Source of the DNA: an uncultured bacterium | GTDB lineage: Bacteria; Poribacteria; WGA-4E; WGA-3G | Assembly (NCBI GenBank): GCA_964523645.1 | Contig: CAZGAW010000004.1 | Span: forward strand, 8,284-72,283 | Length of the DNA stretch: 64,000 nucleotides | Direction: 5' to 3' | Shown: positions 1 to 64,000 of the stretch, one piece after another | Layout of the letters: every line of letters starts with the position of its first letter | How positions within the stretch are numbered: position 1 is the stretch's first letter | The notes under the pieces: generated by a model | The model's input: only the letters and a program-made list of their open reading frames with translations | Databases searched by the model: none | What the model was told of the DNA's origin: nothing | Program-made: the position numbers and the translations under genes

Positions 1-45
1 CGTTAAGCACTTCATACAGATCGCAAAAACATTGCAGGAAAATTA

Positions 46-1503
46 ATGAGAAACATCCTCGAAAATCCCTTCGCACCACGCCAATATGGGCAACTTGTTA
101 AAGTAACAGAACGGGTGTATCTCTTTCGCAATATTGTAAACTCCTCTATTATCATTGGAGATAAAGGGGTCGCGGTAATTGATACACAGGTAAACCAAAT
201 GATGGCAGGACGGTTACGCAATGCCATCCGTACTATCACAGACAAACCAATTCTGTACGCAATTAACACCCATTACCACTGGGATCATACCAACGGAAAC
301 ACTGTTTTTCATGAAGTCGGCGCAACGGTTGTCGCGCGCGAGATGACCAAAGACTTTATGGTGAACAGGTCACCACGCCAGGAAGCATTCCTGCGCTCCC
401 GCGGTTTTACATTGGGCGATCCTCCCTTTCTACCACAACAGACGTTCATACACGAAACTGAACTCGATTTAGGTAATCAACCGCTACACCTCGTTCACTT
501 AGGAAAGGCAGAAACGGATGATGCCACTGCCATCAGGATTCCAGCAGAAGATTGCATCGCTTCTGGGGATACTGTCATGACAGGTAGTTTCCCTATCTTT
601 GGACAACCGGTTATGAATGAAGGGCTCATGGCGAACCACGATTGGGTTAACACAATTAAGGAACTCCAGACATACGCACCTAAATCTGTACTGCCGGGGC
701 ACGGTCCCTTGGCGCATGACGCTGAAATTGATCTGTTGCTTAAGATTGAATCTTATTTCCTGACAGAGGTTCGAAAACGTGTTGAACAAGGTATGCCCTT
801 AGACAGACTCCTAACTGAAATGGAAGCTAACTTACCCGACTGGATTCGCGCTATCGCCGAAGTGTGGGGAACACCTCGTTATGCAATTTTAAGAGTATAT
901 CGCGGTTTAATCGACGATCCAGAGCCGGGCTGGCAACATCTGAAACCTTCAGTCATTCCTGTTGCGGACACCGAAAAACTTCACCAAAAAACACATGAAC
1001 TCGAAGACTTTGAGGCGTACCGAGAAACCGCCGAAGAGGTTGCAGAGGGCAATGACTTTGGCTTAGCAATTGCTATCTTAAAAACCGCAACCGAAAAGTA
1101 TCCTAACCTACCCGACGCGTGGACAGAATATGCAAACTTACTTACACAAGCATCGCGTACTGTGTCAAGTGTCCTTGAGAAAGGCGACTTCTTCGTCGAA
1201 GCCAAGAAGGCACTTAATATTGCTCTTGAATTAGACCCCAATCACGCACCGGCACATCTGTTGCGCGGATACAACCACATTCTTTCTGCCTATCGTAATG
1301 GCGATGAAACAAAAACAGGATTGGAGTCCATCTATAAAGCCCTTGTCCTCGGAATTCAAGGTGCACAACTCGCACAAGCATACTTCTGTATCGGACTCGC
1401 ACACCGCACAAATGGAGACGAGACCCTGGCACGTGAGGCTTTTGCAAAGGCAATTGCCGCTGACCCAAGATATATGCCAGCACAGTTAGCAAATATGGCA
1501 TAG
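46..1503 (+). CDS. MBL-fold metallo-hydrolase with C-terminal TPR-like repeats
   Basis: ATG at 46 follows an aggaaaa RBS-like stretch. The protein carries the metallo-beta-lactamase zinc motif in THYHWDHTNGN, and its C-terminal third is helical TPR-like repeats. Confidence 0.7.
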   Translation: MRNILENPFAPRQYGQLVKVTERVYLFRNIVNSSIIIGDKGVAVIDTQVNQMMAGRLRNAIRTITDKPILYAINTHYHWDHTNGNTVFHEVGATVVAREMTKDFMVNRSPRQEAFLRSRGFTLGDPPFLPQQTFIHETELDLGNQPLHLVHLGKAETDDATAIRIPAEDCIASGDTVMTGSFPIFGQPVMNEGLMANHDWVNTIKELQTYAPKSVLPGHGPLAHDAEIDLLLKIESYFLTEVRKRVEQGMPLDRLLTEMEANLPDWIRAIAEVWGTPRYAILRVYRGLIDDPEPGWQHLKPSVIPVADTEKLHQKTHELEDFEAYRETAEEVAEGNDFGLAIAILKTATEKYPNLPDAWTEYANLLTQASRTVSSVLEKGDFFVEAKKALNIALELDPNHAPAHLLRGYNHILSAYRNGDETKTGLESIYKALVLGIQGAQLAQAYFCIGLAHRTNGDETLAREAFAKAIAADPRYMPAQLANMA

Positions 1504-1513
1504 GAGAAATAAA

Positions 1514-2464
1514 ATGAAATACGATAGCGTTTTATTGGTTGCATTCGGTGGACCAACACCCGGTTGCTGCCAAAAATACAACGGCGATGCGTGTCCCGGT
1601 GAAGCCTACTGTTTTGTGGAGGGGATTGCTGGGAGTGCTGAATCTCAAAAAGAACGCGTAAAAGACATCTCAGCTCACTACGTGAAATTGGGCGGATTTT
1701 CGCCATTCAACGAACTCACTTTCAAACAAGCCGATGCATTAAAAACCGCACTGCAAGCGCGCGATCTACTACTACCCGTTTACGCTGGATTCAGGCATTG
1801 GAATCCGTATTTAAAAGAAGTTATCGCGGAAATGGCGCAAAAAGGACACCGAAAAATACTCGGCATTATCATGGCACCACACCAATCCAAAGTCAGTTGG
1901 GAGTGGTACCAACAAACCGTAAAAAAAGGAATCGATGCAGTTGATGGTGAGAAACCGACTATTGATTATCTCGACCCGTGGTACACACACAAAGGTTACG
2001 TTGGTGCCATCGCCGAAATCATCGAAAACGCATGTGGGGACAAGTTAGCACGCGCCGAACTTGTTTTCACGGCACACGCAATTCCGCAATCAGCGGCGGA
2101 TACTTCACCCTATACACAACAATTTGGAAAGACTGGCGAGGCAGTCGCTAAACAAATCGGAAAGCCTCGGTTCGGTTTAGCATACCAGAGCGAGGTAGAA
2201 AATAGCCCTATCCCATGGACACAACCCGATATTAACGATTGGCTTAAAGCTCGAAAGGAAGAAGGCATTGATACTGTTGTCACTTCACCAATCGGCTTTC
2301 TTTGTGACCACGTTGAAGTGCTCTACGATTTGGATATAGAAGCGGCAGAAACAGCCGAAACGTGCGGTATCGACTTTATTCGAGCAGGCACGGTCGGTGC
2401 CCATCCGAAATTTATCAATATGTTAGCAGATTTTGTGTCTGAGGCAGCTGCGAGAAAAGAATAA
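1514..2464 (+). CDS. hemH: ferrochelatase (Firmicute/CpfC-like type)
   Basis: Aligns along its length with B. subtilis HemH by recall: VLLVAFGGPT, FTAHAIPQ (SAHSLP motif), IGFLCDHVEVLYDLDIE and PKFINMLADFV. It has an unusual N-terminal Cys-rich insert, GCCQKYNGDACPGEAYC. Confidence 0.85.
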   Translation: MKYDSVLLVAFGGPTPGCCQKYNGDACPGEAYCFVEGIAGSAESQKERVKDISAHYVKLGGFSPFNELTFKQADALKTALQARDLLLPVYAGFRHWNPYLKEVIAEMAQKGHRKILGIIMAPHQSKVSWEWYQQTVKKGIDAVDGEKPTIDYLDPWYTHKGYVGAIAEIIENACGDKLARAELVFTAHAIPQSAADTSPYTQQFGKTGEAVAKQIGKPRFGLAYQSEVENSPIPWTQPDINDWLKARKEEGIDTVVTSPIGFLCDHVEVLYDLDIEAAETAETCGIDFIRAGTVGAHPKFINMLADFVSEAAARKE

Positions 2465-2694
2465 ATTAGAATTTACGTACTTCGTTGGTAGGTGCGGTTT
2501 CATGAAGATTAACTTTACTAATTCGGTAATTTCTTATCCGCACAAAGCAAAACTACCCCTGCTGCTGGCGAGGTGTTTTTGCTGGAGTGTTTCCCTCCTA
2601 ATCTCGTCACATTACCGAGTTATTTTTTTACTTCATCTAACCGCACTGAGCCGATGTCTGTAGGGTATGTCTTGTGCCTGCCCTCCCAAAAATT

Positions 2695-4113
2695 ATGTCG
2701 GAGAACTCGGTGAAAAAACATGCCATCGTTATCGGAGGAGGTATCACGGGTTTAGCGGCGTGCTACCGCTTACAGCGTGAGGCAGCCGCGCGTGGTATTC
2801 CCCTTGATATTACACTCCTTGAGGCAAGTGACCGTGTCGGTGGTGTTATTCAAACCGAACATCGCGATGGGTTTCTCATTGAACACGGTCCCGATGCATT
2901 TATTTCCACTAAACCAGCGGCAAAGGCGTTGTGCGAAGAACTGGATATCGCAGATCAATTCATTGGAACCAACCCAAAGGTCCGTCGGAGTTTTGTAATC
3001 CGAAACGGGGCGTTGTATCCTGTCCCTGAAGGGTTTTATATGATGGCGCCAGGATCGCTCGTGCCGTTTTTAAAGACACCGCTCTTCAGCTGGCGCGGCA
3101 AACTGCGAATGGCAATGGACCTTTTTATTCCGCGCAGGGAAAGAGATACAGATGAGGCTGTAGCACACTTCGTCAGGCGCCGTCTTGGTACTGAAGCGTT
3201 CACACGGATGGCACAACCTATGATTGGAGGTATCTATACCTCGGATGCCGAAAATTTGAGCCTAAAGTCGACATTCCCCAGATTCTTGGAAATGGAAAAA
3301 GCGCATGGAAGTATTATCAAGGCACTCCGAGCACAGAAAAAGCAAGCCGCTCAAACCAGTCGAGACACAAGCGGAGCACGTTATAGCCTTTTTCTTTCAT
3401 TTAAATCCGGAATGCAGACCCTAATCAATACGCTTATCGAAGCATTCTCTGGCAATATCAGATTAGGTGCCAGAGTAGAACGTATTCAGCAAGCGAGCGA
3501 TAGCAGCCTGTGGCGCGTTTCACTTGCTAATGGAGAAACCCTAAGTTCAGAACTTCTCTGCCTGGCACTTCCAGCCCTACAAACAAGCACACTCATTGAA
3601 GGTGTATCAAGTCCTCTTGCTACAAAACTCGACACGATTCCCTACACCTCCTCGGCAACAGTCAATTTAGCATTCCACCGAACAAATGTCACACACCCCT
3701 TAGACGGCATGGGATTTGTTGTACCTGCTACAGAAAATCTGTCTCTTATTGGGTGTTCCTTCAGTAGTGTTAAATTTGAAGACCGCGCCCCAACTGATTA
3801 TGTCTTATTGCGTGCCTTCGTTGGTGAACCCACGTCGAAAAAAAACGAAGCGGAACTCATTGAATTGTGTCAAGCAGATTTAAAGCCACTTCTCGGACTC
3901 AGAAATGTTCCACGATTTGCCATCGTTAGCAAGCATTCCCAAGCAATGGCACAATATCAGGTAGGACACCAAGAAGTTGTTGAGGGTATAGAACAGTTTA
4001 CAAACGAATTGCGGGGACTTGCACTTGCAGGAAATGGTTACCACGGGATTGGTATTCCAGACTGTATTCGGAGCGGCGAAGCGGCGGCACTTTCCCTTTT
4101 AAATCAACTATGA
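2695..4113 (+). CDS. hemY: protoporphyrinogen/coproporphyrinogen III oxidase, HemY/CgoX family (FAD-dependent)
   Basis: N-terminal FAD Rossmann motif HAIVIGGGITGLAA and overall HemY-like length. The alternative GTG start at 2674 is in frame. The stop overlaps the start of the next gene. Confidence 0.75.
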   Translation: MSENSVKKHAIVIGGGITGLAACYRLQREAAARGIPLDITLLEASDRVGGVIQTEHRDGFLIEHGPDAFISTKPAAKALCEELDIADQFIGTNPKVRRSFVIRNGALYPVPEGFYMMAPGSLVPFLKTPLFSWRGKLRMAMDLFIPRRERDTDEAVAHFVRRRLGTEAFTRMAQPMIGGIYTSDAENLSLKSTFPRFLEMEKAHGSIIKALRAQKKQAAQTSRDTSGARYSLFLSFKSGMQTLINTLIEAFSGNIRLGARVERIQQASDSSLWRVSLANGETLSSELLCLALPALQTSTLIEGVSSPLATKLDTIPYTSSATVNLAFHRTNVTHPLDGMGFVVPATENLSLIGCSFSSVKFEDRAPTDYVLLRAFVGEPTSKKNEAELIELCQADLKPLLGLRNVPRFAIVSKHSQAMAQYQVGHQEVVEGIEQFTNELRGLALAGNGYHGIGIPDCIRSGEAAALSLLNQL

Positions 4114-4121
4114 GGAACGTG

Positions 4122-5141
4122 ATGAATCTTACGATAACGCGTCGAAGTATCGCTGTCGCAAGTTTGGGACTATTTGGATGCCTGTTAGTGATATTACTCG
4201 GAAACCTCGTGTCTCGTGCTGAAAACGCCACAGCTCCCGTGGCAGAAGCATATCAGGGTTTTCAGGAAGGGAAGTGTAAAAGCTGTCACCCCGCAATCTG
4301 GAGGGAATGGGAAAATTCAATGCATGCGAAGGCATGGGTTGACGAAATCTATCAAGAAGTTGCAAATCAAATTGAAGATAGAGAAACAAAATGTGACGGA
4401 TGTCATGCTCCTCAACCGATCCTCATCACAGGTATTGGAGAAATTCCAGAACTGAGAAACGAACAGCGGGAAGCAGGTGTTTCGTGTCTTGTCTGTCACC
4501 TTGATGCTGAGGGGGCGATGCACGGACCGCCAGCAAGTGCAGAAACCTATTTTCACGCTAACGTAACCAATGCCATTTATACTTCACCAACAACGCTCTG
4601 TGGCACCTGCCATGGTCAACCGACCGTACCTGAACATGACCAAGTTTCCAGTTTTCTGAATAGCAAATTCGCTGAGGAAAATAAGAGTTGTACAACGTGT
4701 CACATGCCAGTTGTGAACCGACTACAAAGCACAGCCAGTTACGAAAGCACTAAAGGTAGGAAACATACGTGGCGCGGTAGCCGGAGTGTTGCACAACTTA
4801 GGCGCGCTGCCACGCTTCAATTTGAAATCGCCTCCGAAAAACTGAATCTAGGAATCCAAAGTAAGACAGGGCACATCTTGCCGGGTGGGACCTTGCGTAC
4901 TATCGTTCTTGAAGTGAAATTTCTCTCTCCAGATGGTACCGAGCGGCAGAAAGATCGAACTTCAATTTCATCTGGAAATCAAAATAGGCTTCTCCCTAAC
5001 GAGCACAGAACTTACGTTTTTGACGCTTCGTCCAGAGCGACTGGCGACACAATCAAAGTTCGGTTGATGTACCAACTAACACCGAAAACACCAGAATCCG
5101 AGTGGGTATTGATGGCAGAAAAAACCCACCTCGTCCCTTAA
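4122..5141 (+). CDS. secreted pentaheme c-type cytochrome
   Basis: AGGAA RBS before ATG at 4122. A signal-peptide-like N-terminus is followed by five CxxCH heme-binding motifs: CKSCH, CDGCH, CLVCH, CGTCH and CTTCH. Confidence 0.75.
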   Translation: MNLTITRRSIAVASLGLFGCLLVILLGNLVSRAENATAPVAEAYQGFQEGKCKSCHPAIWREWENSMHAKAWVDEIYQEVANQIEDRETKCDGCHAPQPILITGIGEIPELRNEQREAGVSCLVCHLDAEGAMHGPPASAETYFHANVTNAIYTSPTTLCGTCHGQPTVPEHDQVSSFLNSKFAEENKSCTTCHMPVVNRLQSTASYESTKGRKHTWRGSRSVAQLRRAATLQFEIASEKLNLGIQSKTGHILPGGTLRTIVLEVKFLSPDGTERQKDRTSISSGNQNRLLPNEHRTYVFDASSRATGDTIKVRLMYQLTPKTPESEWVLMAEKTHLVP

Positions 5142-5145
5142 AGTG

Positions 5146-5892
5146 CTAATCATTCATATTCGGCAACGAATCAAAGCCCAGTAACCGTTTTAAGGTCGGT
5201 GTTGCACGTGAGATTACTTCGTCCGAGACCAATTCAAGATGTGCCTGCTGCGGTTTCAGCATAGAACGACAGAAAAAACCGAGTAACCCAACACGCGGTA
5301 CATTCGTTCTATTTTCTGAAGAACCGTGCCATATCGCACCGTTGACAATTAAAACAGAACCTCGCGGCCCACAGATCTGTAGTTCGTCGGCATATGCTAC
5401 ACCTGATTCAGGCAGGGCTTCAAGCCGTCGATGGCTCCCCGGTACACAACTGGTTGCTCCATTTTCAAGCGTCCAGTCGTCTAAAAACCACACGCTGTTG
5501 GCAACCATCGGAAAACTGGGTCGCGGTGTTGGTAGCCCAGATAATGGATAATCAATATGGAGGCCGGCATCAGGTGCACCTGGGTAAAGAACATTTACGG
5601 TGAAAGAACTCAGTGTGCAATCAGCACCGAGCAAATATTCCATCGTAGCGAGCATCTTTGGCTCCTGAATAGCTTCTTCAAACGGCTTGCCTTTGTCAAC
5701 AAGATTCCAGACGCGTTGGGCAGTGTCATTCGTAAGATATGTATGGCTTTTGCCGGTTTTCTGTTCCGCTGCAGCGAGTGCCAAAGCGCACTCTCGGAGC
5801 CGCGTCGTTGTATCTGGAGGTATAAGACCTTCCAGCAGCAAAAAACCGTGCTGATCTAATTGTTGCTTTTCAAGTTCAGTCAAGATAGCCAT
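5146..5892 (-). CDS. phytanoyl-CoA dioxygenase (PhyH) family Fe(II)/2OG oxygenase
   Basis: GGAGAAA RBS. Length is PhyH-like, with a double-stranded beta-helix His/Asp signature and similarity to the other PhyH paralogs in this window. Confidence 0.6.
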   Translation of the reverse strand: MAILTELEKQQLDQHGFLLLEGLIPPDTTTRLRECALALAAAEQKTGKSHTYLTNDTAQRVWNLVDKGKPFEEAIQEPKMLATMEYLLGADCTLSSFTVNVLYPGAPDAGLHIDYPLSGLPTPRPSFPMVANSVWFLDDWTLENGATSCVPGSHRRLEALPESGVAYADELQICGPRGSVLIVNGAIWHGSSENRTNVPRVGLLGFFCRSMLKPQQAHLELVSDEVISRATPTLKRLLGFDSLPNMND

Positions 5893-5957
5893 TTTTTTTC
5901 TCCGATGTTATTTTTCTTGACAGTTTAAGCGTTTTTTGTTAATATGTCAAACAGATT

Positions 5958-5989
5958 GAAGATTTCTACGAAAATAGCCAGAAATCTTC
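5958..5989. promoter_or_regulatory. perfect 10-bp inverted repeat GAAGATTTCT-N12-AGAAATCTTC (candidate operator)
   Basis: Read directly from the sequence in the divergent intergenic region between the PhyH gene and the giant surface-protein gene. Confidence 0.3.
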
Positions 5990-6009
5990 AGACAAATTTG
6001 AAATTTTGA

Positions 6010-6038
6010 TTTGACATATTTTGAGAATTGTGGTATTA
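6010..6038 (+). promoter_or_regulatory. sigma70-like promoter TTGACA-N17-TATTAT
   Basis: Consensus -35 (6010-6015) and near-consensus -10 (6033-6038) with a 17-nt spacer. It lies about 440 nt upstream of the 6486 start codon. Confidence 0.35.
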
Positions 6039-6485
6039 TTATATAGGCGGACTGCAATTTATATCGATGATATACCGATGCGGCGGGAACGTATTTTTTA
6101 CCGATTGCACAAAACATCACGTAACTGCAGGACGATTTCGTTTACCGGTCTTGTCCGTGTAACGCAATACCTCTGACATTTAACGATTAAATGTTTGCTT
6201 AATTTTGCCACTTTATGTTAAAATAAATAATAGAAAAATTCCCGCAGGGTCAAACCGTTAAAGTTAAATGCCCGCTTTTCATTTGTTTTTGACCTTTGCC
6301 ATAGGCTATACTAAACCTATCCTACGGCTACATCGGTATCGGGAAATTTTAACGCTCGTTGGTAGGATGTTGATTGGATGGGCGGACATCTACCCCAGTC
6401 GTCTTTGTTGTATTCTCGCTTGCCCATCTAAGAAACTCAGTACTTAGTCTTGCGAGCGCGCAGACTTAACGAGGAGGATGAGTTA

Positions 6486-9400
6486 ATGAAAAAACGAACA
6501 CTCGTTTGTTTTTTGATTTTTACATTGTGTGTTCTTTACACTTCAACCCCGAATACTGTTTTCGGGCAAGAAGCTTCTCTTGCACAACAGGTAGCCGCAA
6601 AATACAGCGAGACGCTTCAACGTGAGGATATTCAAGCAGTCCTACCAGCGGTTCTGGAAGGACTCAAAGACCCAGAAATTCAACCCCTTCTGAACCCCGC
6701 GACTATTGGTCTCGTCGTTGACAATCCGGATCTCCTAACGCAATTCGTTCCAGATATAGATCCCCAATTCGTAACCCTTCTGAAAGAGGACGCTGAACTT
6801 CAAGCACTGCTCAGCGATCCATTGGTGCATGCATTGCTCCAAGATCCGGCGGCGATTGATGAGCTTGCAGCGTTATTGAATGTTGGCGCAGAACCTCCAG
6901 TCGTTGAACCACCCGTCGTTGTTGGACCTCCGGTTGTTGTTGAGCCACCTGTGGTTGTTGAACCTCCGGTTGTTGTTGAGCCACCCGTTGTTGAACCGCC
7001 ACGAATGGAAGCTCCATCGCCAGAACCATTTGAGTTGCTTGAAATGCCTCGTGGCGAAGCACTTCTCGGTGGTATTTCCCTAAATACAGCTTCTGGAAGG
7101 CGATTTGTGGAGCAGATAGTCGCTGCATTAGGGCTGCCAGCTTCTCAAGCAGATGCTTTCGTGGATGCAATCCTTGAACAAGTGCCAAGAGGCTTTCTCC
7201 CTAAAAAGCAGATTCGGCAGATTTTAACCTCAAGCCACCAATCTGTTGCTTTTGCACATGAAGCAAGCCAATTAGATGCTGATAACTTCGGAAATGCTAT
7301 AACGCCGAATTTCGCGGATTTCACCTACTTAGAGCAGAGCAGCAAACACCTCACCAGCGATAGCATGCACGTTTATACCCGTGTTCCATCAGCAAATGTT
7401 GGCGGTGTTGTATTTAACCTTACAGACGGTAGAACTTTTGAGGGTATGGAGATTACGTCAGAAAGCATGATCCCATATACCTTTCGATTGGAAGAAACAC
7501 TCGCTGCTACAAACCTACCCGCATGGCCCAGTTTAGATACCCAATTGTTCGATAGTGTTGTTCTCCATTATTCAAACACCGGTCCCAACGGAAATTACAG
7601 TCCTGCTGACATGCAGAGAAATGGGGACACTTGGGAAGTAGAAGTCCCTATCCAGACAGGTAGCAGTACCTATTACTACTTTGAAGTTACACTCACTGAA
7701 CCCGTGGAATTCATGACGTTGAGTCGCGAGAAACTCGCCGAGATATTTCAGGACCCGCACACTATGTCTCTGGCAGCGATCTTAGACGCAACCACGGTAC
7801 TTGATGTTACGAGTTGGGCAATGCCTGACCCGCGTAACCTTCAGTTAGCGGATCGCGGTATTATCGACGCGTTGTTCGATGCTGATGTACAAGCTGCATT
7901 TCTAAGTGTGTTTGGTTCACCTCAGGCAGCTGCCCTAAGAGCAAAAGTGCTAAGTGGCCAGCAGGTTACCTTAAATGAAGTTCTGGGGATCATTTCACCA
8001 AAACAACAGCGTACACTTCAGAACCTGTTGCTCCGGAACACGAATCGACTGACGCAGAAATTTGAAGAATCATTTGATCCGATGCTGGCTTCTGTCTTTA
8101 CGCTGCCAAAAATTAGCCCCGGAACATCGTTCTGGTTTAAACGCATTGACCATATTGCTGATGGGCCCAATCAACAATTAGAGGCTTTAGTACTCGATGC
8201 TGACGGAGTACCAGTAGATCAGATTATTGAAACCTTCACCGTTGACACCAAGGCACCGGAAGCAAGCATTCACATTACACCCGGTGATGCAAATACTGCT
8301 GGCTACTCGAATAACGAAGGTATCTACGTTGCCACCGCCCATCACCCGGGTAACGTAATACTCAATGTTACAGGCGAGCCGAAACATGCTTATGCAGGTC
8401 AAGGTGTAGGTCCAGGCGAAGGATATTTGCTCTATCAGGAAATCGGACTTGATGCCCATGGCGTGCCACACACTAATTGGATGCCACTGACAATTGAGTC
8501 TACCATGTTGTCCTCCAGGATTTGGATTTCCGTCCTTGAACGAAATGAAGACCAGATTATCTCTCTCCTGAAGCAAAACTTTCCACAACTTGTTGGTGGA
8601 CTTGATGATGCGTCAATACTGAGTCTCGCAAAGACTACCAGTCCCGAGGCAGTTTTGGCACTAATTTCGCCAGGAACTATTCAAACTTCCGCTAATTCAT
8701 TTTTCAAAAGTTTAGGGTTAAGGAACTTCAACTTAACCGATGCCCAAGCGGCAACGATACATCAAGCCTTAGGCGGCTCGATAAAAATTCTTGATGAACT
8801 CGTACCGGTTACCTTTGACGCACCACACACTGTGAAGATGGTTGTCCCGCAAGGGGTTTATGGCGACTATGGTGTTCGGGCAATGGGAATCGATATGCTC
8901 TTTAACGTCGGTGCCTACGCTGAACCGACTCGCGTCAGAATCGTCATGCCAGAGAAAGATAAAGCGAGCATTACAGCTGCCAGTATCGGCGACCGAAACG
9001 GCGATGGTGATGCTGATGAACCCTATGAAAGTGGAACTATCTTCTCCAATACTACAGATGGCGTGATGCTAACGGTCAATCTTGATCACCGCTCACCACA
9101 TCCTGCATCCATCCATGTAGAATATATGGACGCAAATGGAGCATGGCAACCCGTCGGTGAAGCACAGATGTTCGCTGAAGGCGAAGGTGAAACAGGATCA
9201 ACCTTTGAAGTGAGTTGGGATGTCACTGATTTTGATGCGTTAGCGAGCGCAGGTGATTCCGTCATGGTACGCGCCGTGGCAATGAACTACCTCCAACTGA
9301 CACACGTGTCCGAACCGTTCTCAATAAAATTGGATGATGATGTTCACCCGGTTGACCTTGAGGTGTTAGCACTCGTTCTTGACCCTGAATCGATTACGGA

Positions 9401-12119
9401 AACGAATCCAGATAGTGGTGGACCACAAGGCACGGTCGTTGTTAATGCATATACGCCACAACGGACCCACCCCGGGATTGGCTCCATCCAATTGGTAATC
9501 GGTGAGGAAGTTGTTGGCACAGGTGATACAGGCGTTCTCGCTACCGCTGAAGAAATCGCAGCGTTACAAGAGAATACCGACTTCATTACCGACCTTGTTG
9601 CAGTTGCAGCGCAATCAACAGCCGCAGGTGGACTCACAGGAAAACCGATCGCTTACCCAACCTACCTGAAATGGGCGGTTGAGATAGATACTACGGCTCT
9701 CGAAGACACCATCACGGCAGAGAGTGATGCAGCACGCGATGCTTCCAAAGATGACAGTCAGCACATGGTAACTGCAATCGCAATCACCAGCAGTGCTGAG
9801 GAAGTACCGGGACAGCCGGGTGCCAAGACATATCTATCGGTTGACAACGTTGACGATGTCGCACCGTTAGGTCCCACAAACATTGTCGCTGTGGCAGATG
9901 TCGCTGGAATGATTGAAGCAGACGCAGATGGCAACTACACAGTCGGTGGAATCGTTGATGAAACAGTTGAATCACCGATAGCAATTTATACCGTTGAACC
10001 GACTGCTGATCCAAGCACGTATGCCTCGGTTAAGATAGTTCGAGTAGATGCCGACGGCAACGAGATCGACCCGATTGACGGTGAAGTCGGTGCTTTGGAC
10101 CTTACGGATGATGTCGGAATGCTTGAAAATGGAGTTTACATGCTTCACGCTCTAGCAGTTGACGAAGCCGGTAATGTCCAAACCGATGAATCGCCACAAA
10201 CCGCGGTGCATGTGCTGAACTTCCGAGTCACTGATGTTACAAGGCTCGTCGTTACAGCCGTTGACGGTGTGGATGTGCCGAGAACACCACCTGAACCGAT
10301 TCCACTTCGGAGTTCACTTACTGTAGGCTTTGATGTTGACAACGGTTCGTTAGATGCAGAAGAACTCAGCGGTTCTGTTCCTGGAAATGAAGTATCAAGC
10401 GAAAGTGAAGAAAATCCAGAAAATTCCTTCTCATTGAAGGTAGATGTTTCAGGGTTAGCCGATGGTGTTTACACACCAGAAGCCGTTGTTACCAAACGTA
10501 ACGGTTCGGTTAGCTTCCCATTGAAAACCATCAATCTGGATAACACCGGTCCGATGGTTGAAATTCAAACACCTTCGGAAGATGACTCTGTAGATAGTTT
10601 ACCAACCTTCCACGCAACCTATCACGATGGTGAAGGTAGTGGTGTTAACGGTGCAAGCGGAAGCCTCGCTCTCGCACGCCTCCATCCACCCGACGAAGTT
10701 TCAGTAGATGTTGACCAGAATTCTCTTGAAAAAGATGAAGAAGTATTGGTCTACACCCGCACTGAGGAACTTCCAGGTGGGGCATATCGAGTCACTGTGC
10801 AAGTTGCCGATATTCTCGGAAACGTCGGTGAAGGTTCTGCTGAGTTCGCTATCAATGGAACGCCCGCAGACACAACACCGCCAGTCATCACTGAGGCGGC
10901 TCCATCAGGGGTCATTAAGGGTGAAAGTTGGGTAACGCTCTCAGCAGTTGTCAACGACGCGGAATCTAAGGTTATAAGTGTAAAGTTCGGTATAAACGAC
11001 AAACCGTTCCGCTCGATCGCACCGGCACAAATCGCTGAAGGGCGAGTTCAGACAGCTGAAAGTTTCACGGCAGGTACGCACACCATCAAACTCATTGCCG
11101 TCAGTGAAGGTGGTACACGGGAACACACGTGGACCTTCACGTTGGAAGTCGATAACGTCGCACCGACGATCACCTCGATCACGCCAACAGGTACTATCCG
11201 TGCTGGACTCCCGGTAATTTCGGCGAGTGCCAACGATGAATCAGGCGTTGACGAAATGGACATCGCCCTGATGGATAGCGATGGCGAAGAGGTGGAAGGT
11301 GCCACAGAAGATGATGGCGAAGATGATGTGGCAGGTATCACCCGCTTGGATTTCATTCCTGAAGCACCTCTTGGTGAGGGAACTTACACGATTGAAGTCC
11401 GTGCAACGGATACGATCGGCAACTCTGCGACAGCGAAAGGTAGTTTCACAATCGACTTCGATACTGCCGCTCCGGTTATCACGATGTCGTCGCCCCAGAA
11501 TGAGGCTCGTTTGACTGAACGCCGACCGCAGATTTCGATAACCTATGCCGATGCTGAATCCGGTATAGATACTGATTCTATCCGCTTCGTTCTTGATGAC
11601 CAGCTGATTAACCTCGCACCGAATCAGAAGTCGGCATCGCAAGTGGTATATACCCCACCTGCCGAACTCGCTTTCGGGCAACATACGGTTAAACTCGAAG
11701 TATCTGACATGGCGCATAAAGAGGGGAACGTCTCTGAGAAGAGTGCTGGTGCCCGTAAGGCGAACATGGCAGTCCATGAGTTTACATTCTTTGTTGAGAG
11801 TGAGGAAGGCCCAGTATTGGCATCGCGTCCGATTAACGCTCCCAATCCGTTCAAGGATAATACGCGTATCTCCTTCACATTGACTCGACAGTCTACAGTC
11901 AGTATCATTATTTATGATATGACACTCCGACCGGTTCGAGTTCTTGTGGATAACGAGGTTTGGGATGCAGGCGAGTACGTTGGCAAAGGTGCTATCGGTT
12001 GGGATGGAACGTCCACCGCTGGCGAAGACTTAGCTCGAGGCGTTTACTTCTGTCAGATTATGGTCGCAGACGGTTTCGAGCCAGAATATGCCATTCTTAA
12101 ACTCGCACTGACGCGCTAA
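6486..12119 (+). CDS. giant secreted surface protein with Pro-Val repeats, Ig/cadherin-like beta domains and a T9SS-type C-terminal sorting domain
   Basis: Strong GGAGG RBS before ATG at 6486 and a signal peptide MKKRTLVCFLIFTLCVLYTSTPNTVFGQ. A PPVVVE repeat tract follows. The C-terminal ~95 aa match the Por_Secre_tail pattern (NAPNPF, ISFTL, IIIYD, WDGT, GVYFCQI, KLALTR). Confidence 0.75.
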   Translation: MKKRTLVCFLIFTLCVLYTSTPNTVFGQEASLAQQVAAKYSETLQREDIQAVLPAVLEGLKDPEIQPLLNPATIGLVVDNPDLLTQFVPDIDPQFVTLLKEDAELQALLSDPLVHALLQDPAAIDELAALLNVGAEPPVVEPPVVVGPPVVVEPPVVVEPPVVVEPPVVEPPRMEAPSPEPFELLEMPRGEALLGGISLNTASGRRFVEQIVAALGLPASQADAFVDAILEQVPRGFLPKKQIRQILTSSHQSVAFAHEASQLDADNFGNAITPNFADFTYLEQSSKHLTSDSMHVYTRVPSANVGGVVFNLTDGRTFEGMEITSESMIPYTFRLEETLAATNLPAWPSLDTQLFDSVVLHYSNTGPNGNYSPADMQRNGDTWEVEVPIQTGSSTYYYFEVTLTEPVEFMTLSREKLAEIFQDPHTMSLAAILDATTVLDVTSWAMPDPRNLQLADRGIIDALFDADVQAAFLSVFGSPQAAALRAKVLSGQQVTLNEVLGIISPKQQRTLQNLLLRNTNRLTQKFEESFDPMLASVFTLPKISPGTSFWFKRIDHIADGPNQQLEALVLDADGVPVDQIIETFTVDTKAPEASIHITPGDANTAGYSNNEGIYVATAHHPGNVILNVTGEPKHAYAGQGVGPGEGYLLYQEIGLDAHGVPHTNWMPLTIESTMLSSRIWISVLERNEDQIISLLKQNFPQLVGGLDDASILSLAKTTSPEAVLALISPGTIQTSANSFFKSLGLRNFNLTDAQAATIHQALGGSIKILDELVPVTFDAPHTVKMVVPQGVYGDYGVRAMGIDMLFNVGAYAEPTRVRIVMPEKDKASITAASIGDRNGDGDADEPYESGTIFSNTTDGVMLTVNLDHRSPHPASIHVEYMDANGAWQPVGEAQMFAEGEGETGSTFEVSWDVTDFDALASAGDSVMVRAVAMNYLQLTHVSEPFSIKLDDDVHPVDLEVLALVLDPESITETNPDSGGPQGTVVVNAYTPQRTHPGIGSIQLVIGEEVVGTGDTGVLATAEEIAALQENTDFITDLVAVAAQSTAAGGLTGKPIAYPTYLKWAVEIDTTALEDTITAESDAARDASKDDSQHMVTAIAITSSAEEVPGQPGAKTYLSVDNVDDVAPLGPTNIVAVADVAGMIEADADGNYTVGGIVDETVESPIAIYTVEPTADPSTYASVKIVRVDADGNEIDPIDGEVGALDLTDDVGMLENGVYMLHALAVDEAGNVQTDESPQTAVHVLNFRVTDVTRLVVTAVDGVDVPRTPPEPIPLRSSLTVGFDVDNGSLDAEELSGSVPGNEVSSESEENPENSFSLKVDVSGLADGVYTPEAVVTKRNGSVSFPLKTINLDNTGPMVEIQTPSEDDSVDSLPTFHATYHDGEGSGVNGASGSLALARLHPPDEVSVDVDQNSLEKDEEVLVYTRTEELPGGAYRVTVQVADILGNVGEGSAEFAINGTPADTTPPVITEAAPSGVIKGESWVTLSAVVNDAESKVISVKFGINDKPFRSIAPAQIAEGRVQTAESFTAGTHTIKLIAVSEGGTREHTWTFTLEVDNVAPTITSITPTGTIRAGLPVISASANDESGVDEMDIALMDSDGEEVEGATEDDGEDDVAGITRLDFIPEAPLGEGTYTIEVRATDTIGNSATAKGSFTIDFDTAAPVITMSSPQNEARLTERRPQISITYADAESGIDTDSIRFVLDDQLINLAPNQKSASQVVYTPPAELAFGQHTVKLEVSDMAHKEGNVSEKSAGARKANMAVHEFTFFVESEEGPVLASRPINAPNPFKDNTRISFTLTRQSTVSIIIYDMTLRPVRVLVDNEVWDAGEYVGKGAIGWDGTSTAGEDLARGVYFCQIMVADGFEPEYAILKLALTR
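6901..7005 (+). repeat. 15-bp coding tandem repeat encoding (E/G)PPVVV x6
   Basis: Direct tandem repeats gaaccacccgtcgtt/gttggacctccggtt, in frame inside the giant gene. Confidence 0.6.
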
Positions 12120-12193
12120 GTATACCGCAGTCTGCATATCGGGAATTGGGCATCCGTCCAATTCCCGATGTGGACAGTCTTTTGGAGGATATA

Positions 12194-13192
12194 ATGTTAA
12201 TAACAAAGCAAATTGCTAAATGGGCTTCCAGACAGGGCCCGAAATTGCTATGTGGTTTAATACCCCTTTTCTTTCTTATCCTAGCGGTGTCACCGGTCAG
12301 TTTTGCTGGCGTGGATGCCATGCCACACCTACGGCTTGGTGCAGGTGCCCGCTCAATCGGTATGGGTGGTGCCTTCACAGCAATTGCTGATGATGCCACT
12401 GCCACCGTTTGGAATCCGGCAGGACTCGGTTCCGCAGCGGATTTAAGTCTCAATTTTTCAACCCAGCAGCTTGATCTGGATAGAAGCCATAACTTTATCG
12501 CAGTGACGAAATCTCTCGGTTCAGCCGGATCCATCGGACTGGCCGTCACAAACGCAGGGGTCAGTGGTATCCAACAATATGATACCAATGAACGCTATGG
12601 TGGCACATTCAACTATAGCGCAAATGCTTATTCCCTCTCTTACGGCATTGGTTTCGGAAGCTTCGGCATCGGTTTAACGGGTCGCATGTTGGCGGATAAC
12701 TTTGGCGCAGAGGGCGTTGAAAGCCAGAGTGGTTTTGGTGGTGTAGATGTCGGACTGATGGGGCATGCTTTACACATAGATGTAGGCGAAGAAAAAGTCC
12801 CAACTTTCCATTATGGTGTTGCTGCTAAATACTTGGGCGCAGCCCTCGGGGAAGACACCGTACCGATGGTAATTAGTGTCGGAGCCGCCTATAACCTATA
12901 TGTCGGTAACGTCGTCACTTTCGCAGCCGATCTTGAGCAAGAGATGGTCAATCTCGACGAGAGCGCGACAGGCTTAAGGCTCGGTACTGAATACACCATT
13001 GTTACTTACAAGTCCACTGCCCTTGCTATTCGAGGCGGAATCAAAGCATCACGCGACACCCAAAACCTCTTCGGAGGGTTTGGCGTGAACATCGGCGGGC
13101 TTCAGATTGATTATGCTATTCAAGATGGTATGGCAACTGAAATTAACGGGGTCGGATCAACTCACTTTGCGTCCCTCTCTTATAGATTTTAA
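12194..13192 (+). CDS. PorV/PorQ-like outer-membrane beta-barrel protein
   Basis: GGAGG RBS before ATG at 12194 and a signal peptide. The N-terminal motif GARSIGMGGAFTAIADDATATVWNPAGLG is characteristic of PorV/UPF0164-type barrels. It sits immediately downstream of the CTD cargo gene. Confidence 0.5.
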   Translation: MLITKQIAKWASRQGPKLLCGLIPLFFLILAVSPVSFAGVDAMPHLRLGAGARSIGMGGAFTAIADDATATVWNPAGLGSAADLSLNFSTQQLDLDRSHNFIAVTKSLGSAGSIGLAVTNAGVSGIQQYDTNERYGGTFNYSANAYSLSYGIGFGSFGIGLTGRMLADNFGAEGVESQSGFGGVDVGLMGHALHIDVGEEKVPTFHYGVAAKYLGAALGEDTVPMVISVGAAYNLYVGNVVTFAADLEQEMVNLDESATGLRLGTEYTIVTYKSTALAIRGGIKASRDTQNLFGGFGVNIGGLQIDYAIQDGMATEINGVGSTHFASLSYRF

Positions 13193-13204
13193 AGGAGATA
13201 ACTA

Positions 13205-14068
13205 ATGAAAATGATAAGAGGCACACTGAAGTTGGCACTAGTACTGTATATTTGCGCAGCACTCAGTGGTGTTTATGTGTTATCCGCATCCGCAAAAATC
13301 ACACCGCACGAGGGGGATGATGATACAAGACTCATCACCATTGTAAAGGGTGATACCCTCTGGGATCTCTGTCAAGAGCATCTCGAGGACCCGCTGCGGT
13401 GGCGCGAACTGAGCAAGTATAACGACTTCACTAACCCACACCTCATCTACCCAGGCGAAAAGTTACGTATTCCGCTCGCTATGTTAAAAGAGGCTAAGGT
13501 CGTTGCTGAAGAAGAACTTGCGGCGCAGCAGGCAGAACTTGAAAAACTCAGAGTAGAATTAGCTGAATCTGAAGCAACGCGAGATAAACTTGAAGCAGAA
13601 ATTAACGGACTTAATAAGAGTATGGACAAACTCAAGGCACAAATCGAGGCTCTTGAAGCAAGTCTAAAATCACAAGAAAAGTTAATGGCTGCTGTGAGTC
13701 AATCTGGTGATGCAATCTCCTCGAGTATTAAAGAAGGTCTTGCAGCGAACAAGGCGGCTATTATTGACCAGATTGCCCATCTCGACATGTATCTTAAAGA
13801 GTTGGATAAAATGGTCAAAGCGCACAAAATGGCAGCGGAAGCAACACACGAACTCGTTAAATCAATCCAAGAGAACGTGAAAATGTCTTTGGCACAAATT
13901 GAAGCCAATCAAAAGGCAATCAACGAAGTCAAGATGATACTTGAGGATGCCAAAGGTGTCCACGAGGAACTGTCCTCATCCAAACGTGCTTTGGTGTTTC
14001 TAACAACCGTCGCAGCAGGGATTGGCTTGTTTGCCATCAACACCATTGGTGGACGCAGCGGCGAATAA
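13205..14068 (+). CDS. LysM-domain protein with long coiled coil and C-terminal transmembrane helix
   Basis: AAGGAG RBS. LysM motif TIVKGDTLWDLC...YPGEKLRIP, followed by heptad-rich ~150 aa and a C-terminal hydrophobic segment. Confidence 0.65.
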   Translation: MKMIRGTLKLALVLYICAALSGVYVLSASAKITPHEGDDDTRLITIVKGDTLWDLCQEHLEDPLRWRELSKYNDFTNPHLIYPGEKLRIPLAMLKEAKVVAEEELAAQQAELEKLRVELAESEATRDKLEAEINGLNKSMDKLKAQIEALEASLKSQEKLMAAVSQSGDAISSSIKEGLAANKAAIIDQIAHLDMYLKELDKMVKAHKMAAEATHELVKSIQENVKMSLAQIEANQKAINEVKMILEDAKGVHEELSSSKRALVFLTTVAAGIGLFAINTIGGRSGE

Positions 14069-14160
14069 GCGAAACCCGTCACCTCTTAGGCAGGGAAGGT
14101 GTTTCAAGCACCTCCCTGCTTTTTTTATAGAATTCGCCACTGATCAAAGGTACTGGGTGT

Positions 14161-14784
14161 ATGTCATCAGATAGCACTAAATATCCTCAGCCACCCTTCA
14201 CTCAGGCAATCAAACTTTATGGCGATAGGGCGGGCAGTAAAGGCACTTTTAAATTCGCTGGCTTCGCGTGGATACAGGACACTAAAGTCATCTTGGTACA
14301 AGGTGATGCCCAAAGCCTGGACTGTGCTGCGGAGTGGCGATGTTTTCTACGTCTAACTGCCCTGGCACATCGCCTCAAAAAGCCTATTGTTTTGTGGAAT
14401 TTGCCCGTTGTACACATTGCTACAATACAGCGCCGGACTTCGTTAGACTGCGCACAGGCAATTCAGAATGCTGAATTGGAACTCTTAAGGCTGCCACACC
14501 CTATCATTACGGTTTTTGATGGAACCTACGACAGTACTTACGCGTACCCAGAACTGATATGGAACGACGGGGTTGTACTCGTTACACCACCAGATACACA
14601 GGTTTCTGAACACGAAAAGGTGAAAATTGTGCGGCGTTCAACGGACATTGCATCCGCAATTTTGGAACTCCTCTGTCAAGCAGAAAAGATTCCTGCCACA
14701 GAATTAGTCAAAAATCGGCAGGAATCGTTACGATTGGCGGCAAAAAGTAGAACGGAGTTCTCTTTAAACCCGTTACCCCCCTGA
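14161..14784 (+). CDS. hypothetical protein with a ClpP/crotonase-like (acetyl-CoA carboxylase carboxyltransferase-like) fold
   Basis: Weak similarity to the AccA region: RLKKPIVLW...PIITVFDGTYDSTYAY. This is divergent and not reliable for function. Confidence 0.35.
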   Translation: MSSDSTKYPQPPFTQAIKLYGDRAGSKGTFKFAGFAWIQDTKVILVQGDAQSLDCAAEWRCFLRLTALAHRLKKPIVLWNLPVVHIATIQRRTSLDCAQAIQNAELELLRLPHPIITVFDGTYDSTYAYPELIWNDGVVLVTPPDTQVSEHEKVKIVRRSTDIASAILELLCQAEKIPATELVKNRQESLRLAAKSRTEFSLNPLPP

Positions 14785-14793
14785 GGAAACCGC

Positions 14794-15417
14794 ATGTTTG
14801 AAGCAAAATTAAAACCCCAGCTCGAAATAATTTTGTCTGTTGTCGCAAACAAGATGGTTGCAATCGGTATTACAGCGAATATGGTCACATTCTTTGGGTT
14901 CGTCGTAAACCTTATCGCGACCTTTTACTTTGCAACTGGACGTCTTGTCACTGCTGGGATCTTAATTCTATTTGGGGGAAGCTTTGATATGATAGATGGG
15001 GCGGTTGCCCGAGCACAGAGAAACCTTCGGGCGTCAGGTGCACTCTTGGACTCCGTCATTGATCGCTACTCAGAAGGCTTTCTCTTCCTCGGTGCTCTTA
15101 TCTATTTTTACAGTTTGGAAAGTCTAATAGGGATAGTTCTCGCGTTTAGTGCTTGGTTCGGTTCAATACTCGTCAGTTACGTAAGGGCAAGAGCTGAGGG
15201 ACTTCAAGTGACTTGTAAGGTGGGACTCATGCAACGACCAGAACGTATTATCTTACTCGGGGCAGGAACTTTGCTGCAAGGAGCACTCTTATACAAATTT
15301 CCGACGCTTCAAAATACTGGGATGATTTTGCTCTGTACACTTGGTATCCTCACACTCACCTCACATATCACCGCTATCCATCGTCTCGTTTTTTCATATC
15401 AGGAATTGAGTCGCTAA
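14794..15417 (+). CDS. CDP-alcohol phosphatidyltransferase family protein
   Basis: GAGGAAA RBS. Signature DMIDGAVAR...G...DSVIDRYSE (D-G-x2-A-R...D-x3-D) in a multi-TM protein. Confidence 0.75.
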   Translation: MFEAKLKPQLEIILSVVANKMVAIGITANMVTFFGFVVNLIATFYFATGRLVTAGILILFGGSFDMIDGAVARAQRNLRASGALLDSVIDRYSEGFLFLGALIYFYSLESLIGIVLAFSAWFGSILVSYVRARAEGLQVTCKVGLMQRPERIILLGAGTLLQGALLYKFPTLQNTGMILLCTLGILTLTSHITAIHRLVFSYQELSR

Positions 15418-16187
15418 CTTCCACTAAGACTCAACCAAATAAGACGAACGGCAAAAGCCAGAACAGCAACAACCAGTACCACTTTAATCCACTTTTCCCC
15501 TTTTTCAACTGCCCAATGGCTTCCAAGCCATGCACCACAAGCGTTACCAACTGCCAGCGTCGGTCCTAAATACCAATTAACTTTGCCCTCCAGAATAAAA
15601 ACACCCAGTGCAACAACAGTATAAAAGAAGATAACAAAAACTTTAATAGCATTTGTCCGAACCAGGTCCATACCGGTAAGAAGGCGCAAACCCGTTATGA
15701 TGAGCAATCCCACCCCAGCTTGGATGAACCCACCGTAAATTCCGATAAAAAAGAAAACAATCATTGTGATGATTTTGGAACCTGTCTGTCCACTCTTAAT
15801 CTTATCTTTCAACCGCTCTGTTGGATTGAGGAGTGTTAGAACCAACATAGTAATCATCACAACAGCAAGTATTAGATTGAACGTTGCATCCTTGATGTCA
15901 ACTGCGATCATAGCACCTATCACGGCACCGACAACCGCTGGTATAGCGAGTAAGATGCTGTAACTAAAATCAAAAACCCCTTTACGGCGGAAGCCCATGA
16001 TGGCACTGAAATTTTGGCAGAAAATGGCGATCCTATTGGTTCCGTTTGCCACTGCAGCCTCGAGCCCAAGAAAGATAAGTACAGGCAGTGCCAGCAGCGA
16101 ACCACCAAAGGCAACCGTGTTTAAGAAACCCGCGCAAATACCTGTACCAAAGAGCAAGACGATGTGTAAAAGATTAAGTTCTTCCAC
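15414..16187 (-). CDS. sulfite exporter TauE/SafE family membrane protein
   Basis: GTG start with AGGGGAA RBS. About eight TM helices with a TauE-like duplicated 4-TM pattern (GAGFLNT...GGS). Confidence 0.65.
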   Translation of the reverse strand: MEELNLLHIVLLFGTGICAGFLNTVAFGGSLLALPVLIFLGLEAAVANGTNRIAIFCQNFSAIMGFRRKGVFDFSYSILLAIPAVVGAVIGAMIAVDIKDATFNLILAVVMITMLVLTLLNPTERLKDKIKSGQTGSKIITMIVFFFIGIYGGFIQAGVGLLIITGLRLLTGMDLVRTNAIKVFVIFFYTVVALGVFILEGKVNWYLGPTLAVGNACGAWLGSHWAVEKGEKWIKVVLVVAVLAFAVRLIWLSLSGS

Positions 16188-16196
16188 TTTATTCCC

Positions 16197-16478
16197 CTAT
16201 TGTTTCCTCTTTTTTTTAAAATTGGATAGCATCTGGCGATATTTCGCAAAACCGATGAGAACAAGAGCAACGATGTTACCGAAAACAATGGCACTTCCGA
16301 ACCCGGCAATTACCAAAAAACCGCCGATCCGAAGAATCCCATCTCCAAATGGACAGTGCCAGTCTAAAATAAAAATAGCCACGGCGGAAATCAAAGTGCC
16401 AAGTATGAATCCTATTCCCGCAGCGGCACCAGCAACATTCTGAAGTTTTCTCAACATCGGCAGTTGAACTTCAAACAT
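16197..16478 (-). CDS. small 3-TM membrane protein (DUF1634-like, TauE-associated)
   Basis: 93-aa hydrophobic ORF directly upstream of TauE on the same strand, a commonly seen TauE companion. Confidence 0.4.
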   Translation of the reverse strand: MFEVQLPMLRKLQNVAGAAAGIGFILGTLISAVAIFILDWHCPFGDGILRIGGFLVIAGFGSAIVFGNIVALVLIGFAKYRQMLSNFKKKRKQ

Positions 16479-16508
16479 CTGTATCCCTTCGTTTCTATGT
16501 CATTCTCG

Positions 16509-17528
16509 TTAGGTATGCCCCAAGTACTTATCTCTGCCTTGTACAAGTGCCTCTATCTTTCGATCTACTACAGAGCGTTGGAGCATCCAAAAGCCACAAT
16601 CCGGGTGCACCCAGCCAATCCGTCCAGCCCCGAGTGTCTTTTCTGCGGTTTCGATGCTGGCTGCCACATCATCTGGCGTCTCAATCGGATTAACCTTCAC
16701 GTCAATTACGCCAATACCGAGGACAATATCCGATGTGATTTCCCTGAGGGCTTCAAGGTCTGTTTGAGGACGATGTTGCAACTCTAAAACGAGATGGTCG
16801 CATCGAAGCATATTCAAAAAGTCAATCAAAGCCCGCCAGTTACCTTTTTGGATAACCTGACCGCCGTAGTTACCAAAGCAGAAATGAACAGCTTTCTCAC
16901 CACTAAAAGCATCAAGGACAATATTGATTGCTTCAGCAGCGCGAGGGCCATCCTCTGGATTGCCGGGTATGTTTGCCTCATCAATTTGAAGACATGCACA
17001 ATCCAACTCTCGGACCTGGGTCGCTAATACTTCTGACAAAGCAATGAGCAACTTGTCAAAGTCGCCGTAGTGTTTATCCAACAAGGTCCGTGCGAGCATG
17101 TAAGGGCTCGTCACCGTAAATTTAATATCCTTCCCAGCTACGCTCACTACGCGTTCACAATCGGAAATGAGGTTTAACGTGCCTTCTCCGAGTGCACTCT
17201 CGACGACACCTGCAGGTTTTGCACGAAATGACATCGTCTGCATCTGTCGAAATTCATGCCATTCCTGTCTTCCTACTTCCGATCTCACACCAGAAAGTGG
17301 ACGGATAAAATAATCAATCATCCCGTTGGTATCAGGGTGGTTGGCATCGAACCGATAGAGTTCACCATCTGTCGGTAGGTCAATACCCCGTTGACGCTGG
17401 ATATCTACGACGACCCGCGTCGCATCAAGCAGAGTTTGCTCTGTTGGCATTGATAAAAGCCATGCTGGCACAGGATAAGAACCAACAGTCGTGGTTAAAA
17501 TTTCTGGTTTTTTTGTTATATTTTTCAT
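16509..17528 (-). CDS. cobalamin-independent methionine synthase (MetE C-terminal-domain-like) family protein
   Basis: TTVGSYPVP N-terminus, LQIDEANIPG, and HPDCGFW resembling the MetE zinc-ligand region. Confidence 0.6.
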   Translation of the reverse strand: MKNITKKPEILTTTVGSYPVPAWLLSMPTEQTLLDATRVVVDIQRQRGIDLPTDGELYRFDANHPDTNGMIDYFIRPLSGVRSEVGRQEWHEFRQMQTMSFRAKPAGVVESALGEGTLNLISDCERVVSVAGKDIKFTVTSPYMLARTLLDKHYGDFDKLLIALSEVLATQVRELDCACLQIDEANIPGNPEDGPRAAEAINIVLDAFSGEKAVHFCFGNYGGQVIQKGNWRALIDFLNMLRCDHLVLELQHRPQTDLEALREITSDIVLGIGVIDVKVNPIETPDDVAASIETAEKTLGAGRIGWVHPDCGFWMLQRSVVDRKIEALVQGRDKYLGHT

Positions 17529-17532
17529 AGGT

Positions 17533-18543
17533 TTAATTTCTGACTAATTCAAAGGACTCAAGTTCAAATACCGTTTCAACTGTCACATCACCCCGAGTCT
17601 GGGACTGTGTAAATTTGATAATCCCAACATTCGGCGCGACCCACTTTTTTACAACAGTGATATCGAGTGGCACATTCTGATTTTCAATATCAAATCCCCA
17701 CCGAAAGGATTCCTGAACCTGAAAGACATGTTCAAAGGTTCCAGCAGGCACGGTCACAGTCTCCTCCGATACCACCTCAAATTCGTCGAGACCACCGCCA
17801 ATCGGAAAAAGTTCAGGCACCAATTGTGCCTGAAAGTTAACTTCCCAACTCTCACCCGGAATAAGCGGAAATTGGTACAGTGGGAGATACGGCACAAACA
17901 GAATCGTATCACCTGTGCCAGATGTTGTATTCTGTGCGTGCTGTACAATCGCTGAAACTTCACCCTTTTCATCAAGACTTGTGCCCAGGTACGAGTAGTT
18001 TACAATGTTCTCCAAACCCTCAGCTTCGCTCGATTTCTGGAGGACAAAACTCTCAATGGTTTCGCCACCTGCGCGTTGAATCTGGATGGTATCCACAATT
18101 TCAAAAGTAATCTCAGCACCGCTTGCATCACGGTAATGCCAAACATTCCCGACAGCCAATGGATAGTAGTCTCCTGGTCGGGTTCGCCACACTTGAATAT
18201 CAAGTGTACTCCTCGTAGTCTTTTCTCCATCGCTTACTGTAACTTCAATTTGGTACTTCCGTTCAGTTTCGGGAGCGCGCCAGAGCGCGCCAGAAGCGTT
18301 CTCCGTTAGTTCACCACCCGTAACCGACCAACTATATGATAGAGAGTGTCCCTCAAGGTCGGAAGCTTCCAGACGGATCGACACCTCTGTCCCTGGCGGA
18401 ACTATATTTGATTCTGCTTCAAATACCAAAATATGCGGTGCAACGTTTGTACTACCAGTTTCATCACCACCACAACCTACTGCAACGCCAATAAGCAAAA
18501 GCCAGAAGATCTTCCAAGCCTTAACTATGTTTTTAGTTTCCAT
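17533..18543 (-). CDS. lipoprotein with Ig/FN3-like beta-sandwich domain
   Basis: Signal peptide plus lipobox LIGVAVGCGG. The beta-rich sequence is otherwise uncharacterised. Confidence 0.5.
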   Translation of the reverse strand: METKNIVKAWKIFWLLLIGVAVGCGGDETGSTNVAPHILVFEAESNIVPPGTEVSIRLEASDLEGHSLSYSWSVTGGELTENASGALWRAPETERKYQIEVTVSDGEKTTRSTLDIQVWRTRPGDYYPLAVGNVWHYRDASGAEITFEIVDTIQIQRAGGETIESFVLQKSSEAEGLENIVNYSYLGTSLDEKGEVSAIVQHAQNTTSGTGDTILFVPYLPLYQFPLIPGESWEVNFQAQLVPELFPIGGGLDEFEVVSEETVTVPAGTFEHVFQVQESFRWGFDIENQNVPLDITVVKKWVAPNVGIIKFTQSQTRGDVTVETVFELESFELVRN

Positions 18544-18643
18544 GATATCTTTCCCCAGATACGACCTTTTTCACACAATCCCCGTAAATTTCGGTGGCAG
18601 GTTCGCTGGGAAGTGCCATTAACCAAACAACACCCACACTTTT

Positions 18644-19384
18644 TCACGCCTCAAGAGGTTTGCCGCGTAAGACTTCACGAGATTGAGTCTCACCGTTTCC
18701 CGTCACATTGTAAGCGAAGGTGTTCATAAGCCGATCGTTCGATGAATTATTCGGTGCGGAGCCGTGGATAATCAGAGCGTTAAAGAAAACACCGTCTCCG
18801 GGCTCCATCTCAACAGCCACAGCGTCCTCCCGTTCTTGATAGTGTCCGGGTAAAAACACGCCGAATGTTTGGTGTTTCCGTTCATGCTCTTGCAAGCCCC
18901 AATTATGGCTGCCAGGTACAAACTGAATGCATCCGTTCTCAAGATTCGCCTCACTGATAGCTAATTGACAATTAATCATAACCGGTTTATTGTTATCATT
19001 TTTCCAATAGGCGTAATCCTGATGCCACGGGATGGCTGTCCCATCACCACCTGCTTTTGGAAGTAATTTGCTGTGATAGAGCGATATGTTTTTACCCATC
19101 ATTACTTCCAATATATCCAGTACTTCGTCAGAACGGAGCAGACGGTTCAACGTCGGGCTCACTAACTCACTGTGCATCAACTGTTTGATACGCGGCGGAT
19201 GGTCATCCGAATCGTAGACTTCCCAAGAAATTCCGATGCCATCAGTAGGTTGTTCTGCCATACGATTGTGTATATCTTTAATCTCTCCCTGAATTTGCGC
19301 GATGTCCTCTGCAGAGACAAGCCCTTTTTTCAGAAAGTAGCCGTTTTCTTTATAAAACTGTTGTTCTTCATTTGTAAGTCCCAT
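18644..19384 (-). CDS. phytanoyl-CoA dioxygenase (PhyH) family protein
   Basis: True start MGLTNEEQQFY at 19384 has a GGAG RBS. The longer annotated ORF is an upstream extension. The protein is PhyH-like with WHQDYAYW and HGSAPN motifs. Confidence 0.65.
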   Translation of the reverse strand: MGLTNEEQQFYKENGYFLKKGLVSAEDIAQIQGEIKDIHNRMAEQPTDGIGISWEVYDSDDHPPRIKQLMHSELVSPTLNRLLRSDEVLDILEVMMGKNISLYHSKLLPKAGGDGTAIPWHQDYAYWKNDNNKPVMINCQLAISEANLENGCIQFVPGSHNWGLQEHERKHQTFGVFLPGHYQEREDAVAVEMEPGDGVFFNALIIHGSAPNNSSNDRLMNTFAYNVTGNGETQSREVLRGKPLEA

Positions 19385-19690
19385 ACGATTTCTCCTTTGC
19401 CCACCCAGCATAATCACTAAATGGTAAAAATCTTTTTTTCTTAATAGGATATGCATTTCTAAATATAAAGTATACAATACGCTTCCAGAAAAATCAAGGG
19501 ATTTACATTTAAAATTGTGCACTTGAACGGAGCCTGAGAGAAAAAAGTTTACTTTCATTGCAAACCTTGATAAGATATTGATAAAATTAATTGATACATC
19601 ATCGCTTTGCAAGTGTTGCGGTTCTTATAAAGCGCGTTACTGCGCGCTTTGTAGGTCCGAATGTGCACTGTAAAATGGAGTTAAACTGAT

Positions 19691-20029
19691 ATGGACTACA
19701 CACTTGAAAATTGCCAGAAAATTGTAGATGATTGGGTCCACACCATTGGGGTCCGTTACTTTTCAGAATTAACCAATACCACTATTCTCATGGAAGAGGT
19801 GGGCGAGTTAGCTCGGATTATGGCACGCCAGTATGGAGAACAGAGTTTCAAGGAAAATGAGAAAGACTTGGACCTTGGTGAGGAAATGGCTGATATTCTC
19901 TTTGTACTTATCTGTCTCGCAAATCAAACAGGTATCAAACTTGAAGAGGCATTCGAGAAGTCAATGGAAAAAAAGACACGACGAGATAAGAAGCGACACA
20001 GCGAAAACCCTAAACTTCTGAAACACTGA
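19691..20029 (+). CDS. MazG-like nucleotide pyrophosphohydrolase
   Basis: EEVGELARI...EEMADILFVLICLANQTGIKLEEAF, the MazG/NTP-PPase EExxE motif arrangement. Confidence 0.7.
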   Translation: MDYTLENCQKIVDDWVHTIGVRYFSELTNTTILMEEVGELARIMARQYGEQSFKENEKDLDLGEEMADILFVLICLANQTGIKLEEAFEKSMEKKTRRDKKRHSENPKLLKH

Positions 20030-20063
20030 GTATCAAATACCTAACCCGGGAAGGAGATGGACA

Positions 20064-22787
20064 ATGATGCTCTATAAAGGCTACGTATTTTTAATTTTAA
20101 TTTTTATCATCAGCGGATGCGCAATTTTGTCCAAAAGCCCACCTGCTTCGTTGACGGTCGATCCGCTCGTTGAACGGAATCGTGAGTGGCGCGAACAGAT
20201 TGAGATCGGCAACAGTGAATTACAACGTAAAAACTTGAGAGCTGCGTTAACTGCTTACGGAGCCGCTGTTGCAATTCGTCCCGATTCAAGTGAAGCACAA
20301 CGCAAAATCGCGGAGATATATTTTCAACTTGAAGAATATGAAAACGCGCGAGATGCGTTTATAGCATTTTTAGTGCTGGAACCTAATAATATCACAGCAC
20401 TAAACTACACCGGATATATCTCTGAAAAATTGCATGACTATGCAGCCGCTGCCGAATACTATGAGCGAACCCTCAATATTTCAGTTGATAACCTCTATGC
20501 GCTGAATCACCTCGGTTTGGCTTATAAGCAACTGCAGCGTTTCGATGAAGCAATTGAGGTGCTTCACAGGGCATTGTCGTTTGATCCCGAATGTGAACGT
20601 CCTGAAAGCGAAAATTTGCACAACTATTTGGGATTAATCTACTTGGAACGTGGTGAAATAGGTGAGGCTATCGCAGAACTAAGAGAATCGATTCGGTTAT
20701 TCCCAAACGATACTTGGGCAATGGAACAACTTGCCGCACTTTATGAGAATCAGCAGCGTTACTTTGAAGCGCAGCTTCAATATGAAAAAATTTTAGAAAT
20801 CGCTCCTGATAATCTTCTTGCTTTAACACGGCTCCAGCTCCTCGCTCGACAGGACTTCGGTCCCACAGAGATTATTGATGTACCTCCGGTCACGCTTCTC
20901 AATCCCGATGTTGAACACATCATCGCGAATGCCCCAGATGCGAGCGATTATCCTAATGCCGATACCTTAGTCCTCTTTAACCATTTCAGTCACGATGTAT
21001 TGCCGACAGGGCGGTCTCGCTACACGACACATCAGGTCGTAAAAATCTTCACCGAAAGAGGCATCCAAAAATACGGGGATATTGCCATTCCTTACCAACC
21101 GAATGCGCAAAACATCGGTGTCAATATAGCGAGAACAATTACAGCGAACGGTACAGTGCTATATCCGCCCAATGAGGCGTTCAACGATGCAACACCACCT
21201 GGGTTATTGTCCCAAAACCTCTATTCCGACGCGATGTGGAAGGTGATTTCCATGGTCGGTCTCACACCGGGCGTCTGCATTGAGTATCAGGTAACCCTTG
21301 AAGATAAAGTCCCTGGCGGTGAGACGTGGATTACAGGCGGATACAACTTTCAAGCAACAGAGGCTACGCTTGAAACCAGTTACGCCCTTCAAATGCCGAA
21401 AACATGGCATCTTCAATGGACAATTGCGAACGACACATCCCATACAAGGGCACAAGAACCTGAAGTGTCCTATACAGAAAACGATACCGTTGTGTATATT
21501 TGGAGGTACGGTGAAACACCAGCACTGACAATCGAGGAAGGTATGCCACATATTAATGACATCGTCCCGCGCCTACGTTATTCTTCAATTACTGGCTGGG
21601 ACGATGTCTATGCGTGGTATAAAGAACTCGCGAAAGGGAGATACACACCGAATACTGAGATTGAGGAAAAAGTCGAGCAGTTAACCCAAAACCTGACGAC
21701 AGAAGAAACGAAGATACGTGCTATCTACCATTTTGTTGCTACAAATATCCGCTACGTTGGCATTGAACTTGGGCAGAGTGCTTATCAGCCCTCACCTGCC
21801 GTTGAAGTCTTTCAAATGCAATACGGCGATTGTAAGGATAAAACGACACTCCTAATTTCAATGTTGGATCTGGCAGGGATCAAGGCTTATCCTGTTATGA
21901 TTAGTATGGCACCCTATGAACGGATTGACACAACGCTTCCCTCGCTCAGCCAGTTTAATCACATGATTGCCGCCATCCGTATCGAGGGAAATACTTACAT
22001 TTGGTTGGATCCCACCTCCGCAACTTGCAGTTATGGTGATATACCTTACAACGCACAGGGGCGTACAGGATTTCTCATTTCCGACACACACGGTGAATTT
22101 GTGGAAATACCTGTTTTCCCACCCGAATCTAATAGGCTTGTAAGCACAACAGATTTGATACTAAACAATCAAGGTGTCGTGGAAGGAACACTGCACGTTC
22201 AGACAAGCGGGCAATATAATCTAAATACACGGTGGGCATACCAACAGATACAGCCCTGGGCAATGCAATCCACTTTGGCGACTGAACTCAGTCATCAATT
22301 TCCGGGAATCCAGATAGTATGGCACGAGATGTCCGACCTCAGCGAACTCAATGTGCCAGTGGAGGTTAGACTCGGTTTTCGTGTTGAGAATTACGCAACA
22401 CCTTTAAGCAACGGCATGTTGCTACCGTTACCAATTGATGAATTCGGGGACTACGCTGAAGTGTTTGCTAACGATCAACGCATCTATTCATTGGACTTCG
22501 GCTATCCAACACAGGTCGAAAAAACGATCCGCATCCAGATTCCAGACGGATGGAGTGCTGTCCTGCCAGAAGACAGTCATCATAGCATGGAGAGTGCAGA
22601 ATTCACGCGGCAATATAGGCAAATTGAGAATACCATTACTTACCGACTTATGTTTACCCTTAAAAATAAGATACTTCCAGCAGCCTCATACCAAGCAGCG
22701 AAGTTGCTTTTCACTTCGCTTGCGAGTGAAGATGGAAGTCGCTTGCTACTAAATATGGGTAGTTACAGTCGCATGTCAAAACGATGA
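20064..22787 (+). CDS. lipoprotein with N-terminal TPR repeats and a C-terminal transglutaminase-like (DUF3857-type) domain
   Basis: GGAAGGAG RBS and lipobox IISGCA. Multiple TPRs are followed by a transglutaminase core QYGDCKDKTTLLISMLDLAGIKAYPV. Confidence 0.7.
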   Translation: MMLYKGYVFLILIFIISGCAILSKSPPASLTVDPLVERNREWREQIEIGNSELQRKNLRAALTAYGAAVAIRPDSSEAQRKIAEIYFQLEEYENARDAFIAFLVLEPNNITALNYTGYISEKLHDYAAAAEYYERTLNISVDNLYALNHLGLAYKQLQRFDEAIEVLHRALSFDPECERPESENLHNYLGLIYLERGEIGEAIAELRESIRLFPNDTWAMEQLAALYENQQRYFEAQLQYEKILEIAPDNLLALTRLQLLARQDFGPTEIIDVPPVTLLNPDVEHIIANAPDASDYPNADTLVLFNHFSHDVLPTGRSRYTTHQVVKIFTERGIQKYGDIAIPYQPNAQNIGVNIARTITANGTVLYPPNEAFNDATPPGLLSQNLYSDAMWKVISMVGLTPGVCIEYQVTLEDKVPGGETWITGGYNFQATEATLETSYALQMPKTWHLQWTIANDTSHTRAQEPEVSYTENDTVVYIWRYGETPALTIEEGMPHINDIVPRLRYSSITGWDDVYAWYKELAKGRYTPNTEIEEKVEQLTQNLTTEETKIRAIYHFVATNIRYVGIELGQSAYQPSPAVEVFQMQYGDCKDKTTLLISMLDLAGIKAYPVMISMAPYERIDTTLPSLSQFNHMIAAIRIEGNTYIWLDPTSATCSYGDIPYNAQGRTGFLISDTHGEFVEIPVFPPESNRLVSTTDLILNNQGVVEGTLHVQTSGQYNLNTRWAYQQIQPWAMQSTLATELSHQFPGIQIVWHEMSDLSELNVPVEVRLGFRVENYATPLSNGMLLPLPIDEFGDYAEVFANDQRIYSLDFGYPTQVEKTIRIQIPDGWSAVLPEDSHHSMESAEFTRQYRQIENTITYRLMFTLKNKILPAASYQAAKLLFTSLASEDGSRLLLNMGSYSRMSKR

Positions 22788-22813
22788 TAATTCAATGCTA
22801 CAATACAGTGGGA

Positions 22814-23416
22814 TCAACTCTTGACGTACTTCCAGCCATCAACTATGACAGGAAGCCCGCGAATTAGACACATAGCGACAGTTATAGAAGATAGAATTAC
22901 GCCTGCCAATTCTAAGCTGATAACTAATTCGGGATAGACACCGGAATTTTTGAAGGCAATAACGCCACTGAGATAGAGAAAAGCAAGGGTTTTTGTGATA
23001 CCATAGACACTCCGACTCACTCTCGAACTGGTGAGTGCACGAGTCCATCTGGAAGCCATCATCGTGTTTTCACCGAACGCTGTCTTGCCTTGCGCAAAGG
23101 CAGCACTCCGTAAGCCATCTGTGAAAAAGCCGCGCGCAATCACAATGACTGGAATCCAGAACGGAATCAACCCAACAACGGCGAAGTAAACCCAAAAAAT
23201 GCATTCGACAATCCGATCGCCTACTATGTCGAATAACGCACCGAAATCAGAAGTCTGATTCAGTTTACGGGCAACATAACCGTCAACTGCATCAAGAAAC
23301 AGAATTAAGCCAATCAGCGCGACAAGCAAAATATCTAAATAAAGGTGATACCCGAAAAGGGAAATCACAACGAAGACCAGAATCAGGCGGAAGAGTGTAA
23401 TCAAATTCGCAATCAT
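22814..23416 (-). CDS. CDP-alcohol phosphatidyltransferase family protein
   Basis: DAVDGYVARK...G...DIVGDRIVE motif in a multi-TM protein. Confidence 0.65.
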   Translation of the reverse strand: MIANLITLFRLILVFVVISLFGYHLYLDILLVALIGLILFLDAVDGYVARKLNQTSDFGALFDIVGDRIVECIFWVYFAVVGLIPFWIPVIVIARGFFTDGLRSAAFAQGKTAFGENTMMASRWTRALTSSRVSRSVYGITKTLAFLYLSGVIAFKNSGVYPELVISLELAGVILSSITVAMCLIRGLPVIVDGWKYVKS

Positions 23417-23561
23417 GGTTTTACCTCCAGGGATGTGTGAGGCATTTTATCTGCTTTCATAAAGACTGCATATTTTCAGGCGAAGCGTTACTCTTTTAAT
23501 GGTAACATACTGAACCCTCAAAAACAATATCAATTTTTCAAATGAAAGAGGTATTTATTAG

Positions 23562-25160
23562 ATGACCAAGAATAAAAAACCTAACATCGTCCTTATCCTA
23601 AACGATGATATGGGCTTTTCTGACTTAGGCTGCTACGGCGGCGAAGTCCACACGCCAAATCTGGATCGGCTTGCCGAAAGCGGGCTGAGGTTTACACAAT
23701 TTTACAACACCGCACGCTGTTGTCCATCCCGTGCCTCCATGCTTACTGGGCTGCATCCGCACCAAACTGGGGTGGGACACATGATGGGCGATGATGGGTT
23801 AGAAGGCTACCGTGGAGACCTAAATGACAGCTGTGTCACTATTGCCGATGTTGTTCGCTCAGAAGGTTACGGCACCTATATGAGCGGCAAATGGCATATT
23901 TCTCGACATACCAGTGCTGAGGCTCCCAAGCATAGTTGGCCCCGTCAGCGCGGATTCGACCATTACTACGGTATTATCACCGGTGCCGCAAATTTTTGGA
24001 AACCGAACACACTAACGCGGGATAATACCCGTATCCAACACGATGAGCTTCCTGAAGGCTACTTTCTTACAGATGCTATCAGCGACGAAGCAACGGCGTT
24101 TATCCGCAATCACACTCAAAAGACCCCTGAGCGTCCATTCTTCACCTATGTCGCTTACACCGCGCCGCATTGGCCCCTACACGCGCACGAAGAAGACATC
24201 GCCTATTACAACGGGCGTTTTGCCGCTGGATGGGACGAACTCCGAGAGGAAAGGCTCGCAAGGATGCGGGAGATGAAAATTTTAGACGAGACATGGCCGC
24301 TCACCGCACGCGATCCCTCGCAGCCACCTTGGAGCGATGCACAATACAAAGAATGGAATCAACGCCGCATGGAAGTCTATGCAGCGCAAATTACCCGCAT
24401 GGATGCAGGGATTGGACAGATTATTAACACGTTGGAAGAGACCGGACAACTCGATGACACCCTCATCCTGTTTTTAGCCGATAACGGTGGTTGTGCTGAG
24501 GAACTCGGAGGACCGCCCGCTATACGCGACAGCGATTCACTCATCAGTACCGAGACGACCTCCGATGGACAACCCGTCTATCGTGGTAACGATCCGAGCA
24601 TCATGCCCGGTCCGGAGACTACCTATCAGAGTTACGGGGTGCCGTGGGCAAATTTATCGAATACGCCATTCCGTGAATACAAACATTGGGTGCATGAAGG
24701 CGGTATAGCGACTCCACTAATCGCACATTGGCCAGATGCCATAAAATCGGCGGGAGAGTTGCGTCATCAGCCTGGGCAATTGCCAGACATCATGGCGACA
24801 TGTCTCGAAGTTTCAGGCACGACCTATCCTGAAGAACATAATGGAAAACCGATTTTGCCGTTAGAGGGAACAAGTTTAGTGCCGATTTTTGATGGAAAAG
24901 ATAACAGTAAAGAGGTGCTTTATTGGGAACACGAAGGCAATTGTGCAGTCCGCCAAGGTAAATGGAAATTGGTTTGCAAGTTCCCCGGCGATTGGGAGCT
25001 CTACGACGTGGAAGCCGAACGGACAGAAATCAACAATCTTGCTACCAAGCATCCGCAAAAACTAAAAGAGCTTGTTGGGCTTTATCAAGACTGGGCGGAC
25101 CGCTGTTTCATCTACCCGTGGGACCGACTTCAAGAGAAACGCAGACAACAACGTCAATAG
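23562..25160 (+). CDS. arylsulfatase (Cys-type sulfatase family)
   Basis: AAAGAGG RBS. Sulfatase signature CCPSRASMLTGL (C-x-P-x-R) with conserved metal-binding N-terminal DD. Confidence 0.85.
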   Translation: MTKNKKPNIVLILNDDMGFSDLGCYGGEVHTPNLDRLAESGLRFTQFYNTARCCPSRASMLTGLHPHQTGVGHMMGDDGLEGYRGDLNDSCVTIADVVRSEGYGTYMSGKWHISRHTSAEAPKHSWPRQRGFDHYYGIITGAANFWKPNTLTRDNTRIQHDELPEGYFLTDAISDEATAFIRNHTQKTPERPFFTYVAYTAPHWPLHAHEEDIAYYNGRFAAGWDELREERLARMREMKILDETWPLTARDPSQPPWSDAQYKEWNQRRMEVYAAQITRMDAGIGQIINTLEETGQLDDTLILFLADNGGCAEELGGPPAIRDSDSLISTETTSDGQPVYRGNDPSIMPGPETTYQSYGVPWANLSNTPFREYKHWVHEGGIATPLIAHWPDAIKSAGELRHQPGQLPDIMATCLEVSGTTYPEEHNGKPILPLEGTSLVPIFDGKDNSKEVLYWEHEGNCAVRQGKWKLVCKFPGDWELYDVEAERTEINNLATKHPQKLKELVGLYQDWADRCFIYPWDRLQEKRRQQRQ

Positions 25161-25217
25161 CGTAAAAACTATGTATATGGTTGGGCGGGTGCGGCACCCG
25201 CCCAGCTTTATAAAAAA

Positions 25218-26312
25218 CTAAACACACGGTAACATCTTCAGACAAACCGGCATTGGCACCTCTGCCACATCCCCTGTCGCATTTAATTCACCCGTTTCAG
25301 CGTCAATAGCGAACGTAACAACGGTATCGGTCTGCTGATTAGCGGCAAAAAGGAACGTTCCTTCTGGATTCAACCCGAAGTTTCGCGGAGTTTGCCCTTG
25401 CGTTGACTCATGACCGATCGGGCTGAGCATCCCGGTTTCCGCGTTGATCGCACAGATAGCGATGCTGTCATGTCCACGGTTTGAACCATACAAGAATTTC
25501 CCAGAAGGGTGAACGTGAATATCGGCACAATGGCTGGTGCCATCAAAATCATCAGGAAGCGTAGAGATTGTCTGAAATTCAGCCAGTGTTCCCGCACTCG
25601 CGTCGTACCGAAAAGCCGTAAACGTAGAATCTATTTCGTTAATCACGTATGCGTACTGTCCGTTCGGATGGAAATCGAAATGCCGCGGTCCTGCACCGGG
25701 CTGCACGCGCGCCCACGGTTGTGTATTCGGCGTGAGCGTCCCATTTTCCGCATCCAATTGGTAGATGAGGACTTTATCAAGCCCCAGATCAGGCGCGAAG
25801 GCATAGCGATTGCCCGGATCAATCATAATCGCATGTGCGTGCGGTTCCATCTGCCGCTGTGGGTTGACACTCGATCCTTGATGCTGCACGAAATCAGAAG
25901 CCTCACCGAGCCTCCCGTCTGACCCTATTGGGAAAGCAGTGACGCTGCCACCCCCATAATTTGCCACGAGCAAACATTTACCGGTAGCATCCGCACTCAG
26001 ATGACACGGGGCACCACCGCCAGTCGCTCGCTGGTTTAGGTAACTAATCTCCCCCGTTTCCTGATGGATATAAAATGCCGTAACCGCGCCACTATCTTTC
26101 CCTTCAAACTCCCCTAACTCGTTGACAGCAAAGAGATACCGCCCACTCGGATGTATCTCCAAAAACGAAGGATTCTCAACACCTGTCATCTTGCTGCTAT
26201 ATTCCAAGGCACCGGTCGCACCATCTAAGCGGTAAACGTAAATCCCTTCACTATCCCCTTGCGTATAGGTGCCGACATAAACGAAATAGTCTTGGCTGTT
26301 TTGTTGCGCCAT
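25218..26312 (-). CDS. lactonase, 7-bladed beta-propeller (6-phosphogluconolactonase-like) family
   Basis: AAGGAG RBS. N-terminus YVGTYT...GIYVYRLDGATGAL is typical of the Pgl/lactonase family. Its start lies 14 bp after the upstream sulfatase stop, so it is in an operon. Confidence 0.65.
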   Translation of the reverse strand: MAQQNSQDYFVYVGTYTQGDSEGIYVYRLDGATGALEYSSKMTGVENPSFLEIHPSGRYLFAVNELGEFEGKDSGAVTAFYIHQETGEISYLNQRATGGGAPCHLSADATGKCLLVANYGGGSVTAFPIGSDGRLGEASDFVQHQGSSVNPQRQMEPHAHAIMIDPGNRYAFAPDLGLDKVLIYQLDAENGTLTPNTQPWARVQPGAGPRHFDFHPNGQYAYVINEIDSTFTAFRYDASAGTLAEFQTISTLPDDFDGTSHCADIHVHPSGKFLYGSNRGHDSIAICAINAETGMLSPIGHESTQGQTPRNFGLNPEGTFLFAANQQTDTVVTFAIDAETGELNATGDVAEVPMPVCLKMLPCV

Positions 26313-26326
26313 TATGAATAATCTCC

Positions 26327-27937
26327 TTATGAAACTTTTAGATGAATTGTTCGCTCTTCACTTTCACGATAACCGATGCGAATTGCTTTTGCACGCACAG
26401 AGGTCTCACCTTTCGATATACGTAGTGGGTTGGTATACAATTGCCAACGCGCATCATCGCCCTGCTCCGTTGTGTAAGCAAGTGATGCCCCTTGCGTGGA
26501 GCAGTGAAGCTGTAAAACAAGGGGAGCCGCCCATTCGCCAACCCTATGTGCCACCTCTGTGCCGGGATGTTCGGCGTTAATCGGAATAAAAATCGGAGCC
26601 GCCGTTTGTGGTTGTGTACCATCCGGATACCACGTTGCCACCATCTGTTCTTCGGGTATATTCCCCATGTCCCCGAAATCGGATTGCCACTGCGCCAACG
26701 CACCGCGCATCCGTGCCAGTACCTCTTGGTGTTCAGTATCCGCTGCCAAATTATTGAGCTCGTATCGGTCATTTTCCACATCGTAGAGTTCCTCAGCGGG
26801 ACGTGGCGAACGGAACATCACTGCTTGGTCGCCTTCCAATTCGCCTGCGGCATACAACCGCCACATTTCTTGCATGACCGGATGCCGATTTCGATAAGGA
26901 ATCCAGAGCAGATACGGCTTCTCAGGATAATAATTTCTGATGTATTTATACCGTTTATCGCGGACAGCACGGACCATATCGTAAGACTCATCATAACGGT
27001 CACGCGTCGCGAAGATATATTCGCGTTCTATAGTCTCCGGTCCAAGGAACGGTTGTCCCTGTAGATGCTCCGGGGCATCCACGCCACAGAGTGAAAGCAC
27101 TGTTGGACCGAGGTCAATCAAACTCACGAGTTGTTCACTGGCACTGCTGGGACTTAGCGTTCCGGGCCATCGCACAATCAATGGGATGCGGATACCGGCA
27201 TCATAGGGCCACCGTTTTCCACGCGGGAGTCCTTCACCGTGATCACTCCAGAGAAAAACAATAGTATTCTCTGCAAGTCCATCTTCTTCCAACTGATCAA
27301 GTAGTTTACCAACGCGCGCATCAGCAGTTGCAAGATTATCGTATTGACGCGCCAACGCCTGACGTGCTTTTGGTGTATCCGGTAGATAGGGCGGTAACTG
27401 TACATCATCTGGATTCGTAGTTGTCGTTAAGGGACGATCCTCCCGTTCCCACATACCGCTCTCGTGCGTAACGGTCGGATTGAAGACCGAAAAGAAGGGT
27501 TGACCGGCTTCACGATTTCGCCAATGCGCAGTGTTGTCACACTCATCCCACGCTGTAATTGGCGGCGTAAACTGATAATCGGTCTTACTGTTGTTTGTAC
27601 AGTAATAGCCCGCACCTCTGAGATATTCAGTAAAGGTTTTGACATAAGGCGGTGGTACTGCGGAATACGGCGTAGGCATATCCGGGGTGTTTTCATTCGT
27701 ATGCGCTGTCCGCATGTGGTGCGTACCGATAGAGGTCTGGTACATGCCGGTAATGATAGCGGAACGGCTCGGTGCACAAACGCCAGCAGTCGAAAACGCA
27801 TTCGGAAACCGACACCCGCCAGCAGCAAGTCGGTCAATATTCGGTGTCCGAGCAAGTGTATCCCCATAACAACCGAAACGCGGGGTCGTATCTTCTACAG
27901 AAATCCAAAGAATGTTCGGACGGTCTGGTGTGTTCAT
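26327..27937 (-). CDS. sulfatase (Cys-type), paralog A
   Basis: True start MNTPDRPNILWISVED at 27937 has a GGGAG RBS. Sulfatase signature CAPSRSAIITG. It is about 80% identical to paralog B. Confidence 0.85.
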   Translation of the reverse strand: MNTPDRPNILWISVEDTTPRFGCYGDTLARTPNIDRLAAGGCRFPNAFSTAGVCAPSRSAIITGMYQTSIGTHHMRTAHTNENTPDMPTPYSAVPPPYVKTFTEYLRGAGYYCTNNSKTDYQFTPPITAWDECDNTAHWRNREAGQPFFSVFNPTVTHESGMWEREDRPLTTTTNPDDVQLPPYLPDTPKARQALARQYDNLATADARVGKLLDQLEEDGLAENTIVFLWSDHGEGLPRGKRWPYDAGIRIPLIVRWPGTLSPSSASEQLVSLIDLGPTVLSLCGVDAPEHLQGQPFLGPETIEREYIFATRDRYDESYDMVRAVRDKRYKYIRNYYPEKPYLLWIPYRNRHPVMQEMWRLYAAGELEGDQAVMFRSPRPAEELYDVENDRYELNNLAADTEHQEVLARMRGALAQWQSDFGDMGNIPEEQMVATWYPDGTQPQTAAPIFIPINAEHPGTEVAHRVGEWAAPLVLQLHCSTQGASLAYTTEQGDDARWQLYTNPLRISKGETSVRAKAIRIGYRESEERTIHLKVS

Positions 27938-28030
27938 TGTGACTCCCTGTTTTTGGCAACGATTGTACCCCAAACAGCGGTTTAAGTCAATAGGGGGCAT
28001 CTAAGCATTCAGGGGCATTTATAGTAAACC

Positions 28031-28140
28031 TTAGAATTAATTAGATACACTAAAGAGGCGAGGTTGAAAACCTCGCCAGCGGGAGTGGAGGTTTTGCTTC
28101 TACCGAAATGTCTATTTATTTATAGGTTTTGCCATAGTTG
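28031..28140 (-). repeat. conserved ~110-nt intergenic element (copy 1) with mutually exclusive GC-rich hairpins, upstream of sulfatase A
   Basis: The string ttagaattaattaga...gaggcgaggtt-gaa-aacctcgccagcgggagtggaggttttgctt...taggttttgccata recurs at 32931-33079. The hairpins GGCGAGGTT/AACCTCGCC and AAAACCTC/GAGGTTTT overlap. Confidence 0.5.
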
Positions 28141-29744
28141 TCTGAAACTGTGAATTTTAGAGATTTTTCATCGCTCTCTTTGTAACCGATCCGAATTGCT
28201 TTTGCTCTTATAACGGTTTCACCTTTCGGTAAACGCAAAGGTTCTGTATACAACTGCCATCGGACATCCTCACCTTGTTCGGTTGTATACGCAATTGAGG
28301 CACCTTGTGTTGAACAGTAGAGTTGCAGCAGCAACGGTGCATCCCATTCTCCATCTTCATGAGCAGTCTCCATGCCGGGGTTAGACGCGTTAATCGGAAT
28401 GAAAAGTGGTGATGCCGTTTGCGGCTGTGTGCCATTAGGATACCACTTCGCCACCATTTCTTCTTCAGATATATGCCCCATATCCCCGAATTCCGATTGC
28501 CATGCTGTCAACGTTTCTTGCATCCGTTTAAGCACATTTGCATGTGCGGCATTCTCTGCTAAGTTGTTGAGTTCATACCTGTCATTTTCCACATCGTAGA
28601 GTTCTTCAGTGGGGCACGGTGATTGGAACATGGCCAATTGATCTCCCTCTAATTTGCCTTCGGTATAGAGTCGCCACATCTCCTGCATCACAGGATGGCT
28701 ATTGCGGTAAGGATCCCAGCGGAGATACGGCTTTTCGGGATAATAATTTCGGATGTATTTATACCTTTTATCACGTACAGCGCGCAGCATGTGATACGAT
28801 AAATCAAGGCGGTCGCGCGTCGCGAAAATATATTCACGTTCTACTTTTTGTGGTCCAAGGAAGGGTTGTCCTTGTAGGTGCTGCGGGGCTTGAACACCGC
28901 ATAACGAAAGCACAGTGGGCCCGAGGTCAATCAAACTCACCAATTGATCACTTGCACTCCCTGGATTAAGTGCTTCGTGCCAACGCACAATTAACGGAAT
29001 TCGAATCCCCGCATCATATATCCAACGTTTACCGCGGGGAAGTCCTTCGCCATGATCGCTCCAGAGAAAGACGATGGTATTCTCTGCAAGCCCGTCCTCT
29101 TCCAATTGATCTAACAACTCTCCGACACGTGCATCGGCAGTGGCGAGGTTATCATACTGTCGAGCCAATGCAGCACGGGCTTTAGGCGTATCTGGTAAAT
29201 AAGGCGGTAACTCCACGTCATCTGGATTCGTTGTCAGTGGACGATCTTCCTTTTCCCACATACCGCTTTCGTGTGTAACGATTGGGTTAAAAACGGAAAA
29301 GAAGGGTTGCCCTTCCGAACGATTTCGCCAGTGCCCTTGATTGCTATTGTCATCCCATGCTGTGATGGGTGGTGTAAACTGATAGTCTGTTTTACTATTG
29401 TTGGTGCAATAATAGCCGGCCCCTCTCAGGTATTCGGTGAAGGTTTTCACATAAGGTGGCGGAACAACAGAATACGGCGTAGGTAGGTTAGGTGTACTTG
29501 GGTGTGTATGCGTTGTCCGATGGTGATGTGTTCCGATGGAAGTCTGATACATACCGGTGATAATAGCGGAACGACTCGGGGCACAGACACCGGCAGTCGA
29601 AAACGCATTCGGAAACCGACACCCGCCAGCAGCAAGTCGGTCAATATTCGGTGTCCGCGCAACGGTATCCCCGTAACAACCGAAACGCGGGGTCGTATCT
29701 TCTACAGAAATCCAAAGAATGTTTGGGCTGTCTGATGTATTCAT
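28116..29744 (-). CDS. sulfatase (Cys-type), paralog B
   Basis: AGGGA RBS. MNTSDSPNILWISVED and CAPSRSAIITG. It is a tandem duplicate of paralog A. Confidence 0.85.
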   Translation of the reverse strand: MNTSDSPNILWISVEDTTPRFGCYGDTVARTPNIDRLAAGGCRFPNAFSTAGVCAPSRSAIITGMYQTSIGTHHHRTTHTHPSTPNLPTPYSVVPPPYVKTFTEYLRGAGYYCTNNSKTDYQFTPPITAWDDNSNQGHWRNRSEGQPFFSVFNPIVTHESGMWEKEDRPLTTNPDDVELPPYLPDTPKARAALARQYDNLATADARVGELLDQLEEDGLAENTIVFLWSDHGEGLPRGKRWIYDAGIRIPLIVRWHEALNPGSASDQLVSLIDLGPTVLSLCGVQAPQHLQGQPFLGPQKVEREYIFATRDRLDLSYHMLRAVRDKRYKYIRNYYPEKPYLRWDPYRNSHPVMQEMWRLYTEGKLEGDQLAMFQSPCPTEELYDVENDRYELNNLAENAAHANVLKRMQETLTAWQSEFGDMGHISEEEMVAKWYPNGTQPQTASPLFIPINASNPGMETAHEDGEWDAPLLLQLYCSTQGASIAYTTEQGEDVRWQLYTEPLRLPKGETVIRAKAIRIGYKESDEKSLKFTVSDNYGKTYK

Positions 29745-29835
29745 TATAGATCCCTATTTTTGGTGATGATTGTACCCTAAACAACGGAAAATCCAGCTTG
29801 ACAGGCAGGATATAAGAACCTCGTTAAACAAAGCT

Positions 29836-30675
29836 TTAACACCAGCACCCTTCCGTATACGCCTCACGATCAAATAACTTTTGACGGAACGGTGTCGCGT
29901 TTACCATCCACTCATCAGGGATTTCTTGCGTATAACGGTGCGGTGGTCCCGCCTCTTTGAAGATGTCAATAGCAAAGATACGATAAAGCTGCGGAGAATC
30001 CACAGGTTTCGCTTCCACTGCGTGGAAGATGCGCGCGTCAATGTAGACCATGCTACCCGGCGGTAATTCAAGCCGTTTTTCTTCCAGTTTGCGTCCAGCT
30101 TCTTCGTCGAAATCACCTGCGAGCATCCGTTCTGGAGTTGCTTCTTTCGTGGGTGCTACTTTATGGCTGCCCGAAATAACTTTGAGGTTCCGATCTCCAC
30201 GTGTGAAACCGTTCGGATAGTACAGAATCTGGATATAATAATTATCTCGCTCTGCGATGTTAACGGGGTTTTCATGCTTCCAATGGTGATGGTCCTGGTG
30301 GTATCCAAGTGGACCGATCCCGCGGGGTGCGATGTTAAGGGCAGAGTGGCAGAAATGGTATGCGTCGCCAATAGTCGTCTGTATGAGTGCCGTAATGAAG
30401 GGATCATCAATGAGCCGATCGCTGTATTCGCCACGATCGTTCCATGGGCGAATAAAGTAGGAGTGCTCCTGGGTGTGCCCGTTATTCAAAGACTCAATGT
30501 ACTGACGCGTTGGCTCAAAGTGCTGTGTAATCTCTTCAATCAATCCTTCTCTCCCGTCGTCTGTGAATACATCTGGATATGCGATGTAACCATTGTCATG
30601 AAAAGCGTCGATATCCGCCTGCGACGGACCCGATAATCGGAAAAGTGAATCAAGTGTCGTCGTTTCCATAGCCAT
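29836..30675 (-). CDS. PhyH-like Fe(II)/2OG dioxygenase family protein
   Basis: AAGGAG RBS. The likely start is the second Met (30669). His-rich HQDHHHWKHENP and a C-terminal IFHAVE motif. Confidence 0.5.
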   Translation of the reverse strand: MAMETTTLDSLFRLSGPSQADIDAFHDNGYIAYPDVFTDDGREGLIEEITQHFEPTRQYIESLNNGHTQEHSYFIRPWNDRGEYSDRLIDDPFITALIQTTIGDAYHFCHSALNIAPRGIGPLGYHQDHHHWKHENPVNIAERDNYYIQILYYPNGFTRGDRNLKVISGSHKVAPTKEATPERMLAGDFDEEAGRKLEEKRLELPPGSMVYIDARIFHAVEAKPVDSPQLYRIFAIDIFKEAGPPHRYTQEIPDEWMVNATPFRQKLFDREAYTEGCWC

Positions 30676-30815
30676 AACTCCTTACACAATTCGTAATTGC
30701 ATTCCCTAAGTTTGGTTTGACTTTTGGTTGATTTGAAAGTATAATTCTACCATTCTTTCGGTTTCTGAGGCTGCAAACCCTTAGTGTCTTATGTGAGATC
30801 AATAGGAGGAAAAAA

Positions 30816-31058
30816 ATGCAAAAACTCGACCGTATAACATTTAATCCAAATGTAATGGGCGGCAAGCCTTGTATCCGCGGCATGAGGGTCACTGTCGGAA
30901 CACTCGTCGGCCTGGTTGCTAGCGGCAATTCCGTCGAAGACATCCTGAAAGCCTACCCTTATGTAGAAGAAGAGGACATCCGTCAAGCTCTTACTTACGC
31001 TGCCTGGCGCGTTGAAGAAATTGAATTGCCCCTAGATATCTATGAAAATACTGATTGA
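30816..31058 (+). CDS. DUF433-family antitoxin-like protein
   Basis: AGGAGG RBS. The 80-aa protein has NPNVMGGKPCIRGMRVTV, typical of DUF433. Its stop overlaps the start of the next gene. Confidence 0.6.
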   Translation: MQKLDRITFNPNVMGGKPCIRGMRVTVGTLVGLVASGNSVEDILKAYPYVEEEDIRQALTYAAWRVEEIELPLDIYENTD

Positions 31059-31416
31059 TATGAACCTTTCTCTTGACTGGGTCAACATTTTTGAACAGCA
31101 CGGGTGGCATGCTGTTCACTGGCAAGAGATTGGTGATCCGCGCGCGCCAGATAGCACCATTATGGATTGGGCACGGGTAAATAACTATGTTGTGTTTACA
31201 CGTGATCTTGACTTTGGAAAGTTTCTGGCAACCACCCGTGCTCAAGGTCCAAGTGTAATTCAGGTTCGGAGACCGAACACGCTTCCTCACAATTTTGAAG
31301 ATTGGTTCGTCAATATTCTTCATCAGCACGAAGCAGCCTTAGAACGTGGTGCTTTACTTACCGTGGACGAAGGGCGAGGAAGAATGCGTCTTTTACCCTT
31401 TCCAACAGGTTTATAG
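31042..31416 (+). CDS. DUF5615-family PIN-like putative toxin
   Basis: MKILIDMNLS...VVFTRDLDF resembles DUF5615, a commonly recurring partner of DUF433. Confidence 0.55.
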   Translation: MKILIDMNLSLDWVNIFEQHGWHAVHWQEIGDPRAPDSTIMDWARVNNYVVFTRDLDFGKFLATTRAQGPSVIQVRRPNTLPHNFEDWFVNILHQHEAALERGALLTVDEGRGRMRLLPFPTGL

Positions 31417-31421
31417 TCTCC

Positions 31422-32894
31422 TCACATTTGACTGTGTCCATCTCGATTAAACTTCTCCAGCAATCCCGTCAGACGTTCCACAATTTCTGGGTGTTTGTCC
31501 CATAGGTTATTTGTTTCGGCTGGATCCTCGTAAATCTGATACAGTTGCCCGGGGACATCCGATTTCGGACCCCCATCGCGAGGAGGGGGCCATCCACCTG
31601 AACCTTGCGTACCCAGAATCAGCTTCCATCCGCCGTGTCGGATAGAGAAAACACCGGTACTGGAGTGATGCACGATAGTTTCGCGTAAAGGAACTTCTGT
31701 CTCTTCACCCAATAACACAGGCAAGACATTACAACTGTCCTGTCCAGCATCATCCGGGACTTCCTCCCCAACAATAGCAGCGCACGTCGCCATTAGATCC
31801 GTAAGGCAGGTTAACGCATCGGTTTGCGTATTGGGTGCAGTGACTCCGGGCCAGCGCGCAATCAGCGGTTCACGATGTCCACCTTCCCAGATATGCGCCT
31901 TATAGCCGCGCCAGTCACCGCACGACTTGTGGTCGTAGAGATGATACGGCATTGGACTATTATCGTCTTGAATTCGGTCGCCGGGCAATGCCCCGTTATC
32001 ACTCGTAACGAAGATGAGCGTCTCGTCGGTTTTGCCAGTACGTTCTAACGCATCCATGACCTCACCCACCATCCAATCAACAAGCCACACCAGATCACCA
32101 CGAGGCCCCGCACTGCTTTTGCCGCGAGCAAAGTCTGGAACGACTGCTTCTGTGCAAGGTTCATGCGGCGCGGAGGGAGTCAGATAGAGGAAGAAAGGCG
32201 CATCTGCCTCGGCTTGTTGCTCAATATATTCAACCGCTTTCTGCGCTATAATAGGATCGGCATCCTTATGTTCCCACCCCGGCACCATCATTCCCGGACG
32301 GCTCGTAAACTCTGGCACTTCATGATAGACACACGGGACCTCAACAAACGTATCGTTTTCAATAAAACCGTAAGGCGGTTGACAGGTTGGGCAACCGGAA
32401 TTACCGTAAAAATAGTCAAAGCCGAGGTCTACTGGACCGCCAGTCAATGGTGCATTGAAATCAATATGTTCCTCCAACTCGCGTCCTGCGTTCTGCCACG
32501 GCAGCGGTGCGTTGAAATCAAAATCGTATCCCGGCACCGTCGAAAATCCGAGCCCCAAATGCCATTTACCGACACATGCGGTATTGTAACCAGCATCTTT
32601 CAGCAATCGAGGAACTGTTAAGCGTTCGGGTTCGATAAGGGGTGGCTCATACCCGTAAAGCACGCCGTGTTTGAGACGACTTCGCCAGCAGTATCGTCCC
32701 GTTAAGACCCCGTATCGTGTCGGTGTACAGACCGCAGAGGGAGAGTGCGCATCGGTGAAGCGTATTCCCTCCTGTGCGAGCTTATCCATATTCGGAGTGG
32801 GAATTTTTGAGTCAGAATTATAGCAGCCGACATCACCGTATCCCATATCGTCTGCCATGATAAAAACAATGTTCGGAGAGGCGTGTGTATTCAT
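31422..32894 (-). CDS. sulfatase (Cys-type), paralog C
   Basis: AGGAA RBS. N-terminus IVFIMADDMGYGD and signature CTPTRYGVLTG. Confidence 0.85.
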   Translation of the reverse strand: MNTHASPNIVFIMADDMGYGDVGCYNSDSKIPTPNMDKLAQEGIRFTDAHSPSAVCTPTRYGVLTGRYCWRSRLKHGVLYGYEPPLIEPERLTVPRLLKDAGYNTACVGKWHLGLGFSTVPGYDFDFNAPLPWQNAGRELEEHIDFNAPLTGGPVDLGFDYFYGNSGCPTCQPPYGFIENDTFVEVPCVYHEVPEFTSRPGMMVPGWEHKDADPIIAQKAVEYIEQQAEADAPFFLYLTPSAPHEPCTEAVVPDFARGKSSAGPRGDLVWLVDWMVGEVMDALERTGKTDETLIFVTSDNGALPGDRIQDDNSPMPYHLYDHKSCGDWRGYKAHIWEGGHREPLIARWPGVTAPNTQTDALTCLTDLMATCAAIVGEEVPDDAGQDSCNVLPVLLGEETEVPLRETIVHHSSTGVFSIRHGGWKLILGTQGSGGWPPPRDGGPKSDVPGQLYQIYEDPAETNNLWDKHPEIVERLTGLLEKFNRDGHSQM

Positions 32895-32930
32895 TATAAT
32901 TCCTGAATAGGGATGTGATAATTATGATAG

Positions 32931-33079
32931 ATTTTAGAATTAATTAGACCTTCTAAAGAGGCGAGGTTAGTAAAGGAAACACCCAAGCAAAACACCTCGC
33001 CAGCGGTAGTGGAGGTTTTGCTTTTACTGAGATCGCCTTGCAGTGAGAGTTATTTGTAGGTTTTGCCATATATATCACA
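32931..33079 (-). repeat. conserved intergenic element (copy 2) upstream of sulfatase C, retaining a fossil sulfatase 3' end
   Basis: Homologous to 28031-28140. On the minus strand it contains tat ggc aaa acc tac aaa taa (YGKTYK-stop), identical to the last codons of sulfatase B but here non-coding. Confidence 0.5.
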
Positions 33080-34171
33080 TTATTGTAGTTTCGACTTTAA
33101 TTCAGCAAGATCCTTGTCAAGCGAGGCTTCTTCGGCATAACTCGAAAATTCGCGCTCTAATTTCGTGTCCTGATATGCGACATCCACCTCAGCCGCCGTT
33201 TTCGCTAAAGTAGCTGCCTCCGTTGCGTCCTGATCCATCTTCGCAAGCGTTTCAAAGGCTCTACTGTCGTGTATCTCTTTGAGCATCTCGCGGAGATGCG
33301 CTTCAGCATCAACGTTTCTGTTTTTCGCCACAACAGCTGCTTTTTTCCCTTCCGCTTCCATCATTTTCTGCTGAAGATGCTCAAGAAGATCACTGAGATC
33401 CCGGACGCTCTGTTTCTGTTCTTCCCACTGCTTCTTGTATTGATCTGCTAATCGTCGGTATTCGTTTCGTTTTTCGAGGTCCTCACGCGCCAAATCCTCA
33501 CGTTCGGCTTTAAGGGAAATGAGTGCCCGTTCTTGCCACTGTTCTGCTTGGACGACAGCCGCTTCATAAGCCTCCTGAAACTGTTTTTCAACCCCAATAG
33601 AGGCACCAACCTTCTCCCGCGCCTCCGAAAGCCGGTTTCTCATCTCAACGATGACGTTCTCTAAAACCCGTTCTGGGTCTTCAGTTTCAGTCTCAGTCTG
33701 CTCCGGTTCCGGTTCATATTTCACAACAACCGTTTCTGCTAATTTATCTCCGAGCCGTTGTTGTTTTTCTCCAAGGAACCAGAGTAAATCAAATGGTTGG
33801 AAGATACCTGAGAGTCGGCGAAGGAAAGCATCTTTGAAAGTACACGGCTTGCCATCCTTCAAACGAAGCACTTGCAGTGACAGCAGCTTCTTCCCTATGC
33901 CCTGACCTTTTCTGAAACCATCGAGAAAAAACAAACCAAATATCCACAAGGCACCACTGAATAGAGCACCAAATATGCTAACAAAACCGATGGTTAAGAT
34001 TGATCTGGAGGCACTGAAGGGTTCGAGAAACAGGACTGCTACAAGCGATAAAAGGAGTCCGAAGACTGATTGCACGGTACCTAAGAGCGCAATATCTATA
34101 AAAAGCGCGTATAAGCGTGTCATTCGGGATGCCAATTTGAATTTTTTCCCTGCAATCTTAATAGACTTCAT
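33080..34171 (-). CDS. RDD-family membrane domain fused to PspA/IM30 (ESCRT-III-like) coiled-coil domain
   Basis: N-terminal RDD pattern (RLYALFIDIALLG...GQGIGKKLLSLQVLRLKDGKP...RLGDKLAETVVV). The C-terminal ~200 aa align with PspA (LSEAREKV...QAEQWQERALISLKAEREDLAREDLEKRNEY...DAEAHLREMLKEI). Confidence 0.6.
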   Translation of the reverse strand: MKSIKIAGKKFKLASRMTRLYALFIDIALLGTVQSVFGLLLSLVAVLFLEPFSASRSILTIGFVSIFGALFSGALWIFGLFFLDGFRKGQGIGKKLLSLQVLRLKDGKPCTFKDAFLRRLSGIFQPFDLLWFLGEKQQRLGDKLAETVVVKYEPEPEQTETETEDPERVLENVIVEMRNRLSEAREKVGASIGVEKQFQEAYEAAVVQAEQWQERALISLKAEREDLAREDLEKRNEYRRLADQYKKQWEEQKQSVRDLSDLLEHLQQKMMEAEGKKAAVVAKNRNVDAEAHLREMLKEIHDSRAFETLAKMDQDATEAATLAKTAAEVDVAYQDTKLEREFSSYAEEASLDKDLAELKSKLQ

Positions 34172-34225
34172 CTTTGAATCCTAAAAATCTTTTTGTTTTT
34201 GTACAATACACATCTCGATGAACTG

Positions 34226-35404
34226 TCATTTTTGTACTTTCGCTTTCAATTCAGCAAGGTCTTTGTCAAGCGAGGTTTTTTCAGCATAACTTGCAAACTC
34301 ACGCTCCAATTTCATATCCTGATATGCGACATCGACTTCAGCCGCTGCTTTCGCTAAGGTGGCCGCCTCAGTCGCATCCTGCTCCGTCTTTACAAGCGTA
34401 TCAAATCTTCCGCTGTCCTGTATCTCTTTTAACATCTCACGCAGATGCGCTTCAGCATTGATGTTTCTGTGTTGTGCCATGACAACCGCTTTCTTCCCTT
34501 CCGCTGCCATTACTTTCTGTTGGAAATGTTCAAGAAGGTTGCTAAGTTCCCGAACGATCTGTTTCTGATTTTCCCACTGATTTTTGTATTGATCTGCCAA
34601 TCGTTGATACTCGTTCCGTTTTTCGAGGTCTTCGCGTGCCAGATCTTCACGTCCTGCTTTGAGAGAGATAATAGCGCGTTCTTGCCACCGTTCTGCTTGG
34701 ATAACGGCTCCTTCATAAGCATCCTGAAATTGTTTCTCAACGCCGATGGAGGCATCAACTTTTTCGCGCGCCTCTGAAAGCCTATTCGTCATCTCAGCGA
34801 TAACACTCTCTAAGACCCGTTCTGGGTCTTCAGTTTCAATTTCAACCTGCTCCGGTTCCGGTTCATATTTCACAACGACTGTCTCTGCGAATTTATCCCC
34901 TATTCGCTGCCGTTTTTTTCCAAAGGTCCAGAGGGAATCCAAGGGTTGAAAGACGCTTGTGAGTCGGCGAATAAAAGAATCTTTGAAAGTACACGGTTTA
35001 CCATCTTTCAATCTCAGCACCTGCAGTGATAGCAGTTTTTTGCCAAGTCCTTGCCCATTTTTGAAGCCATCCATGAGAAATAAACCGGCTGTCCACAGTG
35101 CTATACCGCCCGAGGCTAAGGTATCCGGATTATTATTTCCCCACGTCCACGGTCCGAAAACAAAAACTAAAAGTAATTGCGCGGCAACCAACACACTTTT
35201 TGGTAGTTTGGTTTTAGGTCCGAATATCCACAATAATGCGCTGAGCAATCCAATCTGAATGGGGCCAAAACTCATTGCTGCAAGAAAGAGGAACAAAACC
35301 ATTAGGATACTCGCTAAGAGCATGCCATCGATGAAAAACGCAAATAAGCGCGCGAATCGAGACCCTAATCTGAATTTTTTACCCGTAATTTCAATAAATT
35401 TCAT
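34226..35404 (-). CDS. RDD-PspA/IM30 fusion protein, tandem paralog with extra TM segments
   Basis: AGAGGA RBS. About 80% nucleotide identity to 33080-34171 over the PspA-like half. Confidence 0.6.
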   Translation of the reverse strand: MKFIEITGKKFRLGSRFARLFAFFIDGMLLASILMVLFLFLAAMSFGPIQIGLLSALLWIFGPKTKLPKSVLVAAQLLLVFVFGPWTWGNNNPDTLASGGIALWTAGLFLMDGFKNGQGLGKKLLSLQVLRLKDGKPCTFKDSFIRRLTSVFQPLDSLWTFGKKRQRIGDKFAETVVVKYEPEPEQVEIETEDPERVLESVIAEMTNRLSEAREKVDASIGVEKQFQDAYEGAVIQAERWQERAIISLKAGREDLAREDLEKRNEYQRLADQYKNQWENQKQIVRELSNLLEHFQQKVMAAEGKKAVVMAQHRNINAEAHLREMLKEIQDSGRFDTLVKTEQDATEAATLAKAAAEVDVAYQDMKLEREFASYAEKTSLDKDLAELKAKVQK

Positions 35405-35596
35405 CTTGAAAGTCCTCTACGCTTTCTACGGGAACATCTCGCGTGTTAGATTGAAACAGACAAACTTGCAGTGTTTCGCACCGCAGCATGGATCTCGGTT
35501 GAACATCAGTTCTGTGAATCCTACCGCGTTTTGTACATAATTATATAGAGTCTATGAAGGTGAGAAAAGATAGTAAAATGAACACCGGAAACGAAG

Positions 35597-35618
35597 GGCG
35601 AGGTATGGAGACCTCGCC
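35597..35618 (-). terminator. GC-rich hairpin GGCGAGGT-N6-ACCTCGCC 9 nt after the stop of the Gfo/Idh/MocA gene
   Basis: Member of the GGCGAGGT(T) hairpin family. The downstream U-tract is weak (cuucguuucc on the minus strand). Confidence 0.35.
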
Positions 35619-35626
35619 TCACAATT

Positions 35627-36685
35627 TTATAAAGTCGGTACCGTCACTGCAACTTCGCGGCCGCCTGCGTTTGAAGAGTCGATGACCCCCTGAATAATAA
35701 CGTTTGTGAGCAGCACGCCATACGGATCAATTGGCGAGGGCTTTCCTTCACGGACAGCGTCGATAAATGCTGAGTCCTCCTCATGGAAGACACTCACCGA
35801 TTCAAATTCGGTGAATTCTTGATCAAAAATCTCACCGTCTTTATCGCCGTAGACGCGTACACCCTCCTCTGGTCCGCGAACTTCTCCGATGCCGAGACGT
35901 AATCCCGCTTTTTTGCCGAGGAAAATCGTCCCACCAAGTGAGTCCATGTTCATGCACCAGCACGTCTTGAATACCATGCGTGCGCCGTTTTCAAAGACTA
36001 CCCAGCCGACACCGAAATCTTCTACTTCAGTTTCTTTAAGAGCAGGATTCCACGTGTTGTGGAGGCTTAGGTAGTTAGAAGTGATACCAGAGACCGCAAC
36101 CGGCTTGGGATGTCCCATTAGGTAGAGAGCCGTATCCAGTGCATAAACACCAATATCTGCAGATGCTCCTAAACCGGCTGTTGCCTTTCGGATGAAACTA
36201 CCGCCCGGATTTCCGCGTCGTCTATCTGCTACGGTTTCGACGTAGTAAATATCACCGAGTGTGCCAGCGTCAACAATCTCTTTCGCTTTAACGACCTGCG
36301 GTGAATACCGAAGTTTCAAACCGACCATGAGGATTTTATCGTTTTCTTTTGCGGCGCGCCACATTGAAGCTGCAGCGTCCAACGTCGCCTCCATCGGTTT
36401 CTCACAGAAAACATGTTTGCCTGCATTCAGCGCAGCGACAGTAGGTGCAGCATGCACACCTGTGGGGGTACAGACGTAAACTGCCTCGATTTCGTCCATT
36501 TTAAGCATTTCATTGTAATCAGTGAACGTACGCTCTATACCCCACTGTTCTTTCGCACGTTCCAGGTTTGCAGGGACGAGGTCGGCAGCAGCGATAATCT
36601 CGGCACCTTCAATCTCAGCAAGCGTTCGGCAGTGTGCGCCTGAGATACCACCCGCCCCAATCAAGCCTAATTTAACTGTTCTCAT
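35627..36685 (-). CDS. Gfo/Idh/MocA family NAD(P)-dependent oxidoreductase
   Basis: GAGGAG RBS 6 nt before ATG at 36685. N-terminal Rossmann LGLIGAGGISGAH. Confidence 0.8.
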   Translation of the reverse strand: MRTVKLGLIGAGGISGAHCRTLAEIEGAEIIAAADLVPANLERAKEQWGIERTFTDYNEMLKMDEIEAVYVCTPTGVHAAPTVAALNAGKHVFCEKPMEATLDAAASMWRAAKENDKILMVGLKLRYSPQVVKAKEIVDAGTLGDIYYVETVADRRRGNPGGSFIRKATAGLGASADIGVYALDTALYLMGHPKPVAVSGITSNYLSLHNTWNPALKETEVEDFGVGWVVFENGARMVFKTCWCMNMDSLGGTIFLGKKAGLRLGIGEVRGPEEGVRVYGDKDGEIFDQEFTEFESVSVFHEEDSAFIDAVREGKPSPIDPYGVLLTNVIIQGVIDSSNAGGREVAVTVPTL

Positions 36686-36959
36686 TTTCAACTCCTCATT
36701 AGGTATTGTATCTCCTTGATTTTAAGCTTTTCGCCTTTGAAAGTCAAGTGAAATTTTGAATCTCTCAACCAATACAGTTGCAAACCAGATTACCTTTTTT
36801 CTCCTCGACACATCTTTTGATGCAGCTTCCAAGGAAGATTGATGAAGTTTTCTAACCTCATCAGCAAAGGGGCTTCAGAAGGCTCCGTAGAGTTGATATT
36901 GACACAATTCCGAATCCATGCTATATTTCAAACAGATTATTACATTTGAGGAGCCTATT

Positions 36960-37991
36960 TTGAAAGCGGCACAATTTTACGGTGGAAAAGATATACGGGT
37001 TGAAACGGTACCGGATCCAACGCCTGAAGAAGGACAGGTGTTGGTACAAGTAGAGGCAACAGGCATCTGTGGTAGCGATCTGCACGGGTACCATCATCAG
37101 CCAGAGAAGCCTTTATCCCCACGCATTGGCGGACATGAATTGACAGGAAAAATTATTGACATAGGCAAAGGCGTTACGGGACATGAAAAAGGGATGCGTG
37201 TGGCGGTTGAACCGATCAGTCCGTGTAATAATTGTCCAGAATGCTTCAACGGCTATTACAACATCTGTGGGAACCTACGGCACGGTGGCGGTGGTTTTGC
37301 AGAGTATATGACCACCCGTACGCCAAATGTGTACACATTACCAGACAGTGTTTCTACTGAAGGCGGCGCATTAGCAGAGGTTTATGCTGTAGCCGTTCAT
37401 GCCGTCAACAGAGCCATGGTGTCACCTGGAGATCGTGTCGCTATTATCGGAAGCGGTCCCGTCGGGTTGACGATCGCTCAGGTAGCGGATATCGCCGGAG
37501 CAACCTCCATCGCTATGATCGGGAAGCCCGATGGTCCGGTACAGATCGCCCACGAAGTCGTTGGCGCTGTGCCTATCAATGTAGATAAAATGGATGCTGT
37601 CGAGGCTATCATGGATTGGAGTGACGGCAGAGGTGCCGATGTTGTCTTTGAAGCCGTCGGGGGTACTGCGAATACACTGGAACAGGCGACAGAAATTGCA
37701 GCGAAACGCGGAAGGGTCTGTATGGTTGGTGGACATCGCACCCCGCTCACCTTTTCAGAGCGGTTCGCTCGGAGTCGGGAGCTTACGGTCATCTGGTCGT
37801 TCTGTTACGGCAGACGGGGTGGAAAAACAGAGTTCCAAATTGCCATCGATCTACTCGCTGCGGGTAAACTCGATCCAAATCCATTAATCACGCATCGGTT
37901 CAACTTGGACGATATTACGGAAGCATTCGCCGTCGCAGCCGGACGCGATGAACACGGCTCCGTCAAAGTTCTCGTAATCCCCAATAATTAG
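36960..37991 (+). CDS. zinc-dependent alcohol/polyol dehydrogenase (MDR family)
   Basis: GAGGAG RBS before the TTG at 36960. The longer ORF from 36918 lacks an RBS. GICGSDLHGY and GHELTG zinc motifs, and a GxGxxG NAD site. Confidence 0.75.
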   Translation: MKAAQFYGGKDIRVETVPDPTPEEGQVLVQVEATGICGSDLHGYHHQPEKPLSPRIGGHELTGKIIDIGKGVTGHEKGMRVAVEPISPCNNCPECFNGYYNICGNLRHGGGGFAEYMTTRTPNVYTLPDSVSTEGGALAEVYAVAVHAVNRAMVSPGDRVAIIGSGPVGLTIAQVADIAGATSIAMIGKPDGPVQIAHEVVGAVPINVDKMDAVEAIMDWSDGRGADVVFEAVGGTANTLEQATEIAAKRGRVCMVGGHRTPLTFSERFARSRELTVIWSFCYGRRGGKTEFQIAIDLLAAGKLDPNPLITHRFNLDDITEAFAVAAGRDEHGSVKVLVIPNN

Positions 37992-38000
37992 GGAGGGAAA

Positions 38001-38636
38001 ATGGAAACTCTTAAACTGCTTATATTTGTCGGAACAGAAGGGATTTACCACGACCATGCAGGGAACGGACAGTTCCTGACGGCGATGCTCAACGACACCG
38101 ATAATATTGAAGCCGATTTCTCGCAAGACTACAACGTACTTGCCAATGGACTTGACGGATACGACACCGTGCTTTTCTACACTGATGTTGGGGCCCTCAC
38201 GTCCGCACAAGAAACAGGTCTACTCGACTATATCCGAACAGGCGGTGGGTTTTTCGGATTGCACACCGCAGCCGCTTCGTTCAGAGAAGCTGAAGGCTAC
38301 CATGGTATGCTCAACGGGTTCTTCGACGGACACAGCCCGTATATGGACTTCACCGTTAATGTGAGTGATACCGAGCATCCGATCACCCAAGGATTAGCCG
38401 ATTTTGGGGTGACCGATGAACTCTACTATCTAAAGCACAATCCCGACACATCGCATCACCTGATGTACGCATACGATGAGACGAAAGATGAAACGCACGT
38501 CATGGCGTTTCACCATACGTATGGCGAGGGTAGGGTTTTTTACTTTGCGCTCGGACACGATATGGCAGTGTTGGAGAACCCCAGTTTTCAGGCGGTTATT
38601 CAACGGGGCGCATTGTGGGCAGGCAATCAACTTTGA
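38001..38636 (+). CDS. ThuA-like type-1 glutamine amidotransferase-fold protein
   Basis: 10 bp downstream of the ADH gene. The 211-aa protein has a ThuA-like N-terminus LLIFVGTEGIYHDH. No catalytic claim is made. Confidence 0.5.
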   Translation: METLKLLIFVGTEGIYHDHAGNGQFLTAMLNDTDNIEADFSQDYNVLANGLDGYDTVLFYTDVGALTSAQETGLLDYIRTGGGFFGLHTAAASFREAEGYHGMLNGFFDGHSPYMDFTVNVSDTEHPITQGLADFGVTDELYYLKHNPDTSHHLMYAYDETKDETHVMAFHHTYGEGRVFYFALGHDMAVLENPSFQAVIQRGALWAGNQL

Positions 38637-38683
38637 AAAAACTGTAATGGGCGGATACGAGGATCCGCCCTTATTTATTTCTG

Positions 38684-40012
38684 TTATACCATTTCATGGG
38701 CAGGATAGTGCTTATCACCCGGTGACACATCCGTTGGATCATTCGACACAGCCGTTTCTGGTGGCACCATAATCTGATTTTCACTCACTGGATCATCTGT
38801 TTCCGTACGCCACTGCCCTAAACGCTCTTGCATCTCTGCCAAAACGTCTGCATAGTCCGGGTTCTCTGCGAGGTTATGCGCCTCCGATGGATCAAACACG
38901 ACATCGTACAACCGTTCCGATTCAACCGGTGCATCTCCCCAACCGTGTTCCATCATAAAGGTTTTACTGATGCTGTCGTCGCAGTTCGGAAGTGCCCATT
39001 TTTGGGCATTGTCATAACGCCTGATATATTTCCACCGTTTAGTCCGAATAGCGCGTTGTGGTTCATAACAGCAGTGATAGTTGACTTCGGCGAAGATGGC
39101 ATCGCGAGTATCCTCCGCCTCGCCGCGAACCAACGGGAGAACGGAATTTCCTTGTAGCCGCGCCGGTGCTTCAATTCCTACCAATTCACAAATCGTCGGA
39201 AAGAGGTCAATCTGACTGACTAACCCGTCCACAACTTGTCCTCCGCTAAAACCGCCTGGACCGCGGACGATAAGCATCACGCCGATGCCGTGGTCACTAA
39301 GATGGCATTTCATGCGTGGGAAGGCAAGTCCGTGGTCGGTTGTGCATATCACAAGCGTATTTTCAGCAAGTCCGTTTTCTTCTAATGCATCAAAGACCAC
39401 ACTCATTTTCTTATCGAGCGTCCGAGCAGCATCTATATATTCAGCCATATCCTGTCGGGTGACAGGTGTATCGGGAAATGGCGCGGGCGGGTTTACATAG
39501 CGCGGATCCGTTTTGGGTTCTCCATCCGGTGGCGGATCAAATCCTTTCGCTCGGCGATGCGTCTCGCCGAATCCAACATCTAAGAAAAACGGAGCGTCAT
39601 GCTGCTCCGCAATGAAGTCGCGTGCACGTTCTTCTGCCCCTGCACGCACGGTGCCTTCGGATAAAAGCCGTTGGTATCCTGTTTCTTTCAAATCTCGTAC
39701 GACATGCTGGAAGCCTGCCAAGGCAGTAGTATATCCAGCCTTATTCAAAGTGTAGGTGATGAGATGCTCTGGGACCGGAAGGCTCCAGCCTCGGTTTGCC
39801 AAACCTCCCATACCGCAGCTGTGTGCCCATTGTCCAGTGAGCAGCGCGGCGCGGGAGGGTGAACAGGTTGGGTTGGCACAAAAAGCGTTTCGGAACACAA
39901 CACCTTCTTCTGCGAGTTTTTGTATGTTCGGCGTGGGAATTGCATGCCCGTAGGGTTGAACATAGCGACCTGTATCGTGTGAATGGATATAAACTATATT
40001 TGGTTTGTTCAT
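38684..40012 (-). CDS. sulfatase (Cys-type), paralog D
   Basis: N-terminus IVYIHSHDTG and signature CSPSRAALLTG. Confidence 0.85.
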   Translation of the reverse strand: MNKPNIVYIHSHDTGRYVQPYGHAIPTPNIQKLAEEGVVFRNAFCANPTCSPSRAALLTGQWAHSCGMGGLANRGWSLPVPEHLITYTLNKAGYTTALAGFQHVVRDLKETGYQRLLSEGTVRAGAEERARDFIAEQHDAPFFLDVGFGETHRRAKGFDPPPDGEPKTDPRYVNPPAPFPDTPVTRQDMAEYIDAARTLDKKMSVVFDALEENGLAENTLVICTTDHGLAFPRMKCHLSDHGIGVMLIVRGPGGFSGGQVVDGLVSQIDLFPTICELVGIEAPARLQGNSVLPLVRGEAEDTRDAIFAEVNYHCCYEPQRAIRTKRWKYIRRYDNAQKWALPNCDDSISKTFMMEHGWGDAPVESERLYDVVFDPSEAHNLAENPDYADVLAEMQERLGQWRTETDDPVSENQIMVPPETAVSNDPTDVSPGDKHYPAHEMV

Positions 40013-40037
40013 ATAATGTGACCTTCAATATAAAGTA

Positions 40038-40057
40038 GGCGCGCTCGTAAGCGCGCC
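40038..40057 (-). terminator. hairpin GGCGCGCT-cgta-AGCGCGCC followed on the minus strand by uacuuuauauu
   Basis: Perfect 8-bp GC stem 50 nt downstream of the stop of the 40109-40345 ORF. Confidence 0.4.
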
Positions 40058-40108
40058 AATTCTGAAAATACTTCTTTATTTACCAAGAACGCTGTGTAAA
40101 GCCTGGAA

Positions 40109-40345
40109 CTACTCCGATTGGAGGTGTGTCCATGCAGCATCTTCCTCCGGAAGATGCCAGTCTTCTGCAAGCGCGGCTTCACTTAGCAAGGCGATTTCAG
40201 GGACTCGAAGCTCTTCGCTGAAAATTGTTGCAAACGCCCGTCTGCGTTTCGGCAAGCGAATTGGTCTAATCGGTTTCACATCGTTTTGTCTATCAATCAC
40301 CGCTTTAACAACTTTAGACATGGTACACCTCCCATAACATACCAC
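40109..40345 (-). CDS. small hypothetical protein with antitoxin-like C-terminus (orphan)
   Basis: C-terminus LSEAALAEDWHLPEEDAAWTHL resembles addiction-module antitoxin tails. No partner toxin is adjacent. Confidence 0.3.
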   Translation of the reverse strand: MVCYGRCTMSKVVKAVIDRQNDVKPIRPIRLPKRRRAFATIFSEELRVPEIALLSEAALAEDWHLPEEDAAWTHLQSE

Positions 40346-40540
40346 CCTATAGAACAGCGCGAAAGTGGAAAAATGTGTGAATCTGGTTAATTTCGTATGA
40401 CGGTAGTATCTGTTAAACCCGTAAAAATGTCAAGCAAATTTTTGCAACTGACGGTTTGAACATGCCTGTTTCCATTGTGCTTTATAGGTCTCAGGTGGAA
40501 GAAAAAGCCGTCAATTTCATGGATTACGGACAGAAGTCCA

Positions 40541-41593
40541 CTAACGCCGTGGTATAGGGGGGTTTGCTTTGTAAATCTCCGTCAGTAGGTTCATAGCGTG
40601 CAGCGACTCTTCTTTATTATATTGGGGACACTGACGCAGACCTGCGGCGAGGCAACGGTGGATTGCTTCGGCTTGGTATAGAAAGCCGTGCTGATTCGGA
40701 GAGGACCTCGCCATCGCTACAGAACCGGGTAAAGGATACTCAAAGTAATGTAAGGGCGCAGGGGCGTTTCCTGTTCTATACTGAGAAGGCACACCATTCG
40801 GTGGTGGTATTCGGATAGAAAGACGTGTCGGACAGTGTGCCGGACGTTCAAGCGTGATACGTCCTTTTGTGCCGACGAGTTCCGTCACCTCTGACAGCTC
40901 GGAGTTACGTGGCGGAAATGTCAGTACCGCACACTTATCTTCGCCAAATTCCACAATCGCACCACGCGCATATCTACCTGTCGCTACAATTGATGTCGGG
41001 ATAGCATCCGCGCCGAAGCCGAGTGGCACAGCTTGGATCGTATAAATCGGATCGAAAAAATCCGATTGTACAAGGACGACTTCACCGATAGTGCCATTCT
41101 CAATCTCAGTTCGCGCGTGTTCCACCGCAGGAAAGAAGCGGGTCCAAACCCCGTCCTGCAACATTACGTCCTTCTCTTCGGCAGCGGCATACATCTCTTG
41201 CGCATCAGAGATATTCTCCGTGAACGGTTTTTCACACAGAACATGCTTGCCCGCTTCAATTGCGAGAAGGGTGTGTTCCTTGTGCAGGCGATTGATCGTG
41301 CCGATGTATACAATATCCACATCGTCGGCTGTGACCATTTCTCTGTAATCACCGTAGGCGGTAGCAATTCCATACTGCCTCGCCAATTCTTTTGCTCGGT
41401 CGATTTCGCGTGCCGCCACAGCAGTTACGGTTGCCCCTTCGCAGGCATGCAATGCCTCTACCCACATCGGTGAGATTCTACCAGCACCGAGGATGCCCCA
41501 ACGTAAAGGAAAAGCGACATCTGCCGCATTTGTAAGGCCACGGCGAATATCCAGTGGTGTCGAGAGAGGCATGTTGTTTGTCGTAGGATTCAT
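40541..41593 (-). CDS. Gfo/Idh/MocA family oxidoreductase
   Basis: AAAGGAA RBS and WGILGAGRIS Rossmann motif. Confidence 0.8.
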   Translation of the reverse strand: MNPTTNNMPLSTPLDIRRGLTNAADVAFPLRWGILGAGRISPMWVEALHACEGATVTAVAAREIDRAKELARQYGIATAYGDYREMVTADDVDIVYIGTINRLHKEHTLLAIEAGKHVLCEKPFTENISDAQEMYAAAEEKDVMLQDGVWTRFFPAVEHARTEIENGTIGEVVLVQSDFFDPIYTIQAVPLGFGADAIPTSIVATGRYARGAIVEFGEDKCAVLTFPPRNSELSEVTELVGTKGRITLERPAHCPTRLSIRIPPPNGVPSQYRTGNAPAPLHYFEYPLPGSVAMARSSPNQHGFLYQAEAIHRCLAAGLRQCPQYNKEESLHAMNLLTEIYKANPPIPRR

Positions 41594-41643
41594 AGCGATT
41601 CCTTTTGATCAAAGCAGGTATGGTGGTTAATTTGGTGTCCACT

Positions 41644-42657
41644 TTATGCCCATGCGTCAAGGACAACTTTCCCACAGTTATGTGTACACTGTAGCGCCCA
41701 CGCTTCCTGAATCTGGCTCATTGGGAAGGTGTGCGTGATGAATGTGTCCAGTTGGGTCTTCACTTGTGCAATCATCCGTATCATGGCAGGTGTGTCTACG
41801 AGGTTGTAATGCCGCGTGCCGTGTAATGTCAAACCTTTATTGATAATATGACCGCCCTGAATTTCTACTTCACCAATTCCGCCAATCAATGAGATATGTC
41901 CTTTCGGACGTGTTACGTCAATTAATAATCGGACGGCTGGGGCAGCTGCTGAGCATTCGATCCCTTTGTCTGGACCTCTGCCACCCGTCAGATCCTGAAT
42001 CTGATCGGCAGCATCCTTATCTTGTGGATTAACGACTTCCGCTGCACCGAGTTTTTTCGCGAGGGTAGCGCGATACGGGTGACTTTCAACAGCGATGACG
42101 CGCGCGCCTCTATATACAGCATTAATCACACCACCAAGCCCAATAGGTCCCATTCCTGTAATTAGAACGGTATCAAAGGCGTTGACGTTCATCAACCGCA
42201 TGGCATTAAACGTAGATCCAAGCCCACAGCATGCCATTGCAGCGTGATGATAGGAGACTCCGTCTGGAATTGGCACTAACTGCCAATCCCGTTTAAGGAT
42301 GTACTGCGCGAAAGTTGTCGTCACACCTGTCTGTTCGGGAACGTTTGGAGCCTTATGGTCGTTTTGACAATGGGCATATTCACCTGCTAAACAGAGGTAA
42401 CACTTTCCGCAAGGGTAATGTGGCATCACGACAACGCGGGCGCCTACCTTAACAGTGCCTTCCTGTGCGATTTCTATCACTTCACCGGCGGCTTCGTGTC
42501 CGAAACTGTCACTCTTACCTTCATTTTTGAAACTTTTGTATTCTGTGCACATAGGCACCGAATGAATTCTGACGACAACGAACTCACCCGTAGCAACTGG
42601 GTCGGGTTTATCAATTAAGCCAGCACTTTCAGGTCCGAATTTTGCAACGACTTTCAT
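41644..42657 (-). CDS. zinc-dependent alcohol dehydrogenase (MDR family)
   Basis: GGAG RBS before ATG at 42657 (MKVVAKF). GHEAAGEV zinc motif. Confidence 0.75.
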   Translation of the reverse strand: MKVVAKFGPESAGLIDKPDPVATGEFVVVRIHSVPMCTEYKSFKNEGKSDSFGHEAAGEVIEIAQEGTVKVGARVVVMPHYPCGKCYLCLAGEYAHCQNDHKAPNVPEQTGVTTTFAQYILKRDWQLVPIPDGVSYHHAAMACCGLGSTFNAMRLMNVNAFDTVLITGMGPIGLGGVINAVYRGARVIAVESHPYRATLAKKLGAAEVVNPQDKDAADQIQDLTGGRGPDKGIECSAAAPAVRLLIDVTRPKGHISLIGGIGEVEIQGGHIINKGLTLHGTRHYNLVDTPAMIRMIAQVKTQLDTFITHTFPMSQIQEAWALQCTHNCGKVVLDAWA

Positions 42658-42755
42658 GTGAATCTCCACGCTCTAAATGATATAAACGATTATACCCTTT
42701 TTGCCAGTTTGAATCAAGTTTTTGAATGCTATGCGGAGGTGTTCAGTTAGAGCAA

Positions 42756-43160
42756 TTATTTTTCAGGATTCTGTCTGTGAGATAGGTTTTCTATCCTGAT
42801 TTTCTTTCCGTTCGTGCCACCAACGACAATACTCCCGTCGGTTGGGTGAACAGCGAGCGAGTAAGCCCAATCGTTTAGAGCTTGAATCTCACCCGTAACC
42901 TCCACTGAATCCGGATCAACGAGACGAACAGCACCATCGGCACAAGCAGCGACAATTCTTGAACCATTATTTAGCCATGCCACATTCAGTGGTACTTCCT
43001 TGAGTCGTGCGAACTTAACCATTCGTCCGATAGTTGGTTGCCAGAGTCAATCTCAGATTGGATGTCTGCCGAGATAGCAACGCTAACAAATACTACGATA
43101 AATATGAAAGCAAAGATAAGTCCTATTAAATTTGGGTGCTGTTCATGCTTCATCCATTAC
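42756..43160 (-). pseudogene. small secreted PQQ/WD-like beta-propeller-repeat gene apparently split by a frameshift
   Basis: The signal-peptide ORF (MKHEQHPNLIGLIFAFIFIVVFVSVAISADIQ...) runs from 43160 and stops after ~60 codons. The repeat-containing ORF 42756-43022 continues in another frame. Confidence 0.3.
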
Positions 43161-43173
43161 CACCTTTAACTGA

Positions 43174-45255
43174 TTATTCCCGTCGGATCGTTCGTCGTAA
43201 GGTTCTCATCTGTTCAAGTGTTGCAGGTGAGACCTTTCCATCCTGAGTAATCCCCATATTCATCGTAATTACCAACTTCTGGGCAATACAGGTCTGCACA
43301 TAATCAATAAGCCGCTGAGTGGCAAATAGGGGGGCGGCAATATCGGTGTCTGGGTATCCATGATGCCAAGGGTCGTCAAGAAAGATCATACCGTGCGGTT
43401 GTAGTCCACTGGCACTGCCATTTTCGGAAAAGAAACTTGCAGGTGGCGTTACGAGAGCACCGCCAAACTCGCCACCGTAGTACTCTTGAAATTCAGTCGT
43501 TTTCGGAAGAATCCAACTGTTCCAAGCGACGATACGATCAGAATTCCCAACTTTGGTCGCCTCATACAATTCTTCAAATGGTTGGAGAGGATACCGATCA
43601 TCGAACCAGTATCCGGCAATCTTTTTACCGTATCGGTGTCCGATCTCAGTGAGAATATCGCGTTCAATTCTAAAAAATCTTGACTTATCTGGACTTAAAA
43701 ACCCTGCCGCTTTCATCCACTCTATATCCCCAACGCCATGATGGAAATAGAGAATAAGGGGTATATCATATTCTTGCAGTTTGTCAGCCATCTCTCCGAT
43801 TAGGTCGCGTCTACACGTGCGTTCCGACATAACCGCTTCGATCGATTTTAGCGGAGCTGGGAAGTGCATAATTCCGTGGACAGAAGTGAAAATGACGTAA
43901 CCCGCACCAGTTTCACGCACCATATCGGCGAAAGCATCGATGTCAAAAGCTTCCACTGCCTCTGGATAAGGTTTCTGCGGTCCACGCAAAGGTTGTGTCG
44001 TTGTCGACCAATGGAACATCACACCGTACTTCGCCTCAACGAACCAATCGGTACTCGCACGCATCTTTTGCGCGCGCTCCCTTGAGGCAATCATGACCTT
44101 TGCCGCGGCAGGTGAAATCAGTTCAAGCGAATGGATTTTCACGTTTGCCTTGGATTGCGCCTCTCCGATGAGACGGAACGTAATTGTGCTTTCACCTGCC
44201 GAGAGGTGCAATGTTCCGGAAAGCGGTCTTCTTTCAAAGTTCTGTGAATCTCTTGCCCATCCGCTCGTTTGACGGACTGTGCCAGTAATCCTGTTTTGTC
44301 CAGCAATAATCTCGAATGCTGTGCCTATCGCATCGGTATCCGCCGTATAGGTCACTGCGAGTTCGCAATCAGAAGACACCGGGAGTCTCACCTTCCATGA
44401 AAGTGAAGCGGATGGTTTGTTCCAACCTTCAATCCAGTCTTGTGCCTGCAAGTGCGCGAGACCGCCATCTGTCTTGGCGCTATCCCCGAAAAGATAGATA
44501 ATCGACGAAGGATCTGCCTCAACCAATCGCGGCTTCTTAAGGGTAGCGGGATCACCCTCAATATCAAGAACAACGATATCATCAACACCGTTTTGGTACT
44601 CCTCTGGGACTACAATCAAAAGTCCCCACGGATGTTGTCGCACGATTCCCCACGAGGTACCATCTGCAGCGGAATTTCCCAGAATCGATGCGTCCTTCAC
44701 CACCCGATCGGTGATAGCTGGAAGCATGATATTGTTCTCTCCATCCCAAGAAAGCACATGAACGTAGATTTTGCCATCCTTATAAGTGGTCACATACTGG
44801 TCTGTGGGATCAAAAGGACCGCCGCGAGTACCAACGAGCGATTCCCCATTTTCATCAATCCACTTTTTAATCCCTTCATCTGCTGCGATAGATTCCGATT
44901 TTTCCTGACGACCCAACAGCGGATTAACAATAATCTCGGAATTGCTGCCTGCTGCCCGCACAATGTCCACAATCAACTCCTTGGCGATCTCTTGGTTATG
45001 CATAACTTCCTTTACTGGTTTCGCTTGTGCTAATTCTGGCACCGAGTCTCCGCTGATAGAGAGTGCTGGCACAAACTGGTTTAAACCCAACAGGATCGGT
45101 AAACTGAGCAAAGACAACAGCCATAATAGGTGAACGGTGGTGTTGGAGCGACGACTTTTGTGAAATAGGGGAGTCACGACGAACCATATCAAGCCGCTCA
45201 GAAGCATCCACTGCCATGAACAGTTAAGCAAGGAAAGGAGGATTTGCTTAGTCAT
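43174..45255 (-). CDS. membrane-anchored protein with C-terminal GH29 alpha-L-fucosidase-like domain, coupled to a BlaI-family repressor
   Basis: GAAGGAG RBS. The start overlaps the stop of the BlaI-family gene by 8 nt. There are two N-terminal TM helices. The C-terminal ~300 aa align with GH29 (WFVEAKYGVMFHW, AGYVIFTSVHG, RRDLIGEMADKL...LILYF, GYWFDD, LVITMNMGITQDGKVSP). No HEXXH motif is present. Confidence 0.55.
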   Translation of the reverse strand: MTKQILLSLLNCSWQWMLLSGLIWFVVTPLFHKSRRSNTTVHLLWLLSLLSLPILLGLNQFVPALSISGDSVPELAQAKPVKEVMHNQEIAKELIVDIVRAAGSNSEIIVNPLLGRQEKSESIAADEGIKKWIDENGESLVGTRGGPFDPTDQYVTTYKDGKIYVHVLSWDGENNIMLPAITDRVVKDASILGNSAADGTSWGIVRQHPWGLLIVVPEEYQNGVDDIVVLDIEGDPATLKKPRLVEADPSSIIYLFGDSAKTDGGLAHLQAQDWIEGWNKPSASLSWKVRLPVSSDCELAVTYTADTDAIGTAFEIIAGQNRITGTVRQTSGWARDSQNFERRPLSGTLHLSAGESTITFRLIGEAQSKANVKIHSLELISPAAAKVMIASRERAQKMRASTDWFVEAKYGVMFHWSTTTQPLRGPQKPYPEAVEAFDIDAFADMVRETGAGYVIFTSVHGIMHFPAPLKSIEAVMSERTCRRDLIGEMADKLQEYDIPLILYFHHGVGDIEWMKAAGFLSPDKSRFFRIERDILTEIGHRYGKKIAGYWFDDRYPLQPFEELYEATKVGNSDRIVAWNSWILPKTTEFQEYYGGEFGGALVTPPASFFSENGSASGLQPHGMIFLDDPWHHGYPDTDIAAPLFATQRLIDYVQTCIAQKLVITMNMGITQDGKVSPATLEQMRTLRRTIRRE

Positions 45256-45634
45256 CGGTTTCTGCTCCTTCAGGTTGGTAATTGTTAATCAACGCTTGTA
45301 AGCGGTTGTGTTCATCTACGCCGGTTTGTCGCACTTCAAGGAGTGTGTTTACCAATTTCTCGGCTGAGTTGTCAAAAAGACGTTCCAGCAAATCGCTGAG
45401 CATCCTATGCGTAATCTCCGTCTCTTTGACCAAAGGCTGGTAAACGAACGTTCTGCCATCCACTTGATGCGACAAAACGCCTTTCTTTTCAAGACTCTTC
45501 ATTGTCGTGGCAACGGTGGTGTAAGCCAGTTTTCGATCAATATTGTCAAGAACATCATTGACCGTGGCACGTCCCAATTTCCACACCACTTTCATCACTT
45601 CAAGTTCTAATGGGTGTAATCTCTTGGTTTTCAT
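45248..45634 (-). CDS. BlaI/MecI/CopY family transcriptional repressor
   Basis: AAGGA RBS. The 128-aa winged-helix protein starts LELEVMKVVW...ATVNDVL...YTTVATTMKSLEKKG. Confidence 0.8.
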   Translation of the reverse strand: MKTKRLHPLELEVMKVVWKLGRATVNDVLDNIDRKLAYTTVATTMKSLEKKGVLSHQVDGRTFVYQPLVKETEITHRMLSDLLERLFDNSAEKLVNTLLEVRQTGVDEHNRLQALINNYQPEGAETDD

Positions 45635-45925
45635 CTAGTTGATCCTTAGAATATAATACCATTTCTAATTGAATACCTTTCAATGGGAGATCTGTAGCAC
45701 AAACTGTTAGTTTGTGCCACCTTGTATCCCTTCAGAAAGTCATTAATGCGATATTTATTTTTTGAAATGGTATAAGTTAAAGGTGAATCTGACCTATGCG
45801 CTAAAATGTTGATGCTTATGTTGCAAATTACGAAAGGTAAATACTAAATCTAAATACGTATCAATAGTATTATACACCCTAAAAAAGGGTTGTCAAGTTA
45901 ATTTTTTACAATTTTCGTATTTTTT

Positions 45926-47905
45926 TCAGAATCTTCCAAAGACGCGCACAAAAATTTCCATGTAGTTCTGATCATTAACATCCCCGATTGCGCGCTGATC
46001 TATGTAGCGTGCACCGATATGCAGAAACATCCGCTTCTCATAAGCGACAAAACTCTTTTCCATTTCAGCCAGCAATGCCTGACGCACAAAATCGTTATCG
46101 TTCTTCAGCATATCGTTGAACAGAAGAATCTGTCCACCCCCAGTGAGTTTAATAGTTTTCGTAAACTGATAGACGACCTTGAGGATAAGCGCGGAAGCCA
46201 TATCTCGGACATTCGCACGTTCAATCTCGCGCAATCGAAATCGACGGAAGACATCCCTACCGTCAATCTCAGCGTTTAGGGAAAGGTATTCAAGCCGATC
46301 CTCCGCCATTCGGAACCCGTTACGGACGGTGGTCTTGAACATCGGGCTGATCTCCAGAGATTTGGTCGGGCGCAGCCGGTACAGGGTTTTGAAAATGCCG
46401 ACTTCGTAATGTTGGTTGTCTTTTTCAAAATCGTAGTCGTATTGAATCTTAGCGCGCGCCGTCGTGACCATCCGTTCAATTCCCAAGTATTCATACGTGA
46501 TTTTGGCGGTGTTAATCAGATCGTTCTGCATCAGGAGAGGGTCCCTGCGCCGTTTTTCGACTTCGACTCCACCATCAACACCGAAAAATTCAACGTTACC
46601 AGCCCTCTCCATTTTCCTGACCTCCGGTTGCGTCCGATAAACCTGTTCCTCAGTTCTGCTCAGAAACCCAGCATAATACCATGTTTCGTCAGGAATTCGA
46701 TCCTTTACCAGTTTCAGTTCGTTTTCAAAAACGAGTGAAGAAGCCTGCGCGAGCTCTTTCCGATAAACCAGATTGCCAAACGCTTTCGTTGAGGATGGCG
46801 TATTTCTGAGTCTGAGGTTTTCTTCCATTTGTAATCCAAGGTCGAGATCGACGACACTCGTCTGCTGACTTATCTTACGGTTCATGAAAAGCCGGATTCC
46901 CTGTAGTCCGACATCGAATTCGTAATTCGGATCCTTATCATTCTCCTCTTCGTCCCGAATGCCGTTGTTGTTCCGATCGCTTTCGTCAAGGAAATCCTCA
47001 TCAACATCAAAAAGCAGAATGTCATCCTCATAGTCAAAGATACCGTTATTATTTTTATCAAGGTCTCCAGGAATAATCAAGGAAGGCGGGTCGAGTACTG
47101 TGTTATCGGAGTAGCGGTCTTGATCGTCGTTATCGCCAACGGAACGGGAGGCATCAAACCTCGGACCGACACGATACACTTCTGCCTGAAAGATCGTGTC
47201 ACCAACGGTTTGGAATGCCTTGAACACTGTTGTCGTCGCATCGAAACGGGAGCGCAAGTTTTTCTGCAGCGCACTTTTTGGTGTAACAGCCACTTCGGCT
47301 TTCACACCGTAATTGGTGATATTGGTTTCCAAATCCACTGCCCATACGGGGGTCTCGCGGAAGTACCAAGAGAGTCCTAATTGAGATCTACCGAACTTTG
47401 TGACCTCGCGCAAGCCGATACCCGATTTTTCTCCTCTTTCCTCACGCCCATTCAGTTGATTGAGCAAACCGGGCACCATTAAAATTGTCCAATCGGTGCG
47501 GTTTGAACGGACCTCCCAACGGACACCACTTAGGTCAATCTGATCGAAGGTGAATTTTGTGAAGGTTGTCGGAACCTCTCCGAGACTCAGGATATTTTTT
47601 ACACTCCCTGCTGTCTCTTCAATCACCATGACACTATGAAAGCCACGCCGAAAGAGGCGATCGAAATCAAAGCTATCTTGCCGCACTCGTTCATCTTCTG
47701 TATCTGCGAGGAAATTTCGTCTGTTCGTGAAATCGTATTCGACACGTCCAGATAGGAACAACTTACCAAATAGACTGTACACATCCTCCGCTTCAGCACG
47801 GAATACGAAAGCGCAGCAGAGTAAAATTTTTAATAGAAAGAGAACACTTTTAACAGGAAAACGATTACGGATCCGGGATTTTCGGTCGTCTGTCTTTATT
47901 TCCAT
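45926..47905 (-). CDS. putative outer-membrane protein with thrombospondin-type-3-like Ca-binding motifs
   Basis: N-terminal signal-like hydrophobic segment, an acidic DxNxNGxxD cluster (DKNNNGIFDYED, DRNNNGIRDEEE), beta-rich remainder and an aromatic C-terminal residue. Confidence 0.35.
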   Translation of the reverse strand: MEIKTDDRKSRIRNRFPVKSVLFLLKILLCCAFVFRAEAEDVYSLFGKLFLSGRVEYDFTNRRNFLADTEDERVRQDSFDFDRLFRRGFHSVMVIEETAGSVKNILSLGEVPTTFTKFTFDQIDLSGVRWEVRSNRTDWTILMVPGLLNQLNGREERGEKSGIGLREVTKFGRSQLGLSWYFRETPVWAVDLETNITNYGVKAEVAVTPKSALQKNLRSRFDATTTVFKAFQTVGDTIFQAEVYRVGPRFDASRSVGDNDDQDRYSDNTVLDPPSLIIPGDLDKNNNGIFDYEDDILLFDVDEDFLDESDRNNNGIRDEEENDKDPNYEFDVGLQGIRLFMNRKISQQTSVVDLDLGLQMEENLRLRNTPSSTKAFGNLVYRKELAQASSLVFENELKLVKDRIPDETWYYAGFLSRTEEQVYRTQPEVRKMERAGNVEFFGVDGGVEVEKRRRDPLLMQNDLINTAKITYEYLGIERMVTTARAKIQYDYDFEKDNQHYEVGIFKTLYRLRPTKSLEISPMFKTTVRNGFRMAEDRLEYLSLNAEIDGRDVFRRFRLREIERANVRDMASALILKVVYQFTKTIKLTGGGQILLFNDMLKNDNDFVRQALLAEMEKSFVAYEKRMFLHIGARYIDQRAIGDVNDQNYMEIFVRVFGRF

Positions 47906-47940
47906 ATTTTATTGGTTATCGGTTAACTGACAACCATTCC

Positions 47941-50900
47941 TCACCTCAAAATGTCCTCGGGTCCATAGGACTCTGTGAAGGTTGTCCAGATGCCTGTGCG
48001 CTTATCGTAACGACTCAATCCACGGTATGTCCCAAACCAGACGTAGTCACTATCAACAGCCATTGAGAGAATACCGTTATGCGCTAAACCGCTCTCTCGG
48101 GTGTAAGTCGTCCAATTATTCGTTAACCGATTAAATCGGCTGACCCCCGCGTTGTAAGTACCGATCCATAACTCTGTCCCATCAACACCGATAGTGGTAA
48201 CCTTATTGCTGGCGAGGCCATCTTCCGTCGTATAGGCAGCCCAAACTTCCGTCTTTTCATTATAGAGCGTCACACCGAGATCACTGCCGAACCAGACATT
48301 GTCGCCATCAATAGCGATGCAACTTACTTCATCGCTGGCGAGCCCATCTTCCACTGTGATTGTTTTCCAGATGTCTCGACTGATGTCGTATCGGCTGACC
48401 CCCCTGCGCGTCCCGACCCAGACGTGCCTTTTGCTCGCCGTGATACACCAAATTTGATCGGTAACCAATGATTCCGCAAACTCCTTAGATACAGCAGAAG
48501 GCTGAATCTCAGTTCCCGAAGTATAGGTAATCCAAGCGTTGAGGTCATCCGCTGTGCGGGGGTACTTTCCAATCCCAGAATTAGTGCCAACCCAGATGTT
48601 ATTGCCATCGCTACTGACAGAAGTCACGTTGTTGGCAGGCAGCCCATGGTGAGTCTTGTATTGATCCCACTCCAGTGCGATCTTATCAAAACGGTTCGCA
48701 CCGTCGCGTGTACCGACCCAGACGTATTGTTCATCGACCACTATAGAACTCACAACGTCATCGGAGAGACAGTCTCTCTTTTTGCGGCGATGCTCGTGCC
48801 AATGCCCGCCATGGGTTTCTATGTTTTCGGATCCACCCTCCTGCTGATAATTCTTCCAGGTCCCGAAGACCTTGTCATAGCGGGACATACCTTTATCGGT
48901 ACCGACCCAGACGAACCGCTCATCTGTAGCTACAGTCCGAATCGTGCGTCCAACAAGCGTCGGCAGTGCCTTCAACGGGGTCCAAGATTCTTTCCGTTTG
49001 TCATAACGGGAAAGTCCCCGTAAGGTGCCTACCCATACATAGTCTTCATCCACTGCAAGCCCATATTCACCTACATGGTTATGGAGTAACCCTTTGATAT
49101 CCCGAAACGATGCCCAGGTACCAGAGGCGAAATGAAATCGTCGAAGCCCATTGTTCGGTGCAGCTAACCAGAGATAGTCGTCATCGGCTGCCAGCTCAAG
49201 CGTTCCACGTCCGGATCTAATCGTTGTCCACTCTTTTGTACGCCTGTCGTATCGAGTAACACCCGCATCTTCCCAAGGTCTGTAGAGTATCCATACATCT
49301 TTTTCTGTGGCAATAATACGTCTAATCGTCCTTGAAGCGAGCACGTCATTCGTTGAAAACGTCGTCCATTCTTTTGTTTTTTTATCGTATCGCGATAACG
49401 GACGGTTGCTATCTCTATCCCATTCCGAGCGTGCAACCCAGATGAAATCGGCATCTACAGTAATCCACTCCGCGCCTCTACCTGCCAGTCCATCCCTGGG
49501 TCCGAAATCCTTCCACTCACGGGTGATTTCATTGTAACGCGTGAGACCCCGACCGGATGCATACCAGATTTCGGGACCATCAACCCCAAGGGCGTTTACA
49601 CGCTCAATCTGATGAATGTTTTCTTGTTCAACCACTTCCCATGTTCCCGCTGCTTTCCTATAATGGTTTAATTCCAAACCTATCATTGGAATAACCCAGA
49701 CGCTCTGCTCACTCACAGCGATTTTACTTATATCGTCTGTAGAGAGTCCGTCCTCTGTCGTAAAATGCTGCCATGTATCCGAGATTTTATCGTAACGGAG
49801 AACGCCATAGTCGGTTGTAAACCAGACAGCGTCGGTGTCAACATACGTCCAACGCACGAGTGTCATGGACCTTTTCTGCGTAGACTGCAAAATATCTAAG
49901 CGTGTGAAACGCCGCCAGGTCTCTGTTGGACGATGAAATCGCACAAGCGCACCGTTCGGCGAAGCACCCCAACTATTGAACCAGATGTAATCTCCATCAA
50001 ATTTAATGTTTGAAACCCTTGTTTCAAGAAACGGCTCCCGTACTGGACGAGATTGATGTAACACCTGTCTTGCACTTTGCGAGTTGTATTCAAGGAGGCC
50101 GCTATCCGTTGCCAACCAAAGTGTTTCATCCACACCACACAGGATGTCGCGAACGTTATAAGGCACATTTGAGAGAGAATTCCAAGTATCCGAAGCGATC
50201 GTGTAGCTTCCCAACCCCAGTGGAGTGCCGATCCAGAGGATACCATCTCGAAAAGCGAGTGCCGTGACATTAGGCGATGGCAATCGGTCATTAAAGGAGA
50301 GTGGGATCCAACGCTGGCGGGTGTTATCATATTTTGCGAGCCCTCGGCGTGTTCCCGCCCAAAGTGTCTGCTTTTCGTTTTCGCTCGTAGAAAGGAGTAC
50401 ATTAACATACGGATTCGGGAGACCATCGACAACGCTGTGCATCTGCTTATCAGCAATCGAATATCGCCAAACGCCTTCTGCACCGCCAAACCAAACACTT
50501 TCATCATGAACGAGTGCGGAGGCTATAAGGGGGTTTTTGGGTGTGCCTGGTAATGATAGTTGTGTCCAAGCCGAAGAAAGTGTATCATACATCGCGGGAC
50601 CCGAACTTGTACCAATCCAGATTCGGTGATTCTGTGGTGCAGTACCAGTATCAATAGATGTTACAAAAGTTTCGCCTTGGGTCTGCATTTCCGGCGAGAC
50701 ATGGAATGTCCACTCTTCACCTAAATATGCTCGCGCCCCAAGCCCTCGATCTGACCCAATCCAGACCTGTGCAGAACGGCTTTTGGCTTTCGGCTTTTGG
50801 CTTTCGGTTTCCATCTGCAAAGAGGTTTCTGATGAACCAGAATCTTCTTGCTGATGGCTGACTGCTGATGGCTGACTACTGTTTGGCTGATGGCTAATAT

Positions 50901-52239
50901 GTATTGACGTGACGTATGGTGTCGGCAGCCCGTCTTCTCTGGAGATGATTTCCCAGCTGCGCGTTTGAGGCGAGTAAATCGAAATTCCTGCAACCGTTGC
51001 CAGCCAAAGGTTTCCGTCCGGATCACGTGTTAGATAGCGGACATCGTTATCCGCAAGAAAATCGGCTTGTTTGTAAATTGTCCATTCACCGGTTACCTTA
51101 TCAAAACGACTCACACCATCCTCTTTGCTCGCAAACCAGACATCGTCGCCTTGCGTCGTAATCCAACTCACATGATTACTCGCCAATCCATCTGATTTGG
51201 TGTAATGCACCCACGTATTGACAGGCTTAATAAACCGATGTACCCCCGCATTGGCAGTTCCAAACCAAACTTGGAATCCATCCGCACGGATACAGGAAAT
51301 CATATTGCTTTTCAGTAGATCGGTCTTTGTATACGTTTTGATGAAGGTTTGGTCAACTTGATTGTACTGACTGACACCCTCCTTCTGGGTACCAAACCAA
51401 ACGCTGTCATCGTCCACCGCAATCGTGGCGATCTCACTGTCTATCAAACCATCTGATTTCGTATAGTTGTTCCAAGAATCCGTATCTCGATGATAGCGAC
51501 TTACCCCACCTCTACTGAACCTCGGATCCTCGTCCCATCCATGCGGATCCGGATTTATTTCCCTATCAGTACCGACCCAAACGTATTCTGGTTCAACTGC
51601 GATTGTCGTAATGACTTTACTGACCAAGCCGTCCTTTCGCGTCCGCACCGCCCAACTGTCAATCGTTTTGTCATAACGGTTCAACCCCTCAGATGTTCCA
51701 AACCAGACGTAGTTCCCGTCCACGGCAATGGAGGAAACCTGATCGCTCGCCAAGCCATCAATAGTGCGGAAGGTTGCAAAGGTGCTTGTCTGCATATCGT
51801 AGCGGCTCACACCTTCATCTGTGGCGAACCAAACCCATTGTCCATCCACCGCAACGGCATTCACCATGTCGTTCGCTAACCCATCTTCCATCGTATAGTG
51901 AATCCACCTATCTTGCTGACGGTCCCACCGCGTAACGCCTCTTGCTGTTGCAATCCACACATTGCCTGAATCTGCAGCAATACAATTGACCTCATTGCTG
52001 ACAAGTGTCCGTTTCACGGGCCACGTCTTCTCGGAACGTGAACCTGCATCGGAATTCTCAAACGGAAGGTTGGATTGCTGATCCGTTGTTAAGGGTCCAC
52101 ACCCTATAATCACAAAATAGGAAAGCAATAACAAAGCACACGCAATAAAAGCAGTGCCTGAACATTTAAGGCTGAATTTGATACGCCGAAGGTTATTTTT
52201 ATCTGCTGGGTTCATCATTTTTATCGCCATCCTTTTCAC
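47941..52239 (-). CDS. giant lipoprotein built from ~25 two-component-regulator-propeller (Reg_prop) beta-propeller repeats, with no kinase domain
   Basis: Lipobox VIIGCG. Repeats of the type DGLASN.V..I..DG..VWFGT..G..RYD recur throughout. A Ser/Gln-rich linker and a His-rich patch sit in the middle. The start codon is ambiguous (GTG at 52239 or ATG at 52230/52215). Confidence 0.6.
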   Translation of the reverse strand: MKRMAIKMMNPADKNNLRRIKFSLKCSGTAFIACALLLLSYFVIIGCGPLTTDQQSNLPFENSDAGSRSEKTWPVKRTLVSNEVNCIAADSGNVWIATARGVTRWDRQQDRWIHYTMEDGLANDMVNAVAVDGQWVWFATDEGVSRYDMQTSTFATFRTIDGLASDQVSSIAVDGNYVWFGTSEGLNRYDKTIDSWAVRTRKDGLVSKVITTIAVEPEYVWVGTDREINPDPHGWDEDPRFSRGGVSRYHRDTDSWNNYTKSDGLIDSEIATIAVDDDSVWFGTQKEGVSQYNQVDQTFIKTYTKTDLLKSNMISCIRADGFQVWFGTANAGVHRFIKPVNTWVHYTKSDGLASNHVSWITTQGDDVWFASKEDGVSRFDKVTGEWTIYKQADFLADNDVRYLTRDPDGNLWLATVAGISIYSPQTRSWEIISREDGLPTPYVTSIHISHQPNSSQPSAVSHQQEDSGSSETSLQMETESQKPKAKSRSAQVWIGSDRGLGARAYLGEEWTFHVSPEMQTQGETFVTSIDTGTAPQNHRIWIGTSSGPAMYDTLSSAWTQLSLPGTPKNPLIASALVHDESVWFGGAEGVWRYSIADKQMHSVVDGLPNPYVNVLLSTSENEKQTLWAGTRRGLAKYDNTRQRWIPLSFNDRLPSPNVTALAFRDGILWIGTPLGLGSYTIASDTWNSLSNVPYNVRDILCGVDETLWLATDSGLLEYNSQSARQVLHQSRPVREPFLETRVSNIKFDGDYIWFNSWGASPNGALVRFHRPTETWRRFTRLDILQSTQKRSMTLVRWTYVDTDAVWFTTDYGVLRYDKISDTWQHFTTEDGLSTDDISKIAVSEQSVWVIPMIGLELNHYRKAAGTWEVVEQENIHQIERVNALGVDGPEIWYASGRGLTRYNEITREWKDFGPRDGLAGRGAEWITVDADFIWVARSEWDRDSNRPLSRYDKKTKEWTTFSTNDVLASRTIRRIIATEKDVWILYRPWEDAGVTRYDRRTKEWTTIRSGRGTLELAADDDYLWLAAPNNGLRRFHFASGTWASFRDIKGLLHNHVGEYGLAVDEDYVWVGTLRGLSRYDKRKESWTPLKALPTLVGRTIRTVATDERFVWVGTDKGMSRYDKVFGTWKNYQQEGGSENIETHGGHWHEHRRKKRDCLSDDVVSSIVVDEQYVWVGTRDGANRFDKIALEWDQYKTHHGLPANNVTSVSSDGNNIWVGTNSGIGKYPRTADDLNAWITYTSGTEIQPSAVSKEFAESLVTDQIWCITASKRHVWVGTRRGVSRYDISRDIWKTITVEDGLASDEVSCIAIDGDNVWFGSDLGVTLYNEKTEVWAAYTTEDGLASNKVTTIGVDGTELWIGTYNAGVSRFNRLTNNWTTYTRESGLAHNGILSMAVDSDYVWFGTYRGLSRYDKRTGIWTTFTESYGPEDILR

Positions 52240-52675
52240 CTAAGTGTCCGTCTTGCAACACAAGAACTATATTCACCGTTTGACAATCAATTACGACGCT
52301 TTAGATAGATTTAGACGTAAGTGTTTGAAACGCGTTTACGCACGCTGCAGATTTTTTAACAAAAAGTTACCGCGTATATTACCATAAGACGTTTATTAAT
52401 GATACACCCTTAAATAAAGTTACAATTACACTATCCATGGATAGGAGGGCGACATAGACCAAGAACCCGCTATCTTATATCGGATATTCCAATTTTCGAG
52501 AACTTTATTTGAATCACAAATACAGTGAAACCCAACGAACTAACTATTATCAACATACCCAAGCCGCTAATGGAACCAAAAAGTGTTTGACAAAAATCCG
52601 TTCATACCCTACAGTAGATGCCATAGAAACACAGCACAAACAATCTGAATCGACGACAGAGATGGAGGTATTTCT

Positions 52676-53701
52676 ATGCCTTATGGAGACAATGACTGGC
52701 TCGCTTTAACCGACGAACCGACACTGGAACCGGAACTGCCAATCTGCGACCCACACCACCATTTTTGGGATTTCCGAACCGAGCGGATCCCCTACCAACG
52801 GTATTTACTCCACGAGTTGATCGCAGACATCAACAGTGGACACAATGTACGCTCTACCGTGTTCGTCGAGGCGAGAGCGATGTACCGTGCTGATGGACCG
52901 GAAGAGATGCGTCCTGTGGGTGAAGTCGAGTTCGTGCAAGGGTTAGCCGCTGCGAGTGCGAGTGGTTTATACGGCGAGAGCCGCGCTGCCGCTGCGATTG
53001 TTGGGCATGCGAACTTGAACCTCGGTGAACGCGTTGCGCCGGTCTTGGAAACCTTACAGGCAGCGAGTCCAAATCGGTTTCGCGGTATCCGTCATTCTGT
53101 TACCTGGGATCCGCATCCTGAAATAGAAAGAGCTTCCACTTACAGAAAAGAAGGACAACTGGCGCGTGAGGATTTCCGAGCAGGGGCAAGGGTACTGGCG
53201 GGTATGGAAATGTCTTTTGAGGCTTGGATGTACGCCCCGCAACTCCCTGAACTCGCTGATTTCGCGAGAGCCGTCCCCGATCTCACGATCATTTCAAATC
53301 ATATCGGCGGTTTGCTGCGCGTGGGGCCTTACGGTGGCAGGGACGACGAAGTGCTGGCGAACTGGCGGAGCGGTATCGCTGCAATAGCCGCCTGTCCGAA
53401 TGTCCACATGAAACTCGGAGGCATCGGAATGCCACGCACGGGTTTCGATTGGCATGAACGGGAAAAACCGATCGGTTCTGAAGCGTTAGCAAAATCCATG
53501 GCACCTTTCATGAATTACTGTATCGAGCAGTTCGGTCCGGAGCGGTGCATGTTTGAAAGCAATTTCCCCGTGGATAAAGTCTCGTTCTCCTACAATGTAA
53601 TGTATAACGCCTTCAAACGGTTGTCATCGGGGTATTCGGACAATGAACGTGCTGCGTTATTTCACGACACCGCCGCTCATGTATACCGGATAGATGTTTA
53701 A
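52676..53701 (+). CDS. amidohydrolase-2 family metal-dependent hydrolase (ACMSD/LigI-like TIM barrel)
   Basis: GGAGG RBS. N-terminal ICDPHHHFWD metal-binding motif typical of Amidohydro_2. Confidence 0.7.
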   Translation: MPYGDNDWLALTDEPTLEPELPICDPHHHFWDFRTERIPYQRYLLHELIADINSGHNVRSTVFVEARAMYRADGPEEMRPVGEVEFVQGLAAASASGLYGESRAAAAIVGHANLNLGERVAPVLETLQAASPNRFRGIRHSVTWDPHPEIERASTYRKEGQLAREDFRAGARVLAGMEMSFEAWMYAPQLPELADFARAVPDLTIISNHIGGLLRVGPYGGRDDEVLANWRSGIAAIAACPNVHMKLGGIGMPRTGFDWHEREKPIGSEALAKSMAPFMNYCIEQFGPERCMFESNFPVDKVSFSYNVMYNAFKRLSSGYSDNERAALFHDTAAHVYRIDV

Positions 53702-53749
53702 TTTAGATAGCAAGTCCTGAATGTTATTATTTTACGGACCCAAGCGAAA

Positions 53750-54007
53750 TTAATAGACCTTACTACGGTGCCCGATTTGGTGAACGCTCACCACCCGAAT
53801 GCGCCTGTTAAAGGAATAAACGATTCGGTAATCTTTAGCAACTGTTAAGCTGAATTTACCCCTGAATTTGCCTTTTAGTGCCTTGTGTGGGTAATTATCA
53901 CAATTTTCGCATAACCGTTCCAGTTTTTCAAGGATCCGCGCCCTGACAGTGGGATGAAAACGCTGCATATCCCGTTGTGCCCGCGAGTCTAATGCTAACG
54001 TGTACAC
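53750..54007 (-). CDS. type II toxin-antitoxin system RelE/ParE family toxin
   Basis: 85 aa, with YRIVYSF...RVVSVHQIGHRSKVY typical of RelE/ParE. Its 5' end overlaps the upstream antitoxin gene by 13 nt. Confidence 0.7.
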   Translation of the reverse strand: MYTLALDSRAQRDMQRFHPTVRARILEKLERLCENCDNYPHKALKGKFRGKFSLTVAKDYRIVYSFNRRIRVVSVHQIGHRSKVY

Positions 54008-54720
54008 TTCAACTTCACCCCGAACTCTCTGGCCACCTCTTCAAGTGTAACCATTTCCGCTTCTCCAGCTTCGTGATCGGCTATACGTTTTTCCAACTCT
54101 TCGGCAAACTCTGGGCGGAACTCCAACCCTGCGTCCGGATCGTAGTGGTAGTCCTCAAAGGCGACTTCCAAAAGTTCATAGGCGACGTAAAGTTCTCGAA
54201 ATGCCAGATCCAGCACCTGATCTGTCGGATGCTGCTCAAGCAACGCGACGAGCCGCTCACGCACTGGGAAGAGTTCTTGGGCGACGAGGAAACGAAGCAG
54301 GTTTCGGTATTCATCCGGTGGTAACTCAGCAATTTTCTTCTCTGGCATCGGATCGCTGTTGAGGTAAAGCCCCATTCGTCTGAAGTTACGCTCTTTGAGC
54401 GTTGTTTTCCGGTTGGCGAGGACATATTCGCGTTGCCGTTTTAGTTTTTTCGCGAGCGGCGTGTCCGGTCTGAGTCCTTCAAGCGGGTCTTCCTCGTAGC
54501 TCTCCAACCAAAAAGCGAAATCCACGTAGTCACCGTGAAAATGAAAGAACTCCGCCTCTAATTCCTCTTGCGGACTATCCTTAGCAAGTAGTGCAGCAAG
54601 CCGTTCCCGCGATTTGAAAAGCTCCTCGTTAATAAGGGTATGGAGCAACTCCCGGAATTCAGTAGGATTCATCTCCTTAATATTCGGCATAATGTTCTCC
54701 GTGTGCGTTAGAATTTTCAA
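53995..54720 (-). CDS. elongated antitoxin-like protein (addiction-module-component family C-terminus) with duplicated N-terminal module
   Basis: C-terminus EFAEELEKRIADHEAGEAEMVTLEEVAREFGV resembles TIGR02574-type antitoxins. Two internal repeats are PTEFRELLHTLINEELFKSRERLAALLAKD and PDEYRNLLRFLVAQELFPVRERLVALLEQH. Confidence 0.5.
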   Translation of the reverse strand: MKILTHTENIMPNIKEMNPTEFRELLHTLINEELFKSRERLAALLAKDSPQEELEAEFFHFHGDYVDFAFWLESYEEDPLEGLRPDTPLAKKLKRQREYVLANRKTTLKERNFRRMGLYLNSDPMPEKKIAELPPDEYRNLLRFLVAQELFPVRERLVALLEQHPTDQVLDLAFRELYVAYELLEVAFEDYHYDPDAGLEFRPEFAEELEKRIADHEAGEAEMVTLEEVAREFGVKLKCTR

Positions 54721-55013
54721 TGTTTAGTATACCGCAAAATCCGTTTGATGTCTAATGCATCTTGACTCGGATGCGTAAAGTTTTTGGCTAAGCATTCTGT
54801 TTCTCGGGTAGGAGAGGTTTCTAACCACGATTGCTCTCGGAAACTCTACACGTATGAGACACGCCGTTGACAGGCGGTTGCCCATAATCAGCGATAATCC
54901 GCGTTCAGATAACAAAACATTTATACACCCCTTGACCTCTCAACATACGTTATGCTATAATAACCTTTACAATATAAACGCGAAAATCTGAATATATCCA
55001 GAGAAGAAAGCGT

Positions 55014-56288
55014 ATGAACATACCAAATCCATCCGATCTCGACAAGGTTTTAGAAAAGATCACCGAGATAGCGCAAGAATCCGCCACTGGCGACTACATC
55101 TACCGGGGTGAGCCTGAGTATTACGACAAAGTCTCCTCAAATCTCTATCGCGAGTTCCCTGAATTTGAAGAGATTCGCTTTGATATCGCACGTGTTCAAG
55201 AAAATATTCTGAAAGAGGCGAAAGCGTATATCAGCAAAACAGACGATATTGACGAAACAGATAGCATTGAAATCTTAACCGAGCTCCAACACTTTGGCGG
55301 TAAAACCAACCTGATTGATTTTACGGAAGACTATCTTATTGCGCTATTCTTCGCTTGCGACGGTTCACATAAAAACCCCGGGCGGGTTATCTTGCTGAAA
55401 AGAAAATCAGGGTCAGAGGTCTACAAAGTCAGAAAACCTCGTCGGATAATCAGTCGCGTTGAATCCCAAAAGAGTGTATTCGTTGAATCACCCGAGGGTT
55501 CTGTGAAACCTGACATTGAGGTTACCATTCCAGCAGACCTCAAATTTCCTATGTTAGAGTACCTGCGGAAACACCACAGAATATCTATTGGAACCATCTA
55601 CAACGATCTCCATGGATTTATCAGACGGAGTGCCTACACGGAGTTTTTTAAAGGCATGACTTGTCAACAGGCAGCAAGTGAATCGGAAACTCCTCAGAAA
55701 AAACGCAAGTATTGCGAAAAGGCGATTGAACATTATAGCGAAGCTTTGGAACTGAGACCTGATTTTGCCGAAGTTTATTTCCATCGGGGCAGTGCTTATG
55801 AAGACCAACGAGAAAGCGATTTGGCTGTTGAAGACTATAGCAAGGCGATAGAAATGAATCCCAATTTTGCCTTTGCCTATCGCAATAGAGGTCTGATTTA
55901 TGAGAAAAAAGGTGAGGTCGACCTAGCCATTAAGGATTACAGCAAGGCAATTGAACTCAATTTAGATTCTTCCCTTGACTATTCCCATCGCGGCCGTGCT
56001 TACAAGAAAAAAGGCGAGACTAATCTAGCCATAGAAGACTATAGAAAGGCAATAGACCTGAACCCATATAACGTCAGCAATTACCACGACCTCGTCATAA
56101 TTTGGCTACATCAGGGAGATTGGGAAAATATCGAATCATACCTAACTATTGCCCAAAATAACGGGTTAAACATCATCAATCTTTTTTCTCAATATTACCC
56201 AACCATTATAGACCTTAAAAAAGAAATCGCGGTTGAAGTTCCGGAAGACCTCGCTGCAAAACTATATCCAGTGAATCCACAATCCTAA
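55014..56288 (+). CDS. FRG-domain protein with C-terminal TPR repeats
   Basis: The N-terminal ~200 aa match the FRG-domain pattern (IYRGEPEYY...ELQHFGGKTNLIDFTEDYLIALFFAC). The C-terminal half carries 4-5 TPRs (AYRNRGLIYEKKGEVDLAIKDYSKAIELN). Confidence 0.5.
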   Translation: MNIPNPSDLDKVLEKITEIAQESATGDYIYRGEPEYYDKVSSNLYREFPEFEEIRFDIARVQENILKEAKAYISKTDDIDETDSIEILTELQHFGGKTNLIDFTEDYLIALFFACDGSHKNPGRVILLKRKSGSEVYKVRKPRRIISRVESQKSVFVESPEGSVKPDIEVTIPADLKFPMLEYLRKHHRISIGTIYNDLHGFIRRSAYTEFFKGMTCQQAASESETPQKKRKYCEKAIEHYSEALELRPDFAEVYFHRGSAYEDQRESDLAVEDYSKAIEMNPNFAFAYRNRGLIYEKKGEVDLAIKDYSKAIELNLDSSLDYSHRGRAYKKKGETNLAIEDYRKAIDLNPYNVSNYHDLVIIWLHQGDWENIESYLTIAQNNGLNIINLFSQYYPTIIDLKKEIAVEVPEDLAAKLYPVNPQS

Positions 56289-56303
56289 AAGGACAATCCA
56301 AGC

Positions 56304-59174
56304 ATGCCTAACCAAGATTACACCAAATGGCATTTGCCCAAAGGTGCCAAGGCGCGCCTTGGAAAAGGCTATATCAACGAGATAGCGTATTCTCCAGACA
56401 GCAGTCGTCTGGCGGTGGCGAGTTCCATCGGAATTTGGATCTACGATGCGGACACCTGTGAAGAATTTGCTTTGTTCACAGGACATACAGATAATGTTGA
56501 AAGTCTTACCTATTCTCCGGATGGCAAAATAATCGCTACCGGAGGCAGGAACGTTTGTTTGTGGGACGCTGCCACAGGTGAACATAAAGCCACGCTGCCG
56601 GGACATGTTGATAGGGTTGACAGTGTTGTGTATAGTCCGGATGGCAAAACAATCGCTGCCAAGATGGGACGTTCCACTTCCATCACAAGAAGTTTTGATT
56701 ACTCAGTGTATTTGTGGGACGTTACCACCGGAAAATACAAAACTACGCTCACAAGACCTCTCCACAGGATCTATAGTCTGGCGTATAGTCCAGATGGTAA
56801 AACAATCGCCACCGGTACTTACCAAGAGTTGCATTTATGGGACGCTGTTACTGGTGAACACGAAACTACACTCACAGGACATACCGGTAGCGTTGAAAGC
56901 ATTGCGTATAGTCCGGATGGCAAAATAATCGCCACCAGCAGCGGGATTTTTGGTGGAGATGTATATTTATGGGATGCTACCACCGGAAAACATAAAACTA
57001 CGCTTACGGAACGTGGCGATAGTGTTGAGTATAGTCCAGATGGTAAAACAATCGCTATTGCCAGTCTGTTCACAATAAGTTTATGGGATGCTATTACTGC
57101 GGAACACAGAGGCACATTCACAAGTCCTACTGATAGTATTAAAAGTGTTGCGTATAGCCCCGATGGAAAAACAATCGCTATGGGAACTTATGAGGAGGTG
57201 AACTTATGGGATGCTGATACCGGGAAACACAAAACCACACTTACAGATCATGCCAAAAGTGTCAAGAATGTTGTGTATAGTCCGGGTGGAAAAGTAATCG
57301 CCACCGATTGCTATGATCTGAATTTGTCCGAGAGAGTACATTTATGGGATGTTATTACAAGGAAACACAAGACCACGCAGAATAAAGTTGCGTATAGTCC
57401 GGATGGAAAAACAATTGCTACCTCGGGTTTTGAAAAAGGAAGAAATCGAAAGGTGTGCTTATGGGATACTATCACTTGGGAACACAAAACCATGCTTACA
57501 GAACACGCCGACAGAATCTCAAGTATTGTATATAGTCCAGATGGAAAAACAATCACTATCCGGAGTGAGGATCTAGAGGATGACCTTTTCTTGGGGGCTC
57601 ATCCTATAGAACATAAAGTGCGTTTGTGGGATACTACCACTGGTGAATACATAGCCACGCTTAGCGAGTATACCAATGACATCGAGGATTTTATGTATAG
57701 TCCGGATGGAAAAACAATCGCTATCTGGAGTTGGACAAAAGAAAAAAATCAAGAGGTGCGTTTGTGGAATGCCGTTACCGGGCAACAAATAGCTACGCTT
57801 ACAAGGTATACTGATCGCGTAGAAGAGGTTGCGTATAGTCCAGATAGCAAAACGATTGCTACCAGGAGCAATGAAGAGGTGTGTTTGTGGGATACCATCA
57901 CAGGGAAACACAAAGCTACACTCGGAGGACACACCGATAGTATTAATAACTTTGTACATAGTCCGGATGGAAAAACAATCGCCACTTGGAGTCATGAAAA
58001 GGTGTGCTTGTGGAATGCGGTCACCGGGGAACATATGTGGGATATCACTACAGAGGAATATGACTTCAGATTTACCGGAGAAGAGGGCCTTGCATATAGC
58101 CCAAATGGTTGTGTGATCGTCACTTGGGGCTATGGAAAGGTATGTTTATGGGATACCATCACAGGGAAACAAATAGTCACACTTACGGAACATATCAATA
58201 TTTGGGATACCATTGAGAATGTCGCTTATAGTCCAGATAGTCATACTATCGCCATCAGCTGCCATAGTGGGTCCCGTGGATCCTATGACAGTAAGGTCCA
58301 TTTGTGGGATACTACTATATGGAAACACAAAGCTACGCTTATAGGAAGTAGTTGTGCGTATAGTCCAAATGGAAAAACAATCACCACCAGTAGTGATAAG
58401 GGGGTGCATTTGTGGGATGCTACCACTGGAAATCACAAAATCACATTTATCGGGCATATCGGCGATGTCTACAGTTTTGCATATAGTCCGGATGGAAAAA
58501 CAATCGTCACTGGTGGGAACGAAGACAGCACAGTTCTCCTATGGGAAACTGAATCTTTTCTTCATCAGGGGCCGAATATCAATCCGTGCGAAATTCACGG
58601 AAATTGGCGAGCAGGTTGGGCTTTGGATGTTCATACATTATCAAGTCGCCCTTTGCCGGGTGGAGGATACGATACAGAACGAACCGAATTTGGCGAATTG
58701 GTTTTTCAGTTGAAATATCGTCATGATAGGAGTAAGATTCAACCTATCGCAGAGATTGCCGCCAAATTCGTTAAAGAAAAATTTGCCGTTGATGGATACC
58801 CCATTCTTCCATATCTGAAGGCGATTCTTCCGATTCCGCCCTCAGACACAAATAGGGCTTTCCAACCTGTTACCGAAGTCGTACGGGAAATAGGTAAACT
58901 CCTGAATGTACCAGTCCGAACGGACTATCTAATGAAGGTAAAACGGACGGAACTTCTCAAGAATCTGCCAGACGTAGAAAACAAACGTGAACAACTCCAT
59001 GGAGCATTTGCTGTCCAATCCCAAGATTTGAAGAACCGCTGTGTCTTGTTAGTTGACGACCTCTATGACTCAGGGACAACTTTGACAGAAGCCACCAAAG
59101 TTCTCTATGAACAAGGCGGTGTACAACACGTGCTTATTCTAACGTTAACCCGCACTCGGACAGGCAGAGATTGA
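56304..59174 (+). CDS. WD40-repeat array (~18 repeats) fused to C-terminal ComF/GntX-type phosphoribosyltransferase domain
   Basis: AAAGGA RBS. Repeats of the form GH...V.SVAYSPDGKTIAT...V.LWD..TG.HK.TL run across aa 30-750. The C-terminal ~170 aa align with ComFC (LKYRHDRSKIQPIAEIAA, ILPIPPS, KNLPDVENKREQLHGAF, VLLVDDLYDSGTTLTEATKVL). Confidence 0.7.
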   Translation: MPNQDYTKWHLPKGAKARLGKGYINEIAYSPDSSRLAVASSIGIWIYDADTCEEFALFTGHTDNVESLTYSPDGKIIATGGRNVCLWDAATGEHKATLPGHVDRVDSVVYSPDGKTIAAKMGRSTSITRSFDYSVYLWDVTTGKYKTTLTRPLHRIYSLAYSPDGKTIATGTYQELHLWDAVTGEHETTLTGHTGSVESIAYSPDGKIIATSSGIFGGDVYLWDATTGKHKTTLTERGDSVEYSPDGKTIAIASLFTISLWDAITAEHRGTFTSPTDSIKSVAYSPDGKTIAMGTYEEVNLWDADTGKHKTTLTDHAKSVKNVVYSPGGKVIATDCYDLNLSERVHLWDVITRKHKTTQNKVAYSPDGKTIATSGFEKGRNRKVCLWDTITWEHKTMLTEHADRISSIVYSPDGKTITIRSEDLEDDLFLGAHPIEHKVRLWDTTTGEYIATLSEYTNDIEDFMYSPDGKTIAIWSWTKEKNQEVRLWNAVTGQQIATLTRYTDRVEEVAYSPDSKTIATRSNEEVCLWDTITGKHKATLGGHTDSINNFVHSPDGKTIATWSHEKVCLWNAVTGEHMWDITTEEYDFRFTGEEGLAYSPNGCVIVTWGYGKVCLWDTITGKQIVTLTEHINIWDTIENVAYSPDSHTIAISCHSGSRGSYDSKVHLWDTTIWKHKATLIGSSCAYSPNGKTITTSSDKGVHLWDATTGNHKITFIGHIGDVYSFAYSPDGKTIVTGGNEDSTVLLWETESFLHQGPNINPCEIHGNWRAGWALDVHTLSSRPLPGGGYDTERTEFGELVFQLKYRHDRSKIQPIAEIAAKFVKEKFAVDGYPILPYLKAILPIPPSDTNRAFQPVTEVVREIGKLLNVPVRTDYLMKVKRTELLKNLPDVENKREQLHGAFAVQSQDLKNRCVLLVDDLYDSGTTLTEATKVLYEQGGVQHVLILTLTRTRTGRD
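56400..58550 (+). repeat. near-identical ~120-130-bp coding tandem repeats (WD40 units)
   Basis: The string gcgtatagtccggatgg(c/a)aaaacaatcgc recurs more than 15 times inside the gene. Confidence 0.6.
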
Positions 59175-59223
59175 AATTGGGAATTTTGGAGCTATCAATG
59201 CCCACTCAAACAAGGAAGAAAAG

Positions 59224-60207
59224 ATGAGAATTAACAGAGACTATTTCTGGTTCCGGCTCTTTAAAACGCGAGGTATAGGGCCCAAGCTGCTGATTTCCAT
59301 TGCCGAGATACTTGAAATGGAAAATCTTGATCCTGAAATGGTACCACGTAGCCAAAGTGATCTCTCAGCACAATTTCCAGAATTAGCCAAAATCCTCAAT
59401 GGCAAAATTCGTACAGAGGATAGGGAAAAGGTGTCTGAAGCATATAGCGAGCTCAAAAGACATGGAGTTGATATTATCTATCCAAGGCATCCCGATTTTC
59501 CGTCACAACTCCTTGAAATTTCGCCGATGCTATTTGTTAAAGGTCAACAGAAACGTCTTATATCAGATAGCGTTGCAATTGTTGGCGCGCGGAACGTTTC
59601 AGATAAAGGGATCCGCATTGCACGAAAACTTGCAGGTGATCTTGCAAGCGAAGGCATAAATGTCGTCTCTGGATACGCTAAAGGGGTTGACTCAGAAGCA
59701 CACTTAGGTGCATTAGCGGCAGAAGGCACAACAACACTTGTGCTTCCGTACGGCATCAAGCAGCTGCGTCAGAAAAAAGCGTTTAAGGAATTTAATTGGG
59801 ATCGGGATGTGCTTGCGGTTTCACAATTCGACCCAGATGCGAAATGGTTAGCACGCAACGCAATGGCACGGAATAAACTTGTATGCGGTCTTTCTAAAGC
59901 AGTTGTCGTTATTGAGTCAGGACCTGAGCGGGACGCACGAGGTAAAATGAGTGGAACCTTTAATGCCGCAAAAACGGCTCTTGACATGAACTTACCGCTT
60001 TTTGTTCTCAATCCAAACTGCCTTGACAATCCACAGGAAGGTAATACTGCCCTGATTGCCTTGGGCGGTCATAGTCTTGATCCAGCTGATGGTGCAAACG
60101 AGATTGTAGACCATATCTCTGTTAAAACCACGGCGTCTGTTCTAACTGCAAATCAGAATTCCCCTGAACAATTGTCCCTTCGTTTTGAGGATTCCATGGA
60201 CTCCTGA
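59224..60207 (+). CDS. dprA: DprA/Smf family (SLOG Rossmann) DNA-processing protein
   Basis: AAGGAAG RBS. N-terminal HhH-like WFRLFKTRGIGPKLL and DprA core GVDIIYPRHPDFPSQLL...VAIVGARNVSDKGIRIARKLAGDLASEGINVVSGYAKGVDSEAHLGAL. Confidence 0.7.
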   Translation: MRINRDYFWFRLFKTRGIGPKLLISIAEILEMENLDPEMVPRSQSDLSAQFPELAKILNGKIRTEDREKVSEAYSELKRHGVDIIYPRHPDFPSQLLEISPMLFVKGQQKRLISDSVAIVGARNVSDKGIRIARKLAGDLASEGINVVSGYAKGVDSEAHLGALAAEGTTTLVLPYGIKQLRQKKAFKEFNWDRDVLAVSQFDPDAKWLARNAMARNKLVCGLSKAVVVIESGPERDARGKMSGTFNAAKTALDMNLPLFVLNPNCLDNPQEGNTALIALGGHSLDPADGANEIVDHISVKTTASVLTANQNSPEQLSLRFEDSMDS

Positions 60208-60260
60208 TTGAGGTCTTCTATCGCTGTAGAGCACCCTGGAATTTACGGAGACGTATCGTT

Positions 60261-60282
60261 GGCGAGGTTCCAAACCTCGCCA
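60261..60282. terminator. hairpin GGCGAGGTT-ccaa-AACCTCGCC between the convergent dprA-like and glycoside-hydrolase genes
   Basis: Member of the GGCGAGGTT hairpin family. It has no clear U-tract on either side, so it may be REP-like rather than a terminator. Confidence 0.3.
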
Positions 60283-60307
60283 GCAATCGTATAGCGTGTA
60301 ATCCTCA

Positions 60308-62713
60308 CTATTGAATCAGTTTGAACTTATGCGCTGCCTCTTCTGCGCCGATGAATCGGCTGTAGATCGCCACACGGCTCAACTTACCTTCCCAATTCCG
60401 ACCACCACTCGCCTCATCGCCGAAAAGCAACGGATAAAGTTCCCAATTGCTGAAATCCCCTTGCGTGCCGTTGCTGACGTGGGCAAGTTCACCATCAATG
60501 TAGCAGTAGACGTTACCATCAAAATAACTGACGATAACATGCGCCGGCTTCCCGGGCTCAATCTTACCGAAAGATAACTCGCTGCCCGTGGCATTCGTTC
60601 CAGTTCGCGGCGTGCGGATCCTCACGATAAAACGGTTACCATCTTGTCCCAAAGTAAAGTTGCGATGGGTAGCGTCGTTTGAGAATGAGATAATTCGTAC
60701 GGGACCGCTCTGGTCAAGGTTATCCGTCGTAACGAGGCACGCAAGCGTTAATTGGTTGCTCGCCTGACACGCGGCGAGAAGGGTTTCATTCACATCCTTA
60801 GTAAGAAACGCCCCGCCGGTCAGATCCATCTGTCCATCTTCACCGATTGTCGCATCGCCGCGAGATTCAATCGCCCCCCTATTTTCAAGCGTGCTATGCC
60901 AGAGAAAAACGAGTCCGTCGCGTGAGCCGGGAAATTCTGTATGCGTCCCGATGTCAGCGGGTGTCTCCGGTGATACACGGATTGCAAGGGAGGTCGTTGC
61001 TGTGTCCCCCTCCGGATCCATCACTGTGAGCGTTGCAACGTATTGACCGAGACTTTCATAGATATGCGTCGGGTTCGATTCAGTGGATGTTGCGCCGTCT
61101 CCAAAACTCCAGTGGTACGACAAGTCACCTGCTGCTGAGAAATTCACTGTGAGTGGAGCACTCCCCTCAAGCACATCGGCAGAAGCTCTCGCCTCCGGAC
61201 GGAGTTTCTCATCTGGGGCATACGGCGTAAAGCGATAGGCAGAACCGCTATGTGATGAAGCAAATGTATATTCCCCAGGTTGTGCCGTGCCAACTGGGAT
61301 GATCTTCATGTTCCACGTATCCACGCGATCGACTTTATAAGGCTGCTCTCCGCGTAAGTCCAGTGTTATCGTTTGCGGTTCCGTTGTGTAAGCAAGATAG
61401 TATTCTCCGTGTTTCGCGAGGATATACCGTCCCCTGTCATCGCCAATCGGCTCAAGCGTATCAAAGGCTGGCGCGCTGGTTTCCATGAAGTCTTTGAGAA
61501 ATGCAATCCGAAGCGGACTCTCACCGCGTAACACACCACCTTTTGCCCACCAAAGAAGGTCTTCGCGGTGTTTGTAGGTCTCTCCGTGTCCGACATAGCA
61601 CCCAGAGACTGTCCCTGCCCAAAAGCGTTGGACCATCTCTTCCGCTGTGATATTTCCCCATCCTTGCGGAACATCGCCTTCGTAGCGACACTCATCATAG
61701 ATAACAGGCTTTCCGTATTGCGTGCGATAGCGGATGCCCTGCGCCATATTGGAGGTTTGGATACTGGTGTGTGTTACCCACGGTTTACTGTGGTCGTACC
61801 AACGCCTGCAGTTGTGAATCCCACGTAACCGCTGATATGGGTCATGATCGCGGATAATCTGGAAGAACCGATCCCAATCCGATTCCACTTTCGCAGGCAT
61901 GATGTCAAATTCATTTGCAAGGGACCACCAGACGTTTCGGAACGCCGCCAGTCGGGCAACGGCGTAACGGATGTATCGGTCATCGCTCTCGGCATCCATA
62001 TTCTCAAAATCCCATCGATCGTAGGTATGAAACAGGATAATGTCTGCCTCGATACCGAGATCCAATAGGTTTTGAACATGCTGCTCAAAGTGCTGCCAGA
62101 ATTCGGGATCGAATCTTGTGAAGTCCCAATCCTTTAGCGGTTTCCCTTCAAACGGGTAGTAGACGGGTTCATTTTTGTTGTAAGCGTAGTCCTTTGGAAA
62201 AATGCACATCCGCATCTTATTGAAAGGTGCCTCGGTGAGGGTTTCGAGCGTCTGTTTCTCCATCGCTTCCCCTTGATGTGCCCAGGCGTAACAGGTCGTT
62301 CCGAATTGATGGTAGGGTGTGCCATCAGCGTACTGCAAGTAAAAGTCTTTATAGACGCGCACAGGTCCGTGATTCTCTTTAGACGGTTCGACACATGTAA
62401 ATCGCCCGGTCTTACCGTCGAGTTCGGCGCGGTTGCTTTTCGTCGTGTACGTCCATCCGCCGACTGCGTCGGGCATGAACCGGATTTTGTAAACGCCGTT
62501 CCCGTCATAGAATCCATGTGGTTCAAAAGTCCGATCGTTCTGCGAAAATTCCGCTGTTAGTTCCACTTCAGTGAACGGATTTCCTGTATCTGGTCCATTT
62601 AAAGTTACTTCAAATATTCCCCAACGTTCAATCATATTCATCTCCGATTTTTGTGCGTTGGCAAGCGAAACTGCGATTGCACAAATCGCTATTGGCAAAA
62701 TGTACCTTATCAC
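60308..62713 (-). CDS. secreted glycoside-hydrolase-like protein (DUF5060 beta-sandwich plus DUF4038/GH140-like TIM barrel) with PKD and LamG/concanavalin-like C-terminal domains
   Basis: The likely GTG start at 62713 gives the signal peptide MIRYILPIAICAIAVSLANAQ. The N-terminus FEVTLNGPDTGNPF...GFYDGNGVYKIRFMP is followed by a TIM-barrel-like core, a PKD motif (WSFGDGATSTESNPTHIYESLGQYVATLTV) and a C-terminal lectin-like domain. Confidence 0.5.
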   Translation of the reverse strand: MIRYILPIAICAIAVSLANAQKSEMNMIERWGIFEVTLNGPDTGNPFTEVELTAEFSQNDRTFEPHGFYDGNGVYKIRFMPDAVGGWTYTTKSNRAELDGKTGRFTCVEPSKENHGPVRVYKDFYLQYADGTPYHQFGTTCYAWAHQGEAMEKQTLETLTEAPFNKMRMCIFPKDYAYNKNEPVYYPFEGKPLKDWDFTRFDPEFWQHFEQHVQNLLDLGIEADIILFHTYDRWDFENMDAESDDRYIRYAVARLAAFRNVWWSLANEFDIMPAKVESDWDRFFQIIRDHDPYQRLRGIHNCRRWYDHSKPWVTHTSIQTSNMAQGIRYRTQYGKPVIYDECRYEGDVPQGWGNITAEEMVQRFWAGTVSGCYVGHGETYKHREDLLWWAKGGVLRGESPLRIAFLKDFMETSAPAFDTLEPIGDDRGRYILAKHGEYYLAYTTEPQTITLDLRGEQPYKVDRVDTWNMKIIPVGTAQPGEYTFASSHSGSAYRFTPYAPDEKLRPEARASADVLEGSAPLTVNFSAAGDLSYHWSFGDGATSTESNPTHIYESLGQYVATLTVMDPEGDTATTSLAIRVSPETPADIGTHTEFPGSRDGLVFLWHSTLENRGAIESRGDATIGEDGQMDLTGGAFLTKDVNETLLAACQASNQLTLACLVTTDNLDQSGPVRIISFSNDATHRNFTLGQDGNRFIVRIRTPRTGTNATGSELSFGKIEPGKPAHVIVSYFDGNVYCYIDGELAHVSNGTQGDFSNWELYPLLFGDEASGGRNWEGKLSRVAIYSRFIGAEEAAHKFKLIQ

Positions 62714-62738
62714 TAAAACTCTCGCTAAATGCCCTGGG

Positions 62739-63785
62739 TCATTCCGTTGGGGGCTTATGTTTTTCTCTCCACTGCGGGTACTCATTTGTGAGGAGTTTGG
62801 CGGCCCAGCCACCGTAGTAGTCGTATCCGCCGCGGCGTTCCTGTCCGATCTCGGATAACGCGTAGCGGACCACCGAATCACGGTCAAGAAAGATGGGACG
62901 GTTGCTGCTGATCTCGTAGAAACGCCCCCAGAGCGGTCCCGCGTCCGGATCCGGTACGATCCGCTTATCATCTTGCCCCTCTGCATCGGTGAACTCGTCA
63001 AAACGCATCCCGTGGATAGCGACCTCCCTGAACCACCCAACAGCTCCTTCGACAGCGGCGATGATCTCTGGCGTAGGTTCTTTGACTGACATCAGGAAAC
63101 GGACGACACCGACACTTTCGGCACCTGAGATGGATGGCGGCTCATAGGAGCGCGCCCACGCAGGCGCAAGCGTTTTCTCGTCATGCTGTGCACACCAAGC
63201 AGTGAGTTTATCGCCCTGTTTGATCTGCGTGCGCAAGATACAGTCGATGCCCTTGGTTACAGCATCTTTCGCCTGAGTGCGGTACGCCGTTTCCAAGAAC
63301 TCATAGTCTGAGGATTCAGAAACATCTCGGAGAAGTTCGAGAATGCGGACCATAACATTGTCATTGAACGTGATGCGGCGATGGTAGCGTTTGCTTAGCG
63401 GATAATACTGCGGCCATCCGCCAGTCGGGTATTGCGCTTCAAAGATATGGGAAAGACCTTTGAGAAATGCTTGTTGGTAGCGCGACTCGTTTGTCGCACG
63501 AAACGCACGAGCCAGAAACCGTAGTTCGCCGATGGTGGCACTGTTGTCGAACGTCCCGCGCAGATCGTCCATTTTACCATCAAACGGCTCAGATGCCGTG
63601 TCTCGACCTTTGGGCCAATTGCCGTGCGGTGTCTGCCAGGTGAGAACATTGTCGGCAATCCGGCGACCTTCCTCGCTCTGAAACCATTCGGTGGATTGCT
63701 TCGCGTATCGGGAAGGTACGGTTGCATTGGAAGATGACAGAAACAAAAGGCATAAAATACAGGTGACAGTGAGTTGTAACTTCAT
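62739..63785 (-). CDS. secreted hypothetical protein, possible polysaccharide (pectate, PL10-like) lyase
   Basis: Signal peptide MKLQLTVTCILCLLFLSSSNA. The motif WQTPHGNWPKG is reminiscent of PelA/Pel-15E-family lyases. The assignment is weak. Confidence 0.3.
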   Translation of the reverse strand: MKLQLTVTCILCLLFLSSSNATVPSRYAKQSTEWFQSEEGRRIADNVLTWQTPHGNWPKGRDTASEPFDGKMDDLRGTFDNSATIGELRFLARAFRATNESRYQQAFLKGLSHIFEAQYPTGGWPQYYPLSKRYHRRITFNDNVMVRILELLRDVSESSDYEFLETAYRTQAKDAVTKGIDCILRTQIKQGDKLTAWCAQHDEKTLAPAWARSYEPPSISGAESVGVVRFLMSVKEPTPEIIAAVEGAVGWFREVAIHGMRFDEFTDAEGQDDKRIVPDPDAGPLWGRFYEISSNRPIFLDRDSVVRYALSEIGQERRGGYDYYGGWAAKLLTNEYPQWREKHKPPTE

Positions 63786-63918
63786 GAAGGTCTCCTTATC
63801 GTTAGCATACTGGGTGATTCATAAAACACCAACGCGCAATAATGCACGTCGCATTTGGGTGAGCACGCCGCAGAATTGCGCGACTACAAACTGGAATTAT
63901 ACAGACGTGCTTTTTAGG

Positions 63919-64000
63919 TTATCTCTTCGGCGGTTTAATCATCAGGTCTTCAATAATATGGACAAACTCACTATCCGACAAGTTCGGATCCAGATAAGAC
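63919..64000 (-). CDS. 3' end of an unidentified gene truncated by the window edge
   Basis: Open frame ...LDPNLSDSEFVHIIEDLMIKPPKR-stop on the minus strand. The 5' part lies outside the window. Confidence 0.25.
   Translation of the reverse strand, partial: SYLDPNLSDSEFVHIIEDLMIKPPKR

Follow-up and report, generated by a model that had tools for sequence, protein, structure and literature searches.

Two repeats beside sulfatase genes very probably belong to a family of short mobile elements found only in Candidatus Poribacteria

Introduction

When two genes of the same kind are each preceded by much the same non-coding DNA, is that DNA part of how the genes are controlled, or did it arrive independently of them? 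The question is raised by the window, the whole stretch of 64,000 nucleotides analysed here, in which the sulfatase genes sulfA (26327-27937) and sulfC (31422-32894) each have a full copy of one element on their 5′ side, both copies lying on the minus strand, on which the flanking genes are also coded. A sequence-only reading had placed the copies at 28031-28140 and 32931-33079; nhmmer searches and a family profile confirm that both are present and correct their boundaries:

28020-28136, minus strand: copy 1 (W1), full length at 117 bp, lying between the sulfB coding end and the sulfA promoter-like site (nhmmer E = 5e-31; CM 119 bits, E = 4e-25); not in the syntenic relative L057
32923-33070, minus strand: copy 2 (W2), 148 bp long, with the RDD/PspA gene stop (33080) on one side and the sulfC start (32894) on the other (nhmmer E = 5e-27; CM 76 bits); not in L057 or L056

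Over 117 aligned positions the copies show 86.3% identity, a further 31 gapped positions being two insertions in copy 2, and the shared stem reported earlier, GGCGAGGT(T)/(A)ACCTCGCC, is found in both; the window contains GGCGAGGT 11 times where 1.3 would be expected. We argue that the two copies very probably belong to a family of mobile repeats, short, non-coding and non-autonomous, that turned up only in Candidatus Poribacteria, the phylum to which the source of the window itself belongs.

Results

The unit measures about 117 bp, or 104-191 bp with its optional internal modules, and is bounded by terminal inverted repeats, imperfect and about 36 bp long, which open with 5′-TATRGTAAA and close with TTTACYATA-3′. 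The two arms share 64-72% identity over about 39 nt, their ends pair in the predicted folds, and the whole element folds end to end (z = -5 for L018). The parts of the two copies are as follows:

28101-28136, minus strand: left terminal inverted repeat of copy 1 (TATGGCAAAACCTATAAATAAATAGACA...), from the family alignment and end pairing in the whole-element fold; carries the last sulfB codons and the stop
28057-28077, minus strand: central hairpin of copy 1, GGCGAGGTT-TTC-AACCTCGCC, then TCTTTAG (pair probability ~1.0; isolated hairpin -14.1 kcal/mol)
28020-28056, minus strand: right terminal inverted repeat of copy 1 (...TCTAATTAATTCTAAGGTTTACTATA), from the family alignment
33029-33049, minus strand: subfamily module of copy 2 after the left repeat (CTCTCACTGCAAGGCGATCTC), common to L012, L016 and L022
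32960-33001, minus strand: central hairpin of copy 2, with arms 33001-32994 and 32967-32960

The loop of the copy 2 hairpin holds a 26-nt insertion (32968-32993) that bears GTTTTGCTT, the partner of the upstream AAGCAAAAC, and related loop modules are present in L007b and in a third, degenerate copy in the window. Stops break five of the six frames in W1, W2 and L018, where the longest open stretch is at most about 42 codons; the frames left open are forward frame 2 in W1 and forward frame 0 past the left-end stop. At the junctions most copies read T, then TA...TA, then A. Being palindromic, TA alone does not tell whether the target was duplicated or the inverted repeat merely extends that far, and the flanks of the empty sites have diverged; the CT...CT of a single copy, L013a, favours a 2-bp duplication.

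The family was delimited by a pattern scan for AAGCAAAACN{8,14}GCTGGCGAGGT across 185,579 species genomes, in which the core pattern gave 12 matches, all in 8 Candidatus Poribacteria MAGs; the remaining 9 pattern matches have no 3′ arm, and about 8 were expected by chance. One genome, OX639992.1, matches the strict pattern four times, and three of its copies (L018, L019 and L013a) are 95-97.5% identical. Profile and CM searches revealed additional, unselected copies inside nearly every 8-20-kb locus, and extrapolation from about 150 kb of unselected sequence gives tens to a few hundred copies per genome. Rfam covariance models gave no match over the element (24000-37000 searched) even at E <= 10, and blastn at word size 11 gave none in 5,426 genomes of E. 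coli, a carrier of ERIC and REP, and none against plasmids. The family thus seems undescribed, but the kind of element, a MITE/REP composite, is ordinary.

The genes beside the copies represent about 20 unrelated families, in both orientations and in tandem, convergent and divergent pairs. They include AAA ATPase, GFO/IDH/MocA, sugar transferase, LepA, PhyH, LamG, RDD, DUF3500, ECF sigma factors, SBP, ABC permease, methyltransferase and aldo-keto reductase, and only one sulfatase outside the window. Of the copies that follow a gene 3′ end, about 14 run in the same direction as that gene and about 4 are antisense to it, by a manual tally.

The window holds further repeats that the sequence-only reading had not mentioned, namely a nested copy 3 and lone hairpins at two other gene ends:

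2502-2636, plus strand: copy 3 (W3), degenerate, with ends ATGAAG...CTTCAT, between ferrochelatase and amine-oxidase-family genes (nhmmer E = 4e-7)
2487-2499, plus strand: 5′ half (GGTAGGTGCGGTT) of a GTAG-tagged lone hairpin just past the ferrochelatase stop, its 3′ arm at 2639-2646; aligned with an intact hairpin in L062
35597-35618, minus strand: lone hairpin GGCGAGGT-CTCCAT-ACCTCGCC, 9 nt past the GFO/IDH/MocA stop
60256-60286, no strand assigned: lone palindrome TTGGCGAGGTT-CCA-AACCTCGCCAGCAA between convergent genes, a DprA-like one ending at 60207 and a glycosidase-like one ending at 60308

Copy 3 is nested in the loop of the stand-alone hairpin, which is split because copy 3 was inserted between its arms. 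The inner hairpin of copy 3 (arms 2567-2574 and 2601-2608) keeps its pairing through two G.U-compatible changes. At the L057 site orthologous to the 35597-35618 hairpin a changed stem still pairs (GTGCGAGG/CTTCGCAC, with one G.U), and the hairpins after GFO and after hemH both persist at orthologous sites with altered stems.

Comparison of related genomes shows filled and empty versions of the same sites. In L057, a close syntenic relative, the same genes are present, the flanks align, and copies 1 and 2 are both missing: the two copies are insertions. Copy 2 split a junction between the RDD/PspA gene and sulfC that has a 42-nt spacer in L057 and is an overlap of the two genes in L056, both relatives being free of copy 2. 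A transcript arriving at sulfC from upstream would now have to cross a strongly folded insert of 148 nt. Around the copy 1 site the window and L057 differ too much in their flanking sequence for the exact state before insertion to be read. The spacer between hemH and hemY is 227-260 nt long in the window, L060 and L061 versus 96-99 nt in L062-L065; here the window and L060 have the copy 3 site filled, L061 has a different partial element there (hairpin plus right arm), and in L062-L065 the site is empty. A further insertion in L061 (about 4948-5075) is missing from L060 and L065, which brings the filled/empty differences to four sites. The recurrence of hairpins at gene 3′ ends, some of them orthologously conserved, could also suggest an immobile, conserved gene-end terminator module that was spread and homogenised among intergenic regions by gene conversion. 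We judge this very unlikely, given the clean presence or absence at four sites of whole units of about 120 bp with defined inverted-repeat ends, the copies that lie upstream of genes or antisense to them, and the near-identity of copies within one genome despite unrelated flanks. Dispersed copies and empty sites instead support what the sequence-only reading had offered as a fallback, a mobile REP-like unit.

How, then, did copy 2 come to carry what had been taken for a fossil sulfatase stop region? The stretch TATGGCAAAACCTACAAATAA in copy 2 reads YGKTYK-stop and resembles the end of sulfB, and on that likeness a sulfatase-plus-leader cassette was proposed to have been duplicated locally, the gene upstream of copy 2 being replaced later and its stop left behind. 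The corresponding part of copy 1 is:

28116-28142, minus strand: 8-codon extension of sulfB with its stop (DNYGKTYK-stop), of which Y-G-K-T-Y-K-stop is read from the left end of the element

The codons YGKTYK-TAA are part of the left terminal repeat of the element. The same 21-mer family opens the copies in L013, L018 and L019, which come from another genome and whose scanned neighbours are unrelated genes, and frame 0 of L018 likewise gives YGKTYK-stop. The codons are missing from sulfA, which ends ...KVS-stop against ...TVS-DNYGKTYK-stop in sulfB, and from the sulfB ortholog of L057 (534 aa, ending TCA TGA), both of them 8 codons shorter than sulfB. Copy 1 thus replaced the sulfB stop codon, adding 8 codons. 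With only about 24% identity between sulfA and sulfC, the two genes downstream, duplication of a gene with its leader cannot account for 86%-identical DNA upstream. Each window copy is nearer to L018 (about 90% identity) than to the other (86%). Refuted by copies in unrelated contexts, the cassette with its fossil stop retains hardly any credibility.

A covariation check had been suggested for the hairpins and was run: across the family, 96.9% of the cells in the main hairpin are paired, 3 of 9 pairs show compensatory changes, and the covariation score exceeds that of all 500 shuffles. Elements with identical ends bear differing hairpins, the positions that are not Watson-Crick are mostly G.U on the forward strand (noted by eye), and the apex GGTT-TCCT-AACC is nearly invariant. 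Predicted pairing of the main hairpin is near-certain (~1) in 11 of 13 copies, 0.74 in L009 and ~0 in W2.

These hairpins bear on whether the element is a cis-regulatory leader RNA, a terminator/antiterminator attenuator or a riboswitch acting on the coding strand to control how the sulfatases are expressed. In favour of such a leader, each full copy in the window is on the 5′ side of a sulfatase gene in sense orientation, copy 2 is probably within a transcription unit, TCTTTAG comes after the hairpin of copy 1, which is flagged as terminator-like, and an upstream C-rich stretch is able to pair with the 5′ arm of the hairpin. The complementary segments on which mutually exclusive hairpins had been proposed do exist (AAAACCTC/GAGGTTTT and AAGCAAAAC..CCTC/GAGG.GTTTTGCTT). 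Conservation of the second helix, however, failed to emerge: the probability of the alternative stem is ~0 in copy 1 and ~0.8 in copy 2, so that the predicted ensembles of the two copies are opposite, because copy 2 has its copy-specific insertion, and across 13 copies the real upstream sequence gives no better alternative pairing than its shuffled versions do (0.03-0.69 of shuffles at least as good). The tails 3′ of the hairpin vary across copies and in most are not U-runs, and the element is without an Rfam match. A promoter-like site, moreover, lies on the far side of copy 1:

27962-27990, minus strand: sigma-70-like promoter site of sulfA (TTGACT-17-TACAAT) from a consensus scan, outside the element and downstream of copy 1

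Both hexamers are kept in L057, which lacks the element, and copy 1 is thus upstream of a conserved promoter-like site of sulfA. Like a terminator or attenuator, the element has a 9-bp, GC-rich hairpin some tens of nucleotides past a stop codon and, in copy 1, a partly T-rich tail; unlike one, it lacks a U-run in most copies, its alternative helix is unconserved, and copies occur antisense to genes and upstream of promoters. With no gene-family specificity, both orientations in use, and orthologous sulfatase loci of close relatives, L057 among them, devoid of copies, the sulfatase leader is contradicted by the distribution and the empty sites and is extremely improbable. Pairing kept on the forward strand does not appear to fit a ligand- or signal-controlled sulfatase switch.

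Discussion

Among the known bacterial MITEs are Correia/NEMIS in Neisseria, RUP in S. pneumoniae, which is related to IS630-Spn1, and ERIC (reviewed in Delihas, Mol Microbiol 2008, PMC2229807). Many accepted bacterial MITEs have no known partner IS, and Correia elements come in 107-bp and 155-bp forms whose internal segments differ (PMC2229807). Of the features by which a MITE is recognised, a non-coding length below 200 bp, terminal inverted repeats, dispersed similar copies and sites both filled and empty are found in the Poribacteria element. The likeness extends to its size of 100-200 bp, its 5′-TA-3′ termini, its mostly intergenic position, a transcript that would fold as a single long stem-loop, subfamilies set apart by internal segments, and in-frame fusion to an ORF. 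It differs from the known families in its host phylum, in having no sequence similarity by blastn (E. coli genomes with ERIC/REP, and plasmids), in its central GC-rich hairpin, which also exists as a lone repeat, and in having no known partner IS. The end of the Correia element resembles that of the Poribacteria element in the first five bases (TATAG) only.

Insertion polymorphism suggests that the copies were mobilised, in which case a transposase acting in trans would have moved them. The TA-flanked inverted repeats, together with the one CT...CT copy, would suggest that 2 bp of target are duplicated, in the manner of IS630/Tc1-type elements; the alternative mover would be a tyrosine (HUH) transposase of the REP type, working on the hairpin. 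In about 320 kb of Poribacteria DNA, including some 50 neighbouring ORFs and the locus gene tables, neither a transposase with matching ends nor a RAYT gene was seen.

It may instead be the hairpin that is the functional and mobile core, a REP-type repeat spread on single-stranded DNA by a REP-associated tyrosine (HUH) transposase and kept by the host as an mRNA 3′-end stabiliser or terminator, the inverted-repeat arms being a secondary shell as with GTAG-15. A precedent exists in Anabaena variabilis, where GTAG-15 units sit inside long TATAGGA...TCCTATA palindromes (Di Nocera et al., BMC Genomics 2013, PMC3733652). The GTAG-REPs described there resemble the Poribacteria hairpins in their 6-13 bp stems (8-9 bp here, and 13 bp in the lone L010 unit), in subfamilies that arise through complementary stem changes and G.T pairs, in a preference for sites after coding regions and between tandem or convergent ORFs, and in the GTAG beside many hairpins; GTAG-15 is also alike in placing the hairpin centrally within a longer palindrome with ends TATAG...CTATA. 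Lone hairpins at gene ends (window 35597 and 60256; L010, L012, L020, L003, L057) are in keeping with such a core, as are the GTAG tag on many variants (L003b, L057a and lone units in L003, L012, L020 and L057), compensatory variation with mismatches mainly G.U on the forward strand, the orthologous persistence of the post-GFO and post-hemH hairpins with changed stems, and the insertion of copy 3 within the loop of one such hairpin. On the other side, the hairpin flank of window copies 1 and 2 is CCGCTGG, with GCTGG in place of a GTAG-type tag and none of the allowed variants (GYAG/GYRG/GTRG/GTMG/GTGG), and in the lone CGG-type units GTAG is an internal bulge, not an unpaired end. Poribacteria units are single, not dimers, and their conserved loop (the TTTCCTAA region) is longer than the 2-4 nt of most REP families; a RAYT is missing from the DNA surveyed, and TA-flanked inverted repeats with a CT...CT copy better match a cut-and-paste enzyme of the DDE type. 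Poribacteria are not named in the abstract or in sections 5 and 7 of PMC3733652. On balance a REP core is an improbable account, and a MITE-like, non-autonomous mobile repeat stays the reading that we prefer.

Whatever moved the repeat, selection would seem to keep its hairpin paired on the forward strand. This would fit a REP-like role as RNA 3′-end stabiliser, weak terminator, or single-strand recognition structure for the moving enzyme, and the co-directional bias (about 14 versus about 4) together with the covariation leaves room for an RNA function at the level of the host, at least for the hairpin. The near-invariant apex, the covarying stem, the mismatches that favour the forward strand and the persistence at orthologous gene ends are the grounds for a bolder idea, which we think unlikely: that the hairpin is a genuine functional motif of Poribacteria, either a signal for RNA 3′ ends or insulation to which a dedicated protein binds, or the hairpin recognised by an uncharacterised system of HUH/RAYT type, and that the inverted-repeat shell spreads it and rewires operons such as RDD/PspA-sulfC. 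If that were true, the insertions near sulfatases would carry real regulatory consequences.

Gene setting and copies of the element

The genes of the region all lie on the minus strand, and the proteins of the window have relatives 80-95% identical that are labelled Candidatus Poribacteria, which places the window in that phylum. The genes, in transcription order, and one nested repeat are as follows.

36691-35627, minus: GFO/IDH/MocA oxidoreductase gene, first of the region's genes
35404-34226 and 34171-33080, minus: two paralogous RDD+PspA genes, 3' of the GFO/IDH/MocA gene
32894-31422, minus: sulfatase gene sulfC, 3' of the RDD+PspA genes
between sulfC and the PhyH-like gene, minus: two small ORFs
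30675-29836, minus: PhyH-like gene
29744-28116, minus: sulfatase gene sulfB, 542 aa
27937-26327, minus: sulfatase gene sulfA, 536 aa
3' of sulfA, minus: lactonase gene, last in order
2487-2646, plus: nested repeat with GTAG-tagged hairpin arms (2491-2499 and 2639-2646), just past the ferrochelatase stop

The two stretches that the sequence-only reading had flagged beside the sulfatase genes are real repeats. With boundaries set from comparison of the whole family, W1 (28020-28136, minus strand) and W2 (32923-33070, minus strand) are 86.3% identical over 117 aligned positions, with two W2 insertions of 31 nt in total. As had been described, the sequence contains the stem GGCGAGGT(T)/(A)ACCTCGCC together with complementary segments upstream, and no Rfam match was found over the element, even at E <= 10. 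Short mismatch-tolerant searches brought out a diverged third copy, W3 (about 2502-2636, plus strand), which lies away from the sulfatases, between the ferrochelatase gene (hemH) and an amine-oxidase-family gene (hemY). The hairpin also stands bare at 35597-35618 (minus strand), 9 nt past the oxidoreductase stop, and at 60256-60286, between two convergent genes; GGCGAGGT occurs 11 times in the window vs 1.3 expected. Intergenic DNA at 54794-54840 (plus strand), before the ORF at 55014, holds what resembles a decayed hairpin (GGGTAGGAGAGGTTTCTAACC...) whose 3' arm is broken.

Empty and filled sites

The element was compared with related loci (numbered L0xx here) in other Poribacteria DNA. In L057 the gene order is that of the window (GFO, RDD/PspA genes, sulfC, PhyH, sulfB, sulfA, lactonase) and the sulfC ortholog is 89% identical, yet the RDD/PspA-sulfC spacer measures 42 nt vs 185 nt in the window and the sulfB-sulfA spacer 82 nt vs 178 nt; at both spacers the flanks align with the window and the gap is the element. 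In L056, at 90% identity, there is no spacer at all, the RDD gene running into sulfC. The insertion point of W2 lies in the AT-rich loop of a small palindrome right after the stop codon, which reads GTGATA...TATCAC in the window and GCGAT-GTTTT-ATCGC in L057.

Two more sites are polymorphic. One is the hemH-hemY spacer, which measures 96-99 nt in L062-L065 vs 227 nt in L060, 256 nt in the window and 260 nt in L061. The short spacers hold an intact GTAG-tagged hairpin, which in the window and in L060 is split in its loop by an inserted element, the L060 insertion having a different centre; L061 has a different hairpin and a right arm at this site. In the window the insert is 135 nt long with inverted-repeat ends ATGAAG...CTTCAT, and this nesting of one repeat within the hairpin loop of another suggests that the elements target hairpin loops. 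The other is in L061 (about 4948-5075), where some 125 nt are inserted that L060 and L065 lack, and the family is still polymorphic between close relatives.

Distribution and anatomy of the family

The pattern AAGCAAAACN{8,14}GCTGGCGAGGT, scanned over one genome per species (185,579 species), gave 21 hits, 12 of them in eight Candidatus Poribacteria MAGs, with four of these 12 on the single chromosome OX639992.1; the remaining nine fell in other phyla and are without the 3' arm. With this pattern, about eight hits are expected by chance. A profile HMM and a covariance model added copies beyond those picked by the pattern scan (L013b, L007b, L012b, L003b, L003c and L020b, the suffixes marking separate copies in one 8-kb locus). 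Outside the genome scan, the left-end pattern TATRGYAAAACCTAYAAATAA returned 25 metagenome loci, nearly all chance AT-rich matches, with L022 as the sole relative; nine hairpin hits in viral contigs included none from the family; and 5,426 E. coli genomes and 72,556 plasmids held no sequence similar to the element.

The aligned copies give a unit of about 117 bp: 5'-TATGGTAAAACCTACAAATAA ATAGACATCTCAGTAG AAGCAAAAC CTCCACCACC GCT GGCGAGGTT TCCT AACCTCGCC TCTTTAGAGTGTCTAATTAATTCTAAGGTTTACCATA-3'. Its ends, about 36-39 nt each, are imperfect inverted repeats of each other (64-72% identity), and the whole unit of L018 folds end to end with z = -5.1. The junctions read T|TA...TA|A in most copies and CT...CT in one young copy, L013a; this copy favours a 2-bp target duplication over a TA belonging to the repeat. 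Three of the OX639992.1 copies are 95-97.5% identical, and W1 and W2 are each about 90% identical to these three, closer than W1 is to W2. After partial elements on two unrelated contigs, L021 (about 7700-7760) and L022 (about 375-405), a common motif TTGTAGCATAAACT(N)GT(N)AGTTTGTG was observed, in L021 directly downstream of a cas6 gene; it may be a further repeat or a promoter-like module.

Neighbouring genes and the sulfB tail

Pfam scans of the genes adjoining about 20 element copies identified AAA ATPase, Csx3-like protein, GFO/IDH/MocA oxidoreductases, sugar transferase, LepA, PhyH, LamG-like proteins, RDD, DUF3500, ECF sigma factors, solute-binding protein, ABC permease, methyltransferase and aldo-keto reductase, and one sulfatase only. 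The copies lie between tandem, convergent and divergent gene pairs and in both orientations. Since at least four sulfatases occur among the roughly 45 genes of the window, two insertions beside sulfatases are unremarkable.

It had been proposed that W2 preserves the fossil stop-codon region of a sulfatase (YGKTYK-TAA), left by duplication of a sulfatase-plus-leader cassette. The string is in fact the left terminal repeat of the element and recurs in L013, L018 and L019, where the scanned neighbours are unrelated genes: a sugar transferase at L013a, a GFO/IDH/MocA oxidoreductase at L018, and a Csx3-like protein and AAA ATPase at L019. Nor can duplication of a gene with its leader explain the similarity of the upstream DNA, because sulfA and sulfC share no more than about 24% identity. 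The sulfB product aligns with the 82%-identical sulfA up to ...VS, where sulfA ends and sulfB adds DNYGKTYK*, and the sulfB ortholog in the syntenic L057 (534 aa) ends ...TCA TGA at exactly that point. The shorter sulfA and the L057 ortholog therefore indicate that the original sulfB stop was displaced by the element and that the ORF now enters it. In-frame ORF fusion of this kind is a known behaviour of miniature inverted-repeat transposable elements, or MITEs (PMC2229807). For annotation, this keeps the eight-codon element-derived tail of sulfB from being taken as native protein.

The proposed switch

The repeats had also been read as a terminator/antiterminator switch for the sulfatases, in which an alternative stem overlaps the main central hairpin. 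Folding does not support it. In W1 the main hairpin has a pair probability of 0.96-1.0 and the alternative stem about 0, the isolated hairpins having energies of -14.1 and -7.6 kcal/mol, respectively. The ensemble is reversed in W2 (alternative stem about 0.8, main hairpin about 0) because of the two W2-specific insertions, GTTTTGCTT in the loop and an extra GGCGAT upstream that captures the 3' arm. Across 13 copies the main hairpin stands at about 1 in 11, at 0.74 in L009 and at about 0 in W2, and the C-rich upstream stretch pairs with the G-rich 5' arm no more strongly than shuffled upstream sequence does (fraction of shuffles at least as good, 0.03-0.69). The tail 3' of the hairpin is T-rich in some copies only, and W1 lies upstream of the best promoter-like site for sulfA (TTGACT-17-TACAAT), which is conserved in L057 without the element. 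Together with the varied neighbouring genes and the use of both orientations, these results leave a conserved attenuator unsupported. For annotation, they guard against entering a mobile repeat under the sulfatase riboswitches.

The sulfA ATG at 27937 has GGGAG just before it and matches the sulfB start. The promoter-like TTATCA-17-TATAAT at 32921-32893 was discounted for sulfC, since the ATG falls within its -10 box region. The long loops of W2 and W3 would sterically allow an H-type pseudoknot in which AAGCAAAAC/GTTTTGCTT interleaves with GGCGAGGT/ACCTCGCC; this was dropped, the GTTTTGCTT module being an optional insert absent from most family members. Likeness of the loop TTCCTAA to an anticodon loop was dismissed as coincidence, the stem having 9 bp and no tRNA context.

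Constraint on the central hairpin

The same element ends surround different central hairpins: GGTTCGGTT/AACCGAACC in L003b, GGGGCGGTT/AACCGCACC in L056a, GTAGGGGTTGGGT/ACCCAACCCCTAC in L057a, GGGCAAT/ATTGCCC in L003c and GGGACAGG/CCTGTCCC in L020b. Gene ends also carry units that stand alone, built as CCCGGTAGG-xxCGGTT-TC(C)T-AACCGxx-CCGGG. Among 18 hairpin units, aligned by their conserved apex only, 96.9% of cells are paired, three of nine pairs have changes on both sides (12 cells), and none of 500 shuffles or of the slid controls reaches the covariation score; the units were collected by hand, which calls for caution. Inspection by eye showed the non-Watson-Crick pairs to be mainly forward-strand G.U (W3, L010, L011, L061, L062 and the L057 ortholog of the 35597 hairpin), plus one A.C. 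At orthologous sites the 35597 and post-hemH hairpins are kept with altered stems and retained pairing, the former being GGCGAGGT/ACCTCGCC in the window and GTGCGAGG/CTTCGCAC in L057 (about 5960-5985). Copies 3' of a gene end are co-directional in about 14 cases and antisense in about four, a manual tally of a small sample of non-independent copies. Covariation, forward-strand G.U pairs, orthologous persistence and the co-directional excess together suggest that the hairpin may act in single-stranded form, in forward orientation. As RNA it might serve in REP-like 3'-end protection or weak termination; as single-stranded DNA it could be the substrate of a mobilising enzyme.

Relation to known mobile elements

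The other possibility raised from sequence, a mobile REP-like unit, gains support from the dispersed copies, empty sites and inverted-repeat ends. By the features listed in PMC2229807, the element qualifies as a bacterial MITE under the working definition. It is non-coding and shorter than 200 bp, its terminal inverted repeats come with TA termini, and it can fold into one long stem-loop; it also has dispersed similar copies, filled and empty sites and an ORF fusion. A known partner IS is the single feature missing here. Pfam scans of about 50 ORFs neighbouring element copies found no transposase, and a crude regular expression for long elements with these ends on both sides found nothing convincing. 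The centre of the element resembles GTAG-tagged REPs, and the closest architectural precedent is the GTAG-15 repeats of Anabaena variabilis, which sit inside long palindromes with TATAGGA...TCCTATA ends (PMC3733652). W1 and W2 carry none of the allowed GTAG variants, and the Poribacteria loci examined showed no RAYT, so we do not file the copies as REPs. A full-text literature search turned up no account of such elements (MITEs, REPs or other intergenic transposable elements) for Poribacteria, so the family is probably undescribed, but its type is a textbook one.

The family is probably abundant in Poribacteria, where it reshapes intergenic regions as well as the ends of ORFs and the junctions of operons. 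Poribacteria are uncultured sponge symbionts, and MAGs and single cells are the only source of knowledge of them. The family is a possible strain marker and a possible source of assembly breaks.

Other variable features of the region

The tandem paralogs sulfA and sulfB (26327-29744, minus strand; protein identity 82%) correspond to one gene in L058 and two in L057, which points to a recent duplication in this clade. An IS605-type OrfB/TnpB gene adjoins the sulfatase-lactonase block of L058 (18708-19625); it is the sole transposon-related gene seen in the loci examined and has no evident tie to the element ends. The tandem paralogs at 33080-35404 (minus strand) encode fusions of an N-terminal RDD and a C-terminal PspA/IM30 domain, with their last 300 nt about 80% identical; this block is variable, given at least three fragmented copies in L057 and just a short RDD gene in L056. 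At the sulfC-PhyH interval (30650-31329, minus strand), a small variable spot, the window has two small ORFs without a Pfam match; L057 (11456-12062) has a pair of PIN/DUF433 genes, toxin-antitoxin-like and of opposite strand, and L056 and L058 have nothing.

Two long ORFs elsewhere in the window contain repeats. At 6450-12119 (plus strand) a giant ORF of 1,889 aa has an 18-nt tandem repeat near its start (6885-7007) and orthologs of 1,882-1,928 aa, without a recorded Pfam hit, in L060-L062. At 56304-59174 (plus strand) an ORF of 956 aa consists of about 13-15 tandem 123-nt units (about 41 aa) with 60-80% DNA identity, which contain TGGGA(C/T) in the manner of WD40-type beta-propeller repeats.

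Follow-up and report, generated by a model that had tools for sequence, protein, structure and literature searches.

Within the window, the whole 64-kb stretch of DNA that was analysed, two tandem open reading frames on the minus strand each encode an RDD membrane domain followed by a PspA/IM30 (ESCRT-III-like) domain. The upstream paralog, gene A (34226..35404, minus strand), encodes a 392-aa A-type RDD-PspA fusion with an enlarged transmembrane (TM) core, and the downstream paralog, gene B (33080..34171, minus strand), encodes a 363-aa B-type fusion; both were delineated by ORF and Pfam analysis. The two frames lie where the original prediction placed them, and the peptide strings quoted there belong to gene B. 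They are separated by a 54-nt spacer (34172..34225, minus strand) that includes the Shine-Dalgarno (SD)-like AGGA of gene B, and an SD-like AGGA/GAGGA is found 7-8 nt upstream of the ATG in both genes. Genes A and B are probably transcribed together. Across 70 neighbouring gene pairs of other loci, the modal gap is 52 nt, with some 4-nt overlaps. Elsewhere in the 64-kb window, there is no second PspA or RDD open reading frame.

The RDD domain of gene A spans 34886..35362 (minus strand; aa 15-173) and matches PF06271 with a score of 41.2 bits (cut-off, 24.1). In gene B, the corresponding domain lies at 33737..34132 (minus strand), with a Pfam match at aa 14-145, a structural module of aa 1-151 and a score of 48.3 bits. 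About positions 2-136 of the 137 profile positions are covered in both. The PspA/IM30 domain follows at 34238..34837 in gene A (minus strand; aa 190-389), where it comprises α1-α5 without α0, and at 33089..33691 in gene B (minus strand; aa 161-361). These match PF04012 at 71.0 bits (A) and 67.4 bits (B), against a cut-off of 33.9, over profile positions 19/20 to 217/218 of 220. The two halves of gene B are joined by a 14-residue linker that is acidic and proline-rich (33677..33718, minus strand; aa 152-165, YEPEPEQTETETED).

The C-terminal halves had been proposed to be PspA/Vipp1-like, with a generic coiled coil named beforehand as the outcome that would speak against this; Pfam, phmmer and Foldseek instead agree on a specific, full-length PspA/IM30 domain. 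In phmmer comparisons with solved structures, residues 162-361 of gene B align with residues 21-216 of Vipp1/PspA at E values of 1.5e-14 to 2.5e-6, and a profile built from 12 canonical PspAs scores gene B at 165 bits and gene A at 155 bits. An AlphaFold2 (AF2) model of gene B, computed from an MSA of 108 sequences that includes distant subfamilies and stand-alone RDD relatives, has a mean pLDDT of 84.6 (85-96 in the hairpin) and contains helices at 166-221 (α1), 225-283 (α2/3), 287-335 (α4 region) and 337-362 (α5). An earlier run with a shallow MSA (60 sequences, 74-93% identity) gave a mean pLDDT of 58.6 and an uninterpretable RDD half. The PspA half of the model adopts the ESCRT-III-like fold expected of it, as confirmed by Foldseek: the best 17 matches are all Vipp1/PspA (probability 1.00), superposition of the hairpin onto PspA of E. 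coli (4whe) gives an rmsd of 2.7 Å, and Snf7, CHMP1B and Asgard ESCRT-IIIB rank after these at probabilities of 0.72-0.94. In the Foldseek alignments, the fusion cores show 24-27% identity with solved Vipp1/PspA; with ordinary PspAs, identity is ~30%. The NCBIfam equivalogs for PspA and LiaH (TIGR02977, NF007974 and NF045984) score 36-67 bits and do not reach their cut-offs of 243-380. Neither A nor B matches Snf7 in Pfam at E≤1, and ESCRT-III proper is related at the level of the fold only.

The fusions differ from canonical PspA at the N-terminal edge of this core. All alignments begin at profile or structure position 19-21, such that the amphipathic, membrane-binding α0 (residues ~1-20) is absent. 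In canonical PspA, α0 directly precedes the sequence AEDPEKML, which aligns with TEDPERVL of the fusions, and the PspA part of the fusions begins exactly at this conserved EDPE motif. Preceding it are the RDD domain and the acidic linker, which in gene B occupies the position of the α0 end in canonical PspA. As judged from these alignments, the RDD module and the 14-residue acidic linker stand in place of α0. In characterised systems, α0 anchors the protein to the membrane and forms the lining of the polymer lumen (PMC12358876; PMC11919738). The original prediction described PspA proteins as soluble and recruited to membranes by partners; recruitment of this kind is one route but not the sole one, since PspA also binds the membrane directly by α0. 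Where RDD replaces α0, the core would be permanently tethered. PspA, Vipp1 and LiaH switch between soluble and peripheral states, whereas the fusions are predicted to be integral membrane proteins.

With PspA, Vipp1 and LiaH (PF04012), the fusions share both the α1-α5 core and the interface-3 residues: F342 and Y345 of gene B align with F197 and L200 of Vipp1 interface 3 (PMC11919738) and are conserved across the fusion family. Like PspA and unlike Vipp1, the fusions carry no C-terminal extension; A and B each end 1-3 residues past the α5 alignment and lack the ~40-aa Vipp1-type segment (α6).

The hallmark of RDD domains is an Arg that opens the first TM helix, an Asp inside the same helix and one more conserved Asp. 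The assignment of the N-terminal halves to this family, whose failure was the other outcome named beforehand as speaking against the prediction, is borne out, as both A and B exceed the Pfam cut-off and conserve R19, D26 and D84. Across 108 fusion and stand-alone sequences, R19, R118, D128, Q138, R139 and T147 show no variation and D26, D84 and D142 almost none; the conserved polar residues R19, D26, D84, R118, D128, Q138, R139 and D142 are found in both A and B. In the AF2 model of gene B, the RDD region (pLDDT 86-94) contains an N-terminal β-hairpin, two long TM helices (residues 16-48 and residues 54-85), a sheet on the cytoplasmic side and, at 112-133, a short half-helix. The only stretch of the model with a pLDDT below 50 is residues 156-162, which fall within the linker. 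Hydropathy analysis places hydrophobic blocks at 20-55 and 56-86 in B and at 16-62 and 65-89 in A. Judged by hydropathy together with the positive-inside rule, gene A probably has four TM helices (~20-44, 47-62, 71-88 and 93-114); an insertion relative to B is seen in the A/B alignment, and A probably carries an extra helical hairpin.

The distribution of charge in gene B bears on its orientation. The N-terminus contains 7 K/R and no D/E, the loop at 49-53 contains no K/R, and residues 86-119 contain 10 K/R. In addition, the strand at 147-151, immediately before the linker, can pair in the AF2 model only with the cytoplasm-side strands 3-13 and 99-103. From the K/R distribution and the AF2 secondary structure, we infer a cytoplasmic N-terminus and a PspA domain on the cytoplasmic side of the membrane. 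Were helix 112-133 instead to cross the membrane fully, the PspA domain would lie in the periplasm.

A and B are 67% identical overall at the protein level and 75.5% identical at the nucleotide level, with identity unevenly distributed. Across the 3' ~820 nt, nucleotide identity is 77-84%, whereas in the TM core it is only 52-57%, with 84 nt of indels and a protein identity of about 28-33%. The figure of about 80% nucleotide identity given in the original prediction therefore holds for the 3' two-thirds and fails for the TM core. This disparity, ~80% identity in the 3' portion as compared to ~33% protein identity in the TM core, results from an old conversion event, by which gene A gained a B-type PspA half in the clade of the window. 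The conversion signal goes back to a single old event in that clade's ancestor; ongoing A/B conversion in this genome is ruled out by a dS of 1.10 and a longest identical run of 18 nt. Values of dN/dS are 0.03-0.13 for the C-terminal part of RDD and the PspA part (~0.05-0.13 for PspA), and up to 0.45 in the TM core, the fastest-evolving part. Both halves are under purifying selection and functional.

Among 1.84 billion representatives, the architecture is confined to ~15 full-length clusters of one family, in keeping with its description as unusual. A search with gene B returned 655 homologs at E≤1e-5, of which the best 120 all have PF06271 and PF04012. Every fusion member that can be assigned to an organism belongs to Poribacteria. 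One to five copies of the fusion genes stand in tandem on one strand at a fixed syntenic position, which across the clade lies between a Gfo/Idh/MocA dehydrogenase and a sulfatase; other neighbours include sulfatases, ADH, ThuA and a DUF433/PIN-like toxin-antitoxin pair. A-type orthologs of 389-398 aa take the first array position in other Poribacteria genomes. The pair had been described as duplicated in tandem, and the genes are indeed tandem fusions, but they represent an old array of 1-5 copies rather than a recent local duplication.

Two systematic Psp surveys (PMC11237479, PMC9239133) and an ESCRT-III review make no mention of an RDD-PspA fusion, and a literature search combining 'RDD' with 'PspA' returned irrelevant co-occurrences only. 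Fewer than 2% of PspA homologs are multidomain, with examples such as PspA-NlpC/P60 and PspA-PspAA, and a Snf7-RND transporter occurs in Actinobacteria (Ravi et al. 2024, PMC11237479); this survey lists neither RDD nor Poribacteria. In the Snf7-RND protein, too, an ESCRT-III fold is fused with a membrane protein. In contrast to all three of these architectures, the fusion described here has a different partner domain, a different order (an N-terminal membrane module replacing α0) and a different phylum. The RDD-PspA architecture is real, conserved, found here only in Poribacteria and apparently undescribed.

Upstream of gene A, a conserved block (35540..35574, minus strand; ACTATCTTTTC...GACTCTATATAAT) lies about 140-170 nt before the start codon and is a candidate promoter. 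Of 73 upstream regions, 36 contain the 10-mer CTATCCTTTT and 18 contain the 10-mer GACTCTATAT. A simple scan found no sigma70 element at this block. Classical psp regulation by sigma54 is rejected, as the block contains no -24/-12 element and the strict pattern occurs in 1 of the 73 upstream regions. Just past the upstream Gfo/Idh/MocA gene is a terminator-like hairpin (35597..35618, minus strand), a consensus match only, with an 8-bp stem, six GC pairs and a weak T tract; its presence suggests a separate transcription start for the gene pair. Downstream of B, a hairpin is also present, but the region is no more stably folded than its shuffled counterparts (z = 0.10), and the hairpin was rejected as an intrinsic terminator. 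The neighbourhoods contain no psp/lia context (pspBC, pspF or liaI/liaFSR). With neither psp partner genes nor a stress-type promoter nearby, genomic context lends no support to a link with stress.

Taken together, these features lead to a model for which we see an even chance: the RDD-anchored PspA core polymerises on the membrane's cytoplasmic face, perhaps with paralogs mixed. We infer its topology, polymerisation, co-assembly and role, and the self-anchored stress or remodelling module suggested in the original prediction is likewise a proposal. A and B would be integral inner-membrane proteins with the N-terminus in the cytoplasm, and the RDD module, with two TM helices in B and probably four in A, would present its conserved polar cluster to the cytoplasm. 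The short acidic linker would tether a full PspA/Vipp1-type core to RDD on the cytoplasmic side, keeping this polymer-forming core permanently no more than a few nanometres from the bilayer. Through the conserved hairpin/α5 contacts, the tethered cores would polymerise into sheets or filaments of ESCRT-III type that are attached to the membrane and would stabilise or reshape the cytoplasmic membrane. A and B, having the same core and different TM modules, may co-assemble as mixed polymers, and the RDD polar site may couple assembly to lipid or membrane state. Co-assembly of paralogs cannot be obligatory, as 21 of 77 loci carry a single fusion copy. In Vipp1, interface 2 between protofilaments consists of α0 stacking (PMC11919738). 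Canonical rings and rods might not form where α0 is absent, and a polytopic TM module on each subunit may be sterically hard to fit in a narrow tube.

In one alternative, which is possible though we think it unlikely, the fusions serve as a membrane receptor or nucleator that seeds soluble stand-alone PspA, as a covalent analogue of LiaI or PspB/C. A TM module on a minority of subunits would relieve steric crowding, and the fusion core retains α1-α5 and the interface-3 residues. LiaI-LiaH of B. subtilis and PspB/PspC-PspA of E. coli follow the same logic, in which a small integral protein holds a PspA-family effector (PMC11237479, PMC9239133). Here, by comparison, the link is covalent and therefore constitutive, and RDD is unrelated to LiaI, PspB or PspC. 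Poribacteria SAG 3G, which carries a fusion locus (L020), also has an expressed stand-alone PspA (pfam04012 only, 843 nt; PMC5087111); the part of the transcriptome table covered for this SAG lists neighbours on contig_121.122 together with this separate PspA, and the fusion genes are not among the rows of that part (supplement of PMC5087111). Against a nucleating role, a fusion core only ~30% identical to canonical PspAs is not assured of co-polymerising with them, and arrays of up to five fusion paralogs suggest more than a seed.

Similarly doubtful is the converse arrangement, in which RDD is the working part (a transporter, ion path or intramembrane ligand unit) and the PspA helices form a regulatory, gating or dimerisation domain. 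With the RDD family (PF06271; SppI/YteJ, the Halobacillus andaensis RDD protein and VanZ-RDD fusions), the RDD-PspA fusions share an N-terminal domain of ~150 aa and the conserved R/D residues. We know of no characterised RDD protein with a PspA domain. The Halobacillus protein reportedly works as a Na+(Li+,K+)/H+ antiporter for which conserved R/D residues are required (PMC5996927), B. subtilis SppI regulates SppA through its C-terminal domain (PMC7568657), and the lipocone study describes a conserved intramembrane binding site that faces the cytoplasm (PMC12419801).

The nearest RDD relatives of the fusions constitute a distinct stand-alone subfamily of 130-220 aa (1,040 matches) that shares with the fusions the motifs IEVAGKxYxLASR, DGxxxGQSxGK, GxPC[TS][FY] and KRQRLGDKxAxTxVVK. 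In favour of a working RDD, the polar constellation of the fusions is as conserved as in these relatives, at a dN/dS of 0.03-0.13, and the same RDD subfamily is also joined to other C-terminal modules (A6 family). However, if the helices were no more than a regulatory coiled coil, there would be no need for the whole of α1-α5 together with the interface residues, maintained at a dN/dS of ~0.05-0.13, and the TM core evolves fastest (28% A/B identity, dN/dS up to 0.45), which is unusual for a transport pathway. Counting against the polymer model rather than this one, stand-alone RDD genes lend no support to a general RDD-PspA partnership by the Rosetta-stone test: in a small sample of four independent neighbourhoods (L077/L078, L079, L081 and L082), none lies beside pspA. 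A cryptic PspA domain was considered in 'RDD-only' proteins of ~360 aa (P0423 and others) and rejected, as in these RDD is accompanied by one further TM helix and by a domain of ~150 aa that is not helical.

An anti-phage defence or mobile-element cargo module is very improbable. The 'phage shock' name of the family, the nearby toxin-antitoxin pair and one marginal PADLOC match (HEC-01A, 17.6 bits, E 4e-4) would favour such a function, but the match is to gene A only and gene B has none, neither viral contigs nor plasmids contain the family, and the chromosomal slot is fixed across the clade, with no integrase or transposase neighbours. An artefact, whether a generic coiled coil or a fusion created by frameshift, mis-assembly or gene-calling error, has a negligible probability: long helical proteins often draw weak coiled-coil matches, and weak unrelated Pfam matches do occur here (CART, TMEM120 and FOXP-CC, E 0.02-1), but the match to PspA_IM30 spans the whole profile at double the curated cut-off, with E ~1e-14 to solved Vipp1/PspA and specific Foldseek matches, and the fusion, which is under purifying selection, is uninterrupted in >140 open reading frames at >70 loci, some of them on complete long-read chromosomes.

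The model of a polymerising, RDD-anchored PspA core can be carried further. Most bacteria have one PspA (PMC7619361), as compared to the multi-copy tandem arrays of the fusion family. In a stronger version, which we regard as a long shot, arrays of 2-5 RDD-anchored paralogs, each bringing its own TM module, would constitute a multi-subunit ESCRT-III-like machine whose mixed polymers shape, partition or vesiculate the membrane, with RDD licensing assembly according to lipid or membrane state. The heteropolymer sets of eukaryotic, Asgard and Cdv ESCRT-III likewise have several ESCRT-III-fold paralogs encoded together, an arrangement that could permit polymers of mixed or sequential composition. 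Unlike these, the fusions have no Snf7 Pfam match and no AAA (Vps4/CdvC-type) ATPase in the locus flanks, and no MIM motifs were identified. If true, the stronger version would provide the first general role for RDD, namely to serve cytoplasmic effectors as an anchor or as a sensor of membrane state.

PspA, Vipp1 and ESCRT-III are universal membrane-repair and remodelling polymers. How α0 couples the polymer to the bilayer is a current structural focus (PMC12358876, PMC11919738), and the fusion family represents a natural experiment on this point, in which α0 is swapped for a permanent polytopic anchor while the core stays under strong purifying selection. It offers a test of whether a tethered ESCRT-III core polymerises, and with what geometry, when interface 2 (α0 stacking) is impossible. 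The Poribacteria that carry the fusions are uncultivated and mostly sponge-associated; at about 360 aa, the proteins are small, and heterologous expression could be feasible despite the uncultivated hosts. The arrays encode several PspA-type paralogs together, as happens in few bacterial settings, making heteropolymers testable, and the fusions offer a starting point for working out what the widespread RDD domain does.

Both neighbouring open reading frames (ORFs) lie on the minus strand exactly where the original prediction had placed them: gene A, upstream, at 34226-35404 (392 aa) and gene B, downstream, at 33080-34171 (363 aa), separated by 54 nt and each preceded by a Shine-Dalgarno-like AGGA/GAGGA. 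The predicted fusion is confirmed in each protein, with both domains above the Pfam cut-offs (24.1 bits for PF06271; 33.9 bits for PF04012): the N-terminal RDD domain PF06271 (gene A, 41.2 bits; gene B, 48.3 bits) matches nearly the entire profile, and the C-terminal PspA/IM30 domain PF04012 (71.0 and 67.4 bits) covers profile positions 19/20 to 217/218 of 220. The proteins are 67% identical and the genes 75.5% identical overall in nucleotides; the ~80% identity first proposed holds for the 3' two-thirds (77-84% over ~820 nt) and fails in the transmembrane (TM) core of the RDD module, at 52-57% with 84 nt of indels.

The claimed relationship of the C-terminal half to PspA/Vipp1 is upheld by Pfam, by phmmer against all PDB chains and by a profile of canonical PspAs. 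Gene B residues 162-361 match residues 21-216 of Nostoc/Synechocystis Vipp1 and PspA (E 1.5e-14 to 2.5e-6), and the two fusion ORFs reach 165 and 155 bits against a profile of 12 stand-alone PspAs of the ordinary kind, which matches no other ORF in the window. The C-terminal half is a true PspA core but has no helix alpha0, whose place is taken precisely by the RDD module: canonical PspAs open with alpha0 (MGIFxRLxxLxxANxNDLI), which runs straight into AEDPEKML; the aligned motif of the two fusions, TEDPERVL, comes after the RDD domain and the linker YEPEPEQTETE. Both proteins stop 1-3 residues past the alpha5 alignment and thus have no Vipp1-type C-terminal extension. Their scores against the NCBIfam PspA and LiaH equivalogs fall well short of the cut-offs, which makes them PspA family members rather than orthologs of the classical proteins.

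An initial AF2 run of the gene B protein on a shallow alignment gave a mean pLDDT of 58.6; with alignment A5, to which distant subfamilies and stand-alone RDD relatives were added, the mean was 84.6. The resulting model contains: an N-terminal beta-hairpin (3-13); two long TM helices (16-48, 54-85); a short helix and strand (92-103); a helix (112-133), a second helix (140-145) and a strand (147-151); a disordered linker (pLDDT <50 at 156-162); and helices 166-221, 225-283, 287-302, 304-335 and 337-362. The first 20 residues hold seven K/R and no acidic residue, loop 49-53 has no K/R, residues 86-119 have ten, and strand 147-151 can, in the AF2 order, partner only with cytoplasm-side strands. 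Together, the charge distribution and the strand pairing argue for an N-in/C-in topology, which would place the PspA core in the cytoplasm. Under this topology, helix 112-133 would be either a half-helix or an interfacial one, its hydrophobic stretch being just 15 residues long and including the invariant D128. In gene A, a net 28-residue insertion yields two extra hydrophobic segments joined by a KTKLPK loop, so that the in/in parity would be kept.

The closest unfused relatives of the RDD module form a distinct stand-alone subfamily of 130-220 aa (1,040 matches at E<=1e-5; one named match, from Acidobacteriota). Fused and stand-alone forms have in common an N-terminal hairpin (IEVAGKxYxLASR) and the motif KRQRLGDKxAxTxVVK; R19, R118, D128, Q138, R139 and T147 are invariant in both, and D26, D84 and D142 nearly so. 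These invariant residues indicate that the module is not a decayed anchor. A main rival proposal is that function is RDD-centred and the PspA helices serve as a regulatory domain. Elsewhere, the RDD protein SppI regulates the protease SppA (PMC7568657), a Halobacillus RDD protein is reported to be a Na+/H+ antiporter (PMC5996927), and RDD has been proposed to contain a conserved intramembrane site that faces the cytoplasm (PMC12419801). The proteins of alignment A6 (P0371, P0392, P0418-P0420, P0423, P0431, P0445, P0451, P0467) join the same RDD subfamily to a different C-terminal module: after a Pro-rich linker come one more TM helix and a conserved domain of ~150 aa that is non-helical and matches no Pfam family. 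This second kind of C-terminal module suggests a modular membrane platform. No pspA gene was found near stand-alone RDD members in four independent neighbourhoods. The tails of P0189 and P0206 are related to the A6 module; the stand-alone P0206 gene (L079 5001-5654) sits inside a nuo (NADH dehydrogenase) cluster, flanked by NADHdh (NuoH-like) and Oxidored_q3 (NuoJ-like) genes in the usual place of nuoI.

Selection maintains both halves, as reflected in dN/dS values of 0.03-0.13 for the C-part of RDD and 0.05-0.13 for the PspA half (TM core, 0.17-0.45); the family is under purifying selection. Across genomes, TM cores cleanly split A-type from B-type genes. In quartet tests on 33 loci, each with one A and one B, both RDD parts supported orthology in 528/528 quartets; for the PspA half, 302 supported orthology, 223 a within-genome grouping and only 3 a cross grouping. 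When quartets were stratified by clade, all intra-clade PspA-half quartets were orthologous, and the within-genome signal traced to the window's clade of 11 loci, whose A-type genes have a PspA half of the B type (L001, L003, L007-L012, L015, L040 versus L004, L016-L044; window 33089-33691 versus 34238-34837). Most simply, this reflects a single conversion or recombination event whose boundary lay near the linker; the event is old, since dS between the PspA halves of A and B is 1.10 and their longest identical run is 18 nt. Such an event explains the mosaic identity noticed initially and also shows that an A-type membrane module works with a B-type core.

A first homolog search returned 655 proteins at E<=1e-5, the best 120 of which are all PF06271+PF04012, with all named ones Candidatus Poribacteria. 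Among 1.84 billion representatives clustered at 50% identity, an exhaustive HMMER scan recovered just 29 proteins at E<=1e-30, below which scores drop to ordinary ~220-aa PspAs at ~30% identity; ~15 full-length fusion clusters are present among the best 150 representatives, all related to the window proteins and including RDD-RDD-PspA forms and end-to-end double units. Family-specific peptide patterns, which fusions with divergent RDD modules in other phyla could escape, found 72 loci among 185,579 species (one genome each), 70 labelled Poribacteria and two 'uncultured bacterium' MAGs. The family was absent from the viral contigs and plasmids searched. Within the databases scanned, it is found only in Poribacteria. 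Variant forms (L047, L073 5001-6638, L064, L065, L067, L068) include two RDD modules ahead of one PspA domain, a protein of 879 aa that combines PspA with four RDD matches (L047 1093-3732) and the double units P0124 (651 aa) and P0127 (716 aa). P0269 (539 aa) is a different kind of PspA-membrane fusion, in which a full PspA_IM30 domain with its alpha0 (177.6 bits) precedes a TIC20-like membrane domain at the C-terminus (102.4 bits).

The position of the fusion genes is fixed, with a Gfo/Idh/MocA dehydrogenase on one side and a sulfatase on the other. Counting same-strand copies within +-5 kb at 77 loci, 21 have one copy, 36 two, 14 three, four have four and two have five, the Tara scaffold L075 (2112-8424) being a five-copy tandem. 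Inside the five-copy array, the second RDD-PspA gene is separated from the third by a conserved ORF of 101 aa that has no Pfam match (L075 4457-4762, L076 897-1202). Spacing within the arrays clusters at 52 nt, and neighbouring genes in some cases overlap by 4 nt, which suggests co-transcription. Upstream of the first array gene, a conserved minus-strand block (35540-35574; ACTATCyTTTT...GACTCTATATAAT), shared by many genomes and with 10-mers that are present in 18-36 of the 73 upstream regions, is a candidate promoter, possibly of a Poribacteria type; a TTGACA/TATAAT scan had no match there, and the strict sigma54 pattern occurred in 1/73 upstream regions. A terminator-like hairpin directly follows the gene upstream of the array; that 3' of gene B is not significant. 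Overlapping ORFs of 80 aa and 124 aa at 30816-31416 (+) look like a DUF433/PIN-like (DUF5615) toxin-antitoxin module; the pair, annotated in L002 and missing at this position in L001 and L075, is a variable insertion in the syntenic block. The window also holds two very large ORFs, at 6450-12119 (+; 1889 aa) and 47941-52239 (-; 1432 aa).

A phylogenomic survey by Ravi et al. found >98% of PspA homologs to be single-domain and described fusions of PspA with NlpC/P60 and with PspAA, and Snf7-RND (PMC11237479); neither it nor Popp et al. (PMC9239133) mentions RDD or Poribacteria. Bacteria usually have one PspA, duplications that might allow heteropolymers being present in <10% of lineages (2025 review, PMC7619361). 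The Poribacteria genome SAG 3G carries an RDD-PspA locus (L020) and, in the supplement to PMC5087111, a conventional, transcribed stand-alone PspA (contig_59.60; 843 nt, pfam04012 only); RDD-PspA genes were not found among those rows of the SAG 3G table that were searched. The fusions therefore add to ordinary PspA rather than replace it. The other main rival is that they act as a nucleator for soluble PspA.

A tethered polymer faces several difficulties. Structural work describes alpha0 as a membrane anchor that lines the polymer lumen (PMC12358876), and alpha0 stacking forms interface 2 of Vipp1, with F197 and L200 forming interface 3 (PMC11919738). The alpha0-based interface 2 is lost in the fusions; F342 and Y345, which align with F197 and L200, are conserved in the family. 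One polytopic module per subunit may cause crowding. A further difficulty is a genomic context without stress-related genes, the flanks examined containing no psp or lia partner genes.

Taken as a whole, RDD-PspA is a conserved integral-membrane PspA/ESCRT-III-like family arranged in tandem paralog arrays. We propose that the tethered cores would polymerize on the cytoplasmic face, possibly as polymers mixed from paralogs, and that these would stabilize or shape the membrane, where the RDD site may serve as a sensor.

Follow-up and report, generated by a model that had tools for sequence, protein, structure and literature searches.

The window analyzed here, a 64-kb stretch of DNA from a poribacterial genome, carries three co-directional open reading frames (ORFs) on the plus strand, at positions 55014-56288 (g1), 56304-59174 (g2), and 59224-60207 (g3). 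The coordinates and strand given in an earlier note on this DNA were exact; the gaps, which it put at 16 and 50 bp, measured 15 nt between g1 and g2 (56289-56303) and 49 nt between g2 and g3 (59175-59223). AAGGA-type ribosome-binding sites precede g2 and g3, and a terminator scan of the g1-g2 gap found none. The length of the ORFs, their highly significant domain matches, and the presence of conserved orthologues elsewhere indicated that the three genes are not chance features. A candidate sigma-70-like promoter is located upstream of g1 on the plus strand at 54932-54961 (TTGACC, an 18-nt spacer, and TATAAT, with TG before the second hexamer). This site has 11 of 12 consensus matches and is the top site between 54600 and 60500, a consensus match from a scan in which the total of promoter-like sites was not above that of shuffled sequence. 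Between g3 and a convergent apiosidase-like gene, a GC-rich hairpin read from the sequence at 60262-60283 (GGCGAGGTT-CCAA-ACCTCGCC; no strand assigned) is a weak candidate for a terminator, having no T-tract and not being called by the terminator scan.

The g1 product (424 amino acids [aa]) consists of an FRG domain (approximately 55014-55628), TPRs (approximately 55665-56129), and a conserved C-terminal tail (56130-56285; ...VEVPEDLAAKL...). The FRG-plus-TPR assignment of the earlier note was upheld by profile search: residues 27 to 120 matched Pfam FRG PF08867 (E 4.4e-15; 56.8 bits against a cut-off of 25), and residues 218 to 372, approximately, matched several TPR families with E values down to 4.5e-33. 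An ART-type fold was supported for the FRG domain, and the literature places FRG within the ART superfamily and predicts it to be an NADase or effector (PMC9503650). The N-terminal 200 aa also matched 14 PDC-S15 models of PADLOC (best E 2.8e-18). PDC-S15, itself a PADLOC candidate only, is likewise an FRG-domain protein, whereas g1 has a TPR array, the conserved C-terminal tail, and an operon shared with a toxin-antitoxin-like pair.

In the 956-aa product of g2, Pfam detected WD40 and beta-propeller families with E values down to 3.8e-94, and residues 1 to 750 gave only such matches and no helicase family. The array itself, described previously as about 18 WD40 repeats, was confirmed, with a count of 17 by the YSPDG...LWD motif. 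The same WD40-phosphoribosyltransferase (PRTase) fusion, with its conserved N-terminus and linker, was found in seven independent assemblies, and unfused relatives keep a linker remnant (LLWEVPS...) at their N-terminus; an assembly or annotation artefact such as a lost stop codon was rejected on these grounds. The unusual repeat-fused PRTase of the earlier note is thus confirmed, and the fusion is confined to Poribacteria. Members of this PRTase family have modular N-termini: no domain, WD40, MORN plus S1, or an unrecognized region.

The linker and C-terminal part of g2 (58539-59174) constitute a ComF-like/PsyrT-like PRTase. When the C-terminal 209 aa were scanned alone, Pfam Pribosyltran was matched with 26.9 bits (E 3.4e-6), just over the cut-off of 26.3. 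The PRPP-binding motif, reported as intact, is present as the loop VLLVDDLYDSGTT (g2 residues 914-926; window positions 59043-59081), and D918/D919, the residues flanking this pair, and the other motifs of the region, INPxEIxGNWRAGxALDxHTxSS from 58578 and GELVFQLKY at 58692-58718, were invariant in 24 homologues. The helix around the second of these motifs ("GE.V.Q.KY...") presumably resembles a ComF-type helix. A four-Cys zinc finger is absent on reading of the sequence, residues 748 to 800 having only one Cys and lacking CxxC pairs, and its place ahead of the PRTase core is taken by the first motif. The domain had been called ComFC/GntX type; its NCBIfam scores were far under the cut-offs for both ComF (TIGR00201, 34.1 bits against 233.55) and GntX (NF008616, 35 bits against 304). 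Among PADLOC models, PsyrT PDLC03928 was matched by full-length g2 (E 7.4e-17) and by the C-terminal 209 aa (E 2.9e-18) at model positions 538 to 687 of 689, a coverage of approximately 22% that comprises the PRTase part only, and homologues from four phyla matched it as well; the values for ShosT were E 5.4e-7 for full-length g2 and E 3e-8 for the PRTase region alone. The structural model of the PRTase, in which the N-terminal 54 residues are unreliable, has a type I PRTase fold. Foldseek aligned it to ShosT (8zvc; 9% identity) and to Helicobacter pylori ComF (7p0h) with a TM score of 0.50 in both cases, so the structure search cannot tell ComF from ShosT, and a PRTase alignment profile searched against PDB sequences gave generic PRPP-loop matches only, with E values of at least 0.017.

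The g3 product (327 aa) comprises an N-terminal helical region (59224-59451), a Rossmann DprA domain (59452-60075), and a nonglobular acidic tail of approximately 43 aa (60076-60204). Residues 77 to 281 matched Pfam DNA_processg_A PF02481 (E 5.4e-41), with an additional weak match to SLOG cluster4, and the DprA motifs are retained; Pfam found no winged-helix domain. The DprA/Smf SLOG-Rossmann call for g3 is thereby sustained, and the FRG, PRTase, and DprA assignments of the earlier note all survived the profile searches. On TIGR00732, g3 reached 126.4 bits against a cut-off of 191.15, and PRTase-linked DprA-like proteins from four phyla reached 120 to 139 bits. The PADLOC PsyrA model scored g3 at 160.6 bits (E 1.5e-47), those relatives at 152 to 174 bits, and a canonical DprA control at 100.9 bits, which indicates that this model sets the family apart from canonical DprA. 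The control was taken from locus L083, in which a canonical dprA gene (372 aa; TIGR00732, 240 bits) lies directly beside a PRTase/DprA-like pair. The PADLOC ShosA model PDLC03961 behaved differently, with 129 bits for g3 against 238 bits for canonical DprA; because this model ranks canonical DprA above genuine PRTase-linked DprA-like proteins, g3 among them, the match was dropped as evidence of membership, and PDLC03961 matches alone should not be taken as ShosTA. In phmmer searches, g3 was nearer Streptococcus pneumoniae DprA (64 bits) than the Escherichia coli ShosA structure (41 bits).

Upstream of g1, the minus strand encodes a ParE_toxin protein (53750-54007; Pfam, E 2.8e-8) and a 231-aa partner with an antitoxin-like match below threshold. 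For the "RelE/antitoxin pair" noted at this place, the name RelE holds at the superfamily level only. The "defense-island flavor" attributed to the locus is weak in the window, where one ParE pair lies amid carbohydrate-degrading genes, but is borne out at the corresponding site of related genomes, which contains type ISP restriction-modification genes, TnpB, an IS5-like transposase, insertion sequences, a ParE pair, and extra FRG-TPR genes.

In comparisons with orthologues, no part of the locus varied as much as the WD40 array. The first 55 aa of g2, which include the first WD40 blade (56304-56468), were 82 to 87% identical to those of five other full-length WD40-PRTase proteins, and the PRTase was 76 to 89% identical among orthologues; the hypervariable array (56469-58538, the 17 repeats being counted with the first blade) was 31 to 44% identical. 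In L007, a near-identical strain, identity to the window was 98.6 to 100% in the downstream genes, 98.4% in g3, 87.5% in the PRTase, and 64% in the last blades, and the segment 56263-56469 was 86% identical at the DNA level; g1 and the remaining WD40 array were not alignable, the array giving no alignment with L007 DNA. Between the two strains, g1 and the array are replaced together. Tandem Repeats Finder detected no DNA-level tandem repeats in the array, whose variability therefore does not stem from recent near-identical repeat expansion. A diversity-generating retroelement was considered as another possible source; the loci examined carried no reverse-transcriptase annotation.

The PRTase gene was followed by a SLOG-superfamily partner in 82 of 82 loci from many phyla, an obligate pairing in which 71 partners were DprA-like and 11 were YpsA-like, the latter being minimal SLOGs without DprA's extra domains; the two genes often overlap by 4 bp. 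In look-ups, the exact g2 and g3 sequences matched no contig; P0003, which represents the 90% cluster, and its member P0006 did yield loci. In total, 442 matches were obtained among 185,579 species genomes, in a patchy, cross-phylum distribution that includes archaea. Within Poribacteria, the pair was present in at least 45 species and in clade-wise conserved synteny with housekeeping genes (moaB-like, folK, fabF, argG, and gltB-like), a pattern more suggestive of stable vertical descent than of a mobile defense gene.

Two earlier bodies of work bear on such a pairing: PsyrTA was reportedly described by Sberro in 2013 as a RecQ-like helicase-PRTase toxin with a DprA-like antitoxin, and PRTase-SLOG dyads and Frg/ART effectors are said to figure in the "nucleotide-centric conflict systems" predicted by Burroughs et al. 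in 2015. The combination of a PRTase with a DprA-like protein is an experimentally established toxin-antitoxin/anti-phage class, represented by ShosTA and PsyrTA/RqlHI (PMC11961720, PMC12961424, PMC4670107, 10.1101/2022.05.11.491447), and the PRTase/DprA-like core is therefore not novel. Its characterized members are described as pairing a genotoxic toxin that depends on PRPP with an antitoxin of the repair type. Toxicity of ShosT (D331/D332; PMC11961720) and of RqlH (D663; PMC4670107) requires the acidic residues that correspond to D918/D919. The locus shares with PsyrTA/RqlHI a C-terminal PRTase with an acidic PRPP loop and a DprA-like gene directly downstream on the same strand, and PsyrT and PsyrA are the top PADLOC models for g2 and g3. 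It differs in that the N-terminus of PsyrT is a RecQ helicase and that of g2 a 17-blade WD40 array (most relatives of the g2 PRTase having no N-terminal domain), in that RqlI has a C-terminal HTH region that g3 lacks, and in the FRG-TPR gene added upstream. With ShosTA (PMC11961720, PMC12961424, PMC9122126) it has in common the two-gene arrangement with the toxin first and the type I PRTase fold. The architecture of g3 (N-terminal helices, a Rossmann DprA domain, and a tail instead of a winged helix) fits that of a ShosA-type antitoxin, whose C-terminal tail is disordered, but the ShosA model favors canonical DprA and the ShosA structures score below S. pneumoniae DprA. Sequence similarity to ShosTA is weak, and the N-terminal pyrophosphatase-like hydrolase of ShosT is replaced by WD40 in g2. 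What is new is the Poribacteria-specific WD40 fusion in place of the RecQ helicase or hydrolase domain, together with the ART-fold FRG-TPR gene upstream; no description of the FRG-TPR/WD40-PRTase/DprA-like trio or of its hypervariability was found in the literature searched.

The best explanation, at a probability of about 0.6, is that g2 and g3 would together be a module of the PsyrTA(RqlHI)/ShosTA class, with a PRTase toxin and a DprA-like antitoxin, and that g1 would be an accessory gene. This class, rather than competence, is indicated by the SLOG pairing in every locus, the sub-cut-off ComF and DprA scores, the PsyrT and PsyrA models scoring best, the missing zinc finger, and the separate dprA of L083. 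The earlier note had proposed a conflict system or a DNA-handling module; the PsyrT/PsyrA matches, the sub-cut-off ComF/DprA scores, and the occurrence of the cassette in many phyla favor the former, and the established PRTase/DprA-like class had been missed. The domain identities, the PRTase-SLOG pairing, the separation from ComFC and DprA, the hypervariability, and the FRG-TPR association are direct results; toxicity, antitoxin action, a sensing role, and an anti-phage function are what we infer for the g1-g3 system, by analogy with its characterized relatives. The C-terminal PRTase of g2 would bind PRPP via the acidic loop at D918/D919 and, if unchecked, would disturb nucleotide and DNA metabolism, so that the infected cell would be arrested or killed. 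g3 would counter g2, probably by ssDNA/RecA-linked repair or by contact with the toxin, and infection might shift the balance, either through titration of g3 by phage ssDNA or through a shutoff of g3 synthesis. The WD40 array could bind proteins and gate the PRTase as a sensor or regulator, and g1 could be either a second NAD-using effector or sensor acting with the g2-g3 pair or a co-resident single-gene defense. That the three genes constitute one tripartite immune system, with exchanged TPR and WD40 sensors of phage proteins, FRG (NAD+) and PRTase (PRPP) effectors, and g3 as antidote or sensor, is rather unlikely; if it were true, the locus would represent a repeat-sensor-gated PRTase effector without a STAND NTPase and the first functional link between FRG and PRTase/SLOG.

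It is possible, if doubtful, that only g2 and g3 cooperate and that g1 is an independent, PDC-S15-like single-gene defense or NADase-type module sharing a variable hotspot. The FRG-TPR family is very large and expanded (1343 matches), and its genes adjoin unrelated defense genes at other sites: the nearest homologues of the g1 FRG domain (61 to 72% identity) lie beside GmrSD, HNH-methylase, and NotI genes, upstream of a type ISP restriction-modification gene, or, in L088, beside a TnpB-like gene with no recognizable defense genes. Moreover, five related loci have, in the place of g1, FRG-TPR proteins to which it is only approximately 30% identical, a non-orthologous replacement; L010 has a WD40-PRTase without an FRG-TPR gene; and L052 tolerates an insertion sequence between the two genes, its ORF at 4819-5499 being an IS5-type transposase by sequence reading only. 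Against separateness, a co-directional FRG-TPR gene was immediately upstream in 5 of 6 fused loci versus 1 of 61 unfused loci, counts drawn from loci that are not phylogenetically independent. The 15-nt gap without a terminator and the joint replacement of g1 and the array also argue for a connection, as does the occupation of one slot by two different FRG subfamilies, which suggests selection for "an FRG-TPR here." A nucleotide-signaling role, in which the PRTase, perhaps with FRG acting on NAD+, would make a PRPP- or ADP-ribose-derived molecule on infection and g3 would bind or process that molecule instead of serving as a repair antitoxin, is distinctly unlikely. The strict pairing, including its minimal YpsA-like branch, and the presence of an ART-superfamily FRG with TPRs resemble the predicted PRTase-SLOG dyads (PMC6459960, PMC9503650), the YpsA-PRTase gene pair having been noted in the literature (PMC6459960), and the physiological substrate of ShosT is still to be found (PMC11961720). 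However, those conflict systems are computational predictions whose mechanism is not defined. A signal molecule has yet to be found, and the locus offers no separate effector gene on which one could act. In the characterized relatives, antitoxin function requires binding to ssDNA and interaction with RecA (PMC12961424), and the toxin alone is genotoxic (PMC4670107).

A housekeeping function in DNA uptake or recombination, with a ComFC-like protein and DprA handling ssDNA in Poribacteria and the WD40 and TPR proteins as scaffolds, is very unlikely. ComFC and DprA are both competence proteins (ComFC, PMC9005727), with which g2 and g3 share the ComF-like PRTase fold and the Rossmann domain with its conserved motifs; g3 is nearer pneumococcal DprA than ShosA, the window contains no second DprA or PRTase gene within its 64 kb, and many Poribacteria have the pair, in housekeeping synteny that differs by clade. 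Nevertheless, both proteins fall far under the equivalog cut-offs, the PRTase lacks the zinc finger and g3 the winged helix, the pair is patchy and coexists with a canonical dprA in L083, and 11 loci have a non-DprA SLOG partner. No competence genes were among the 25 commonest Pfam families of 149 ORFs neighboring the pair in 34 nonporibacterial loci. In addition, four IMG/VR contigs, taken as prophages, carry the pair next to an integrase-like gene (read from the sequence), several genomes have a broken-up PRTase ORF with an intact DprA-like gene, and a hypervariable fused array is unexpected for a housekeeping enzyme. Symbiont-host recognition by the variable WD40 and TPR repeats, with the enzymatic domains modifying host molecules, is extremely improbable. 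Eukaryote-like repeat proteins abound in sponge symbionts, of which WD40 and TPR expansions are typical, and sulfatase, fucosidase, and pectate-lyase genes are abundant in the poribacterial genome behind the window; yet neither a signal peptide nor a secretion-associated gene was seen in the locus on reading of its sequence, and the repeats are fused to an intracellular PRTase/DprA-like core that is shared with free-living bacteria, archaea, and prophages.

If g2 and g3 are a toxin-antitoxin module of the PsyrTA/ShosTA class, the locus joins a group in which ShosTA and PsyrTA have been experimentally validated and the trigger and the toxin substrate remain questions of the field. This family shows the PRTase-SLOG core to be a portable cassette with a swappable N-terminal partner, which may be a RecQ helicase, a hydrolase, MORN, WD40, or nothing at all; in Poribacteria the hypervariable WD40 array was attached to it along with an exchangeable ART-fold/TPR gene. 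Should the repeats act as sensors, alleles that are fused, unfused, or cassette-swapped in otherwise near-identical backgrounds could reveal how PRTase toxins are gated. The locus also offers a testable partner for the unstudied FRG domain. The PRTase/DprA-like pair itself is a stable, clade-wide feature of this uncultivated sponge-symbiont phylum.

The three-gene finding itself is real. The coordinates and shared direction claimed for it in an earlier note match exactly, all three ORFs lying on the + strand: g1 (55014-56288, 424 aa) encodes an FRG and TPR protein, g2 (56304-59174, 956 aa) a WD40 array with a C-terminal phosphoribosyltransferase (PRTase), and g3 (59224-60207, 327 aa) a DprA-like protein of the SLOG superfamily. 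The spacing is tight, as claimed, with gaps of 15 nt (g1-g2) and 49 nt (g2-g3) rather than 16 and 50 bp. AAGGA-type ribosome-binding sites precede g2 and g3, the region's best promoter-like site (TTGACC, 18-nt spacer, TATAAT, with TG; 54932-54961) lies just upstream of g1, and a terminator scan found no terminator-like sites between the three genes; together with the small gaps, these features make it plausible that g1-g2-g3 form an operon. Profile searches confirmed FRG (PF08867, E 4.4e-15) and TPR families (E down to 4.5e-33) in g1, WD40 propeller families in g2 (E down to 3.8e-94), and, for the predicted DprA/Smf protein g3, DNA_processg_A (E 5.4e-41). The PRTase of g2 was detected only when the C-terminal 209 aa were scanned by themselves (Pribosyltran, E 3.4e-6), and the WD40 array, put at about 18 repeats in the earlier note, has 17 when counted by the motif YSPDG...LWD.

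Both core genes are distinct from competence genes. The g2 PRTase fell short of the cut-offs for ComF (34 bits, against 233.55) and GntX (35 bits, against 304), and an INPxEIxGNWRAGxALDxHTxSS module with a single Cys occupies the place of the ComFC four-cysteine zinc finger, so that the repeat-fused PRTase is, as had been proposed, not a housekeeping ComFC architecture. g3 scored 126 bits on the dprA equivalog TIGR00732 (cut-off 191), has no winged-helix domain, and ends in a 43-aa acidic tail; PRTase-linked DprA-like proteins from four phyla scored 120-139 bits throughout. In the Chlorobiota locus L083, a 372-aa gene directly upstream of the PRTase-SLOG pair scored 240 bits and is thus a canonical DprA co-existing with the pair. 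Second DprA-like copies, tandem or nearby, occur in L001 (6637-7554) and in L036-L040 and L045 (about 10000-11400); they belong to the same PRTase-linked subfamily, with its ESGPE[RK]D..GKMSGTF insertion, and, at 120-128 bits on TIGR00732 for L001 and L038, are not canonical DprA. No second DprA or PRTase gene was found within the 64-kb window.

PADLOC matched g2 to the toxin models PsyrT (E 7e-17) and ShosT (E 5e-7), and g3 to the antitoxin models PsyrA (E 1.5e-47) and ShosA (E 6e-38). As a control, the canonical DprA of L083 (6832-7947) scored 238 bits on the ShosA model PDLC03961, compared with 129 for g3 and 126-144 for genuine PRTase-linked DprA-like proteins; since canonical DprA outscores g3, this model is not diagnostic and, used by itself, does not tell ShosA apart from a housekeeping DprA. 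On the PsyrA model, canonical DprA reached 101 bits versus 152-174 bits for the PRTase-linked proteins, which sets that family closer to PsyrA than canonical DprA stands and at a greater distance from DprA proper. Compared with solved structures by plain sequence, g3 matched S. pneumoniae DprA better, at 64 bits, than ShosA, at 41 bits. The g2 PRTase was modelled with a type I PRTase fold (pLDDT 70; the core is well predicted, the first 54 residues are not), to which H. pylori ComF and ShosT matched equally, both at TM 0.50.

ShosTA and PsyrTA/RqlHI are toxin-antitoxin pairs giving phage protection (10.1101/2022.05.11.491447; PMC9122126). Their toxic part is the PRTase, which requires an acidic PRPP loop (ShosT D331/D332, PMC11961720; RqlH D663, PMC4670107); the DprA-like antitoxin has to bind ssDNA, dimerise, and contact RecA (PMC12961424). 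Among the triggers is host shut-off, and phage ssDNA may be another (PMC11961720, PMC12961424). The PRPP-binding motif of g2 is intact, as the earlier note had it: the loop VLLVDDLYDSGTT (D918/D919) is invariant in 24 homologues. Because both components are homologous and the gene order is the same, g2-g3 are placed, on sequence grounds, in the PsyrTA/ShosTA class. They are not strict members of either named family, since g2 lacks both the N-terminal RecQ helicase that defines the PsyrTA/RqlHI toxin and the N-terminal pyrophosphatase-like hydrolase that defines that of ShosTA. The core adds a member to a class already known and validated by experiment; what sets the locus apart as a variant is the fusion to WD40 repeats, a linked FRG-TPR gene that is exchangeable, and retention across the phylum. 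A literature search found no description of the FRG-TPR/WD40-PRTase/DprA-like architecture.

The PRTase family is mostly stand-alone, with members of about 195-205 aa; the cluster of g2 at 90% identity is represented by such a protein (P0003, 206 aa), and other members carry MORN+S1 or unrecognised N-terminal domains. A word-indexed search gave 239 matches, an exhaustive search 325 clusters (50% identity) at E at most 1e-30, and a scan of 185,579 genomes, one per species, 442 relatives. The best 80 of these 442 include about 45 poribacterial species, along with Bacteroidota, Zixibacteria, Chloroflexota, Cyanobacteria, Verrucomicrobiota, Acidobacteria, Planctomycetes, Patescibacteria, and an Archaeoglobaceae archaeon. 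A SLOG-superfamily gene directly followed the PRTase gene in all 82 loci analysed (82/82): a DprA-like gene in 71, often with a 4-bp overlap, and in 11 a YpsA-like gene of 180-270 aa, assigned to YpsA/SLOG by its GDANGADK sequence motif only, with no NCBIfam or PADLOC match. A YpsA-PRTase pairing has been noted earlier (PMC6459960). Outside Poribacteria the flanks are heterogeneous, with 149 neighbouring ORFs matching 213 Pfam families; none of the most frequent families is a competence family, and a handful of methylases, PemK toxins, and STAND-like ATPases appear among them. Four IMG/VR viral contigs (L090-L093) have a P4-type integrase-like gene of 377-403 aa, identified by eye from its sequence, and after it, close to the end of the contig, a PRTase of 194 aa and a YpsA-like SLOG gene of 186 aa (for example, L090 1459-3836), which suggests that the cassette is carried by a prophage or integrative element.

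Relatives of g1, g2, and g3 came overwhelmingly from MAGs of Candidatus Poribacteria, which are sponge symbionts. In these genomes the pair is found at several positions, each specific to a clade and bordered by housekeeping genes (moaB-like, folK, fabF, XPB-type helicase, argG, and gltB-like, named from translated sequences rather than profile searches); these flanks argue for long vertical retention of the pair, which a mobile defence gene does not usually show. Immediately upstream of the pair is a slot that varies between genomes, holding a type ISP restriction-modification gene, a ParE pair, TnpB, insertion sequences, or FRG-TPR. In L021, L040, L051, and L070, the PRTase ORF is broken into two or three pieces or truncated (about 7900-8600) and the DprA-like ORF is intact, a pattern that is expected of toxin decay but could also be an indel artefact in long-read MAGs. 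Both ORFs are broken in L046 and L080.

WD40-PRTase fusions were found in the genome scan in poribacterial assemblies only, namely the window, L007, L009, L010, L017 (truncated), L018, and L052; the cluster representatives P0126, P0127, and P0128 are likewise fusions. The fused PRTases fall within one poribacterial clade, interleaved with unfused ones, several of which retain part of the last-blade linker at their start (MFLWEVPNSF..., MLLREIPSY..., MWEIPS...), suggesting that the fusion was ancestral to that clade and lost repeatedly. The array is hypervariable: in the five other full-length fusions, identity to g2 was 82-87% over the first 55 aa, 31-44% over the WD40 array, and 76-89% over the PRTase. 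The metagenome contig L007, from a near-identical strain, is 96.6% identical to the window across 5.6 kb. At the DNA level, the downstream genes are 98.6-100% identical, g3 98.4%, the PRTase 87.5%, the last WD40 blades 64%, and the g1/g2 junction with the first blade 86%, and neither whole g1 nor the rest of the array aligned. A gradient this steep indicates that recombination replaced a cassette made up of g1, the WD40 array, and part of the PRTase; recognition modules of conflict systems typically show such a pattern. The WD40 repeats are not near-identical at the DNA level. In L018 (3902-11977), a TnpB-like gene (365 aa) comes after the FRG-TPR and WD40-PRTase genes, and beyond it stands another PRTase, divergent and stand-alone, paired with a DprA-like gene; with two PRTases and one DprA-like gene, the locus may be caught midway through a cassette exchange.

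An FRG-TPR gene lay directly upstream of the PRTase in 5/6 fused loci with enough upstream sequence versus 1/61 unfused loci (Fisher's exact p = 3.7e-6, the loci not being phylogenetically independent); L089 is an additional unfused locus with this arrangement. The g1 protein is about 30% identical to the FRG-TPR proteins of other loci, which are 51-76% identical among themselves, indicating that the slot is filled by two FRG subfamilies. Common to the two is a conserved tail of about 50 aa behind the TPRs (W..A..D[LF]..[AS]...G.[DN]I...F...Y..I..[FI]E.E..V[EK][LV]P[EK]DI[AS]A[ML]L), found at the C-terminus of g1 (window 56130-56285), in L007 (1800-1985), and at the FRG-TPR C-termini of L009, L015, L018, and L052; in L001 (900-1071) it is also present on a TPR protein that lacks FRG and adjoins a type ISP restriction gene. 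The tail may be a docking module. In L089 (ENA ERZ23491428 scaffold_3, 4040-13053), the syntenic position is taken up by a poribacterial defence island, which runs N6-methylase/Eco57I, FRG-TPR (350 aa), split type ISP restriction-modification gene, second FRG-TPR (446 aa), unfused PRTase (209 aa), and DprA-like, so that two different defence modules are each preceded by an FRG-TPR gene.

We put the probability at roughly 0.6 that g2-g3 are a PRPP-dependent PRTase toxin and a DprA-like antitoxin forming an abortive-infection-type module. The g2 PRTase would be the toxin and g3 would neutralise it; the WD40 array would bind a protein ligand and thereby gate or target the toxin, and the pair would act in phage defence. 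g1 could be a cooperating NAD-using ART-fold effector or sensor, or a co-resident single-gene defence. Full independence of g1 from g2-g3, compatible with a toxin-antitoxin core, is a tentative alternative. The FRG(-TPR) family is large (1343 matches), the nearest relatives of the g1 FRG domain have GmrSD, HNH-methylase, and NotI genes as neighbours or precede a type ISP restriction-modification gene, L010 has a WD40-PRTase without FRG-TPR, and in L052 an IS5-like transposase separates the two genes; these observations argue against a dedicated g1-g2 partnership, and the enrichment of FRG-TPR at fused loci speaks for one.

Of the other readings, a nucleotide-signal system, which the PRTase and SLOG pairing might suggest, is rather unlikely. 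Housekeeping ssDNA handling would suit the long retention among housekeeping genes; set beside the sub-cut-off ComF and TIGR00732 scores and the separate DprA in L083, it is improbable. Least credible of all are repeat proteins for host interaction, to which the sponge-symbiont origin and the repeat arrays could point.

In L052, the transposase between the two genes (4819-5499) is an IS5-type DDE transposase ORF, identified by reading the sequence only. Upstream of g1, the toxin of the supposed RelE/antitoxin pair is present but belongs to the ParE family (53750-54007, - strand; Pfam ParE_toxin, E 2.8e-8), and its 231-aa partner (53995-54690, - strand), which overlaps the toxin gene and lies upstream of it, matches antitoxin families poorly: it has a sub-threshold C-terminal 'Unstab_antitox' match and a length unusual for an antitoxin. 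The ParE pair (clusters c47/c29) is at the equivalent position in L014 and L016, and L052 keeps the antitoxin-like gene alone. The flanks (38684-53701 and 60308-63785) consist mostly of carbohydrate-degradation genes, encoding a sulfatase, a GFO/IDH oxidoreductase, a zinc ADH, an alpha-L-fucosidase, an apiosidase-like/PKD/LamG protein, and a pectate lyase, and also encode a 1432-aa Reg_prop beta-propeller protein; this neighbourhood is consistent with a sponge-symbiont lifestyle.
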